Made by a program: the position numbers and the translations under genes. The notes under the pieces were generated by a model. It did not search any database. It saw nothing but the letters and a program-made list of their open reading frames with translations, and had not been told where the DNA came from. Of a stretch of 64,000 nucleotides of DNA, positions 1 through 64,000 are shown one piece after another (position 1 is the first letter of the stretch; each line of letters begins with the position of its first letter). The DNA comes from Spironucleus salmonicida (lineage: Eukaryota), in the NCBI RefSeq assembly GCF_000497125.1, contig NC_090601.1, positions 806,001 through 870,000 on the forward strand. The letters run 5' to 3'.

Positions 1-1204
1 TCTACCCATTTTTGGATGAGATACAGGATATGCCTTACATTCCTTCTACACCTATTTAGTGAATCATAACTGCACTTCCCAAACTATCACGGTACGATGG
101 ACCTTGAAAGGAGGGTGCTTATCTAGGGCAGTACCAGGAGCCGGTTGGAGGGTTTAAATAATGTTTGACGTGAGATTAGAAAATTAGCATAGTAGTACAC
201 AGCCTATCGCATGCAGCTAATCAGCCAATTTGGTAAAATTGCAGTGGAGAGCCACATAAATTTTAAAGCAGCAGTCGCAACCTGCACGCCTGGAATTTAA
301 GTTATGTGAAAAGATAATATAATGACTTTGATTGCTATGCTATCAAATTATTGCAGCTGCTGGGCGTCAGAAGGCATGGCAGTAGAGAATGGAAAATACC
401 AAATATGAGAAAATGTTTATATAGTATATAATACAAGTATACTTTATCTCGCAGAATGACTGCTGGCTAACTGGGAGCCGAAGTGGTTCTGCGGCCTTGG
501 CGATGCTGCAGTGGTGCTGAGTTGATTATGAGGTTAGTGGAAATGAAGCTGCAGATGGTTCGGGAAAATGTGCTCCGCTGCGAACACGGCTTTGGCCACC
601 CGTGCGACCAAGTAGGGAGGCGCTGGTAGGGTGGTGCTGTAGATGGGAAAGGAAGCACAGTGGGGTAAACTGACCTGCTGATTAGTTTCGAGGCGCTGCA
701 ATATTTTAGATGCACCGATTCAGCGATCGTCTATGTAGCGATAGCTGGTGGGCTGGCTAGTTTCTAAGCCTTTAACTGAACTTGAAATGTTTAACTATAT
801 GTGCTCCTTGTGGCTAGTGGGCCAAGTATACTCAATTTACGTACCTGAATTCCAACTCCTACTACCCTCCCCATTTTCCCAATGTTGTTGCACGCCTTAT
901 CCGCGAACTTGTTTCCACCTAATATGTGCACATTAGTGTGTATTTCTGCATAATACCTGTTTTTGGTATTGTGATGTGAAAGTAATTTGGTATTATATAT
1001 TATACTCACAACTTATGCAAATTATATTACATTTTATATATCATTAATTAATGCTATTCGTTATATTAATATAGTTTTTCTGAAGTAATAAAGCGGACAA
1101 TAAGGTAATAATATTAACTTTTATTTTTTGCAATTATCTTCAGGTATATAATTAACTAATATAGGGATTTTTTTTGAAACTGTATCTTTATTAAAACACC
1201 AAGA

Positions 1205-2176
1205 ATGGATGAAAAGTGTGATAACGCTACAAAAGTTTGCCCAGAGATGAAGGCATGCCCAGTTGATGCTACAAGCGATGTCCCAGCTGACTGCGTCGAC
1301 TGCACATCTGGTGCAGAACATTGTGTTGGATGCGCTATCGGTTCAGTAGATGTCTGCAGCGCATGCGCTCCTAAGTTTTTCTTGAATAGTGAGACCGCAT
1401 GTATTGCCTGCTCTGCCAACTGCATCACCTGCTCCACCGCTGAAAAGTGCACGGTATGTGCCGATGGATACGAAGTTAAGGCTGATGTTTGTGTAGTCAA
1501 GGGCGCCATCGTCAACGAGTGCGATGACAAAACACTTTGCATGGATGGTAAGTTCTGCGAGATTAAGTCTACTGGAAATGTCTGCTCGGATTGTTCTGGT
1601 GAGTGTGCAAACTGCAGCAGCGCTACCAAATGCACGACCTGCAAGGCTACCCACGAGATGAACACCGATCAGACCTGCACCGCACCTTGTGCGAATTTAC
1701 CTGTAAATAAGGCCTGTATAAGCTCTGCTGCCGCTGACTGTGGAACTGATAAATAGCAGACCGCATGCAATTGCGGCGCTGCAGCCAAGAACTGCCTCGC
1801 CTGCCCCGTCGTTCCCGTACCCGCCCCAGGAACCTGCACCGACACCCTGTGCACCTGTGCTGATGGAGCTAAGGGAGTATGCACCGGATGCATTGACGTC
1901 GCCAACTACGACTTTGACGATGCCAAGTGCAAGCCCAAGGCCCCCACCACCTGCGCCACCTGCCTGCCCGGTTACGTCCTCAAGGACGCCAAGTGCGAGG
2001 AGTGCGCCCCTGGCTACTCCAAGGTCGGAACATTCTGCTTCCTACCCGTGCCGGAGTCTTCATCCAACAAGCTCTCCGGGGGCGCCGTGGCGGGCATCGT
2101 GATCGCGGTCCTGGTGGTAGCTGGCGCAGTGGGCGGCGGGCTCGCTTTCTACTTCATCAAGAAAGGTAAGAAGTGA
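1205..2176 (+). CDS. Cysteine-rich membrane protein (CRMP/VSP-like), 323 aa
   Basis: ATG 1205 to TGA 2174-2176, open if TAG (1754) = Gln; CxxC repeats, C-terminal TM ([29 protein letters not shown]) and KKGKK tail; same length as paralog 40898-41869. Confidence 0.92.
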
Positions 2177-3387
2177 TATTTTACTTTTAGATTGGTTTGA
2201 CTTAAGGTTGGGATAATTTGGTTTATCAATTATAGACAGCAAATAAGTACTAAGTGATAAATCTTAACTGGGATTGTCGTTAACTTCTTCTATGCCTACT
2301 AAGACTGAAGGTGCTTATTTTGATACTAGTAACTGAATTACTAGGATAGTGAATGCACATCGGCTAGCCCCCCATTAGGTATGGCTACCCTTATTTCATG
2401 TGCATACGACTGTGCTGCATAAATGGTCATTGCCAGCCAATAAGTCCTGAATTTAGAACTACAGTGCGGTATGACCAACTAGGGAAATACTGGACGCTAT
2501 GCTTCCGTAAATTTATCTGAGATATCAACCACTATGTTGGCTCTATGATATATTTAGTCTACTAGGAATCCAATCAGCTTAGGTATTTATATCGAAAAAC
2601 GTTTAGATAAAATTTTCATTTTTGTTTCTGAAGGTTAAGTAAATGATTGAGTTTATAATGAGTCCGTTAGAATAATAATATAATTTATACAATAAAATCA
2701 ACAATTACCATTTAATACAGGTTTGATATATAAGCGTATTTAAAAACCTTGAATGTTACCTCTCATTATACTTTACAAGTTTAGTTAGCAATAATATCAC
2801 TATAATTATAAACAAAATAATTATTTATCTATTGTATACGATCTTATATGTATCGGTCCGTAATACTTTATTGTATAACGCGTAAAGTGATCATACTGAA
2901 TTTGAAGAACTAGCAAGTACTAGGCTGAGTAACAAACTCAGACAAGAGCTAGATTTTTGTTTATTAGGTATATACAAGCTTACAGTGATAATATTATAAT
3001 TATTTACTGGGTGTGGGCCAAGGATAGTACTCATAATAAAATTATGCATTTCTAAAATGAATATACTGATTATAGTATAATACACTAATAATTGAAGTAA
3101 TTTATCGGAAAGGTTCGCCAGCACCAGTAATAACTATATTAAGTAGCAAATAAAAATATTGTTAAGCTGAATAGTTGTATTGTAATCACTAATCGGCTTC
3201 TTTGCAAAATGTATCTTATTAATACTCATTATGTATTATTTTATTACACAGCATAAACAACAAAAAAGAAGTATTAGTATAAATTATCAAGATATACATC
3301 ATTTCAGGAATACTCATAATTTTTAATATCTACATTTCCAATACAACAATAAAGTATATATAGGGTCCAGCCTACTACACAAAAAAA

Positions 3388-3537
3388 ATGGACAGCATCC
3401 GGCTAGCCCACGACCTGACCGTCAACGCCATCCTCCAGCAAACCAGGCTCAGCCCTGAGGCATATCATAATTTGAAGGCCTACTACGAACGGCAGAGCCC
3501 CAGAGGCGACCTTTGCGTTGCCGACTACCTGCCGTGA
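3388..3537 (+). CDS. Small hypothetical protein, 49 aa (MDSIRLAHDLTVNAILQQTRLSPEAYHNLKAYYERQSPRGDLCVADYLP)
   Basis: GC-rich island with C/G-ending codons in AT-rich DNA that starts at ATG after an A-run/C-rich leader and ends at TGA. Confidence 0.55.
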   Translation: MDSIRLAHDLTVNAILQQTRLSPEAYHNLKAYYERQSPRGDLCVADYLP

Positions 3538-3966
3538 AGTGTTAGGCGAGATCCCATATTTAAATGAGTGATATAGAATTTCAATAGTTTATATTATTGA
3601 TATACACTTTTAAAAGTAACTCCTAATTCAATTACGCCTAAATCTTGCAAAGATTAAAATTGGTTATTTAACCTACTTTCCCATTTAAATTATATATAGA
3701 TATCTATCTCAGCCTCATTAATATTATTGATACAAAATTTTAATTTCCTCTTAGTTCTATAGCGTTATCAAACATTTTATTTAACAAGCACAGCTTATTA
3801 TGAAGAATTATTATCAAATGACTTTTACGGCTTTTTTCTAATAATAAACAGTTACTTATTGAAAGTTATATACATTTTGGAGTCGTAAAAATTTCTATGG
3901 ATTATGTACTTTGCCATCTAGAATCGCTTACTCTGACATAATAAAGTCGACATTTTAAATTATTAA

Positions 3967-4233
3967 ATGGGAGCCAGCAAGTCATACGTAGAGGCCATGG
4001 CAGATGCTCTGAGTGAGCTGGAAAAATCGTGTGATACAAGTGATGTAGCTAATAGCGAAAGTGCAATAAAATAGCTCGTTTTCTGCCCTGAAACCAAGAA
4101 CAACACCACCTCATTCTACCGTGACGACGAGGCGAACAGGATCGACCTGAGCCCTATCCAGTCAATTTTTAGCGCGATTTCGCTTCTAGAAGGCGAAGAG
4201 CTCATATACTTGAGCGAAGCCTCCGCCGAGTGA
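3967..4233 (+). CDS. Small putative N-myristoylated protein, 88 aa (MGASKS...)
   Basis: Code-6 ORF with MGxxxS N-terminus, coding-like GC content, ends GAG-TGA; C-terminal LSPIQSIFSAISLLE resembles the motif in 6597-6884 and 45879-46151. Confidence 0.7.
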
Positions 4234-4255
4234 ACAAAATTTCAAAATTAAGCCA

Positions 4256-6277
4256 TCACATCAACTGCAAATAGATTGATTTGAGCGCCCTGGCCTCCTC
4301 GCTGATGTTCTTTTCAGTCACACCCGCGAACCCGACTGCCGTGGGGTTAATGCTCATTTCCTCGCCGTATTTGATGACCTCGTCCAGGAACAGCAGAACA
4401 TGGTCGATGAGCTGCTCCTCGGCGGGGCCGCCCAGATTCATCGAGCAGGCCTCCGCGAGGCTCACGAGCGGCCTTTTGACGTACAGCCAAGAGTCGGGGC
4501 TGAGCTTCTCGCTCGTGGGCTCCATGGCCGCAATTATACGCCTAATACCGAACGGCATGTTCTGATTGATCGCGTAGAGTGCGCCCAGCACGATGTTCGT
4601 TATCGACAAATGCAGGAGCTGGTTCGACGATTCAGGCGAAACGTTCGTTATTTGCGTCTGCGCGGTGTCCACTTTCTGCATCAGCTGCTCGGCTAAGTTG
4701 TTCTGAGAGTTCAACACGTAACAAACGCAGAGATTCGCCACCGCGATGGCCGGAACGTCCAAAATGTTCTCCTGGCCGAGCGTATCGACGACCTCCTGGT
4801 ACTTTTCGAGCGCGTCCGCGTAATCTTCGTTAGCGAACAGAATATTGGCCTAATTGATCTTGTAGGAGGGGTGATCCTCGATCAAATCTTCGTATTGGCA
4901 AATAATGTGATACGCGCCTTTGTAGCGCTTCAAATTGTACAAAATCGACGTTTGCCAGGTAATCACGGGAATGAAGATCCCGAGCTTTTGCTCATATTGC
5001 TGCAGCAGCGTGTTGACCGCAATCTCCTCTTTAGACATCGTTTTCGCCTCGTTCGTGTTGAATCTTCCGGTAAATTCGTCCGCCGCTTGCTTGTTTTTGG
5101 ACGATTTTGAGCGCGTTTGCGTGATTTCCTAACGAATTCGTCTAAGCTGATTAGCATATCTCTGCTTCAGCTGATCCAACTGCGAATACGCTTCTTCTGG
5201 GCTCGCGATGCTCTAAACGACTGCCTAGAAAAATGCTTGCTTTTCGGGCTCCAAACTCGCCTGGCTCAGCTGCTAATTTTCAGCCATCAAATCAGCCGCC
5301 AGATCGAACAAACCGTGCTGAATGTAGATATTTATCAAGTTCTGAAATGCCTCCACCGGAAAAGGCGGCACCTGAATCAGAAATTGGAGCTTTTTGACGG
5401 CCTAACTCGGCTAATGCATCATCTCGCTGAGCGCCAAATTGTGCAGTGTAACAGGATCCAAATCCTCCTCTTTGCGATACGGCATGCTCTTCAGAGCGCG
5501 ATTTGCGGCGTATTCGTCGCCCAAATTCCACTCAATTGACGCCTTTAAGTTGAAGGCGTCGATGAGCGCAGAGCCGAGCAAATGGTTCAGATTTTGAATT
5601 ACAGTTTGACTTTCCACTTGTCCTGCGCCGTTGAAGCTCTGCGCCGCCTGGACGAGTTCCGGGTACTTCTTGGCGCTCAAATCGACCAAATCGCCGAGCG
5701 TTTTCAGGCAGTGCGGGTAGTCGCTTTGGCGGTAGAAAGCGACGGCTTTTGCGTAGAAAATTCGCGGGTCCGGGCAGATTTCGTTCGCTGCGTCGTAGAG
5801 GTCGATGGCCTCCTGGAACTTTTCCTGTTTGAGGAGCAAATTGGCCTTCAGAGCGAAGACGCGCGGGTCATCGGTGGGCGATTTTGTGAGCTTTTCGACG
5901 AGGTTCTGGAGGGCGTTAGAATCGTCGATATCGTGCTTGCAGTACGCCCTCAGAACGTCCGCGTCGTGCGAGTCGATTTTGAGCTGGAGCGCCTCGACGA
6001 GCATATCGGCCTTGTAGCGCGAGTTCGCTAGCGATAGCTGGTAGCGCTCGGAGTCTGGGTATTTCTTGACCAGTTGCTCGTAGAGAGGAATTGCGAGGTC
6101 GAATTCGCCCTTGTGGTAGTAGCAGTAGGCTAAAATGGAGCACGCTGGCGAGTTGTTGGGGAACATCTGAAGCTGGAGCTTCAGGACGTTGATAGCCTCG
6201 TCGAACTCTTGGTTTTCAATGTGCTTGTAGATAGTGCGCGTGAGCTGGCCTTCAGGGACCTGATAGAGTTACTGCAT
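4256..6277 (-). CDS. IFT70: Intraflagellar transport protein IFT70 / TTC30 (fleer/DYF-1) TPR protein, 673 aa
   Basis: One code-6 ORF joining in-frame track fragments 5411-6166, 4850-5038 and 4256-4762; family motifs VPEGQLTRTIY, ILAYCYY, AFNLKASIE, EEDLDPVTLHNLAL, AIAVANLCVCYVL, SWLYVKR, EEARALK. Confidence 0.93.
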
Positions 6278-6596
6278 TTTTGGTAGGAATTGGTGTGGTG
6301 GAAATAATAACATAGTAAGGATATAATAATAAGTTATTTTGTGTATTTTGGCTAGTGATGAAGATCTAATAGTAGGAAAAGATGCGAAAGGGTGTTAAGA
6401 TTGGGTAGTTAGTGCTATAATGATAATTTGATGGTAAAGATACGGAGTTGAAAACTTTTATCTGTATAACTTTACTGATTGTAATAGAACAATATAATTA
6501 AGGAACATAAATAAGTTGCAATAGCAGTATAGCTAGTATAAGTAATATGATTTATAATATCAAGTTAAATAAATAAACTACTTATTAAATCGTATT

Positions 6597-6884
6597 TCAC
6601 ATGCAAGTTTCGAGCATACTGACACCGTCAAAGGACTGTCGTAAGCTGTGTAGACCAGTGCGTGGATCTTGGATTGACAGGCTTTCAGCTTCCTATATTG
6701 ACAAGTTTATCATAGAATAGTTTATAAGTTGAGTGACACCTCCCTGGGAGGTACAACTTTCAGTTGCAACATGGCAGTTGTCTAGATATCCTATTTTCTT
6801 ATAGTTAGTATTTGCTTTATGCCAGAACTACTTAAATTTCGCATTTTATGGTCGTTCTTATAGTTTGGCAATACAGTTTCCCAT
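6597..6884 (-). CDS. Small putative dually acylated protein, 95 aa (MGNCIAK...DPRTGLHSLRQSFDGVSMLETCM)
   Basis: Code-6 ORF; 22 C-terminal residues identical to 45879-46151 with only synonymous codon differences. Confidence 0.82.
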
Positions 6885-7889
6885 TATTTAATAAAGTTTA
6901 AGATGATTTATTAGTTGTACAGGTGATAATAAAACTTTCGTTTCTACTATGAGTTTATAGTATGTATATAAAGCAGTATTTAGAAGTTTTAATTATTTAC
7001 AGAATAGTTGATTATCATATATATTTAAAGCAGAATTTAACATTTTATTCTATTTTTACTAGCAGAAAATATTTTGACTAAGTATACTTATTAGCTCTAT
7101 TTTAGATTAACATAAATAATGATTTTAATAATAATATCAATAATTTTTTAAATATAAAAACGCATTACATATATGATTTTGGCATTAAGCTGTTGTATAT
7201 AATTGAGACTGCTTAATATATTATGAAACTAATACTACAGTTAACTATATTTAATATAGGTACACAGTTAGAAACTCACACATACGATTTTTTGAATATT
7301 ACCACCAAATATATATTTAGTGAATAATTATTAATAAATTGAATAAGTAAATAATTAATAGAATATTCATAACTATATAGATAATTTACTTATTTTATTG
7401 ATAGGCCTATTACTATAATCATTTATATTAAATAATAATCTTATAATTAGTCAAAATGTGTAACTTTAGTAATAATGGGTTAACGCAAGTACTAGTACAA
7501 AATTTGCAGCTTAATTGTGTATTGATGTCATTAACTAAGATTAAAGGAATTAACTTGTCGCTATTATGCTAATATTTCAGGGATCAATTAATGATAGATA
7601 TTTATATAACGACTGGTTAACTGAATAGTGTTAGATTAAGAATTTCCAGTTATAAAGCATGAATTTGGTAAGAATTTCGAAGCTAATTACGAAATTGAAT
7701 AACATAGAATTTACTAGGATATTGATGCACGATTATAATGTATAATCATATTGATGCCAAATTTTCACTCTCTGGTACCGGAAGTCCTCTAAAATTTAGT
7801 GTTATCGATAAATTTATACTTTTGATAGCCGAAGGTAATTAGTTTGGCGTATGTAGCTTCCCATGCCACCAACTCCGCTAAAACATTTT

Positions 7890-10800
7890 TCATTCCCCGA
7901 TCAAGCGCATGAAGTCCTCCTCCAAGTCTATCTCGCATACATCATAGCTTTCCGATGCTACTTCGTTGTCAATCGCCCACTAGACCACCCGGCTCATCTT
8001 CAGCCCAAATAGGACGAAGTAATCGTCCCTCTCGCCTCTAGTGTATTACGCAAATTTGAGCCTAAATTCATCACGCTTCACAGAAATTTGCACCTGGAAG
8101 CAATTTTTCTCCCGCATGTTGTCCACACTGCCGCAGTAGTTAATGCGACCGTCTTTCAGCAAAACAACATCGTCGACCAGTTAAGCCACCTCGCTCAGGT
8201 CGTGCGTAGTGATGATAACGGTTTTACCTAGATGAATCAGCTTCTAGGTGGCAACCTGAATTACCTATTTAGTAAGCGCACCCAAACCTGTCGAGGGCTC
8301 GTCCAATGCGATTATATTTGCCTTGCTGGTCAGAGCGATTGCGAGAGATAGCTTTCGACGAATTCCTCCAGAAAGCGAGGAAATCAGAGCATTCCTGATA
8401 GCGCTCAGGTCCAGTAGCTCCAAAATTTGATCCACTTGGCTGGTTTCGTTGAAAATGGAGAATAGCTGCACAATTTAGGAAATGGTGAGACTTTCATAAA
8501 ATATATCGTGCTGCGGCACCATGGTGAAGCTCTTGTACTTGTGGTATGTTTTATAAAGGTCATATGGACCAATTACCGCTGCACCTTGATCAATCTATAT
8601 GATTCCCGCGAAGGAGTGCATAAGGGTGCTCTTCCCCGACCCGTTCGAACCCAGAAGCCCAAACACGCAGTTCTCTTTCACTGAAAAGGACACGTCCTTA
8701 AGCGCAAATTAGGATCTTTCATACTAATGCGTAACATTTTATACGTCGAAGAAGCTAGCGTCGCCATAATACTCGATCACATGCGTATCTAGAAGAGCAA
8801 CCTCAGACCTAGTCTTTTTAAATTTTAGGATCACTTTTATGATGAACATAATTCTATTTTACTATGCGACAAGGAAAAATACAAAGAACTACAAAAAGTA
8901 TGAGATAAAAATCGTTACATATAATTTCTATTACACCACTTGATGATGTATTACCAAGGATATAATGTAGCAGAAACCATATGCCGGTATCACAATAGAG
9001 ATTATCTGGGCAAATGAATCCGATGCTATTGTCATTATCTAGAATACGACCGCAAAGATAGTAATTAATAACGATACCACAGCCGCATACTTCCCGGAGT
9101 TCAGAATCTTTCCCATCAAAATACCAGTTGGGACACACGCTAGAGCCTGCATAATATACAGGCCTACTACAAATCCCGGATTGGGTAGATTTGCTAAAAT
9201 AGGATAGCATATGATCGCAATAATCAGAAGCGTAGCCAATGCCATTATCAAAGCAACAATGGTGTAAAATGTCGAATGGGCAAGAAACAATAGCGTCATC
9301 TTCACATTGTGGAAGTGGAAGAGTTTGTTGACTGCATTATCACAATCCATACCCGCAAGCTGGCCTGTAAAAAATAGAGGTAAAAAGCCTCCTATCAGTA
9401 AAACTACTATTGTTATTAAATTAGTAATCTCATTAGAATTATTTATCTCCATATTCGGCTAAATGCTTACATTCGAAAAACCTGGCATCTCGCTCTACTA
9501 TATAGAATAAGTGAAGTTCCAAGGAGAATAATCGATTGAATTGGCAAAAAGATACTTTCTAAATAATGCGGAGGTTTGTTGAGTTAACATATTATTTCCT
9601 ATATCATAAAATACAACTGGAGGATTACATGGCAGTCTCACAGTAGTATCATTTATCCATATCGACCTATCTATCCCTCTGGCTCCTATATATACTACAT
9701 ATGTCTCGTTAATATATAATCCATCACATTTATACTATAACTTGTCTGCTAGTTAAACTTCTAATGCATTTGCACCATACCAAAATATGTTTAATGGCAG
9801 TAGTAATGATATTTAAATATTAACATACTTACTATTTTATTTATTGAATTCTACTATACCAGATGAGTAAAGATTATTGTATAACTAGTTTAATATATCT
9901 GTAGTAGGTAGTGTATTATTTCCATTAAACTTTATATGAGAATTTTTACCTACAATATTATAATGATTAATTGCTTAAGCGGAAGTATTAAATACTTTGA
10001 TATTTTAATTTCTTATAACAAATTTTGATTAATAATCACATTTAAACTCTTGAATACATTATTATATACATTATATCAATTTAGGTTATTCCCCACATTT
10101 TAAAAATTAATTATCTCTGTTAATACAAGTTTACTTACAATATTCTAAATTATAGCATCCGGTCTCATTTCTAATATAATGATTGCCTATAACCAGCTAT
10201 TAAAGAGGAGCTAAATCAGGATATTTTAACGGGTTTACGACTTTACTATTTTCGTACAACTTATCATAGTCAAAATCTTCTAATTAGAAAGATTGTTCTA
10301 AAAGTTTATTTTATGTTTACTTTGAAATTTATGGAAGCAAATCATTACGCTTGAGAGGATCAACTACTAAATAGTTAAATACCATATCCTAATGAGATTA
10401 TCTATAGTCACCTAATGAAGTAATAGATCGAGAATAATAATCAAGTCCCAAAAATGTCGCATAGTAAATACAATATTGGTGTTCGAGTATATTAAAGGTA
10501 AATAATTCTTTCGGCCTTTCTTACAAACATTAATTAAGTACATTTTTAATAAGATTTTAATTATTTCCATAATGCTTATAACATTATAAATAGCACTAAT
10601 TAAATAAATATTATTTCGTATTATGATAATGCACTGTAATATTTCCATCTCCGGTGAGCCCTATCATCTTAACAAGTAATATATATGCCACTCCAAGAAA
10701 TAAAACAATAAATGACATCAAAAGTAATAATGCATATATGAACGATGTTTGGCCAGAGAAAAATTCAAGTCTAAACATGTTCTACACCAAAGCCATAAAT

Positions 10801-13496
10801 TTATTATTTATGTAACCACGCGACGTTTTTCGTTACTTTATAGTCTCCTATTTTTACAGTTCCATTTACAGCTTAACATAAGTATCTTAAAGTTTAAATT
10901 TCTATAGGGTATAAGTAGACACTATTTTATCATGCTCTAGGGTTTCTAATAATAAGTGGAGCTCTAAAAGCACCTACTGGGATATTTCGTTAAACTCAAG
11001 TTGTACAGAATGTCGACGAATACCTATAACAGTAAATTCATACGGAAAGAGCTCGCGTAGTTTTTCTTCAGTGAAGTTCTCGGACTCGAAGTTGAAGGTA
11101 AGTGAGTAGCCCTAAAACATTTACCGCACCTGGGGTAGCGTTTGGTTATGCTAGAATATCGCCCCGCGGTCTATGAAGTTGATTTTCTGCGCAATCTCCT
11201 CAACCTCCGTCATGTCGTGTGTAGTCAAAACTACCGAGCATTCGATCTTGCGAACAATCTCCCAGATCTTTCGTTTCAATATTGGGTCCACCCCAGCCGA
11301 AATTTCGTCGAACATGACGAGGTTGTTTGAGCCAACGATGGCGTTACAGCAGGCGAGTCTTCTCAGCATACCGCCACTGAGCCTCTTGGCGGTTCTTCGT
11401 TGAACGGACGGCGACTCTAGCCCTATAGTCGCGAGAAGGTCCTGGATGATAGCGCTCTACTCGGCGATTGATATCTTAGCACCAGTCCGGTATTGTCTGA
11501 GGCTGAAGGAAAACGCTACATTATTCAACACCGACATATCCAGGAAGACGTTGCTAAAGTCTTAGGGGCAGTAGCCGGTAAAGGGCTTTACCAAGTAAGC
11601 ATGAATCGAGTTTGTGAGGTCGAATGTTCCAAAAACAGTTGAGCTGCAAGAAGCCTACCTGTCCAACTGAACATCACCGGCGATCGCCCCAAGTAGGGTT
11701 GACTTTCCTGCGGAAGTTTCGCCAATGACTGCCGAGGATCCCTCTAGCAGCGAAAAACTACAGTTAGCAAGGCCAACTATTTTACTACGGCGCCAGACTT
11801 TCCATTTTCCTTTATATGTAACAGAAATGTTCTACAGATTAACATGGTTAGAATCTGGCACCAGCCTCCGCCATTACCATAGGTCCTTTTTCAAGAAGAA
11901 AAGTGGATGCAGACCATAGAAACCCTTTTCAGGAATTACATGGGCGAGGTAGATAATGAAAAGGAAAAAGAAAGCAGCAGAGAATCCCAGCACTAGGTAG
12001 AGATGCCAGTAGGTCACGTGCTGATATTTGCATATATGTCCAGCGTCTATGTTCTGGAGAATGCATAAGAATTACTTGGTACCTTATGTCGTAAGGAAGT
12101 TCAATGAAACAAGCGTTTATTAGGGTTTCCAGATGTAGCTACTCACATACTAGCTCTTTATATCCTTGCTTAGCGCAAAATACATGGAGTCATACACCAT
12201 GACTACTCCAAAAATCGGAACTAGAAAGGTAACTGTCCAGGTAATAGCCTAAGGAAGCATGGAAGGATCGAAGAATGTTGTTGAGAAAAATAAAGCCTAG
12301 TGGAAAACTATGGGCAGTAAGATCATCGCAAGACACATTATGCACACAAAAATAATTACACGCGTGCGCTAGCTACCAAAAATCACAGATATAAAATTTA
12401 CACCAACCGAGATAATTAAAGCAGATGCCAGAGCCGCCACCATGCAGAAACCAACAGTAATACCGGAAAAAGGCAATATGCCGACATAGTGGCCAAAGAC
12501 GAAGAAGGTTTCAGTGGATACCAAGGTTGGGACAAAAGTGAAAACCATAGCAGTAGTATAGAAAGAATGATGTAGCACTCCTAACCGCTTAAGAACCACA
12601 TGGATATTATCTCTGTTCTGCGTTGCGATGAAAGCTGCCATAAGAATGATAACAGTAAGCGAAAGCGAGTTAGCGATGCTAAAAAGAAGGTTGATATTCA
12701 TCACATTATCAACGCGTTGTTTCAATGGCTCTAGAAAGTTATAACTAATATGATAGTCTACTTTTGCGAAATAATCTACTAAATACTAATCGATTTACGT
12801 CTAAAGAGCTATTCCGTAACCTGTCCAAAATGCTTTCTTCCAACCAAATGTGAATTACTAAAACAATGGATCAGGCTATTCTACCAGTAATTTTTCTAAA
12901 AACGAATTGTTCACAACCACCTCGACCGTAAGGTTGAGCGGCATGTTCTAAATCATTTCCTCTGACTGTAGAATGTTAATATGAATGAATATTTCGTCAT
13001 TCAGGAGCGGACCTGAATATTATGGATACCTATTATGTAGATCGTCCTAGAAAGTATCTAAAAATGTGGAATTGCATGTATCCGCTACCTGCAATACATC
13101 ATCGCAGAATACCTACCTAGCAAATTCTACATCAAAACTTTGGTTAGTAAAAAGGTTCTTCTTAGCGAAGTAGCTATTTGCCTCCTCTGGAGACTCGAAG
13201 AATCTCGTTCGGTGGCCCTTAAGGCCATTTTTCGCTAGAACGAAGTCCAGCAAATCTCTTGTTAGCTCAGTGTTCGGAGAGGCTGACAGATAAACGAAAT
13301 TTTCGTTTTATGGAAGTTTCGGCAAGGTCGGTATGTCGATGTTTACTGAGTGGGAAGTAAACAGACTGTTAGAGATGAGAAATATCATGCCCGAAAGGCC
13401 TATCGCCATGAGAAGTGGCAGAATGAGTTATGCTACCACGATTACTGTCAGCGACTTCGCCCTAAATAGGAAAAACTAGCTTAAAGGCTTGTTCAT
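7890..13496 (-). CDS. Full-length ABCA-subfamily ABC transporter (TMD-NBD-TMD-NBD), 1868 aa
   Basis: Code-6 ORF of 5607 nt, all track fragments in frame; NBD1 GETSAGKST/LSGGMLRRL/VMFDEISAGVD/LTTH; NBD2 GSNGSGKST/LSGGIRRKL/IALDEPSTG/ITTH; large extracellular loop after the first TM of each half. Confidence 0.92.
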
Positions 13497-14969
13497 TTAT
13501 TATAATAATTAATTTTAACTATTTATATGTATACTCAAAATAAAATATATGCTTCGTCAAAAAATAGTACTAATATAGTTATGGGTCATAATAAGCTAAC
13601 TCGATGCTAAATATAATTCATTGAAATTTTTATATAGAATAACTTGTATTTAATAATAAGTTAAAAAAATTTTACATAGAAATATTATAAATTAACTATC
13701 TTGTATTATATTTATTCATTAAATTATTATTACTTTTCATATTTATAATTAATACTACTTTAACTAAATTATTTAATAAAAAATAATTAATTTTTTATAT
13801 CTAATATTTTTACACAAATATATAATAATAAACCTAAAAATGAACAACCTCTAATTTATAAGTTATCCTAAATAATAACATAATCATTCTTCTATATTTC
13901 ATTATATTATATAATGTATTTATTTTTAACTACAAAATAATTGTATATTTTTATTATTATAATACTGGGATATGATAACTACCCTATAATATAGAGTAAT
14001 GTAAAGCAAACATACGCTACTTCATCAAGTAAAATATATTAAAATCACATAAAAATTCAGAATGTTTATAGTTTTAATTATATAATATGAATAAGTACTT
14101 AAATAATAATCAAAAGTATTTTATTTAGAGGTACATTCATTATTTTTACTTAGTTTATAGCTTATTCGTCAGATCTATATTAATTTACTAAAATAATATC
14201 ATTTTCTATTTTTAATTTTTAAAGTAATAGTATTCAGTACAACATGAACAATACTATACACCAAATCGAAAAATTGCATTTGCCCTAAATATATTTTTGT
14301 GAAAAACTGAATTTATTTTATAACTGCTTACTCAGATGGATATAAAATTTTTATGATAATCATTCATCATTACATGTAGTTTGTTAGGTATATTCTTAAA
14401 ATATAATTTCATAGTAATTATACTATTTAAAAATATTCACAAATAAAGGAACGTATAATCTAGATTAAATTTGCGAAAATTAAACTATCAAGAAAATAAG
14501 TTTAAGATAATAAACAACGATCTCTGAAACTATTTTTAGTAAGAATTGTTAAATAATGAAGTAATACCGTTTAGATGTGTGTTCATATCTGTAAATTTAA
14601 GTCTTACTTATTTAGATTAACGCGCGACTACCATTCAGTAAATATAATATCATTGAAAATAACCATCTAATCGAGGAAATAAATTCCTCATTTGCTAAGA
14701 ATTAAAATTTTACGTGCAATATTAAAACTATTCACAATTAATAATTAATATTCCTTAATCATCAACACTCACTAAAGTCAATTTATACAAATAATCTACA
14801 TTTAATATGATTGATATAAATGTTAAAACTATTTAGGCATATCATTTAATGAAGATAAATGAAACATAAATATTCATCATATATTTCCGAGAACCAAACC
14901 TATAAACACTTTCCAAAGTAAAATATACATTGTGGTTTACTCATCTTTTACAAATATTTAGCACATAGT

Positions 14970-15842
14970 ATGTTATATATTAATATAAAATTATAATATT
15001 ATCTTTCCTTTAATAATGCTGGGTTTCGCTCTGTCTTCTGCACCTATGCAGGTTTAGTCAGCCAGACGCCCCAGTATTATCCACCTCGACCAAAACAATC
15101 TCCCAAAGATAAAATTGCAGAGGCTGCGCAATATACCTTATAGAGTGGAGATTGGTCGCGACGAGCTCATTATGCCAATGACGATGTGAGTCCCTTAATT
15201 ATCATACCTATTTGGCACCTTCACTTTAACAAAAATATACCAGAGGTATACCATCGTAATCTCCGATTACTTCCTTGCCTTATACACCAAATTTGCTTTG
15301 ACGCGTACGACGAGCTGACGCAACCACCCATGCATAATATGACTATTAAAAGGATAAAACTTAATTTGATTGAAAGAATCCCTCAGTTGGTCAATAATAT
15401 CTTCAACTATGGGATAAAGCGCGTATGCAAATGGTGGCACACGCGATTATTTTCCTACGGAAAACACTCAAAATAACTCCAATGCCTCTTCTAACGATTT
15501 CATAATCCTACTGGTGGTCAGCCCTTTCAGATACACAATGAACTTGTACTCCAAAACAATTTCCGTATACTAAACCCAAATTTACTCAATCTCCGCGAGG
15601 TCCAAATCAACGATACCTACTTCACCGCTGGACCTCAAAATTGCACACGCACTTGCTATATCAGTTCATTACGCTTTCCTTAAACGTGGACCAGCACTCC
15701 ATCAGAGATTAGCGTGCAGCCATCATTTATTCCTGCACCTATGTTATGGCGTCGAAAAAAGTAGTTAATGGAGGTATGTATCGGCGTTATATTTTATTCG
15801 AATGTAAGAATGATATCTTTGTCGTAAAAGTTTTGCTGTTGA
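14970..15842 (+). CDS. Hypothetical ORF, 290 aa
   Basis: Code-6 ORF containing track ORF 15186-15476, raised GC; no recognisable motif, and long ORFs arise easily with one stop codon. Confidence 0.25.
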
Positions 15843-16335
15843 AAGTGAAAATATTGATGTCGGCCGGCACCGTTTTTGATGAGATTGTGGACAATTTCCT
15901 TAGAGCGATTTAGATTATTGCTAGAAATTAATGATTTTGCCAATGACCATTCAAAGGTCAGACCGAGTCTGATATCTAGTTTAGCTGTACTTACGAGCTT
16001 TCTGAGGGTAGTGTAATTTAAATTAATAATACTATGCTTAAATTGAATACTGGGTATATAGATAATTATATGCTAAGTTTTTATCATGAAAGTCTACTAG
16101 TTTTACTATTCAATCGTATTTTGATCATTGTCCAGTGTACTCACAGAAATAGCTCAGCTGAACACCACAATTAACACAAACCTTAACACCACATACATCA
16201 TCAGGCATATGTAGTTACAGTATCCCGCATTACCTTATTTGTATATTTCTTAGAAGTTTTTATTTTCTTTACGAATTGCACCATAATATCTAAGGCTAAT
16301 CAGTACAGGAAACCTGACTATTTCGCGCGTAGTCA

Positions 16336-17040
16336 ATGACAAAAACAGAACTCAGCAGCTTAGATTATCACCAATTTTATCCAGTCATTTACTCAGCATC
16401 AGCCTTTGCATCGAATACAGCAGATTGTACGACTTGCAGACAATCCTATTACGATATTTCCAATATTCTAAACTAAACTTCCTCTTCGTTATATCATCAA
16501 AAGAAACATCCAAAACCTGAACATATCACTAAACACCATTTTCGCCAATTTTTCAAATCCAAGCGTCACCTCCACAATTAGCGCAACGAGCACTTAATCC
16601 TGTAATTTACCAGCATCCTCTAGATTAACCTGGACCAAAATTTCACTATTTTTGCGATCATCCTGCGTAAAAATCGCAGGTTTCCTGCATATTTCCTGCA
16701 TGGAAACTGCAAAATTGCAAAAATTAAACTTGGCGTCCTTTTGCAAAATTATCTCTAGCGGGCAAAAATTGCAGCCTCTACCGGCCGGAAAAGCGCTAAA
16801 ACGGCACTTTCCGCTCCTAATTTGATGGAAAGAACGCCTGTCGAACGCGAGTTCTAGCGGGATTTTTGTGTAAAATTAGATGAATTTTTGGCCTAAAAGT
16901 ACGATTTTGAGCGTCAGGAAAAATTGTCTGAAGCGGTTGCGATTCGCATGAAAAGGTGGGAACTCTGGTCGGTGAGAAGTTTTGGGGCATAATGTGTCAG
17001 GATAGTAGAAGGGTCGAATATGAGTTTTGTGAGGGTGTGA
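16336..17040 (+). CDS. Hypothetical ORF, 234 aa, overlapping a strand-skew element
   Basis: Code-6 ORF only; no recognisable family; may be a by-product of the G-poor strand. Confidence 0.2.
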
Positions 17041-17074
17041 AAATAGCGATTTGTGCTGATAGTGGAGGGTGGGG

Positions 17075-17175
17075 ATTGTATATAATTTTATATAATCTTA
17101 TATAAATTGATATAATTATATATGAATGAATATAATTGCAGATAATTGTATATAATTGATATTGAGATAAAATTA
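17075..17175. repeat. Degenerate ~10-bp AT minisatellite (TATATAATTG-like)
   Basis: attgtatataattttatataatcttatataaattgatataattatatatg...ataattgcagataattgtatataattgat. Confidence 0.5.
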
Positions 17176-18812
17176 ATAATAGTGATTTTGCACAAAATAA
17201 GTGCGTAGAAATGTTGTTAGTTAGGCAGCTGGGCCTGAGTTAAAAAATAAGGATTTGTCAAAAGTTCATTTATAGAAAGTTCAGGTGAACGGGAATGAAT
17301 AAAATCATGATGCGAGTGATAAAGTTGAAAATGGAACTAAAAAGTTATAGTTAAGATGGTTATGGTTAACTGTGATCGAATACTTAGGATTTTCTGCAAT
17401 GGAATGTTGACTTATTTCTGACGAGATAGCATATTGGTCATGCAGTTGGTTTACTTTCAGTGATAGGCAATATCTTCAATAGAAGAAAATATTCTTAAAA
17501 ATAAAAAATCGTAGTCCAAATGTTAATCTGCCTCATTATTTGCAAACATATGTAAGATATTAGAAAGATTAATGTATCTTAAACATGGTCATACTATGTT
17601 GTGGTTGAATCTAATATGTATTATAATAAGCTTTTTTTGGGGTTCCTTTTTAAAGTAATGATTGTTCATTTACATTTAACGTATATAATTTTATATAATA
17701 TCTATTACTACTGCTTTGCTTCAAAAATTAAATCTGTAAAATGCGTGCGTTCATTAATTTTTTTTCTATAACTCAGAACCTTCTTGCATGATTGTTTATT
17801 GCAAATTTAAATCAATTAAATAAACTTCTTTGAATGTATGTATCATTCGGTTATTCTTTACTAACATTCTGTAAAAATGATAGCATTGGCATATATTATT
17901 GTATAAGATTATTATCCCTAATTCCATAATTAATTACTAGTGTATTATAGTTTATATTGTACCTTCGTTACATAATTCGATGAAGTGATTGAACGTTTCA
18001 TTGTTGCATAGCTGCAATTGTGTATCATTAGCATAACAACTAACACTTATAATTTTACTTTTAGTAGAATGCTACTATTTAACTAGAAAACTATTATATA
18101 TGAATTGCTAAATCTTTATAATACAAGTCAAACAATTAGTTTTCTCATTCATATCTTAAAAATATCTAATTTAACATTAAACCTTTATTATTAATAGAAC
18201 ATAACTGTATTATTGCTGTTTAGTTTTACGAAGAATCAAATTTTGTAAGCTAATCTATATTACTTAGTTTTTTTACTAAATAAATTAAATATAAATTTTG
18301 CTAAATTAAGAGAAATAAAGAAATATAAGTCATAATACTAAAATTTATAAATAAGTTTCTCTATTAAATTTCTTTAAAAACTAGAAAAAACTTGTTACCA
18401 TTGTGATTAAATTAGTATTTTTATGGTTAAAAATGAAACCCAAAAATACTAACTACTGTTAATTTGAAAATTATTAATACTTTTTATTCGAAACTTCAGA
18501 ATCTAAAATAATTGTATTGTTAATTAATATAAGTTTTGATATTAAGATTTTTATTATTATAAATAACTTGAAATAATAATAATAAATTCAACTATTAATA
18601 GAATCTAATACATTATTTTTCCTACTAATTTAATATAATTCAATTAACACCAATTAAAATTTACGTAGGTATAAAGTAATATACAATAATAATAGTATAT
18701 ATATAAAAACTTTTTAACATGCTTGATTATATGTAGTCTATTGTAATTAAAAACTTTCTACAACACTTTTATATTAGATTTAATGACTATTATTAAAATT
18801 AATAATTTTAAA

Positions 18813-20447
18813 ATGATGATCGTCTTACAATTTTCTTGTTTTAATTCTTCATCCTCAGTTGAGTACAATTACATATCTGCATCAGTCATATTTACAGCAT
18901 ATCCTCAATAAATAAAAAGTGAAATTTGTCAATATCTAGAAGGAAAAATTGCTATACCCACGCTAGCTTTAGGTAAAATTACATTTGTAGCTTCTCAAAT
19001 AGTGTTTTCATCTGATGAAAGATTAGTGTTGCGTTTAGAATGTCCAGCTGCTCCATGTATAGAAGAATGTAAACCCCCTATTGACATACCAAAATGTTAA
19101 TCGTGTAAAAATGCACGTTAAGCTGCATGTAAAGAGGCTGCAACAGCATCTATATCACAGATAACTTTTGATTTCCATACTGAAAGAATGTTAATGTAAT
19201 TCACACCTAGCATTTATTAGATCTTATCTTTTGATTCAGGAAATTGTTACGCAGAATATACATTATTGTACAGCTAAGAAAAACTAGTGTTTTCTGGAGT
19301 TCCCTTCCTTTGTATACTAGAACTCTCGGATAAAGTGAAAGGTCTAATGGCTTCTAAAACTTGCAAAGATCCGATAGATGGCATACCTCAGGATTGTCCT
19401 TGGGTTTAATTATTATTAAACGGTGATGCTATAAGCATTTAGCCTTATTATGAAGTAAATTTATTAGGAATGGGGCAGATTGACGTCGAATGCGATAAAG
19501 TTCTAGCTTCCGATTAGTTGAAATGTAGAAATTTTATGAAAGTAATAAATAGTAATTAGGAAAGTTTTGTTGAGTTTCAGTTAGCAGTTGCTGTAGAAAG
19601 GAATATAGGTAAAATGAAAACTATAGATATGCCTATTAATACTGCTATTTATTATAAAGGATCTGCTTAAATTGAGGAAGTACTTACTGTTTTAGATTGC
19701 TTCAAAGATGTTACAGTTTTAATGTACGAAGATCATATAGAAATATAATTAGTATTAAATTAAGCACCAACTTAATGCCCTAAAAAGAATTTTGATCGTG
19801 TAGAGATTGAAATATACGGTTCTACAGACGGTTATTATACTCTATAAAATTCGAACATTATAATAGACGAAAAAACGAGTAAGATATTCATGAATTCTAG
19901 CAATGCTGGGAACTAAACTGAATATGAAAATAATTTAACAATTGCATTACGTGGATAAAGAAAAAATCAACAAATGATATTACTTTTTATTTAAGATAAT
20001 CAAATTATGCTATAGTAAGAATTTAAAGTAAATGATAATTAAGAAACATAAAGAAACGCTATATTAACAGTACTTGATGAATAAATTTGTATATAGGCTA
20101 CCTAATTACCATGGTCCCCAGAAAAGTCTGGTACTATTATATTATAAATACAGGTAGAATTTTATAATCTAGTTTGGTAGTAATAGATTTAATAATCAAA
20201 CGAACCGTATTGTTATAAATTAAACCATAATGATGCAAATAATATTTATCATTTAATATCATAAGAAAATAATGATATAACTATAACTATTGACAATGAA
20301 ACTATTCCTATGTCCAGGTATGTTAGCTACCTCACCCCACGTATATTATGGAAGCAAGGTCTCATAATATTTTTAGGCAATTTAATGTTTACCATTTTAA
20401 TATGTATAATTCATCTTACAAGATTGCATAAAATAAAAATTAAGTGA
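18813..20447 (+). CDS. Cys-containing type-I membrane protein, 544 aa (AT-rich paralog of 26745-28394)
   Basis: MMIVLQFSCFNSSSSVEY...LVLRLECP...GVPFLC...PQDCPWV aligns along its length with 26745-28394; C-terminal TM; ends AAG-TGA. Confidence 0.88.
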
Positions 20448-21729
20448 AGTTTTCTATGTAACAAGTAATTTCTATAATCCTATAGGCCGTGTATATCTAA
20501 TTTATTCAGCGTTACTATCTGTCTAAAATGCAAGCATCCTATCATAAAAATGCATCTAAAATTACCTAAGGTGCAATCCAGGAGTTTAAAATATGATATA
20601 ATAAAAAGTTAAATTTTGAAACTAAGAAATATGTATTTAATTATAAGTGCAGTATTTTTCATAACTCGGGAATAAGCGATCTATCCGATTTATATATCGA
20701 TAGTATTCTAATAGTTGTTTTCATATTTGGTCCGTTTTTAGTATAAAAAATCGTATATTTTCAAATCAAATTAAGCCTACTACCAATACTTAAATTAACA
20801 GCGCTGATATGTTAATTTAGCATCCTCAAGGCGTATACAGAAACTCGACATGGAGCTCGACTACCCAATTCAGCCTTAGCTCAATTTTATTCTGTATGCT
20901 AAACCAGGCATTTAAAGTCAAATCAGGCACTTAAACGCCAAATCAAGCGGGCTTTGCTCCAGCACATCGAAACAGCGCGCTATTCAGAATTTAATCAATC
21001 AACACTGTCAGATCGCGCCCAATTTCTCGCTATTCTCAACGATTCAACGCCATTCCAAATCCTGTCTTTGGAGCGGCAAACGCCCTTCCTAAAATGAACG
21101 TTCCGCATAGCGTTCGGGCCACGCTACAAAGCATCACCCCGGTCTCCGCAGGTTATCCGCAGAGCGTTCTTACTGCTAGGGGAACGAGGGAGCGGCTCAG
21201 GCCCATGGTGCAAGTGTCTCAAAACGCCGAAATCCGCCTCGATTTCGTCGTTTACGGCGCTGCAAAAAGGCGCAGAAAGTGAGCAAATTCTCGAGTTTTG
21301 GCTGCTCTAAAATTCTGCTTCGCAGGCTGCAATTGAAAAGGTTGGATGTGGATGCAATTTTGGAGGGAATACTGACCGTGCGAATGCGAAAATAAGTTCA
21401 TGAGGTTTATGAGTTTCGGTACATGTGAATTTAAGAGTTTTCATAATAAAGCAAATAAACCGTTTTTGAAAAAGGAGTGAAAAATCAATTTAAAAATGGG
21501 ATTCTGTAGGTAAAATGAGATTTATGGTAGCTTTTGAGCTTAGGCTTAATAGGTGGTTCGTAAGTTACTAGGGGGTTGGCTGGAACAGGTCTTAAGAGTA
21601 ACAAATCGAAAATTTAAAGCTGAACTGATTACAATAGCTATAAAAGCTTTAGTATAAAAATTTGATGTGGAACAGATAAATTCTTAATATGGAGATTTTA
21701 GATATGTATTGTTAGTAATATATTTAAAA

Positions 21730-22270
21730 TTTGATTGGATTTCTGATAGACTTAATAGGGCATAGAGCCAACATTACAATTCATATCTTGGAACAAATTT
21801 ACGGAAGTATAGCGCCAGTATTTCCCTAGTTGGTCAGACCGCATTTTAGTGCAAACGGCAGGACTTATTGGCTGGCAATGACCATTTATGCAGCACAGTC
21901 GTATGCACATGAAATAAGGGTAGCCATACCTAATGGGGGGGCTAGCCGATGTGCATTCACTATCCTACTAATTCAGTTACTAGTATCAAAATAAGCACCT
22001 TCGGTCTTAGTAGGCATAGAAGAAGTTAACGACAATCCCAGTTAAGATTTATCACTTAGTACTTATTTGCTGTCTATAATTGATAAACCAAATTATCCCA
22101 ACCTTAAGTCAAACCAATCTAAAAGTAAAATATCACTTCTTACCTTTCTTGATGAAGTAGAAGGCGAGCCCGCCGCCCACTGCGCCAGCTACCACCAGGA
22201 CCGCGATCACGATGCCCGCCACGGCGCCCCCGGAGAGCTTGTTGGATGAAGACTCCTGCACGGGTAGGAA
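21730..22270. repeat. Inverted duplication of ~2040-2580 (CRMP 3' end plus downstream DNA)
   Basis: Track ORFs 2060-2242(-) and 22067-22249(+) are nearly identical; identity decays beyond ~300 bp from the stop. Confidence 0.9.
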
Positions 22271-23254
22271 GCAGAATGTTCCGACCTTGGAGTACCCAGG
22301 GGCGCAGTCCTCGCATTTATTCTCTTTGAGGACGTAGCCAGGGAGGCAGGTGCCGCAGGCGGTGGGGGCCTTGGGCTTGCACTTGGCATCGGCGAAATCG
22401 TAGTTGGTGGAGTCAATGCAACCAGTGCATACTCCTTTATCGTCGTCGGCACAGGTACACAGGACATCCGTGCATGTTCCTGGCTCTGGTACGGGAACGA
22501 CGGGGCAGGCGAGGCAGTTCTTGGTGGTAACACCGCAATTGCATGCAGTCTGCTACCCAACAGCTCCACAGTCAGCGGCAGCAGAATTAAGGCATGTTTG
22601 GTTGACCTTCAATCCAGCACAAATTGTTGTACAAGTTTGGTCGGTGTTCATCTCGTGGGTATTCTTGCAGGTGGTGCACTGGGTTGCGCTGCTGCAGTTT
22701 GCGCAATCGCCAGAGCAATCAGTGCATCTGTTCCCTATTGCCAACATACTGCAGAACTTTCCAGCTTTACAGGGAGTCTCTGCATCGCACTCGTCTTTGT
22801 CGCATTTAGTCCCCTTGATAACGAATCCATCGTAGCACGCCGAGCAGGTCTCACCAGCATCACATTATTTACAGTTCGCCGGACACGCTTTGCAGGCACC
22901 CCTGGCAAGTCCGAAACCGTCGTCACAGTTTGTGCAAACATCTGCTCCGGTGCAAGTTTAGCAATTTGAGGAGCAGGCGGTACACGCACTATCCTTCAAC
23001 ATGAAACCGTCGTCACAGTTTGTGCAAACGGTGCTAGAAGTGCAAGTGCCGCACCCCGCGGAACAGGCGCTGCATGCGCTACCATCTAAAATGAACCTAG
23101 GTAAGCATTCCGTACAGGTGCCCAGAGCGTCCTTAGTGCAGGTCTTACAACCGGCTACCGTACACTTGGCGCAGTCCTATGACATAGAAGTTAGTTCTCC
23201 TGGACAAACAAAGCCGTCTGGGCAATCTGCACCAGTTTTGCACGTCTCTGGCAT
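22133..23254 (-). CDS. Cysteine-rich membrane protein (CRMP), 373 aa
   Basis: [12 protein letters not shown]... CxxC repeats, TM, KKGKK-TGA; 3' end and downstream DNA nearly identical to those of 1205-2176. Confidence 0.92.
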
Positions 23255-23315
23255 TTTGGTGGAGTGGGAATTCGACTTCACGCCTAGGACATGCGCGGAT
23301 ACTTATATACACCAC
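23255..23315 (-). promoter_or_regulatory. Putative CRMP core promoter: TATATAAG ~50 nt upstream plus C-rich CCCACTCCACCAAA-ATG
   Basis: Similar C-rich leaders precede IFT70 (CCACCACACCAATTCCTACCAAAA-ATG) and CRMP 30442 (CATACCACCCCAAA-ATG). Confidence 0.45.
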
Positions 23316-23595
23316 AACGCAGAGTGCAAGTATAAAGATTCGAACATAATGTTGTGGTTTGCAGAGTATTATTATAGTAATACAATCACGATAGCCTACC
23401 TAATTATCCTGTCGCGAATCACTCAAATTGTTGAAACCGTTTTTGGAGTGGTTTTGAAAGTACGTATATTGGCTAATATACTCGCCCGCCAGGCCACCAG
23501 ACGGGAGCCGCCCTGCCCCCCGCTGGGCTGGTGTGCGCCAATGCATGCTCTGAAGCTGCCCGCGGAACGCTCCGCACTGGCGTATATGAATACCC

Positions 23596-24165
23596 TCACT
23601 GCTTACCTTTCTTGACGAAGTAGTAAGCCAGACCGCCGCCCACTGCGCCCACCACCACCAGGACCGCGATCACGATGCCCGCCACGGCGCCCCCGGATAG
23701 CTTGTTGGCGGAGGATGGGTCTACGTCATTAAAACAGAAGTTCCCGACCTTGGAGTAGCCGGAGGCGCAGTCCTCGCACTTGGCGTCCTTGAGGACGTAC
23801 CCGGGCAGGCAGGTGCCGCAGGTGGTGGGGGCGTTAAGTTTGCACTTTGCTGAATCTAAAGTGGAGTTGGTAGCGTCAATGCAACCGGTCATATATTTGT
23901 AGCTCCATCATCACAGGTACACAGGTAATCGGTGCATGCTCCTACATCTGGTACGGGAACGACGGGACAACCGAGGCAGTTCTTGGCATCAGCCCCGCCA
24001 GCAGCGTTCCATACCTCATGTGCCTTAATTCCTGCGCACTTATTGACACCACTCTAGCTGCCTGCCCCTGTCCACCTAAAACATATTTAGTCATTACCGG
24101 TTATCACTCCTGGACAGACGAAACCTACTGACAACTCATCTCCCGTTTTCTTAATACTGCCTATT
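23596..24165 (-). pseudogene. Degenerate CRMP (intact 3' end, decayed and internally deleted 5' part)
   Basis: 3' ~265 bp identical to 40898-41164; 1-nt deletion gives ATA-TGA at ~23890; upstream KTGDELSVGFVCPG is homologous to the CRMP N-terminus but has lost cysteines and has no ATG. Confidence 0.8.
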
Positions 24166-25217
24166 TTATCATGTAATCTAATTTTATCTTCCACAACCGA
24201 AACCGCTGGCCTCACAAACGCCCCTTATACGCCCTCCACCACCACAATTTAACTTCAGAAGCACATTTCTCACCATTTAACCTGTATTATCATGCATATT
24301 AACTACTACTCTGCATTACACCATTGCACTATTACCCGTTACGCGCTGAACCGTTCCGACAGAGAATACGAATATTCCTTATTTTGCCTATCTAGCATCA
24401 TACTGTCTTCTCAGCCCTGAAATCTCCAGTCTCACCGAATTGCGGAGGTGCCCGTTATATCATACTAAAAACTTCAATTTCCCTTCCAAAACGCGAGAAA
24501 CCCGCAGCGAAATCGTCGCATTCTGGCACTCATAATTTCCAGTTTCAGCCAGAAACTTGACGTGCTAAAGCGCTGCAAATCGCGTGAAAATCGCGTTTCG
24601 GCCTGCTAGGAACTGCGCAAACTGCGATTTCCAGCATGTTAAATTTTCGGGTGCTCGTTATCGCTTTGGCTGAGCGTGTTTAGCAAATATTAATGCTAAT
24701 AAGCAGTGTATGGGTTATATCGGTCAGGAGTGCAGTTTACGCGGTTCTAGAGGTGAAAATTTGACTATTCGCAGGGTGTGTAAAAATGATTTTTGGGGTC
24801 GACTTAGAGGGAGAGGATTTCGTTTTTGCGGAATTTTTTGAGCGTTATATCAGTTAAGGAGAGGTAGTTAAAGTGCGAAAAGCGTCGTGTGCGCGATTTC
24901 AGTTTGCTCGAACTGATATAAGGCGAGGGCGGGAAAGCGAATTTCGAGTTTTGGTGAAAATGAGGTGGAGTGTGAACAGCTTCGGTGTAATTTTTAGCTA
25001 TTTCGCTATTCAAGGGTAATTTTATTAGTCAGCGGTCTAGCACTTTTTGTCAGGCTAATTAATTGTAGTTGAAGCTACTGCGGGCGAAAAATTAGCGCAT
25101 ATTGTCAGCCCAACCAGCTCGCACCTTAAGCTGCACTGTATTTACAGCTTCCATTTCGTGTTAATTGAATTGTTTATAGATATTTGCATTTCATTTTCTG
25201 CAACTTTAACCTCATTT

Positions 25218-25961
25218 TCACTCATAGTCTTACCATGGTTGGGTATAAATTATGGTTTTCCTGCTACTAGCCGCTGTTTGCAACCTTTTTTCGACGCAGC
25301 TAATCGCTGCCCCAATTAAGCAAATTAGGATAATGACACACATAACCACAATCTCGCTACATGAAAGCGTGGATTACGATCCAGTTCCGGGACACAGGTC
25401 CTCGGGAATGCAGTACGATGCGTAGCGGACAAATGTTTGGGCGCAACGCTCGCAGCTGCCACCTTCTAGCACGTAGCCAGGGAGGCACGTCTGACATTAA
25501 ATTGGCGCGGCTGTTGAAATTTTGCACGTCATGCAGTGCTATGCAGCCGCACCGCAATTGCAGCGCATTTTCTGGCCCGTAACGCCGCAACGTTGGGCGG
25601 TTTGGTCTACGCAGGCCTGGTTCAAATCCAAGTGCTGGCAGATTTTCGTGCAAGTCCTGTCGGTGTTGATTTCATAGTTTCTGTTGCAGCGAAAGCAGAC
25701 GCCGCTGAGGCAATCGTAGCATTCTAGGGTGCAGCCTGGGCTGGTTCTGTAGGAAGCTAGGCTTTTCAGGGGCTCAGCGAGCGGGTGAGATATCACGCAG
25801 GTTTTCTCGAATAGTATGAAGCCATGTTGGAATTTGTCGCAGCCTTATAGGTTCGTGCACGTTTCACAGTTCGCAATGCCGCACTTTATGAACTTAGGCG
25901 GTTTTGCGACACCCCCAGTTTGGGTAGCCGCGGCTGAGGCGCTTGAGCCAGCTCCTGGCAT
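25218..25961 (-). CDS. Divergent short CRMP, 247 aa, with longer cytoplasmic tail
   Basis: Code-6 ORF MPGAGSS...CETC...YEINTDRTC...CNCGAAAQHCMTC...CLPGYVL...TM (IVVMCVIILICLIGAAISCV)...QDYE; ends GAG-TGA. Confidence 0.82.
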
Positions 25962-26744
25962 TTTACGGGAAGAGTTTTGAGGGTGGGCCGGTAAATCTGG
26001 AATATCGAGTAAACTAAAAAACGATTTGGTGAACAATGCTAAGTATACTTTGTTATAGTTTGAATTTAAGTTTTAGCAGAAGTGGAGAGGAATAAATAAT
26101 TTATTTGCTGCTATATGCAAGTGCGACCAGTGAAGATGAAAAAAGAGTTAAAAAGTATCTTTTGGACATCAACGACACTTTATTGCAAAATCGGAGCGGT
26201 ATTATTCTACGAGTAATATCTGGATTTTATTAATTATTTTATATCGCGTATTATATCCATACTGGAATCATTTTAATTTCCACATAAAACGCAAAAGCTT
26301 AAAGTTTACGATTTTTACAAACATTTATCTATTATCTTATAATATACATATTAATGTTGATTTTTAATTCAAGCATATTCTACAGCAATGAATCAGCTGA
26401 CTAATGCAGAGTTTTTTGGTGTGGTCTCTATGAGGAAATAGATTAGTAAAGATTTATTGAGTCCAGTACCTATATAAATATTTAGTAGTCCGCTAGTATC
26501 TACCTCGTTCACCCCTGAGGCTTTTAGCACGTTGCCGAAATAAATTTATACATTTAATTTTTATTATATATTGTTTTTATATAATAAAATTGAATACTTT
26601 AGATAATGCATGTTTATCCAAGGTTAGATCCCAACATGCGGTTATAGATGAAAATTCATTATGCATCGTATTTTGATAATATATTAACACATATCATGCA
26701 GTTTTATATATAATGTTGATACTTATAGGTCAAATTACACGAAA

Positions 26745-28394
26745 TCACTATGTTTATTACCCAGGTTATGAATGATTTCTAGCGCGCATGTGCGCAATTA
26801 AAAATATTAAAACTGCAAAACTAGACTATCCAATGAACATTACTACTAATTACTTCCAGAATATTGAGGTAAGTCTGGCGTCATTAATAATGAAAATAGG
26901 CAGATATTCTTATTCAATGTTAACATAGGATATAGTGTCTTACTGTTTTAGAAGATTTGAAATAGCGCCTGATTCTTATTTAGTGATCGAGTTGCAATAT
27001 TGTTCGTCCCTATTTGATAATTATTACTACCAAGCAAACTCATAGTTACCTATATGGATCATTATCATTGAATCATGTGTTATTTATACTACCCAAGGAA
27101 GTGGTTAGGCGGAAATACAGATTTATGTGTCAAATACGAACAATGTTATGTTTCGGTACGTTGTCAGAGCATTGTTTATCTTGTAGTACTCTTCCAGGGT
27201 CACTATGTCGTTTTGGATATATTAGATATAGAGGTACTAGGCGCTCCGCCTGCCGTCCAGCGCGATGGTGAGGTTCCCGCCGAACTCGGTGGCGTTCTCC
27301 GCATTCGTAGTATTCAGTATTACGCTCCCATCTTACTCTGGCAGGCTGGGCACCTCGTTGCTCAATTTGTAAAACTGCGTCGTGACGCCCTGGATCTGCA
27401 GCAGAGCGCGGTCGTAGACGTGTTGCTGGCAGTTCACCGCACCCGCGTTGGCGGCGAAGGTGACGCTCACATGGTCCTGGAAGGCGCTCAGTGAGATGAC
27501 CTAGTAGCAATCCGCGTCACCTTCTAACTCTTCTACCAGCGCTTCACCGGTGAAGTAGATCGCAGAGGCGACCGGCATGTCGACTGCGGCGGTCTTTCCG
27601 ATATTCCTCTCCGCCGCAACCGCGAGCTGGAAGTGGACCGTGCTCTCCAGATTGCTGTTCGCCACGCCCAGCACCTCCTCGCACTTAGGCTGGAACGCAG
27701 GCAGCACGTGCGCGCAGTCCACCTCGACCACCGTGAGGCCCAGCAGGTCGGCCTCGTAGTACGGCGCCACGTTGAGCACCTCTCCGTTCACGACGAGCTG
27801 CACCCACGGGCAGTCCTGGGGCACGCTCCCTATCGGGGGCTTGCACTGCTTGCGCGCCATCAGCGCCCTCACGGCGTCGGAAAGCTGCAGCTGGCAGAGG
27901 AACGGGACCCCGGTGAAGACTATCTTCTCGGGGAAGTAGTGAATGGTGTAGCCGAGCAGGCAGCTCCGCGCGTCAAGCGACTGCACCAGGTAGATGCCGG
28001 GCGAGAACACCATCTGGACCTGCTCGGCGTGGAAGTCGAACTGGATACTCGCTATGGAGGCCAGGGCCGCCTCCTGGCACGACCACTGCCGACCTTGCTA
28101 GCACGCGCGGCAGCTGTCTGCGTCCAGCGGCAGCGCGCACGCGGCAGTGCAGAGGGCGGTGGGGCACTCTAGGCGGAGCACCAGCGGGCTCGTGGCCGAG
28201 AAGGCGATGCTGCTGGCGACGAACACCGTTCGCCCCAACGTGAGGGTGGGAACCGCGAACCGGCCGTCCAGGTAGCGGCAGATGTCGGACTGTAGCGCCA
28301 GTGGCTGCGCCGTGAAAGTGGCGGATGCCGAGGCGTAGTCGTACTGCACGGAGGAGGCCGAGTCGAAGCAGGTAAACTGCAAAAGGTGGAGCAT
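26745..28394 (-). CDS. Cys-containing type-I membrane protein, 549 aa
   Basis: Joins in-frame track ORFs 28098-28394 and 27501-28013 through TAG; C-terminal TM; ends TAG-TGA; paralog of 18813-20447. Confidence 0.88.
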
Positions 28395-28771
28395 TTAGTT
28401 TTTCGTAATAATGTATAACCAATAAAATTTATAGGCTTGCCTATATTAAAAATTGCGAAAATATATTTTTAGGGGCAAAATAATAGAATTCAGATAGTAA
28501 AAAGTGTATATTAAATATACTTATTATTGTAAATAAAAGGCTATCATAGCGAAACTAAATTTTACTGTTTCCCTAGAAAATGATTCTAATGGAGTAACAA
28601 AAACTATTATTGATAGAACAAAGCATTTTTCTCGCAATAATCAATTTAGGTTAGCGATATTTTGAGTAAAAATTATAAAGTCACTTATAGTATATATTAG
28701 GGTTGGTTAAAGAGATTTAAGTTTTATTGAAGGAGTTTGATAAAAGTGGAAACATTCATTCTAATACTAGG

Positions 28772-28987
28772 TCACTTCCGCGCCCACTGAGCCAGCCACC
28801 GCCAGGACCGCGATCACGATGCCCCCGGCTAGCTTGTTGGATGAAGACTCCTGGGCAGGTAGGAGGCAGAAGGACCCGACCTTGGTGAATTCGGAAGCGC
28901 AGTCCTCGCACTTGGCGTCCTTGAGAAGGTAGCCGTGAAAGTGGCGGACGGGGAGTCGAAGCAGGTGAGATGCAAAAGGGGGGCCAT
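28772..28987 (-). pseudogene. Chimeric fragment: 5' end of the type-I membrane protein gene fused to a collapsed CRMP 3' end
   Basis: ATGGCCCCCCTTTTGCATCTCACCTGCTTCGACTC..CCGCCACTTTCACGGC matches the start of 28394; what follows (TACCTTCTCAAGGACGCCAAGTGCGAG...GCGGAAGTGA) matches the CRMP 3' end, out of frame. Confidence 0.85.
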
Positions 28988-29393
28988 TTGATTCTGTAAA
29001 CTAGCCTTACTCTTGTAGATTAAGAGGGTGAGCCTAGTCTGGTGGAAAATGTTATAATGGGTTTTAGTGTATATTGATTAGTAGGTAATGAATAATAATT
29101 TGGAATAAAAGTTTATATTGAAGGGTATAATAATTAATAATAGAAAAATAGTATACAATTACTAAACCAAAAACTTCAAATATATAATAGTACGTATATA
29201 AGAAATAGCATTTCTATATTCTGAGCCAGCGGATTAGTGTTGAGATTAGGTTCAATTAGCTTATATTAGCAAAATATAAATATTGATGGCGCCTACTAGT
29301 AAGCTACTATTGTTAGTTGGCTCCACACAAAATTGATTAACCCGTTAGAGCTAACGGACTCTAGCTTATCTGAGGTTTCCCAAAACTACTAAA

Positions 29394-30442
29394 TCACTTC
29401 AATTATTACTTCCTAGCTTTCTTGAGGAAGTACAATAGAATACAATTGCCCACACCGCATATAACCACCAAGGCTGCGATAGTGATGACCGTGATCTCCC
29501 CGCCAGAGATACCACCAAGAGCGGCCTCCTCGGATGACTTGAAACAGAACTCTCCTATCTTAGTGTAGTTACTTTTGCATTCCTCACATTTGCCTTCTGT
29601 AAGCACATAGCCTGGCAGGCAGGTGCCGCAGGTTTTGGGGGCCTTGGTGGTGCATTTACCGTCAGAAAATGTGAAGTTTACATTATCTATGCAGCCTGTA
29701 CAGATTTTAGGGGATCCTGATTAGCAGCTGCAGAACTTGTTAGCGCATTTGTTGGGGTAGGCTTCGGGGGCTATACGACAGGGCAGGTGAAGCAGTTATT
29801 GGCAGTTCCACAATTGCAGGCAGTCTGCTATTCTGTACCTCCACATGGAACATTTTTTGTACTAACGCATGCCTCGTTGACATTTATAAGATTACAATCT
29901 CTAGAGCAGGTATAATCGGTGTTCAGCTCATAATCATGATTGCAAGCCGTGCATCTATCGGCACTAGTGCAGGATTTACAGTTCGTATCGCAATTATCGC
30001 ATCTGTTCCCTGATGCCAAAATATTGCAGAACTTTCCAGTCGTGCAGGGAGTCTCGGCGTCACACTCATCCTTGCTGCATTAACTGCCCTTGAAGATGAA
30101 GTCTTCGTTACATACTGTGCAGGTTTCACCATCGTTATTACATGTTTTACAGTTCGCTGGACACGCCTTGCAGGCACTAGAGTCCATTACATAACTATCA
30201 TTGCAAACTGTGCAGGTTTCAGCTGCGGAACAGGTCTTGCACCCGGGGGAGCAGGCCGTGCACTTATCGGTGTCCAGGAAGAACTCTGGTTGGCAGGCTG
30301 TGCAGGTAGCTAGAGCGTCCTTAGTACAGGTCTAGCAATCTGCAGCAGTGCATTTTAAGCAATCTTATGTCTCATCCGTAGCTTCCGTAGGACAAACAAA
30401 GCCTGCAGGACAAGGAGATCCCGAAGTGCAAGTTTCTGTCAT
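29394..30442 (-). pseudogene. CRMP with a 1-nt frameshift in a C5 tract (~29766-29770)
   Basis: MTETCTSGSPCP... frame and the TM/KKARK frame differ by 1 nt; one extra C in TAG-CCCCC-GAAG restores a full CRMP. Confidence 0.8.
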
Positions 30443-30777
30443 TTTGGGGTGGTATGAAAATGTTATTTTTTATATGAAACTCCTACTCAGAATCATATTT
30501 TTACATAGGTATATAAAGTAAATACGAAAATTTTGAAACGTATTGTTACCTTATTAGGTGTATATTACTATACTAAGCAAAAATAGTAATATCTCCAAAA
30601 ACTGCTTTGGAAGGATATTTTAGGATATTGGATATTCTGGGGACATAATTTCATATTACCATATATCTAAAATAAAACGGAAAGCTGAATCTGCTTTAAT
30701 GTCGTAATAATATAATATGCAATTTTTAGAAACCCTTGCTGTATTGTATCGGCTAAGTATATGATGTTAGAATACCC

Positions 30778-31905
30778 TCACTTCCGCGCCCGCTTGATGA
30801 AGTAGAAGGCGAGCCCGCCGCCCACTGCGCCAGCTACCACCAGGACCGCGACCACGATGCCAGCCACGGCGCCTCCGGAGAGCTTGTTGGATGAAGACTC
30901 CTGCACGGGTAGGAAGCAGAATTCGCCTACTTTGGCGAATCCGGAAGCACAGTCCTCGCACTTAGCGTCCTTGAGGACGTAGCCGGGGAGGCAGGTGCAG
31001 CAGGTGGTGGGGGCCTTGGGTTTGCAGGCAGCAGCAGAAAATGCATAATTTTTTTCATCAACGCATCCAGTACATGTCGCAATGGCACTAGAATCGCACT
31101 TGCAAAGCTTATCGTCGCAGTTGTTGGCATCCGGAGTTGGAACCGGAGGGACCGGGCAAGTCAAGCAGTTCTTGGCTGCAGCGCCACAATTGCATGCGGT
31201 CTGCTACCCAGTAGTTCCACAGGAAGCGGCAGCAGAACTTATACACGCCTTATTTACAGGTAAATTAGTACAAGTTGCGGTGCAGGTCTGATCGGTGTTC
31301 ATCTCATTGCTAGCCTTGCAGGTGGTGCATTTATCAGCACTGGTGCAGGATTAGCATTTAGATTCACAATCAGTGCATCTGTTCCCTGTTGTTAAAATGT
31401 TGCAGAACTTGCCATCAGTACATAAAGTATCAGTGTCACACTCATGCTTGTCGCATTTAGTGCCCTTGATAACGAATCCATCGTAGCACGCCGAGCAGGT
31501 CTCACCAGCATCACATTCTTTACAGTTCGCCGGACACGCTTTGCAGGAGCCAGTGGCAAGTCCGAAACCTTCGTTACAAACTGTGCAGGTATCAGCGGCA
31601 GTACAGGTCTTGCAGCCGGCGGAGCAGGCGGTACACGCAGTATCCTTCAACATGAAACCGTCGTCACAGTTTGTGCAAACGGTGCTAGAAGTGCAAGTGC
31701 CGCACCCCGCGGAACAGGCGCTGCATGCGCTACCATCTAAAATGAACCTAGGTAAGCATTCCGTACAGGTGCCCAGAGCGTCCTTAGTGCAGGTCTTACA
31801 ACCGGCTACCGTACACTTGGAGCAGTCCTATATATTTTCAGTTAGTTCTCCTGGACAAACAAAGCCGTCTGGGCAATCAGATCCCGTCTTGCACGTCTCT
31901 GGCAT
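30778..31905 (-). CDS. Cysteine-rich membrane protein (CRMP), 375 aa
   Basis: Code-6 ORF, CxxC repeats, TM, KRARK-TGA; track fragments in frame. Confidence 0.92.
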
Positions 31906-32246
31906 TTTGGTGGAGTGGGAATTCGACTTCACGCCTAGGACATGCGCGGATACTTATATACACCACAACGCAGAGTGCAAGTATAAAGATTCGAACATAA
32001 TGTTGTGGTTTGCAGAGTATTATTATAGTAATACAATCACGATAGCCTACCTAATTATCCTGTCGCGAATCACTCAAATTGTTGAAACCGTTTTTGGAGT
32101 GGTTTTGAAAGTACGTATATTGGCTAATATACTCGCCCGCCAGGCCACCAGACGGGAGCCGCCCTGCCCCCCGCTGGGCTGGTGTGCGCCAATGCATGCT
32201 CTGAAGCTGCCCGCGGAACGCTCCGCACTGGCGTATATGAATACCC

Positions 32247-32816
32247 TCACTGCTTACCTTTCTTGACGAAGTAGTAAGCCAGACCGCCGCCCACTGCGCC
32301 CACCACCACCAGGACCGCGATCACGATGCCCGCCACGGCGCCCCCGGATAGCTTGTTGGCGGAGGATGGGTCTACGTCATTAAAACAGAAGTTCCCGACC
32401 TTGGAGTAGCCGGAGGCGCAGTCCTCGCACTTGGCGTCCTTGAGGACGTACCCGGGCAGGCAGGTGCCGCAGGTGGTGGGGGCGTTAAGTTTGCACTTTG
32501 CTGAATCTAAAGTGGAGTTGGTAGCGTCAATGCAACCGGTCATATATTTGTAGCTCCATCATCACAGGTACACAGGTAATCGGTGCATGCTCCTACATCT
32601 GGTACGGGAACGACGGGACAACCGAGGCAGTTCTTGGCATCAGCCCCGCCAGCAGCGTTCCATACCTCATGTGCCTTAATTCCTGCGCACTTATTGACAC
32701 CACTCTAGCTGCCTGCCCCTGTCCACCTAAAACATATTTAGTCATTACCGGTTATCACTCCTGGACAGACGAAACCTACTGACAACTCATCTCCCGTTTT
32801 CTTAATACTGCCTATT
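32247..32816 (-). pseudogene. Degenerate CRMP (tandem copy of 23596-24165)
   Basis: Identical sequence at +8651. Confidence 0.8.
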
Positions 32817-33868
32817 TTATCATGTAATCTAATTTTATCTTCCACAACCGAAACCGCTGGCCTCACAAACGCCCCTTATACGCCCTCCACCACCACAATT
32901 TAACTTCAGAAGCACATTTCTCACCATTTAACCTGTATTATCATGCATATTAACTACTACTCTGCATTACACCATTGCACTATTACCCGTTACGCGCTGA
33001 ACCGTTCCGACAGAGAATACGAATATTCCTTATTTTGCCTATCTAGCATCATACTGTCTTCTCAGCCCTGAAATCTCCAGTCTCACCGAATTGCGGAGGT
33101 GCCCGTTATATCATACTAAAAACTTCAATTTCCCTTCCAAAACGCGAGAAACCCGCAGCGAAATCGTCGCATTCTGGCACTCATAATTTCCAGTTTCAGC
33201 CAGAAACTTGACGTGCTAAAGCGCTGCAAATCGCGTGAAAATCGCGTTTCGGCCTGCTAGGAACTGCGCAAACTGCGATTTCCAGCATGTTAAATTTTCG
33301 GGTGCTCGTTATCGCTTTGGCTGAGCGTGTTTAGCAAATATTAATGCTAATAAGCAGTGTATGGGTTATATCGGTCAGGAGTGCAGTTTACGCGGTTCTA
33401 GAGGTGAAAATTTGACTATTCGCAGGGTGTGTAAAAATGATTTTTGGGGTCGACTTAGAGGGAGAGGATTTCGTTTTTGCGGAATTTTTTGAGCGTTATA
33501 TCAGTTAAGGAGAGGTAGTTAAAGTGCGAAAAGCGTCGTGTGCGCGATTTCAGTTTGCTCGAACTGATATAAGGCGAGGGCGGGAAAGCGAATTTCGAGT
33601 TTTGGTGAAAATGAGGTGGAGTGTGAACAGCTTCGGTGTAATTTTTAGCTATTTCGCTATTCAAGGGTAATTTTATTAGTCAGCGGTCTAGCACTTTTTG
33701 TCAGGCTAATTAATTGTAGTTGAAGCTACTGCGGGCGAAAAATTAGCGCATATTGTCAGCCCAACCAGCTCGCACCTTAAGCTGCACTGTATTTACAGCT
33801 TCCATTTCGTGTTAATTGAATTGTTTATAGATATTTGCATTTCATTTTCTGCAACTTTAACCTCATTT

Positions 33869-34612
33869 TCACTCATAGTCTTACCATGGTTGGGTATAAA
33901 TTATGGTTTTCCTGCTACTAGCCGCTGTTTGCAACCTTTTTTCGACGCAGCTAATCGCTGCCCCAATTAAGCAAATTAGGATAATGACACACATAACCAC
34001 AATCTCGCTACATGAAAGCGTGGATTACGATCCAGTTCCGGGACACAGGTCCTCGGGAATGCAGTACGATGCGTAGCGGACAAATGTTTGGGCGCAACGC
34101 TCGCAGCTGCCACCTTCTAGCACGTAGCCAGGGAGGCACGTCTGACATTAAATTGGCGCGGCTGTTGAAATTTTGCACGTCATGCAGTGCTATGCAGCCG
34201 CACCGCAATTGCAGCGCATTTTCTGGCCCGTAACGCCGCAACGTTGGGCGGTTTGGTCTACGCAGGCCTGGTTCAAATCCAAGTGCTGGCAGATTTTCGT
34301 GCAAGTCCTGTCGGTGTTGATTTCATAGTTTCTGTTGCAGCGAAAGCAGACGCCGCTGAGGCAATCGTAGCATTCTAGGGTGCAGCCTGGGCTGGTTCTG
34401 TAGGAAGCTAGGCTTTTCAGGGGCTCAGCGAGCGGGTGAGATATCACGCAGGTTTTCTCGAATAGTATGAAGCCATGTTGGAATTTGTCGCAGCCTTATA
34501 GGTTCGTGCACGTTTCACAGTTCGCAATGCCGCACTTTATGAACTTAGGCGGTTTTGCGACACCCCCAGTTTGGGTAGCCGCGGCTGAGGCGCTTGAGCC
34601 AGCTCCTGGCAT
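33869..34612 (-). CDS. Divergent short CRMP (tandem copy of 25218-25961)
   Basis: Identical sequence at +8651. Confidence 0.82.
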
Positions 34613-35395
34613 TTTACGGGAAGAGTTTTGAGGGTGGGCCGGTAAATCTGGAATATCGAGTAAACTAAAAAACGATTTGGTGAACAATGCTAAGTATACT
34701 TTGTTATAGTTTGAATTTAAGTTTTAGCAGAAGTGGAGAGGAATAAATAATTTATTTGCTGCTATATGCAAGTGCGACCAGTGAAGATGAAAAAAGAGTT
34801 AAAAAGTATCTTTTGGACATCAACGACACTTTATTGCAAAATCGGAGCGGTATTATTCTACGAGTAATATCTGGATTTTATTAATTATTTTATATCGCGT
34901 ATTATATCCATACTGGAATCATTTTAATTTCCACATAAAACGCAAAAGCTTAAAGTTTACGATTTTTACAAACATTTATCTATTATCTTATAATATACAT
35001 ATTAATGTTGATTTTTAATTCAAGCATATTCTACAGCAATGAATCAGCTGACTAATGCAGAGTTTTTTGGTGTGGTCTCTATGAGGAAATAGATTAGTAA
35101 AGATTTATTGAGTCCAGTACCTATATAAATATTTAGTAGTCCGCTAGTATCTACCTCGTTCACCCCTGAGGCTTTTAGCACGTTGCCGAAATAAATTTAT
35201 ACATTTAATTTTTATTATATATTGTTTTTATATAATAAAATTGAATACTTTAGATAATGCATGTTTATCCAAGGTTAGATCCCAACATGCGGTTATAGAT
35301 GAAAATTCATTATGCATCGTATTTTGATAATATATTAACACATATCATGCAGTTTTATATATAATGTTGATACTTATAGGTCAAATTACACGAAA

Positions 35396-37045
35396 TCACT
35401 ATGTTTATTACCCAGGTTATGAATGATTTCTAGCGCGCATGTGCGCAATTAAAAATATTAAAACTGCAAAACTAGACTATCCAATGAACATTACTACTAA
35501 TTACTTCCAGAATATTGAGGTAAGTCTGGCGTCATTAATAATGAAAATAGGCAGATATTCTTATTCAATGTTAACATAGGATATAGTGTCTTACTGTTTT
35601 AGAAGATTTGAAATAGCGCCTGATTCTTATTTAGTGATCGAGTTGCAATATTGTTCGTCCCTATTTGATAATTATTACTACCAAGCAAACTCATAGTTAC
35701 CTATATGGATCATTATCATTGAATCATGTGTTATTTATACTACCCAAGGAAGTGGTTAGGCGGAAATACAGATTTATGTGTCAAATACGAACAATGTTAT
35801 GTTTCGGTACGTTGTCAGAGCATTGTTTATCTTGTAGTACTCTTCCAGGGTCACTATGTCGTTTTGGATATATTAGATATAGAGGTACTAGGCGCTCCGC
35901 CTGCCGTCCAGCGCGATGGTGAGGTTCCCGCCGAACTCGGTGGCGTTCTCCGCATTCGTAGTATTCAGTATTACGCTCCCATCTTACTCTGGCAGGCTGG
36001 GCACCTCGTTGCTCAATTTGTAAAACTGCGTCGTGACGCCCTGGAACTGCAGCAGAGCGCGGTCGTAGACGTGTTGCTGGCAGTTCACCGCACCCGCGTT
36101 GGCGGCGAAGGTGACGCTCACATGGTCCTGGAAGGCGCTCAGTGAGATGACCTAGTAGCAATCCGCGTCACCTTCTAACTCTTCTACCAGCGCTTCACCG
36201 GTGAAGTAGATCGCAGAGGCGACCGGCATGTCGACTGCGGCGGTCTTTCCGATATTCCTCTCCGCCGCAACCGCGAGCTGGAAGTGGACCGTGCTCTCCA
36301 GATTGCTGTTCGCCACGCCCAGCACCTCCTCGCACTTAGGCTGGAACGCAGGCAGCACGTGCGCGCAGTCCACCTCGACCACCGTGAGGCCCAGCAGGTC
36401 GGCCTCGTAGTACGGCGCCACGTTGAGCACCTCTCCGTTCACGACGAGCTGCACCCACGGGCAGTCCTGGGGCACGCTCCCTATCGGGGGCTTGCACTGC
36501 TTGCGCGCCATCAGCGCCCTCACGGCGTCGGAAAGCTGCAGCTGGCAGAGGAACGGGACCCCGGTGAAGACTATCTTCTCGGGGAAGTAGTGAATGGTGT
36601 AGCCGAGCAGGCAGCTCCGCGCGTCAAGCGACTGCACCAGGTAGATGCCGGGCGAGAACACCATCTGGACCTGCTCGGCGTGGAAGTCGAACTGGATACT
36701 CGCTATGGAGGCCAGGGCCGCCTCCTGGCACGACCACTGCCGACCTTGCTAGCACGCGCGGCAGCTGTCTGCGTCCAGCGGCAGCGCGCACGCGGCAGTG
36801 CAGAGGGCGGTGGGGCACTCTAGGCGGAGCACCAGCGGGCTCGTGGCCGAGAAGGCGATGCTGCTGGCGACGAACACCGTTCGCCCCAACGTGAGGGTGG
36901 GAACCGCGAACCGGCCGTCCAGGTAGCGGCAGATGTCGGACTGTAGCGCCAGTGGCTGCGCCGTGAAAGTGGCGGATGCCGAGGCGTAGTCGTACTGCAC
37001 GGAGGAGGCCGAGTCGAAGCAGGTAAACTGCAAAAGGTGGAGCAT
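35396..37045 (-). CDS. Cys-containing type-I membrane protein (tandem copy of 26745-28394; one I>F change)
   Basis: Copy at +8651 with ATC>TTC at 36046. Confidence 0.88.
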
Positions 37046-37422
37046 TTAGTTTTTCGTAATAATGTATAACCAATAAAATTTATAGGCTTGCCTATATTAA
37101 AAATTGCGAAAATATATTTTTAGGGGCAAAATAATAGAATTCAGATAGTAAAAAGTGTATATTAAATATACTTATTATTGTAAATAAAAGGCTATCATAG
37201 CGAAACTAAATTTTACTGTTTCCCTAGAAAATGATTCTAATGGAGTAACAAAAACTATTATTGATAGAACAAAGCATTTTTCTCGCAATAATCAATTTAG
37301 GTTAGCGATATTTTGAGTAAAAATTATAAAGTCACTTATAGTATATATTAGGGTTGGTTAAAGAGATTTAAGTTTTATTGAAGGAGTTTGATAAAAGTGG
37401 AAACATTCATTCTAATACTAGG

Positions 37423-37638
37423 TCACTTCCGCGCCCACTGAGCCAGCCACCGCCAGGACCGCGATCACGATGCCCCCGGCTAGCTTGTTGGATGAAGACT
37501 CCTGGGCAGGTAGGAGGCAGAAGGACCCGACCTTGGTGAATTCGGAAGCGCAGTCCTCGCACTTGGCGTCCTTGAGAAGGTAGCCGTGAAAGTGGCGGAC
37601 GGGGAGTCGAAGCAGGTGAGATGCAAAAGGGGGGCCAT
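37423..37638 (-). pseudogene. Chimeric membrane-protein/CRMP fragment (tandem copy of 28772-28987)
   Basis: Identical sequence at +8651. Confidence 0.85.
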
Positions 37639-38044
37639 TTGATTCTGTAAACTAGCCTTACTCTTGTAGATTAAGAGGGTGAGCCTAGTCTGGTGGAAAA
37701 TGTTATAATGGGTTTTAGTGTATATTGATTAGTAGGTAATGAATAATAATTTGGAATAAAAGTTTATATTGAAGGGTATAATAATTAATAATAGAAAAAT
37801 AGTATACAATTACTAAACCAAAAACTTCAAATATATAATAGTACGTATATAAGAAATAGCATTTCTATATTCTGAGCCAGCGGATTAGTGTTGAGATTAG
37901 GTTCAATTAGCTTATATTAGCAAAATATAAATATTGATGGCGCCTACTAGTAAGCTACTATTGTTAGTTGGCTCCACACAAAATTGATTAACCCGTTAGA
38001 GCTAACGGACTCTAGCTTATCTGAGGTTTCCCAAAACTACTAAA

Positions 38045-39093
38045 TCACTTCAATTATTACTTCCTAGCTTTCTTGAGGAAGTACAATAGAATACAATTGC
38101 CCACACCGCATATAACCACCAAGGCTGCGATAGTGATGACCGTGATCTCCCCGCCAGAGATACCACCAAGAGCGGCCTCCTCGGATGACTTGAAACAGAA
38201 CTCTCCTATCTTAGTGTAGTTACTTTTGCATTCCTCACATTTGCCTTCTGTAAGCACATAGCCTGGCAGGCAGGTGCCGCAGGTTTTGGGGGCCTTGGTG
38301 GTGCATTTACCGTCAGAAAATGTGAAGTTTACATTATCTATGCAGCCTGTACAGATTTTAGGGGATCCTGATTAGCAGCTGCAGAACTTGTTAGCGCATT
38401 TGTTGGGGTAGGCTTCGGGGGCTATACGACAGGGCAGGTGAAGCAGTTATTGGCAGTTCCACAATTGCAGGCAGTCTGCTATTCTGTACCTCCACATGGA
38501 ACATTTTTTGTACTAACGCATGCCTCGTTGACATTTATAAGATTACAATCTCTAGAGCAGGTATAATCGGTGTTCAGCTCATAATCATGATTGCAAGCCG
38601 TGCATCTATCGGCACTAGTGCAGGATTTACAGTTCGTATCGCAATTATCGCATCTGTTCCCTGATGCCAAAATATTGCAGAACTTTCCAGTCGTGCAGGG
38701 AGTCTCGGCGTCACACTCATCCTTGCTGCATTAACTGCCCTTGAAGATGAAGTCTTCGTTACATACTGTGCAGGTTTCACCATCGTTATTACATGTTTTA
38801 CAGTTCGCTGGACACGCCTTGCAGGCACTAGAGTCCATTACATAACTATCATTGCAAACTGTGCAGGTTTCAGCTGCGGAACAGGTCTTGCACCCGGGGG
38901 AGCAGGCCGTGCACTTATCGGTGTCCAGGAAGAACTCTGGTTGGCAGGCTGTGCAGGTAGCTAGAGCGTCCTTAGTACAGGTCTAGCAATCTGCAGCAGT
39001 GCATTTTAAGCAATCTTATGTCTCATCCGTAGCTTCCGTAGGACAAACAAAGCCTGCAGGACAAGGAGATCCCGAAGTGCAAGTTTCTGTCAT
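38045..39093 (-). pseudogene. Frameshifted CRMP (tandem copy of 29394-30442)
   Basis: Same C5-tract frameshift at +8651. Confidence 0.8.
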
Positions 39094-39428
39094 TTTGGGG
39101 TGGTATGAAAATGTTATTTTTTATATGAAACTCCTACTCAGAATCATATTTTTACATAGGTATATAAAGTAAATACGAAAATTTTGAAACGTATTGTTAC
39201 CTTATTAGGTGTATATTACTATACTAAGCAAAAATAGTAATATCTCCAAAAACTGCTTTGGAAGGATATTTTAGGATATTGGATATTCTGGGGACATAAT
39301 TTCATATTACCATATATCTAAAATAAAACGGAAAGCTGAATCTGCTTTAATGTCGTAATAATATAATATGCAATTTTTAGAAACCCTTGCTGTATTGTAT
39401 CGGCTAAGTATATGATGTTAGAATACCC

Positions 39429-40556
39429 TCACTTCCGCGCCCGCTTGATGAAGTAGAAGGCGAGCCCGCCGCCCACTGCGCCAGCTACCACCAGGACCGC
39501 GACCACGATGCCAGCCACGGCGCCTCCGGAGAGCTTGTTGGATGAAGACTCCTGCACGGGTAGGAAGCAGAATTCGCCTACTTTGGCGAATCCGGAAGCA
39601 CAGTCCTCGCACTTAGCGTCCTTGAGGACGTAGCCGGGGAGGCAGGTGCAGCAGGTGGTGGGGGCCTTGGGTTTGCAGGCAGCAGCAGAAAATGCATAAT
39701 TTTTTTCATCAACGCATCCAGTACATGTCGCAATGGCACTAGAATCGCACTTGCAAAGCTTATCGTCGCAGTTGTTGGCATCCGGAGTTGGAACCGGAGG
39801 GACCGGGCAAGTCAAGCAGTTCTTGGCTGCAGCGCCACAATTGCATGCGGTCTGCTACCCAGTAGTTCCACAGGAAGCGGCAGCAGAACTTATACACGCC
39901 TTATTTACAGGTAAATTAGTACAAGTTGCGGTGCAGGTCTGATCGGTGTTCATCTCATTGCTAGCCTTGCAGGTGGTGCATTTATCAGCACTGGTGCAGG
40001 ATTAGCATTTAGATTCACAATCAGTGCATCTGTTCCCTGTTGTTAAAATGTTGCAGAACTTGCCATCAGTACATAAAGTATCAGTGTCACACTCATGCTT
40101 GTCGCATTTAGTGCCCTTGATAACGAATCCATCGTAGCACGCCGAGCAGGTCTCACCAGCATCACATTCTTTACAGTTCGCCGGACACGCTTTGCAGGAG
40201 CCAGTGGCAAGTCCGAAACCTTCGTTACAAACTGTGCAGGTATCAGCGGCAGTACAGGTCTTGCAGCCGGCGGAGCAGGCGGTACACGCAGTATCCTTCA
40301 ACATGAAACCGTCGTCACAGTTTGTGCAAACGGTGCTAGAAGTGCAAGTGCCGCACCCCGCGGAACAGGCGCTGCATGCGCTACCATCTAAAATGAACCT
40401 AGGTAAGCATTCCGTACAGGTGCCCAGAGCGTCCTTAGTGCAGGTCTTACAACCGGCTACCGTACACTTGGAGCAGTCCTATATATTTTCAGTTAGTTCT
40501 CCTGGACAAACAAAGCCGTCTGGGCAATCAGATCCCGTCTTGCACGTCTCTGGCAT
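39429..40556 (-). CDS. Cysteine-rich membrane protein (tandem copy of 30778-31905)
   Basis: Identical sequence at +8651. Confidence 0.92.
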
Positions 40557-40897
40557 TTTGGTGGAGTGGGAATTCGACTTCACGCCTAGGACATGCGCGG
40601 ATACTTATATACACCACAACGCAGAGTGCAAGTATAAAGATTCGAACATAATGTTGTGGTTTGCAGAGTATTATTATAGTAATACAATCACGATAGCCTA
40701 CCTAATTATCCTGTCGCGAATCACTCAAATTGTTGAAACCGTTTTTGGAGTGGTTTTGAAAGTACGTATATTGGCTAATATACTCGCCCGCCAGGCCACC
40801 AGACGGGAGCCGCCCTGCCCCCCGCTGGGCTGGTGTGCGCCAATGCATGCTCTGAAGCTGCCCGCGGAACGCTCCGCACTGGCGTATATGAATACCC

Positions 40898-41869
40898 TCA
40901 CTGCTTACCTTTCTTGACGAAGTAGTAAGCCAGACCGCCGCCCACTGCGCCCACCACCACCAGGACCGCGATCACGATGCCCGCCACGGCGCCCCCGGAT
41001 AGCTTGTTGGCGGAGGATGGGTCTACGTCATTAAAACAGAAGTTCCCGACCTTGGAGTAGCCGGAGGCGCAGTCCTCGCACTTGGCGTCCTTGAGGACGT
41101 ACCCGGGCAGGCAGGTGCCGCAGGTGGTGGGGGCGTTAAGTTTGCACTTTGCTGAATCTAAAGTGTAGTTAGTAGTGTCAATGCAGCCGGTGCAGGCTCC
41201 TTTAGCTTCATCGGTACAGGTGCACAGGGGGTCGTCGCAGGTTCCTGGGGCGGGTACGGGAACGACGGGGCATGCGAGGCAGTTCTTGGCGGTAACACCG
41301 CAATTACAGGCGGTCTTCTGGTCTGACACACCGCACGCGACTCCGGCGGCACCGGTGCAGGCCTCGTTTACCTTTGGGTCGGCGCACTTGGTGGTGCAGG
41401 TCTGATCGGTATTCATCTCGTCGGTGTCCTTGCAGGTCGTGCACTTGGTGAGGCTGCTGCAGTTGCCGCAGGTGGCAGAGCAATCAGTGCAGACGTTTCC
41501 GGTGGCCTTGATCTCGCAAAACTTAGTATCTGCACAAGGTTTTGTGTCGTCGCACGCGTTTACTATGGCACCTTTGGCAACACAGGCATCAGCCTTAACT
41601 TCATATCCATCGGCACATACCGTGCACTTAGCTGCAGAATCGCAAGTAGTGCAGTTGGCGGAGCATGCCTTGCAAGATGTATCTGGATCCAAGAAAAAGT
41701 TAGGAGCGCATGCGCTGCAGACATCTACTGAACCGATAGCGCATCCAACACAATGTTCTGCAGCAGATGTGCAGTCGACGCAGTCTAGCAGATTATCAGC
41801 AGTGGCCGCAGCGGGACATGCCTTCATAGATGGGCAAACTTTTTCAGCGTTATCGCACTTTTCAGCCAT
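40898..41869 (-). CDS. Cysteine-rich membrane protein (CRMP), 323 aa
   Basis: Intact even in the standard-code track; CxxC repeats, TM, KKGKQ-TGA. Confidence 0.95.
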
Positions 41870-42125
41870 TATTGGAGTTTTAATAAAGATACAGTTTAAA
41901 AAAATACTTTCTATTAGTTGATTATATTGCTGAAGATAAATGCAAAAAAATAAAAAATAATATAATACTAACTGCTATAGATTACGTATTCTTACTTGAA
42001 CAGAAAAACTATATTAATATAACTAATACCATTAATAAATTATATATAAAACAAATAAAAACAATATTTGCATAATTTGAGTGCATATCTGATAATAACA
42101 AATTACTTTCGGATCACAATAATAG
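41870..42125. repeat. Upstream region homologous (inverted) to ~960-1204, the leader of CRMP 1205-2176
   Basis: Shared AAACTGTATCTTTATTAAAAC, TTATATTAATATAGTTTTTCTG and GAAAGTAATTTG blocks. Confidence 0.8.
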
Positions 42126-43738
42126 ATAAAATACAATAACCGTAAAAAGAAGTCAGTTTATCAACATTAAGTGAAAACAATTGAGATGAAAATATTAGTA
42201 ATTAATTTAAAGAAATTGAGATATTTAGTAAAAGTTGTGCCTCAGATAATTAAACCTTGTGAAGTTTATGCGTATACTCTTTAATTACCAGATAGCTACA
42301 ATATAGTAAATTCATATTTTGCGGACAGAAACTACTGTAACTATAACTTAGTTGCTATTACATATTTATCTAATTAATTCATTGTACACTATCATATTAT
42401 CACTATATTAGTTAAATCGGCATGTATAAACTACTCATCACCCTTTACATTGATTACTGCGAACTAACTGTATTCAGATATTTCAGCAAACAGCTGGCAC
42501 AAGATTAATATTACATCACGTCGATATTTTTTTCAATATTATCTGCAAAAATTACCTAAACTAAGTTCATTCATTATTTCGTATCAGCCCCACGTCAGGG
42601 AATAATTGTTGGTACGACTTAGCCAATAGTATTCTCCAGAAATTAAATATTACTATTATATGTGATAAATTAATTACACAGTTAATGTTTATCATATTTC
42701 TCTCATTCAATATAATTTAATGTCAGCACGCTGGTGTTAGTCTCTCACATGCACCCATTCCGTGTTTTGTCGTCTTAAGGGGCACAATTAATTATTAGAC
42801 AGACACTGCAAATTGTTACTGCAATAATTAATTTTTACCTTCCATCTCAATTTTGATAACTTGCTGACTAAGCTGGATTAAATTATATAGTAATATGTGT
42901 ATATTAATTAAAATGAAAATTACTCTTTTCAACAGCCAATCGGCCCCTGCGACTACCATAAAAGCAGGTATTCTTATTTCTATGTCCTTACGCAGGATTT
43001 TAGATTATTGAATGAGTAACATTGCTACAACCGTGATTGGCTATAGAGCTAATGGAAAGATTGTGCTATCCTTCGTATAACAATAATCAACATATTTTTT
43101 CGGGTTAAAATCAACCAATTTGAATGAATCGTATATGTAAGAGCTTCATGTGCCCATGAGTGTGTGAGATGAGTTAGTAGATATAATGAGACGTAGATTG
43201 CAGTTTAGCATAGAGAACTGAAATTCTACTATCCAGTAATTCTGGCAAATATGGTTATTTTCAGTTCAGGAAAACTTATTTTGACCTGGTTAGAGTTAGT
43301 AGCGCTAAAAGCTATCAAATTGGTGTTAAAAGCTATTTATACGTCTTACAGTAGTAAGTAAGTTGCAGAAGCTAGTGTTTTGATTAGTTCCACCAACCAT
43401 GGCGTAGAACTTTAGATACAAGAGCTTTTAACTGTCAAAGAAAGCCAAAACTGTCTTATAAAGCATAATAAATTTTATTTCAAACTCTACTTCACTCGAC
43501 TCTTACTCTCCCTCCATGTAGTCTTCCACGCTTAGATTGCCCATTTTTGAACGTTCTGTATTAACTTGAATCCATATTTTTATTACAACACAAATGTAAA
43601 TAATAACTTTTAGAATAATTAGAATTCAATACTTATATATACGATATTAGTAATATTTTTGTAAATCATCCTAATTAATAACATATAACCAAACAAAAAT
43701 AAAGAATAACACATTGGTAACATAATGGTAAAGATCAC

Positions 43739-45049
43739 TCAGTTCTAAGCGCGGTGTATATATTTGGATATGTTACCCTGTGTTGGCTCTAAGCCATTCT
43801 GCTCAATATCTGGTCTGGAGATTGATTAAATATCCTGTTCGTGTGACTCTTTTAACATAGAGCTCCTCGAAATATGCAGGGCCTCAAACCACACAGCATA
43901 CGCAATTCCTACACCGAACCCTAAGAAATATGCCGGCCTTGTCGGCCAGTCAGACAAATCGGTTGTAAGCGCCCCGCCCTGATAATCAGTGCATTTGAGC
44001 ACATTTACGATCAGAATATTGTACAAAATCTACTAAAAGTAGACGTAAAATGCTATCAAAAGCGGCGTTGCCAAAACGATAAAAATCAGCATCCACACAA
44101 ACATGCGCAGCCAGCGATTTTTGCGCAGCGGTGTGAGGCAGAATTCGTCGTAGAAGATCGGCGCGAGCCTGTTTCCGGTGATTTGGAACGGAAGCCACGA
44201 TAGCGCTGCCATGCCCCATACCGAGTGCCCCACGAGCTGCGGGTTCGCTCCCACGTTCGGCAGGCTGCGGAAAATGACGTAGCGGTGGAAAAGCCAGCCG
44301 ATTAGCGTGCAAAGTGCGACAGGGACCTGGATTCCAACGAAAAGGATCCCGAACTTCGACATGTCGCTGCGGAAGCCGCTGAAATCGGCGTTCCGGAAGA
44401 TCCCGTGCCCCATGAGGTTCACGATTGGGATCCACTGCATGTACCCAGCGATCTGGGCAAGGTTTGAGACGGGGGACAGCGCCCTGCCAATCCACACTCC
44501 CCAAATGCCCCAGGTCCAGATTTCTGCGCAAACTCCGGCAGCGAAGGGGTCCATTTCCTTCAAAAAGTGGAAGTTGGCGAGGACCGTATGGGAGGTTATG
44601 ACGACGAAGGTGATGACCTGGTGCGTGCCAATGAACGCGCCGTATGGTGGAAGGGTGAATAGTACTTGCCCTGCTGCATCGACTCGCGTGTAGAAAACGC
44701 AGTCGAAAATGAATGATTGGACGAAAATTGATACGGTAGCGGTAACGACGAGGATCGAGAAATAGGTAGAGAAGACGACAAGGTGTGAATGCCTGGAGCA
44801 CCATTCTTTGATTTTAGGATATCCTGTAACGCAGGGGTAAAAGAAAACTTGGTGGACTGCAACTTCAGTTGCAATGGAAGGCGCGTAAAGAAGCATGTTC
44901 CTCTTACTAAGTCCCAGTAGGAGGAAATAAAAGAATATCATGGCAACGCCTATAGCCATGCAGATGATAACGTCTATCACGACAGCTATAATGGCTACTG
45001 AGAGTCTCAGTGGTTTAGATTTAGACCGATTTTCTATGTAAGCGTCCAT
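43739..45049 (-). CDS. Multipass transmembrane protein of unknown family, 436 aa
   Basis: Track ORFs 44033-45049 and 43826-44026 join through TAG; many hydrophobic segments; first TGA at 43739-43741. Confidence 0.85.
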
Positions 45050-45878
45050 TAAGTTTGTAAAAAGGTGAATATCAATTATAATCTGTAAAAGTAATTTGAA
45101 GGTTTATTAATTTCGATATTGATGATAATATCAAAATTTCTTCTATTAACTTTAATTTCTAGTTACTCAAAAAATTTATATTTAATAATATTAACTGTTC
45201 AATCAGTTAACATACAAATTTATGTATACTGATCTTGTATAGTTAAACAAAACAATTTCAAATATATTATTATAAATAAAATATATAATAAACAAAATAG
45301 TCAATTGTATAGAACGCCTCTAAAGAGAATTTACCGAATAATTTGAGTCATTTACACAAGAAATCGAAGTTTATAAAATAGATTAAGATATATGAGCAGT
45401 GATTCACAATTTAAACGATGCAGAAACCCACCAGACCCTCATATATACGTCTTTAGCATATGAAAGAACACAAGAGAGCTGGGAAGATTAGCCCGTAGAT
45501 TGATACGAGCATAAATATAATAGAATGAGATATGGGATGTTTTAGAGCAGCAAGCTTAGATTGGACTTCTTGGTCAACCTATACACCGGCAGTACCTAGC
45601 AGAGAGCCTCTGATTCAGAATACCAGTTATGATTTAGTTTATTACGTCAAATATGTAAATTTTGGAGATTTAACTTAAATAATTCCGTTTTAGTTATCTT
45701 CAGGGCTATAAAAATTGTTTAGTAGATTATTCTATCTCATTCAGACTTAATTGAATTTGTTAATACTTTTGTGTAGTCTTCTCTTTTTGTATAATTAAAG
45801 AAACTTTGGTTTTTTCTTGTTTCTTCAGTTAAATTTACTCCTATTAATAGTAATCCTTCAGCCGAGAAACTTTGCAAA

Positions 45879-46151
45879 ATGGGTAACTGCATTAGCAATA
45901 TGGAAACAAGTATCAAAGACGAGATTGAGCGCAACATCCTAGGAATCTATTAGAATATAGCTGAAATTTTCCCTACCAGAACACAAGAACACCAGTGCGA
46001 TATATGTGAATACTCTAAGCTGATCACCTACTCCATCACCAGTACTGTGTTCGAAGAACCAGACAACTCACTCATTGAAGATCCCCGAACTGGTCTGCAC
46101 AGCTTGCGGTAATCCTTCGACGGCGTTAGTATGCTGGAAACCTGCCTATGA
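45879..46151 (+). CDS. Small putative dually acylated protein, 90 aa (MGNCISN...DPRTGLHSLRQSFDGVSMLETCL)
   Basis: Paralog of 6597-6884 with shared MGNCI start and identical 22-aa C-terminal block. Confidence 0.82.
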
Positions 46152-46724
46152 GAGCCGCTCCATCCGCCTCTGCTGCCAGAGACTTCTGGGGATATGGTTT
46201 GTTTTGCGTTTCAGTGGAAGATTAAGTACAGGTTCTTCCATTATTTATATTGGTTATACTATTTTTGGGATCATGACCCTGCTTTGGATATTGTTATCTT
46301 AATTGAATTTTTGGGTATGCACTAATAAGTTCAATGATATCTTCTATTTTGTAGTAGATTCTTTCTAAGTAGGTATAAATTATGTCCCGTTCACGGTTAA
46401 ATTGGCTTAATTATAACAGGAAGACCGTGTCCGCGCCATTTTTGTTAGGCTTAGATTATCTTTCTTTGGTTATGGAATATTTTAATAAATCTGAAGTGAT
46501 AAGTTTAAATTTGTCGTATAAGCGCCTTAAGACTTCGGACGAGATTTTGCATTATAGTTCCTATAGTTTTCGTTATAAAACACTGACAGTTTCAGTGCTT
46601 TATTATGCGCTTTAAGTGTATTTAAATATGCTGTAATATGAGGAGATTTACGATTTAAGTCCAAGGTGTTCAGATTGTTTAGATATGTTTAATAAAGTGA
46701 ATTTTCAAATTTTCGATAATTCAT
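46068..46724 (-). CDS. Hypothetical protein, 218 aa, overlapping 45879-46151 tail-to-tail by 84 bp
   Basis: Code-6 ORF MNYRKFENSLY...GIFNE ending GAG-TGA; no recognisable motif. Confidence 0.45.
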
Positions 46725-46813
46725 TTTCTAGAAATATAATATTAAATCCTTGAATATTATTATAAATAATCTGAAAAAGTAAAAGTTGAAAAATAAATTT
46801 AAATGAATAGTTA

Positions 46814-48087
46814 TCATTCTATGTTGCTACCAATGTGAATCCAGTTTTCATCAAGATAAATATAATCTACCTGCGTTTCCGATACTGCTAAAGCATTAGT
46901 GTATGAAATGTCGTATAGGGAAAATCTGTTGTCAAAGTATTATGATAGACTTGCTAATTAGTTTTAAGATAATATTGTATTGCCAATTAGGTTAGTTAGT
47001 CGAATTGCAAATTTCCCAATATATACGTGGTCTGGTATTGCAGAGCGAGTAAATACTACAGGTTCTAGGAATTCAAGACTGTCTTTTGTCCCATTGACAT
47101 CAAGCTAAGCAATAACTTGAGCCCCCATATTGAAAAACCTTTTAAGGGTTATATTTTCTATCTTGATTCCATTAAAAATACGTTCCTGGTACAAATAAAG
47201 CCAAAATCCTGAATTAAACGCATACTTCTCTATTTGGTATTGAACATCATGATTTGTGTAAAATGTTTTACGTCGAGAGATATTAGTCTAACTATATCCG
47301 AAGCAGGTAGAATCAGTATTGCTGTGATCGCATTTATACCCCTAAAACCATACAGATAGCATATTATCTTTTATGGTAATACCATCAAAATATCGCTAAT
47401 CTGTACTAATATTTTAGTCATAATTGAATTTAGATACTTCTGATTATTAAGTTAATAATTTAAGCAACTGGTCGCATAATGTTTTAACTATTTACTATCC
47501 CATCTCGCCATTCAATTAATTTTTAATTTCCTCAGATATAATACCAGCTAAAGCATTATATATTATTTAAAGACCAGCAATAAATTTTATTTAAATGTAT
47601 TTAGTTAAATTTTTGTCTATTAAGTAACAATAATATATTTATTTTTACATTCATCATCAGGATATGTAACTCTTCCATTTGTAAATATTTAGAAATCTTA
47701 TACTGAAATAGTTAAGCTTCCACTATCAGTTATATATGGAAATGTTTATTATGTGATTTATAATTAAAATTTGATTACCATGGTAATATTGTTCATAGAT
47801 ATTAAAACAGAGGTCTCATGTGTATTCATAATTAAATTTCCTATACTTAGATCAGAAAATTAACCATTAGTAAGATCAATTATAAATACAGAGAACTTTA
47901 AACTTATATTTGGAAGTTAAAGTGTTCCCTAAATTTCAGAAATTGCTATTGCGATATTTTTTTAAGAATACTTCGATAATCCTTCTGAAGTAAGCATTAC
48001 CTGCATAGAACCATCATATTTGTTAATACTAGGTTAAAGTGAAGCGAAAGTAGTTACATAGCATTACTTCAGTAATACTAAAATCAT
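46814..48087 (-). CDS. BPI/LBP-like (TULIP-fold) lipid-binding protein, ~424 aa, with one frameshift near 47590
   Basis: MQVMLTSEGLSKYSQKNIAIAISEIQGTLQLPNISLKF..IDLTNGQFSDLSI resembles the BPI/LBP N-domain; ends WIHIGSNIE; span of 1274 nt is not a multiple of 3; 5' frame stops at 47512-47514 and 3' frame is closed upstream at 47651-47653. Confidence 0.7.
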
Positions 48088-48862
48088 TTTACGAATGTTA
48101 AAATTATTAAAGAATAGTGGATTGTCTACAGTTTTTATATTATTTTTACAGATTCCTGCAATTTTTATGCAATCTAATAAATATTTATACTATTACCATC
48201 ATTACTAATCGTTTTATAAGTGAACAGTTTCAATTTCTAATAAATATATCGCATTAATTTACTTAATTTAACATATTTTAACAATTTATATGAGAAAATA
48301 TTATGAATTATATATTATCTCCATTATTTTACTTCAAGTGATACGAAATACTCTAATTTTTACTTTGTTTCGACTATAGATTTAATTATAATCTAGTTAT
48401 GATTATCATTATCGTATATAAAATTCATTTTAATTTATAATTTACCGTGATACATTCGTCATTAGTATTTCTTAAAACCAGGAACACTTTCTTTAATATA
48501 TTATATATCATTTATTTAATTTCAGACTTGTGTAAATACTATTAATTTAAATAATTTAACTTGCAATATTTATATACAAAAATTAAAATAAATAATTTTA
48601 AGCAAACCAACATGAAAATCTTATATAACTATTATATAATAGCTTAGATACCGTGAAAAGTATCAATAGTAAATATTTAGTTTGATACTATAATTGTATT
48701 ATTTGAGCATCTGCAATTAAATTAAATTACATGGATTTAGGCTTAAAACTTTTTATCAAAAAATGAATAAAACCCACTTTCTATATCTATTCTCTATATA
48801 TTAAACTAAAAATTATTAGTCATCAACTTCTACTAAATAATGATAGTGTTTTAAAAGTCAAG

Positions 48863-49303
48863 TCACTTCATGGAAAGAGCCCATGCTGGCCTTGTAATTG
48901 TAATGTATAACTGAACGTCCTTTTCCATTATGGTTACTCTATGAGCATGTTGGGCAAGCAGCTGAGAATCGGACAATGTCCTGATTAAAACTGCTTCGGC
49001 AGCCTCCTAGAGAGCCTGAAGAGCCTGGCCCTAGAAACGGATTTCAGCACTACCATAATCCTGAGCAACAGCACGGACAAGTCTTGCAAAAGGATTACGA
49101 GGGATGACACAATTGGTATCTTTTTGCATCCGCCTAATTTCACGATCGGCAACTACGCCCTATCTGGAGCGACGGTGAGCTTTCACGGTCTTGTCAGAGA
49201 CTGACTTGCGGGCAATTACCTTTTTGGCAACTATTGTCTTACGAGGTGCCTTGATGCCTTTGCGAGCGCCTGAGCGTGATATAGTATTTTTAACTCTAGC
49301 CAT
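48863..49303 (-). CDS. Divergent histone H3 variant, 146 aa
   Basis: MARVKNT...KAPRK...ARKS...REIRRMQK...PFARLVR...IRFQ..ALQEAAE...HAHRVTIMEKD; missed by the track because of TAG=Gln; ends AAG-TGA. Confidence 0.93.
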
Positions 49304-50326
49304 ATATTCTAGTGAAACGGAATTTCGCTTCGCGGAAAGGGATAGTATAATGAAATAAAGTATATAATAATTATTATTATTTAAAATTTAGAGCTTAAAC
49401 ATAAACCTATAGAATTAAAAGTAAATTATAGTGAATATTAAACTAAGAAATGAATCTCTTCTATTTAATAGCAGTGTATAGTAAATATATCGGAAAACAT
49501 ACCTTTTAGCTAACTTGGAGCTATATTTGCAGTTATGAATTTTATTTAAGTAAATATTATCATACATTTATCCTCGTTGCTGAAGTGGATTAAATAGTAT
49601 CACTATGGAGTAAGCAAATATTAGGTAATGAAAATATATGCAAACGACTATTTAGCTGTAGTCATTAGACAATGTTAATACAATAACTTACTAAACCTAT
49701 AAATATCATTAACTAAAAATAAAATTACGATTAGTATTTAAAATTAAATTTCTAAATTCTGATTATTACGTTGAGAAGATATCTATATATGTTAATGCAA
49801 ATAAATATATAACTTTTCAATTTAAAAAAATGGTATTTCGGAGATATTTTATAATTAGTTGCTAACATTTGTAAAACCTTGATCTACTAAAACTAAGATT
49901 ATAAATATTTGTATTATATTTTGTTACCAAAATTGGTATACACTAAATTAATCTCAATAATAATATTCTATCGTGGTTTTTTGTGATAAATGTTTATATT
50001 ACTTAACTAAACACTAACTGCTTTGAGGTGTACTTAAGTAAAACGTAATTAACTTATGTTTTATTCAATAAATCATAAAACTATTCTAATAATATTATTT
50101 TTATAAATTTATACTATAGTTAATTTAATTCTAGTTAATTTTTAAAGATTAGATTTTTAATACTGTTTTCTTACGTATTTTCAAATATTAGCGATTAAAA
50201 TGTTATTTTATTTATTATAACAAGCTAGATTTTCATAAAATCTACAAGAGATGTTTCTATTTAAGATGTATTATAAGATAAAGATAATATTAATTAAGTA
50301 GGTTATAATTAATAATATTGAGAAAA

Positions 50327-50605
50327 TCACAAAAACGAAAGGTGGCTATTATATGGAGTGGAAAATAATGTAATTTGTTTCTTTTGTCTATATATTCGTT
50401 TATAATTAATAATTGATATCAATCCTAAAATTACACCGAGAAAAAGCAGTATGCAGCACACAGTTAGAGGAACAAAATCTGGGAGCATTTTATAAAAATT
50501 AAAATTATTCACTAGATGCAAATAATTATATACAAAATAGTGTAGAGTGAAATATATACAAAATTATGTATACCTATTAAACTTATTAGGTTAAAATGAT
50601 ATCAT
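50327..50605 (-). other. Possible C-terminal TM-coding remnant of a decayed membrane-protein gene
   Basis: FVPLTVCCILLFLGVILGLISII followed by a basic tail and TGA; the frame is closed upstream at 50606-50608. Confidence 0.3.
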
Positions 50606-53186
50606 TCAATACGTAAAAGAAATTATAAATATTTATATTATTATGTAATTATATATAATCTTTAATAAAATATGTTAAATTATTATTCTAGGTATCAATT
50701 AAATGTTAATATATAATCATTGCTATAATTTCTGATACCAACATGAATATAAAGTTAATGTAATTTTTTATTATTAATATTTTAAGCAATTATCTTTTCC
50801 TTTTTTCTTTTCATTCTAAAATTCGATATTAAATGAAGTTTAAAGTATCTGAATTGAATTTTAATCTAAATTCATATTATAATATTATAAAGAATCAAGT
50901 ATAAAGCACACTATTTTTATAATTATTATAATACTTGAAAATCTAATTTAATATCTTAAGTTCCTTATAGTTGTTGATTATTGCACTCAGTAATATTTTA
51001 ATAAAACCACTTCAGCTAATGATCATCATTTGCATTGTCAAGTTGCATTATAATTAGCCAATATTTCTCTTAACATTATGTATCAAATAGTATTAATACA
51101 ATAGTATGTTATTCAACGTGTCTATTTTTGCGTACGATTCTTACCTTGTCAATTATTTTAAGTTTACTATATGAAAAGCATAAGAATGGATCAATTTTTT
51201 GTTTAAACAGTGAAGCTTGTAAATAATCAACAATATAATTAGTTGATTGATCAACTAATGATAAGTTTCTGCTTATTTTGGATTTTTATCAACAGCCATC
51301 TTTATACAATAAGTTTAATGAGATAATTAGTAATCTATTTACAGTAAGTTACTACTTATGAAATATGTTTTTAAAAGCAGAAAATTTTACTTTTTAAATA
51401 ATTAAAAATCAACTTATTTTACAATAATATGTAGTAAATTAATATATATAATAATGACCAAATACAATTGAGATAAACTAAATTCAATATTTAGAACAAT
51501 TTTATTCACGTATTTAAACTAAAAATTAATCAAGATATATCCCATATAATATCAAATATAAATAGTATAATGTCAAAGAACTAGCAATCGTAGACATTTA
51601 AATTAATTTTTTATAAAATGATTATTATTTTTATTAAAATATTACGTAAAATTATTACGGCTTTTATAGGTTAATTACAGAACTTAAATTCATAGTTTAT
51701 ATAATATAAAATGTTTTAAAACCAACTACACTTTCTGATTATCAATAATATATCAAACTCTTATAAATATAGGTAATGTAGTTGTTTTCAAATCTGTAAA
51801 TTTTTATTATAAGCATTAATAATTTAAAGAATAATTTTTAATACAAATCTCATAATATTACTATACACTAATCAATTGTCAGCTTTTAAATTAGGTAAAA
51901 ATAAGTCATATAAGCACAATGTACAATATCATTTTACAGGTGTATCAAATTAACCTCAAGGAATACCAGCTAAAGCTCCTATAAAATAAAGAAAGTAAGA
52001 AGTAGATCTGTAGTAGTCTTTAAATATAAATAATACTAATTCATTTATTCTTCATAAAAGGACTAATAACTTAGCGAGAGAGATTTCTCTTTCATCTCCG
52101 GAATTAACACAATTGAAAAAGTAAAATCAGTATTTGTTAGAAATAGATAATTTAATAGATCCAGACTGTCCATATTTTTTTCTGCAGATTTAATTCTTCG
52201 TAAAAGTATGAATGTATTAAAAGATCAAGGCTAAATATATTAAATATCTCCATATAAATAAAATCATATATTTTAATAAAAATCATACAAGATTCCATTA
52301 TTAGTATAAGATAAAGTACTCACTTTAATGATTATTTATCAATAATCATTCTACCCTGAAAAAATATATCGCCATAGTAAGTTTAGAATTAAAATATTCC
52401 TAATAAATGAAATAGTTCTAAATTTGTATAATCTAATATACATATTATCTCCAATTATTTCTATTTACATGCATTTGCGCAAGCGACTTTTCGCTATCTA
52501 TAATCTATAAAATAACTAATTTTAAGCATATCAATTATTTTACTAACTTACTATTTATTAATTATATAATAATTGTATATTATAACTGATGAGTTATTTT
52601 AAGACAGAGAACTATTTAATTATGTTAGTATAATATTATATATGTGAATTTAATAAATAATAAATGTCTAATTTAATATAAAGTATTTTAGTAAATTCTA
52701 TATAAGCCATTGATCTGGTTAAAATAGTTATCATAAAGTCAACAGGACCAATAATCAGTGAAATATATTTCTATAATTGCTTTATAGTAGAAGATTAATA
52801 ATTATTATAATTTGGTTTATTTTAGTATATAGTTAATGCTATTTTTGGATTTAATATTAAATAATAATATTGACCGAATTGTATGTAAATTAATATCATT
52901 CTGCTTATTATACTTTTCGATTCTGATATCGTGACAATAAAATAATGCTAAGTTAGGATAAAATCAGTATGCTAGAAGTGCACTTTATATCGTTTTAAAT
53001 GAATCTTCTACTTGTCAGGTACTATGAAAATTTAGAATATAATTTTTATATAGAAAATAAACTTTATTGTATATTAAACTTTTTGTTTTCTATGATTAAT
53101 ATAAATTTTTCCAAATTAATTTATGGTAATTAAAAACGTATACAGTTGTTAATTAAAATATAAATAAACCCTCTATAACTAAATTT

Positions 53187-56100
53187 AAATAATAAATGAA
53201 CAAGCCTTTAAGCTAGTTTTTCCTATTTAGGGCGAAGTCGCTGACAGTAATCGTGGTAGCATAACTCATTCTGCCACTTCTCATGGCGATAGGCCTTTCG
53301 GGCATGATATTTCTCATCTCTAACAGTCTGTTTACTTCCAACTCAGTAAACATCGACATACCGACCTTGCCGAAACTTCCATAAAACGAAAATTTCGTTT
53401 ATCTGTCAGCCTCTCCGAACACTGAGCTAACAAGAGATTTGCTGGACTTCGTTCTAGCGAAAAATGGCATTAAGGGCCACCGAACGAGATTCTTCGAGTC
53501 TCCAGAGGAGGCAAATAGCTACTTCGCCAAGAAGAACCTTTTTACTAACCAAAGTTTTGATGTAGAATTTGCTAGGTAGGTATTCTGCGATGATGTATTG
53601 CAGGTAGCGGATACATGCAATTCCACATTTTTAGATACTTTCTAGGACGATCTACATAATAGGTATCCATAATATTCAGGTCCGCTCCTGAATGACGAAA
53701 TATTCATTCATATTAACATTCTACAGTCAGAGGAAATGATTTAGAACATGCCGCTCAACCTTACGGTCGAGGTGGTTGTGAACAATTCGTTTTTAGAAAA
53801 ATTACTGGTAGAATAGCCTGATCCATTGTTTTAGTAATTCACATTTGGTTGGAAGAAAGCATTTTGGACAGGTTACGGAATAGCTCTTTAGACGTAAATC
53901 GATTAGTATTTAGTAGATTATTTCGCAAAAGTAGACTATCATATTAGTTATAACTTTCTAGAGCCATTGAGACATCGCGTTGATGATGTGATGAATATCA
54001 ACCTTCTTTTTAGCATCGCTAACTCGCTTTCGCTTACTGTTATCATTCTTATGGCAGCTTTCATCGCAACGCAGAACAGAGATAATATCCACGTGGTTCT
54101 TAAGCGGTTAGGAGTGCTACATCATTCTTTCTATACTACTGCTATAGTTTTCACTTTTGTCCCAACCTTGGTATCCACTGAAACCTTCTTCGTCTTTGGC
54201 CACTATGTCGGTATATTGCCTTTCTCCGGTATTACTGTTGGTTTCTGCATGGTGGCGGCTCTGGCATCTGCTTTAATTATCTCGGTTGGTGTAAATTTTA
54301 TATCCGTGATTTTTGGCAGCTAGCGCACGCGTGTAATTATTTTTGTGTGTATAATGTGCCTTGCGATGATCTTACTGCCCATAATTTTCCACTAGGCTTT
54401 ATTTTTCTCAACAACATTCTTCGATCCGTCCATGCTTCCTTAGGCTATTACCTGGACAGTTACCTTTCTAGTTCCGATTTTTGGAGTAGTCATGGTGTAT
54501 GACTCCATGTATTTTGCGCTAAGCAAGGATATAAAGAGCTAGTATGTGAGTAGCTACATCTGGAAACCCTAATAAACGCTTGTTTCATTGAACTTCCTTA
54601 CGACATAAGGTACCAAGTAATTCTTATGCATTCTCCAGAACATAGACGCTGGACATATATGCAAATATCAGCACGTGACCTACTGGCATCTCTACCTAGT
54701 GCTGGGATTCTCTGCTGCTTTCTTTTTCCTTTTCATTATCTACCTCGCCCATGTAATTCCTGAAAAGGGTTTCTATGGTCTGCATCCACTTTTCTTCTTG
54801 AAAAAGGACCTATGGTAATGGCGGAGGCTGGTGCCAGATTCTAACCATGTTAATCTGTAGAACATTTCTGTTACATATAAAGGAAAATGGAAAGTCTGGC
54901 GCCGTAGTAAAATAGTTGGCCTTGCTAACTGTAGTTTTTCGCTGCTAGAGGGATCCTCGGCAGTCATTGGCGAAACTTCCGCAGGAAAGTCAACCCTACT
55001 TGGGGCGATCGCCGGTGATGTTCAGTTGGACAGGTAGGCTTCTTGCAGCTCAACTGTTTTTGGAACATTCGACCTCACAAACTCGATTCATGCTTACTTG
55101 GTAAAGCCCTTTACCGGCTACTGCCCCTAAGACTTTAGCAACGTCTTCCTGGATATGTCGGTGTTGAATAATGTAGCGTTTTCCTTCAGCCTCAGACAAT
55201 ACCGGACTGGTGCTAAGATATCAATCGCCGAGTAGAGCGCTATCATCCAGGACCTTCTCGCGACTATAGGGCTAGATTCGCCGTCCGTTCAACGAAGAAC
55301 CGCCAAGAGGCTCAGTGGCGGTATGCTGAGAAGACTCGCCTGCTGTAACGCCATCGTTGGCTCAAACAACCTCGTCATGTTCGACGAAATTTCGGCTGGG
55401 GTGGACCCAATATTGAAACGAAAGATCTGGGAGATTGTTCGCAAGATCGAATGCTCGGTAGTTTTGACTACACACGACATGACGGAGGTTGAGGAGATTG
55501 CGTAGAAAATCAACTTCATAGACCGCGGGGCGATATTCTAGCATAACCAAACGCTACCCCAGGTGCGGTAAATGTTTTAGGGCTACTCACTTACCTTCAA
55601 CTTCGAGTCCGAGAACTTCACTGAAGAAAAACTACGCGAGCTCTTTCCGTATGAATTTACTGTTATAGGTATTCGTCGACATTCTGTACAACTTGAGTTT
55701 AACGAAATATCCCAGTAGGTGCTTTTAGAGCTCCACTTATTATTAGAAACCCTAGAGCATGATAAAATAGTGTCTACTTATACCCTATAGAAATTTAAAC
55801 TTTAAGATACTTATGTGAAGCTGTAAATGGAACTGTAAAAATAGGAGACTATAAAGTATCGAAAAACTTCGCGTGGTTACATAAATAATAAATTTATGGC
55901 TTTGGTATAGAACATGTTTAGACTTGAATTTTTCTCTGGCCAAATATCATTTATATACCCCTTAATGGTTCTTATGGTTTTTGTAACATTATTCTTGGGA
56001 GTAGCATATATTATACTAGCATAAACAGCAGGTAATTCGAAAGAAAGAAGTATTGATATTTAGTATCAAAACTAAAAATAAAAATTCTTTGAAAAATGTA

Positions 56101-59100
56101 GTAAATAATGTTAAAATTTTTATAGAGACTAGGAAAATTATATAGAAAATTTATTAAACATCTGCCTATAATAACGCCCCAAAGAATTATTTACCTTTAA
56201 TATACTCGAAGGCCCATATTGTATTTACTATGTGACATTTTTAGGACTTGACTATTATTCTCGATCTACTACTTCATTGGGTGACTATAGATAATCTCAT
56301 GAGAATATGTTATTTAACTATTTAGTAGTTGATCCTCTGAAGCGTAATGATTTGCTTCCATAAATTTCACAGTAAACATAAAATAAAGTTTTAGATCAAT
56401 CTTTCTAATTAGAAGATTTTGACTATGATAAGTTGTACGAAAATAGTAAAGTCGTAAACCCGTTAAAATATCCTGATTTAGCTCCTCTTTAATAGCTGGT
56501 TATAGGCAATCATTATATTAGAACTGAGACCGGATGCTATAATTTAGAATATTGTAAGTAAGCTTGTATTAACAGAGATAATTAATTTTTAAAATGTGGG
56601 GAATAACCTAAATAGATTTACTGTACTTAATAATGTATTCAAGAGTTTAAATGTGATTATTAATCAAAATTTGTTATAAGAAATTAAAATATCAAAGTAT
56701 TTAATACTTCCGCTTAAGCAATTTATCATTATAATATGATAGGTAAAAATTCTCATATAAAGTTTAATGGAAATAATACACTACCTACTAGAGATATAAT
56801 AAACTAGTTAAACAATAATCTTTACTCATCTGGTATAGTAGAATTCAATAAATAAAATAGTAAGTATGTTAATATTTAAATCTCATTACTATTGCCATTA
56901 AACATATTTTGGTATGGTGCAAATGCATTAGAAGTTTAACTGGCAGACAAGTTATAGTATAAATGTGATGGATTATATATTAACGAGACATATGTAGTAT
57001 ATATAGGAGTCAGAGGGATAGAAAGATACATATGGATAGATGATACTACTGTGAGACTGCCATGTAATCCTCCAGTTGTATTTTATGATATAGGAAATAA
57101 TATGTTAACTCAACAAACCTCCGCATTATTTAGAAAGTATCTTTTTGCCAATTCAATCGATTATTCTCCTTGGAACTTCACTTATTCTATATAGTAGAGC
57201 GAGATGCCAGGTTTTTCGAATGTAAGCATTTAGCCGAATATGGAGATAAATAATTCTAATGAGATTACTAATTTAATAACAATAGTAGTTTTACTGATAG
57301 GAGGCTTTTTGCCTCTATTTTTTACAGGCCAGCTTGCGGGTATGGATTGTGATAATGCAGTCAACAAACTCTTCCACTTCCACAATGTGAAGATGACGCT
57401 ATTGTTTCTTGCCCATTCGACATTTTACACCATTGTTGCTTTGATAATGGCATTGGCTACGCTTCTGATTATTGCGATCATATGCTATCCTATTTTAGCA
57501 AATCTACCCAATCCGGGATTTGTAGTAGGCCTGTATATTATGCAGGCTCTAGCGTGTGTCCCAACTGGTATTTTGATGGGAAAGATTCTGAACTCCGGGA
57601 AGTATGCGGCTGTGGTATCGTTATTAATTACTATCTTTGCGGTCGTATTCTAGATAATGACAATAGTATCGGATTCATTTGCCCAGATAATCTCTATTAT
57701 GATACCGGCATATGGTTTCTGCTACATTATATCCTTGGTAATACATCATCAAGTGGTGTAATAGAAATTATATGTAACGATTTTTATCTCATACTTTTTG
57801 TAGTTCTTTGTATTTTTCCTTGTCGCATAGAAAAACAGAATTATGTTCATCATAAAAGTGATCCTAAAATTTAAAAAGACTAGGTCTGAGGTTGCTCTTC
57901 TAGATACGCATGTGATCGAGTATTATGGCGACGCTAACTTCTTCGACGTATAAAATGTTACGCATTAGTATGAAAGATCCTAATTTGCGCTTAAGGATGT
58001 GTCCTTTTCAGTGAAAGAGAACTGTGTGTTTGGGCTTCTGGGTTCGAACGGGTCGGGGAAGAGCACCCTTATGCACTCCTTCGCGGGAATCATATAGATT
58101 GATCAAGGTGCAGCGGTAATTGGTCCATATGACCTTTATAAAACATACCACAAGTACAAGAGCTTCACCATGGTGCCGCAGCACGATATATTTTATGAAA
58201 GTCTCACCATTTCCTAAATTGTGCAGCTATTCTCCATTTTCAACGAAACCAGCCAAGTGGATCAAATTTTGGAGCTACTGGACCTGAGCGCTATCAGGAA
58301 TGCTCTGATTTCCTCGCTTTCTGGAGGAATTCGTCGAAAGCTATCTCTCGCAATCGCTCTGACCAGCAAGGCAAATATAATCGCATTGGACGAGCCCTCG
58401 ACAGGTTTGGGTGCGCTTACTAAATAGGTAATTCAGGTTGCCACCTAGAAGCTGATTCATCTAGGTAAAACCGTTATCATCACTACGCATGACCTGAGCG
58501 AGGTGGCTTAACTGGTCGACGATGTTGTTTTGCTGAAAGACGGTCGCATTAACTACTGCGGCAGTGTGGACAACATGCGGGAGAAAAATTGCTTCCAGGT
58601 GCAAATTTCTGTGAAGCGTGATGAATTTAGGCTCAAATTTGCGTAATACACTAGAGGCGATAGGGACGATTACTTCGTCCTATTTGGGCTGAAGATGAGC
58701 CGGGTGGTCTAGTGGGCGATTGACAACGAAGTAGGATCGGAAAGCTATGATGTATGCGAGATAGACTTGGAGGAGGACTTCATGCGCTTGATCTGGGAGT
58801 GAAAAATGTTTTAGTGGAGTTGGTGGCATGGGAAGCTACATACGCCACACTAATTACCTTCGGTTATCAAAAGTATAAATTTATCGATAACACTGAATTT
58901 TAGAGGACTTCCGGTACCAGAGAGTGAAAATTTGGCATCAATATGATTATACATTATAATCGTGCATCAATATCCTAGTAAATTCTATGTTATTCAATTT
59001 CGTAATTAGCTTCGAAATTCTTACCAAATTCATGCTTTATAACTGGAAATTCTTAATCTAACACTATTCAGTTAACCAGTCGTTATATAAATATCTATCA

Positions 59101-59247
59101 TTAATTGATCCCTGAAATATTAGCATAATAGCGACAAGGTAATTCCTTTAATCTTAGTTAATGACATCAATACACAATTAAGCTGCAAATTTTGTACTAG
59201 TACTTGCGTTAACCCATTATTACTAAAATTACACATTTTTACTAACT
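53187..59247. repeat. Inverted duplication of ~7445-13505 (ABCA gene plus ~450 bp downstream)
   Basis: Paired positions sum to 66692; similarity starts ~10 bp upstream of the ATG and ends ~450 bp past the stop. Confidence 0.93.
53196..58802 (+). CDS. Full-length ABCA-subfamily ABC transporter, 1868 aa (inverted paralog of 7890-13496)
   Basis: Same length and motifs as 7890-13496; ends GAG-TGA. Confidence 0.92.
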
Positions 59248-62200
59248 GAATATTTATATATTATAAATAATTATATTCGCAAAAATGTCTCCTGAAATAT
59301 TTATAGTTAAGTACGCTTGCTAGCAATTTGCTTTAGTATCTACCTCCTACATAACATTTTAAACTAATATTTGAATCTACAAGCAATAAAAACAAAACTG
59401 TGTATTGCTACCTTGAACATCACATCTGCAGCCTGTAATATTTTGACATTTCATCAAATTAAGACTATAAGACCTTCTATGCAACCAATATCCACATACC
59501 CGCTAAATTATCCCACATTTCTGCAATATTCCCTTTCTCAAAATCGCGCATTTCCGAAAAACTACGCGCTCAACTTTGCCCGCGTTACCGTTCAATAATC
59601 CGGTATTGTCAAAATGGAATTATATTCCATTTCCATCTATCCCAGATGCGGCATGCGAGACACCTACTCCCACGCTGCATTCTATGTAAAATACCGCATT
59701 TTGGCTGAAACTGCCCAATTTTGACCGCAAAACACGCTCTCAGCAAGCACCGAATTCGCATTTTCCAGAACGGCTTTTCTGCTGGAAACTGCAAAATTCT
59801 ACCGGAATTTACCGGACTAATTCCGGGAAACTTGGTCCTTTATATCATTTTCCCCTCCACAGAAATCGCATGAAATCGTATTTTTGCGATAGCGGGCGGT
59901 GCCATTCGAATTATGTTTTGGCTCTAGCAGTATCTGCGGAGGCCGGCAGGAATCGGGATTTTGGTGCGAAACGGCGTAAAATTTCATGCGAATTGAACCT
60001 CCGCGAACGCTGCATTTTGTATATATTGCTAAAAAATTTCTGATATAACAGATGATGTAGTCTCATTTAAAGCTCGAAATGGCTGTGTTGGCGCCCATTA
60101 ATGACTATTTACGGTTGAAAATGCGATTAAAAGGGTTCTTTGCTTGGTTTATAGACGAGTATCTTCGTTCTGTATTGCAATTTGGCTTTGCTGCCAGCGA
60201 ATAAAAATGTGTGGGATAAACATGTCATTAATTTAGCTATTTGACGTTCTGAACGAAGCTCAGGCAACTGGCATTTAGCAGCTCGCATCCGGAGAAGTCT
60301 ATAAATTCCTAGCATATTCGTGGCTCGAACACTCAGCGGACTCTACCGTGTAGTCCTAACCTTTAGTGGTATCTGCACGTATTGTTTTTATGTAGTCCAG
60401 GTTGTTTTTAAAATCGCTAATGTCATGTTCCATTTTGTAGATACCTAGGAAATACTTGATTTGCTGGTAATGGTTTCAATGTAAACTATTTGTAAAAGGA
60501 AAAAATATTTCTATTATTTATGCGTAATATGAGCATATCGATAGAAATTATTTTGCTGCTATTTTTCTGCATCAAAGCGGAAATATATTATATATATTAC
60601 GCTAAGTTTTCTTCACTAGGGGTAATTTATCGGTAAGCCTGGGAGGAAAATCATGGTAAATGTATAAATATATGTACTTTTATGAAAAAATTGTTTAATT
60701 TAGGATTTGCAAGCTTAAGAGTTTAGTGTAATAAATATAGTTATGTGTTATTCAACAACAAACTATAATAAGAGATTCTTTCAATTATCATGATTTTGAT
60801 AGTTTATATAAAAAGTAATAAATCTGCAATATGTAAATTCCCTGTTAAAAAATACTACTTCATAATAAAATCACCTATTTAGTTAATTTAAGCAAAGGAG
60901 TATCGCAATTTTTAGAATGTATTCATAAAATAATGTACCGCCATTGAATATCATTAATGAGAAAATTATTATAGCAAGCATGGCATTTTTTAATCTTTAA
61001 TACTTGTTACTATAACTTACTTAATTAAAGTACTTTAATAATTATTCGTATATAAATAACCACATATTAGCGAATATCATATTATAGATTACTCTAAAAG
61101 TTTCGTAAATTGTATAATTTGATAGATCTAATTATTTTGTACATAAGCTCATATAACTTTAATTAGTTTTAATCAATAATTTCTTATAAAATTTAAATCT
61201 AAACTACATTTATTCTATTATAAGACTAATTTTATTCAATTTAATTATATTTTTGCAGGCAGTATGAGTAAAATTATAATATATTTTAAATAAACTGTTC
61301 TAGATTATTTATCAAAAAAAAGATAATGTTATCTAAAAGACTAATGTCTGCAAAGAACTACTTGTCCCTTAAAGATAAATTCAGCGTCAACGAACATATG
61401 AGCGTATCAACTAAACTATTATCTGTAAGCCAAACTATGTGGAATTTACGTTAATGTAATACAATTTTTCTTGTTTTAACAAACTCTAAGGGCTTCTTAA
61501 ATTAATTAATTTCTTATCTTATTATGAAGAACTTAACAAATATACGGATCAAAGTAGTATAACATTAGACACATATACCTAGGAAAAACAAATGTCAATA
61601 TAATTAATATAAAGACTATATTAATAAACTATTTGTTACTTTTTGGTTAGAATAAAAACTTCAAACTATATATTTATTATGCAAAAATTTTATAGAATTG
61701 CGACTGTTTTTTTCTGTATACAAATTAAAGTTAGCTTATTAAAATAGAAAGCTTATATTTTATAAGATTTATTATATTTAACCATTGTTTTTCCTACAGA
61801 TACAAAAAAATTATCAATAATATTCTAATATGATTTTATATTAATCATAATTATTAAATTTCATTCTAAATATTAAGTCAATACTGAATTTTTTTGTTAT
61901 AACTTAATAATAATTTTTTATTAGTTAATGGTAAATAAATTTTAATACTACCTATTAAAAACACTTAATAAAATTTATTATAATTAAAATATCACCAGTA
62001 TTCTTTTAATAATAAAATTCTGCAAAAAAATGTTATGTTACTGTTAATCACATTAGTATTAGTTGAAATACTATATGTAGACCAATGTTACTATTAGCTC
62101 GTGGTTGATTGATTATATGATATTACATGTTTATTTATGTGGATAGACAATCCGATAACTATTTTACATTGAACTATGCAATAGTAAAATTAATGGCACA

Positions 62201-62499
62201 GTCTTATAAAATAATTCTGTTTTTCAGATATTAATAAGTATTCTGAAAAAGATACTTAAAACTTTGTTCGAAAATAAAGATAGTATATTATTATTTTTAT
62301 TATCAATAAATAATAACTTATTGTCTTATAAAATATGAGTTAAGTTGAGTAATATTATATAACTGTAAATATTTGAAATATAATATAGTGGCTATACTTA
62401 ATGTATATAGTAAAATGAACTACGTGTTTACTTAAAATTATACTGGGATCTAAACACTGCGCGAAAAGTAAATATATTCCATCTAGATAACTTTAAGCA

Positions 62500-62709
62500 T
62501 CATATATCACTGGTTTCTAAAAAATTCATGCTAAACTCTAAAATAGACGATTATACATTAGGTTGGGAGAATGTATTAGATTTTGTAACAGGTTTCCTTT
62601 TCTAGAGCTGAGATGCTGAGAAATTTGTAACAATATGTCTTCTCTATGAAGTTGAAGTCTTGGGATTATCTGATTAGGTCTTCTAAGCTCTTGAAGCTTC
62701 TGTTCCCAT
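62500..62709 (-). CDS. Small putative N-myristoylated protein, 69 aa (MGTEASR...ILEFSMNFLETSDI)
   Basis: Code-6 ORF with MGxxxS start, GC above flanks, C-terminal MNFLET similar to VSMLET. Confidence 0.55.
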
Positions 62710-62887
62710 TTTATAAAACCAGAAAAACTTAATTACCAATGAATATTAAATATTAAATAAATAATATTTGATACTTATTTAAAAATGGCAAGACTAAAAT
62801 CGATTCTATATATATAATTAAATAGATAGGTAGTTATAATACTAGTAATAATTATAATTCAATACAAGGTAATTGTAATATCCTTAT

Positions 62888-64000
62888 TCATATTAAAACA
62901 ATACTAAATATAATTTTATGATTCTTGGATTAATCAAAATTAATTAAGATCAAGTATACCAGTTATTTCTTCTGGTCCTCGACCTCCTGGACGACGACCT
63001 TGCTGAGTGCTGCGACGCGGGTGTTGCGCCCCTTCAGGGACTGGTCCAGGAACAGCGTCTTCTGGATCTCCAGTTCGGAGTTGTCGGCCTTCTGTGCCAT
63101 CCTCTCGTCCTTCTCCCGCTGCTTCAGGCCCTCCTTCTTGAGATTATAGTCGTCGATGAAGGTGTTCTTGCTGATTCGCTGGTCGTCCAGGTCCTGGTAG
63201 ATGGCACTTGGGTCGATCCAGGCATCGTTTCGCGTCCTCCTTACCACATTCACCGCGCGAGTGCTCTGATTAAAGTTGCCTACGTCGTTGCCCTCCTTAC
63301 CCTCCAGGCGCTGGTTCTTCTTCTTCACAAAGTCGGAGCGCCCCAGGTCGGCCCTGAGGTACGCGGAGTCGACAATAAAGTTGCGGAAGTCCGCAGGGGC
63401 AGGGGCGCAGGAGATCTGGAGATAGCGTACCAGCAGGGGGGATACCGAGGCCACGTGTATTTTCTGATTAGTGATACGAAGTGGGTGGGACTTCAGCGTT
63501 TCAATAGCATCGGTCTGCGGCTTCTCCTGGCTCTGCACCGACTTGATCTAGGGGAGCGGCTTGTAAATTTTCTGTGAGTGTGTAGTTTTGACGGACGATA
63601 TCGCGCTATTAATGATGGTCTCGTAGTTCTCGTCATGGATGTTGATAATGATGTCGTTGTTAGTGGCCACCTCGTTCTGAATGACCTGCTGGATGTGGGT
63701 ATCCTGCGGTCCGAACTTGTGGTACTTTGGGGGCAGACGTATGATGAAGGTATTATCGATGGTCATGGAGTTGGTCTTCTGGTCGATCTTGGGAGTATCC
63801 AGCTACGTCAACCTGAGCGAGTTATCTTGCGCGTCGGGAGGCGGCTGTTACTTGTACGCCTCGATATCGGACTGCACCATATCCTCATACTTGTAGGACT
63901 TCTTCGTCTTCTTGACTTCCTTCTTCTCCTCGAACTGTATCTGGGTATATTTCACCGACGGCTCTTGGACGTCGTCCAGATCGTATATCTTCGCGTTCTG
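62888..64000 (-). CDS. 3' part of a large hypothetical protein (5' end outside window)
   Basis: Open from the window edge, joining 63548-63766 and 62963-63538, strong C/G third-position bias; first in-frame TGA at 62888-62890. Confidence 0.85.

What the first reader, a model, noticed from the sequence alone, without database searches (positions are those of the whole stretch)
6597..6884. Acylated microprotein pair with an invariant 22-aa C-terminal motif under purifying selection
Seen: 6597-6884(-) and 45879-46151(+) both start MGNCI, have largely unalignable middles, and end with identical DPRTGLHSLRQSFDGVSMLETC(M/L). In those 22 codons, 11 differ synonymously (CCA/CCC, CGC/CGA, CTA/CTG, TTA/TTG, CGA/CGG, CAG/TAA, TTT/TTC, GGT/GGC, GTC/GTT, CTC/CTG, ACT/ACC) and none non-synonymously. 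Known: MGxC is a typical myristoylation plus palmitoylation signature. Inference: membrane-tethered peptides that present a conserved short binding motif on a flexible linker. Both are invisible in the standard-code ORF track.
Basis: partly seen in the sequence, partly recalled or inferred. Interest (0 to 1): 0.8.

Follow-up and report, generated by a model that had tools for sequence, protein, structure and literature searches.

The report
Two lipid-anchored microproteins sharing one tail
Two tiny genes in a diplomonad (fish-parasite) genome encode proteins of about 90 residues that share only a lipid-anchor signal at the front and an identical 22-residue tail, which has stayed unchanged while its silent codon positions drifted to saturation, so the tail is a functional piece whose partner is still unknown.

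Summary
Read with TAA/TAG = Gln, 6597-6884(-) gives 95 aa and 45879-46151(+) gives 90 aa. Both start MGNCI and both end DPRTGLHSLRQSFDGVSMLETC plus M or L. In the 22 shared codons, 11 differ (12 bases) and no residue changes (chance about 4e-8). Eight of 11 four-fold sites differ, so silent sites are saturated. The middles, the flanks and the nucleotide sequence elsewhere show no similarity.

The sense frame is the best of six by conservation, and by codon usage in both copies (weakly in A). I read these as an ancient pair of real protein genes. Their N-terminus fits an N-myristoyl plus S-palmitoyl signal, and their C-terminal block is under very strong purifying selection.

Lipidation, the partner and the site in the cell are inferred, not shown. 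The "flexible linker" is not supported. No relative turned up in Pfam, PDB sequences, 1.84 billion representative proteins or metagenome contigs, but close relatives of this species are poorly represented there. Both gene models already exist in public protein collections. No paper in the held library contains the tail. Interest is moderate: a clean selection signature on an orphan two-member family.

The parts
6597..6884 (-). Copy A: coding sequence of a 95-aa protein (P0001), including the TGA stop. Four in-frame TAA/TAG are read as Gln.
   Evidence: best of six frames by codon usage, but only marginally (-0.2 bits against -3.8 to -13.5), and the only frame without TGA
6870..6884 (-). Copy A: MGNCI codons. 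Gly2 is the predicted N-myristoylation site and Cys4 the predicted palmitoylation site.
6603..6668 (-). Copy A: the 22 codons of the invariant C-terminal block (Asp73 to Cys94), followed by Met95 and TGA.
6564..6913 (.). Stretch around copy A covered by contigs of public runs X1, X2 and X3 (library kind only guessed as RNA). It spans the whole ORF plus 29 nt before the ATG and 33 nt past the stop. No joints were found.
   Evidence: tables 5 and 8
45879..46151 (+). Copy B: coding sequence of a 90-aa protein (P0002), including the TGA stop. Two in-frame TAA/TAG are read as Gln. The MGNCI ATG is the first ATG of its stop-to-stop frame.
45879..45893 (+). Copy B: MGNCI codons, preceded by AAA and, further upstream, an AT-rich TATA-like stretch.
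   Evidence: promoter features as described for S. salmonicida in PMC3916229
46080..46145 (+). Copy B: the 22 codons of the invariant C-terminal block (Asp68 to Cys89), followed by Leu90 and TGA.

Best explanation
Copies A and B are an ancient pair of paralogous protein-coding genes of a Spironucleus-type diplomonad, read with TAA/TAG = Gln. Each makes a protein of about 10 kDa with no transmembrane segment. Shown: the coding frame, and purifying selection that is extreme on the first 5 and last 22-23 codons and undetectable in between. Inferred: after Met1 is removed, Gly2 is N-myristoylated and Cys4 is S-palmitoylated, so the protein sits on the cytosolic face of a membrane. In diplomonads such dual-acylation signals have been linked to flagellar localisation, so the flagellar or plasma membrane is the likeliest site. 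Also inferred: the invariant C-terminal block is the working end and docks a conserved partner over an extended surface. Its free hydrophobic C-terminus (-E-T-C-M/L-COOH), an R-x-S site and a D-x-x-x-M-L stretch are candidate contact or regulation points. The divergent middle gives each paralogue its own properties. In short, these would be lipid-anchored recruiters that bring one partner to a membrane.
For: Frame and selection:
- 11 of 22 codons differ with 0 residue changes, P about 4e-8.
- 8 of 11 four-fold sites in the block differ, which is close to the 3 in 4 expected at full saturation (rows).
- One pair is CAG/TAA, which is silent only under this code.
- Six-frame control: sense 0 of 22 residues changed, four other frames 8-11 changed.
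- MGNCI has 2 silent differences.
- There is no similarity in the middles or flanks, so gene conversion or recent copying cannot explain the identity.
- The codon-usage score is highest in the sense frame for both copies. The margin is clear in B (13.0 bits against 7.5 to -25.0). In A it is small and the sense score is about zero (-0.2 against -3.8 to -13.5).

Gene-like context:
- Both models exist in public protein sets.
- Contigs of 3 of 4 runs cover the whole of A with short flanks and no joints. One of them carries a further change, A>G at 6644, which by my reading is TTA>CTA, Leu81, silent.
- B has AAA before its ATG and an AT-rich stretch upstream, as described for S. salmonicida genes.

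Acylation:
- Both fit M-G-{EDRKHPFYW}-x-x-[STAGCN]-{P} (pattern recalled).
- Only 3 of 909 Met codons followed by at least 60 sense codons in the window start MGxC or MGC, and two of these are A and B.
- BnaCPK30, whose N-terminus is MGNCIACV, is predicted to be both myristoylated and palmitoylated (PMC4000008 Table 1).
- Passages of PMC4863580 attribute lipid-modification-dependent localisation of Giardia alpha-19 giardin to Saric et al. 2009, whose title, as listed there, places it in the ventral flagellum pair. They also report S. salmonicida annexins 3 and 12, with predicted signals resembling it, at the flagellum.
- There is no hydrophobic segment (maximum Kyte-Doolittle over 19 residues is 0.58-0.59).
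Against: - No lipid, protein product or localisation has been observed.
- The organism's N-myristoyltransferase and palmitoyl transferases could not be checked because no genome is held.
- The kind of the four runs is only guessed, so transcription is not shown.
- 22 invariant residues is much longer than usual linear motifs.
- The middles are not linker-like in composition, which fits a small fold as well as it fits a tether.
- AlphaFold gives no confident structure (pLDDT 44, pTM 0.22).
- The antisense frame whose third positions coincide is nearly as conserved (1 of 21 changed).
- The motif readings (PDZ-type C-terminus, dileucine-like stretch, basophilic kinase site, 14-3-3 mode III) are recalled consensus patterns matched by eye, not tests.
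- No orthologue was found in any collection, so conservation across species is a prediction, not an observation.
Confidence: 0.55

Rival explanations
1. They are real proteins, but the C-terminal block is not a linear docking motif on a linker. It would be part of a small fold or metal site built together with the middle, or a second membrane contact in which the penultimate Cys is also acylated, so that both ends are pinned.
For: - Each copy has exactly four Cys at matching places: Cys4, two in the middle (37 and 44, or 40 and 43), and the penultimate residue. Each also has His38 and a His inside the block.
- The middles are 34-36% hydrophobic with aromatic residues.
- The low-confidence model is helical rather than extended.
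- A 22-residue invariant stretch suits a structural element.
Against: - The middles share no detectable similarity, which is unusual for a common fold.
- The model confidence is too low to count.
- No Pfam or PDB sequence match was found.
- The penultimate-Cys ending is not a known prenylation box (recalled).
Confidence: 0.2
2. The conserved element belongs to the opposite strand (an antisense ORF) or to the nucleic acid itself, and the MGNCI frames are by-products.
For: - The antisense frame with coinciding third positions changes only 1 of 21 residues.
- That frame is open across copy B (0 TGA).
- Contigs cannot tell the strand.
Against: - That near-conservation is the expected shadow of third-position changes in the sense frame.
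- The antisense frame has no ATG before the block at copy B and no shared start or stop.
- It still shows one residue change, against none in the sense frame.
- Its codon-usage score is lower than the sense frame in both copies.
- The bases themselves differ at 12 of 66 positions with a period of three, which argues against an RNA or DNA element.
- The sense frames share both a start peptide and a stop one codon after the block.
Confidence: 0.03
3. They are chance ORFs, decaying fragments of a larger gene, or a block kept alike by gene conversion.
For: - ORFs of this size are common under a one-stop code: 337 ATG ORFs of at least 60 aa in the window.
- The window is rich in duplications.
Against: - Silent-only divergence at saturation cannot arise in decaying or converted sequence.
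- No larger protein carries the block among 1.84 billion representatives, nor in the search of longer proteins.
- Start and stop are kept in both copies.
Confidence: 0.03

Closest known systems
Dual-acylated diplomonad proteins: Giardia alpha-19 giardin and S. salmonicida annexins 3 and 12 (PMC4863580, passages read; Saric et al. 2009 was not held)
   Same: Same group of organisms. An N-terminal Gly plus nearby Cys signal is predicted or reported to be myristoylated and palmitoylated, and is linked to localisation at flagella.
   Different: Those are annexins of normal size with Ca-binding repeats. A and B have no annexin or other domain and carry an unrelated invariant tail.
Plant calcium-dependent protein kinases with MGNC N-termini, e.g. 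BnaCPK30 MGNCIACV (PMC4000008, Table 1 and passages)
   Same: The first six residues are identical to copy A (MGNCIA). Two programs predict myristoylation and palmitoylation.
   Different: Those are kinases of about 60 kDa. The likeness is confined to the acylation signal and is not homology.
Toxoplasma ISP1-3 (PMC2936552; only the search listing and the start of the abstract were seen)
   Same: A small family of proteins confined to one phylum. That paper holds the terms dual acylation, myristoylation and palmitoylation. That N-terminal acylation does the targeting is my recollection.
   Different: No sequence similarity was found. ISPs are longer and, as I recall, have a folded domain. They have no shared C-terminal block.
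Small acylated anchoring adaptors of animals such as AKAP18-alpha (AKAP7) and LAMTOR1/p18 (recalled; no call)
   Same: The proposed working principle: a short protein held on a membrane by N-terminal myristate and palmitate that presents a binding segment for a soluble partner.
   Different: Unrelated in sequence, and their partners are known. Here the partner is unknown and the conserved segment sits at the extreme C-terminus.

Membership tests
N-myristoylated, S-palmitoylated (dual-acylated) proteins | Met1-Gly2 at the true N-terminus | tested here: met
   Both translate MG.... At copy B this is the first ATG of the frame. At copy A an upstream in-frame ATG exists, but it lies outside the contig cover, which ends at 6913.
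N-myristoylated, S-palmitoylated (dual-acylated) proteins | Residues 3-7 compatible with N-myristoyltransferase: G-{EDRKHPFYW}-x-x-[STAGCN]-{P} (pattern recalled) | tested here: met
   Both match. Residue 6 is Ala in A and Ser in B.
N-myristoylated, S-palmitoylated (dual-acylated) proteins | Cys within a few residues of Gly2 | tested here: met
   Cys4 in both. Only 3 of 909 candidate starts in the window begin MGxC or MGC.
N-myristoylated, S-palmitoylated (dual-acylated) proteins | Lipids actually attached; the enzymes present in the organism | not testable with these tools
   No genome is held and no experiment is possible. The literature supports dual acylation in diplomonads.
CaaX or Rab-type prenylated proteins | Cys four residues from the end (CaaX), or a CC/CXC-type ending (recalled) | tested here: not met
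   The endings are -ETCM and -ETCL, with a single Cys at the penultimate place.
Class I PDZ-ligand C-termini (x-S/T-x-hydrophobic-COOH; recalled) | Thr or Ser at -2 and a hydrophobic last residue | tested here: met
   T-C-M and T-C-L. The only residue that differs in the tail is the last one, M or L, and both are hydrophobic.
Class I PDZ-ligand C-termini (x-S/T-x-hydrophobic-COOH; recalled) | A PDZ-domain partner in the same organism that binds it | not testable with these tools
   No genome is held.
Any curated protein family or solved structure | Significant sequence match | tested here: not met
   The best Pfam E-values are 0.05-0.18, far below the cut-offs. PDB sequences gave 0 matches at E <= 10. 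Among 1.84 billion representatives only the two copies themselves matched, plus two chance hits.
Genes read with the Hexamita-type code (TAA/TAG = Gln, TGA the only stop) | In-frame TAA/TAG at positions where a paralogue has CAA/CAG; TGA stop | tested here: met
   CAG in A pairs with TAA in B inside the invariant block. Both copies end in TGA. The neighbouring protein is 100% identical to a record named for Spironucleus salmonicida.

The most novel reading that the evidence does not exclude
The 22-residue tail is a previously undescribed, diplomonad-specific docking module. The two dual-acylated microproteins would use it to recruit the same conserved cytosolic partner to two different membrane domains (for example different flagellar pairs or the plasma membrane), with the divergent middles setting the address. 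That would be a new peptide-partner system in a deeply divergent eukaryote.
Probability: 0.3. Interest if true: 0.6.

Novelty: new variant of a known kind. Interest (0 to 1): 0.4.

Why it matters
Small ORFs are the least understood part of protist genomes, and in organisms with reassigned stop codons standard tools miss them easily. This pair carries an unusually clean internal proof of function: an identical peptide over saturated silent sites. It also comes with a testable handle, since the tail peptide can serve as bait and the G2A and C4 mutants as localisation controls. If the tail recruits a conserved partner to flagellar or surface membranes, it would open a small, tractable piece of diplomonad membrane biology in a genetically manipulable fish parasite. 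If not, it is still a good test case for calling microproteins by paralogue comparison.

Tried and rejected
- **Whole genome:** none is held, so further copies and the acylation enzymes could not be sought.
- **Cluster members and source names of the two proteins:** the query could not be made.
- **Homologue searches:**
  - The near-length word search found only the two copies.
  - The search of longer proteins scored 14 candidates and none passed.
  - The profile search of 1.84 billion representatives gave two extra hits.
    - P0003 is a bacterial BspA-type LRR/fn3 protein that matches the variable middle.
    - P0004 is a 117-aa tandem-repeat ORF with 10 of 15-16 identities per repeat at about 25 bits each. 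That is far below significance for a library of this size, and its score is inflated by four repeats.
    - I rejected both as chance.
- **Metagenome contigs:**
  - 156 pattern matches, none confirmed.
  - A degenerate DNA pattern for ten tail residues gave two loci, L001 and L002. Both read an internal F-D-G-V-R-M-L-E-T-C inside a long frame with unrelated neighbours, so I rejected them as chance.
- **Other protein libraries:** Pfam, PDB sequences and ESM Atlas features gave nothing. The Atlas structure rows rest on a model with pLDDT 0.45 and were ignored.
- **AlphaFold2 on the two-row alignment:** pLDDT 44, unusable.
- **Sequencing runs:**
  - No RNA holder is listed.
  - The four holders come from one study and their kind is a guess.
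  - Parts without cover (about 6269-6563 and 6914-7761 in most runs, and all of copy A in X4) are not used as evidence.
  - Contig depths differ more than ten-fold between neighbouring contigs, but the tool warns that depths cannot rank genes. I therefore count transcription as not shown.
- **Shuffle-based score test of the middle regions:** not run. BLASTP by reference took its place.
- **Shared AAACTTT upstream of both ATGs:** the 7-mer is not enriched (28 found, 23 expected), so I dropped it as a promoter claim.
- **Rfam and tRNA scans of the window:** nothing.
- **Earlier findings of this scan:** nothing by place, sequence or words.
- **Saric et al. 2009:** not held.
- **Literature:**
  - No paper in the held library contains any of three strings from the tail. 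MGNCI occurs only in unrelated plant CDPK, venom-peptide and other papers.
  - Searches on Spironucleus or Giardia with myristoylation or palmitoylation listed nothing on such microproteins.
  - Supplements are closed, so lists of predicted acylated proteins there could not be seen.
- **Complex prediction:** not used, because no partner is in hand.

Full report
**What is there.**
- Read with NCBI table 6, window 6597-6884(-) gives a 95-residue protein (P0001) with four in-frame TAA/TAG codons.
- Window 45879-46151(+) gives a 90-residue protein (P0002) with two.
- Both end at TGA. Both begin MGNCI. Both end with the same 22 residues, DPRTGLHSLRQSFDGVSMLETC, followed by Met in A and Leu in B.
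- Whole-length BLASTP gives 36 of 95 identities, almost all at the two ends.
- With the ends cut off, the 67- and 62-residue middles give no alignment at E <= 100.
- A pattern scan of all six frames finds the tail and the MGNC start only at these two places in the window.

**Is it more than chance?**
- In the 22 shared codons, 11 differ by 12 bases and no residue changes.
- With 16 synonymous and 50 non-synonymous sites, the chance that 12 random changes are all silent is about 4e-8. None of 200,000 simulations achieved it.
- Eleven differences lie at codon position 3. The twelfth is the first base of CAG/TAA, which is silent only if TAA means Gln.
- Of the 11 four-fold degenerate codons in the block, 8 differ (rows). 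That is close to the 3 in 4 expected at full saturation, so the duplication is old.
- The five MGNCI codons add two more silent differences.
- At the DNA level the middles and the 300 nt on either side score no better than shuffled sequence.
- Recent copying or gene conversion would give identical bases, and decay would give residue changes. Neither fits. This is purifying selection on a translated peptide.

**Which frame?**
- The six-frame control gives 0 of 22 residues changed in the sense frame. It gives 1 of 21 in the antisense frame whose third positions coincide with those of the sense frame, and 8 to 11 in the other four.
- The near-conserved antisense frame is the expected shadow of third-position changes.
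- It has no ATG ahead of the block at copy B, and it shares neither a start nor a stop between the copies.
- A codon-usage score trained on five confident genes of the window is highest in the sense frame for both copies: A -0.2 bits against -3.8 to -13.5, and B 13.0 against 7.5 to -25.0. For A the margin is small and the sense score is about zero, so this supports the sense frame only weakly there.
- At B the MGNCI ATG is the first in its frame.
- At A an upstream in-frame ATG exists in AT-rich sequence.

**Organism and setting.**
- The neighbouring gene at 4256-6277(-) encodes a TPR protein that is 100% identical to a public record named for Spironucleus salmonicida. Its more distant relatives are named TTC30 or IFT70.
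- The window also holds Cys-rich membrane proteins that match Pfam VSP, and two copies of an ABC transporter.
- Copy B has AAA directly before its ATG and an AT-rich stretch further upstream. Copy A ends ...ATG TGA, with T and G before the stop.
- Both features match what the S. salmonicida genome paper describes for gene starts and for the combined stop and poly(A) signal (PMC3916229, passages). Copy B ends CTA TGA and lacks the G.

**Are they expressed?**
- The run search listed four holders from one study. Their library kind is only a guess.
- Contigs from three of the four together cover 6564-6913: X1 6645-6913, X2 6564-6773 and X3 6645-6815. That is the entire ORF of A with 29 nt before the ATG and 33 nt after the stop, and no joints. 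X4 has no contig there.
- One X2 contig carries A>G at 6644, which by my reading is TTA>CTA at Leu81 inside the tail, again silent.
- Because the runs may be DNA, I do not count transcription as shown. Copy B could not be examined.

**Do they have relatives?**
- Both proteins are already in public protein collections, on a contig of 1,673,122 bases. The ESM Atlas holds P0002 letter for letter. So the gene models are not new.
- Nothing else matches:
  - Pfam.
  - PDB sequences.
  - The word-index search at near and longer lengths.
  - The profile search of 1.84 billion representatives. Its two extra hits are a bacterial LRR protein and a tandem-repeat ORF, and I reject both as chance.
  - Two scans of metagenome contigs, whose only two hits are an unrelated internal match.
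- This absence is weak evidence for lineage restriction.
  - The closest non-self relatives of the conserved neighbouring TPR protein in the same collection are only 51% and 48% identical, so close relatives of this species are not represented.
  - By inference, short ORFs cut by TAA/TAG would not be called in assemblies annotated with the standard code.

**How it most likely works.**
- The N-terminus meets the sequence rules for N-myristoylation of Gly2, with small uncharged residues and Ala or Ser at position 6. Cys4 is placed for palmitoylation (rule recalled).
- Such starts are rare here: 3 of 909 Met codons followed by at least 60 sense codons. The third is an out-of-frame ORF overlapping B.
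- The hexapeptide MGNCIA heads canola CPK30, which two predictors score as myristoylated and palmitoylated (PMC4000008, Table 1).
- For diplomonads I read passages of PMC4863580.
  - They state that lipid modification is a factor in the localisation of alpha-19 giardin, citing Saric et al. 2009. That paper's title, as listed there, places it in the ventral flagellum pair.
  - They also state that S. salmonicida annexins 3 and 12, predicted to carry a similar signal, localise to the flagellum.
- Neither protein has a hydrophobic segment.
- I therefore propose lipid-anchored proteins on the cytosolic face of the flagellar or plasma membrane, whose invariant tail binds a conserved partner.
- By recalled consensus patterns the tail contains a T-x-hydrophobic free C-terminus, where the only variable residue is M or L. 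It also contains an R-x-S site and a D-x-x-x-M-L stretch. These are leads, not tests.

- The middles are 34-36% hydrophobic, with aromatic residues and two Cys each. All four Cys and two His sit at matching places in the two copies. A small fold or metal site is a fair rival to a "flexible linker".
- Twenty-two invariant residues is long for a linear motif.
- AlphaFold2 on the two-row alignment is uninformative (pLDDT 44).

**Verdict.**
The coding and selection claims are strong (about 0.9 that these are translated genes under selection).
- The acylated-tether mechanism is plausible but untested, with overall confidence 0.55.
- No paper in the held library contains the tail strings, and four topical searches listed nothing on such microproteins. 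Supplements could not be seen.
- I rate it a new variant of a known kind, namely small N-terminally acylated membrane adaptors, of moderate interest.

Noticed in passing
window 7418-13543 and 53149-59274: A large inverted duplication, 96-98% complementary. Each arm holds an 1868-aa ABC transporter ORF (Pfam ABC_tran) with 84-85 in-frame TAA/TAG codons. It is far younger than the A/B pair, and neither microprotein gene lies inside it.
   Followed up: partly
window about 24786-33436 and 33437-42087: A tandem duplication with a period of 8651 nt. It carries Cys-rich membrane protein genes that match Pfam VSP and a 600-aa ORF with no Pfam family. Further diverged copies of the Cys-rich genes lie at 22133-23347 and 40898-42073.
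   Followed up: partly
window 18783-20447(+): By eye, this 554-aa ORF is an AT-rich, diverged paralogue of the 600-aa ORF at 26745-28547(-). It has 32 in-frame TAA/TAG codons and lies in a region of about 25% G+C, against 42-45% for its partner.
   Followed up: no
window 45532-46023(+): A third ORF with a Gly2/Cys3 start (MGCF..., 163 aa) begins 347 nt upstream of copy B and overlaps it out of frame. Most of it is AT-rich and Gln/Leu-rich, so it is probably chance.
   Followed up: partly
window 6893-6899(-) and 45867-45873(+): The heptamer AAACTTT lies 9-15 nt and 6-12 nt upstream of the two MGNCI start codons. It is not enriched in the window as a whole (28 found, 23 expected).
   Followed up: yes
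window 46152-46195(+): Directly after the stop of copy B the sequence turns G+C-rich and holds a short inverted repeat (CCAGA...TCTGG). This differs from the AT-rich sequence after copy A.
   Followed up: no
window 5500-6268 and 7762-8300: Contigs of all four runs over the neighbouring TPR gene stop at 6267/6268, nine bases inside the ORF from its ATG at 6277. In two runs sequencing-adapter letters follow directly. Contigs over the ABC gene begin at 7762-7787, downstream of its stop at 7890.
   Followed up: no
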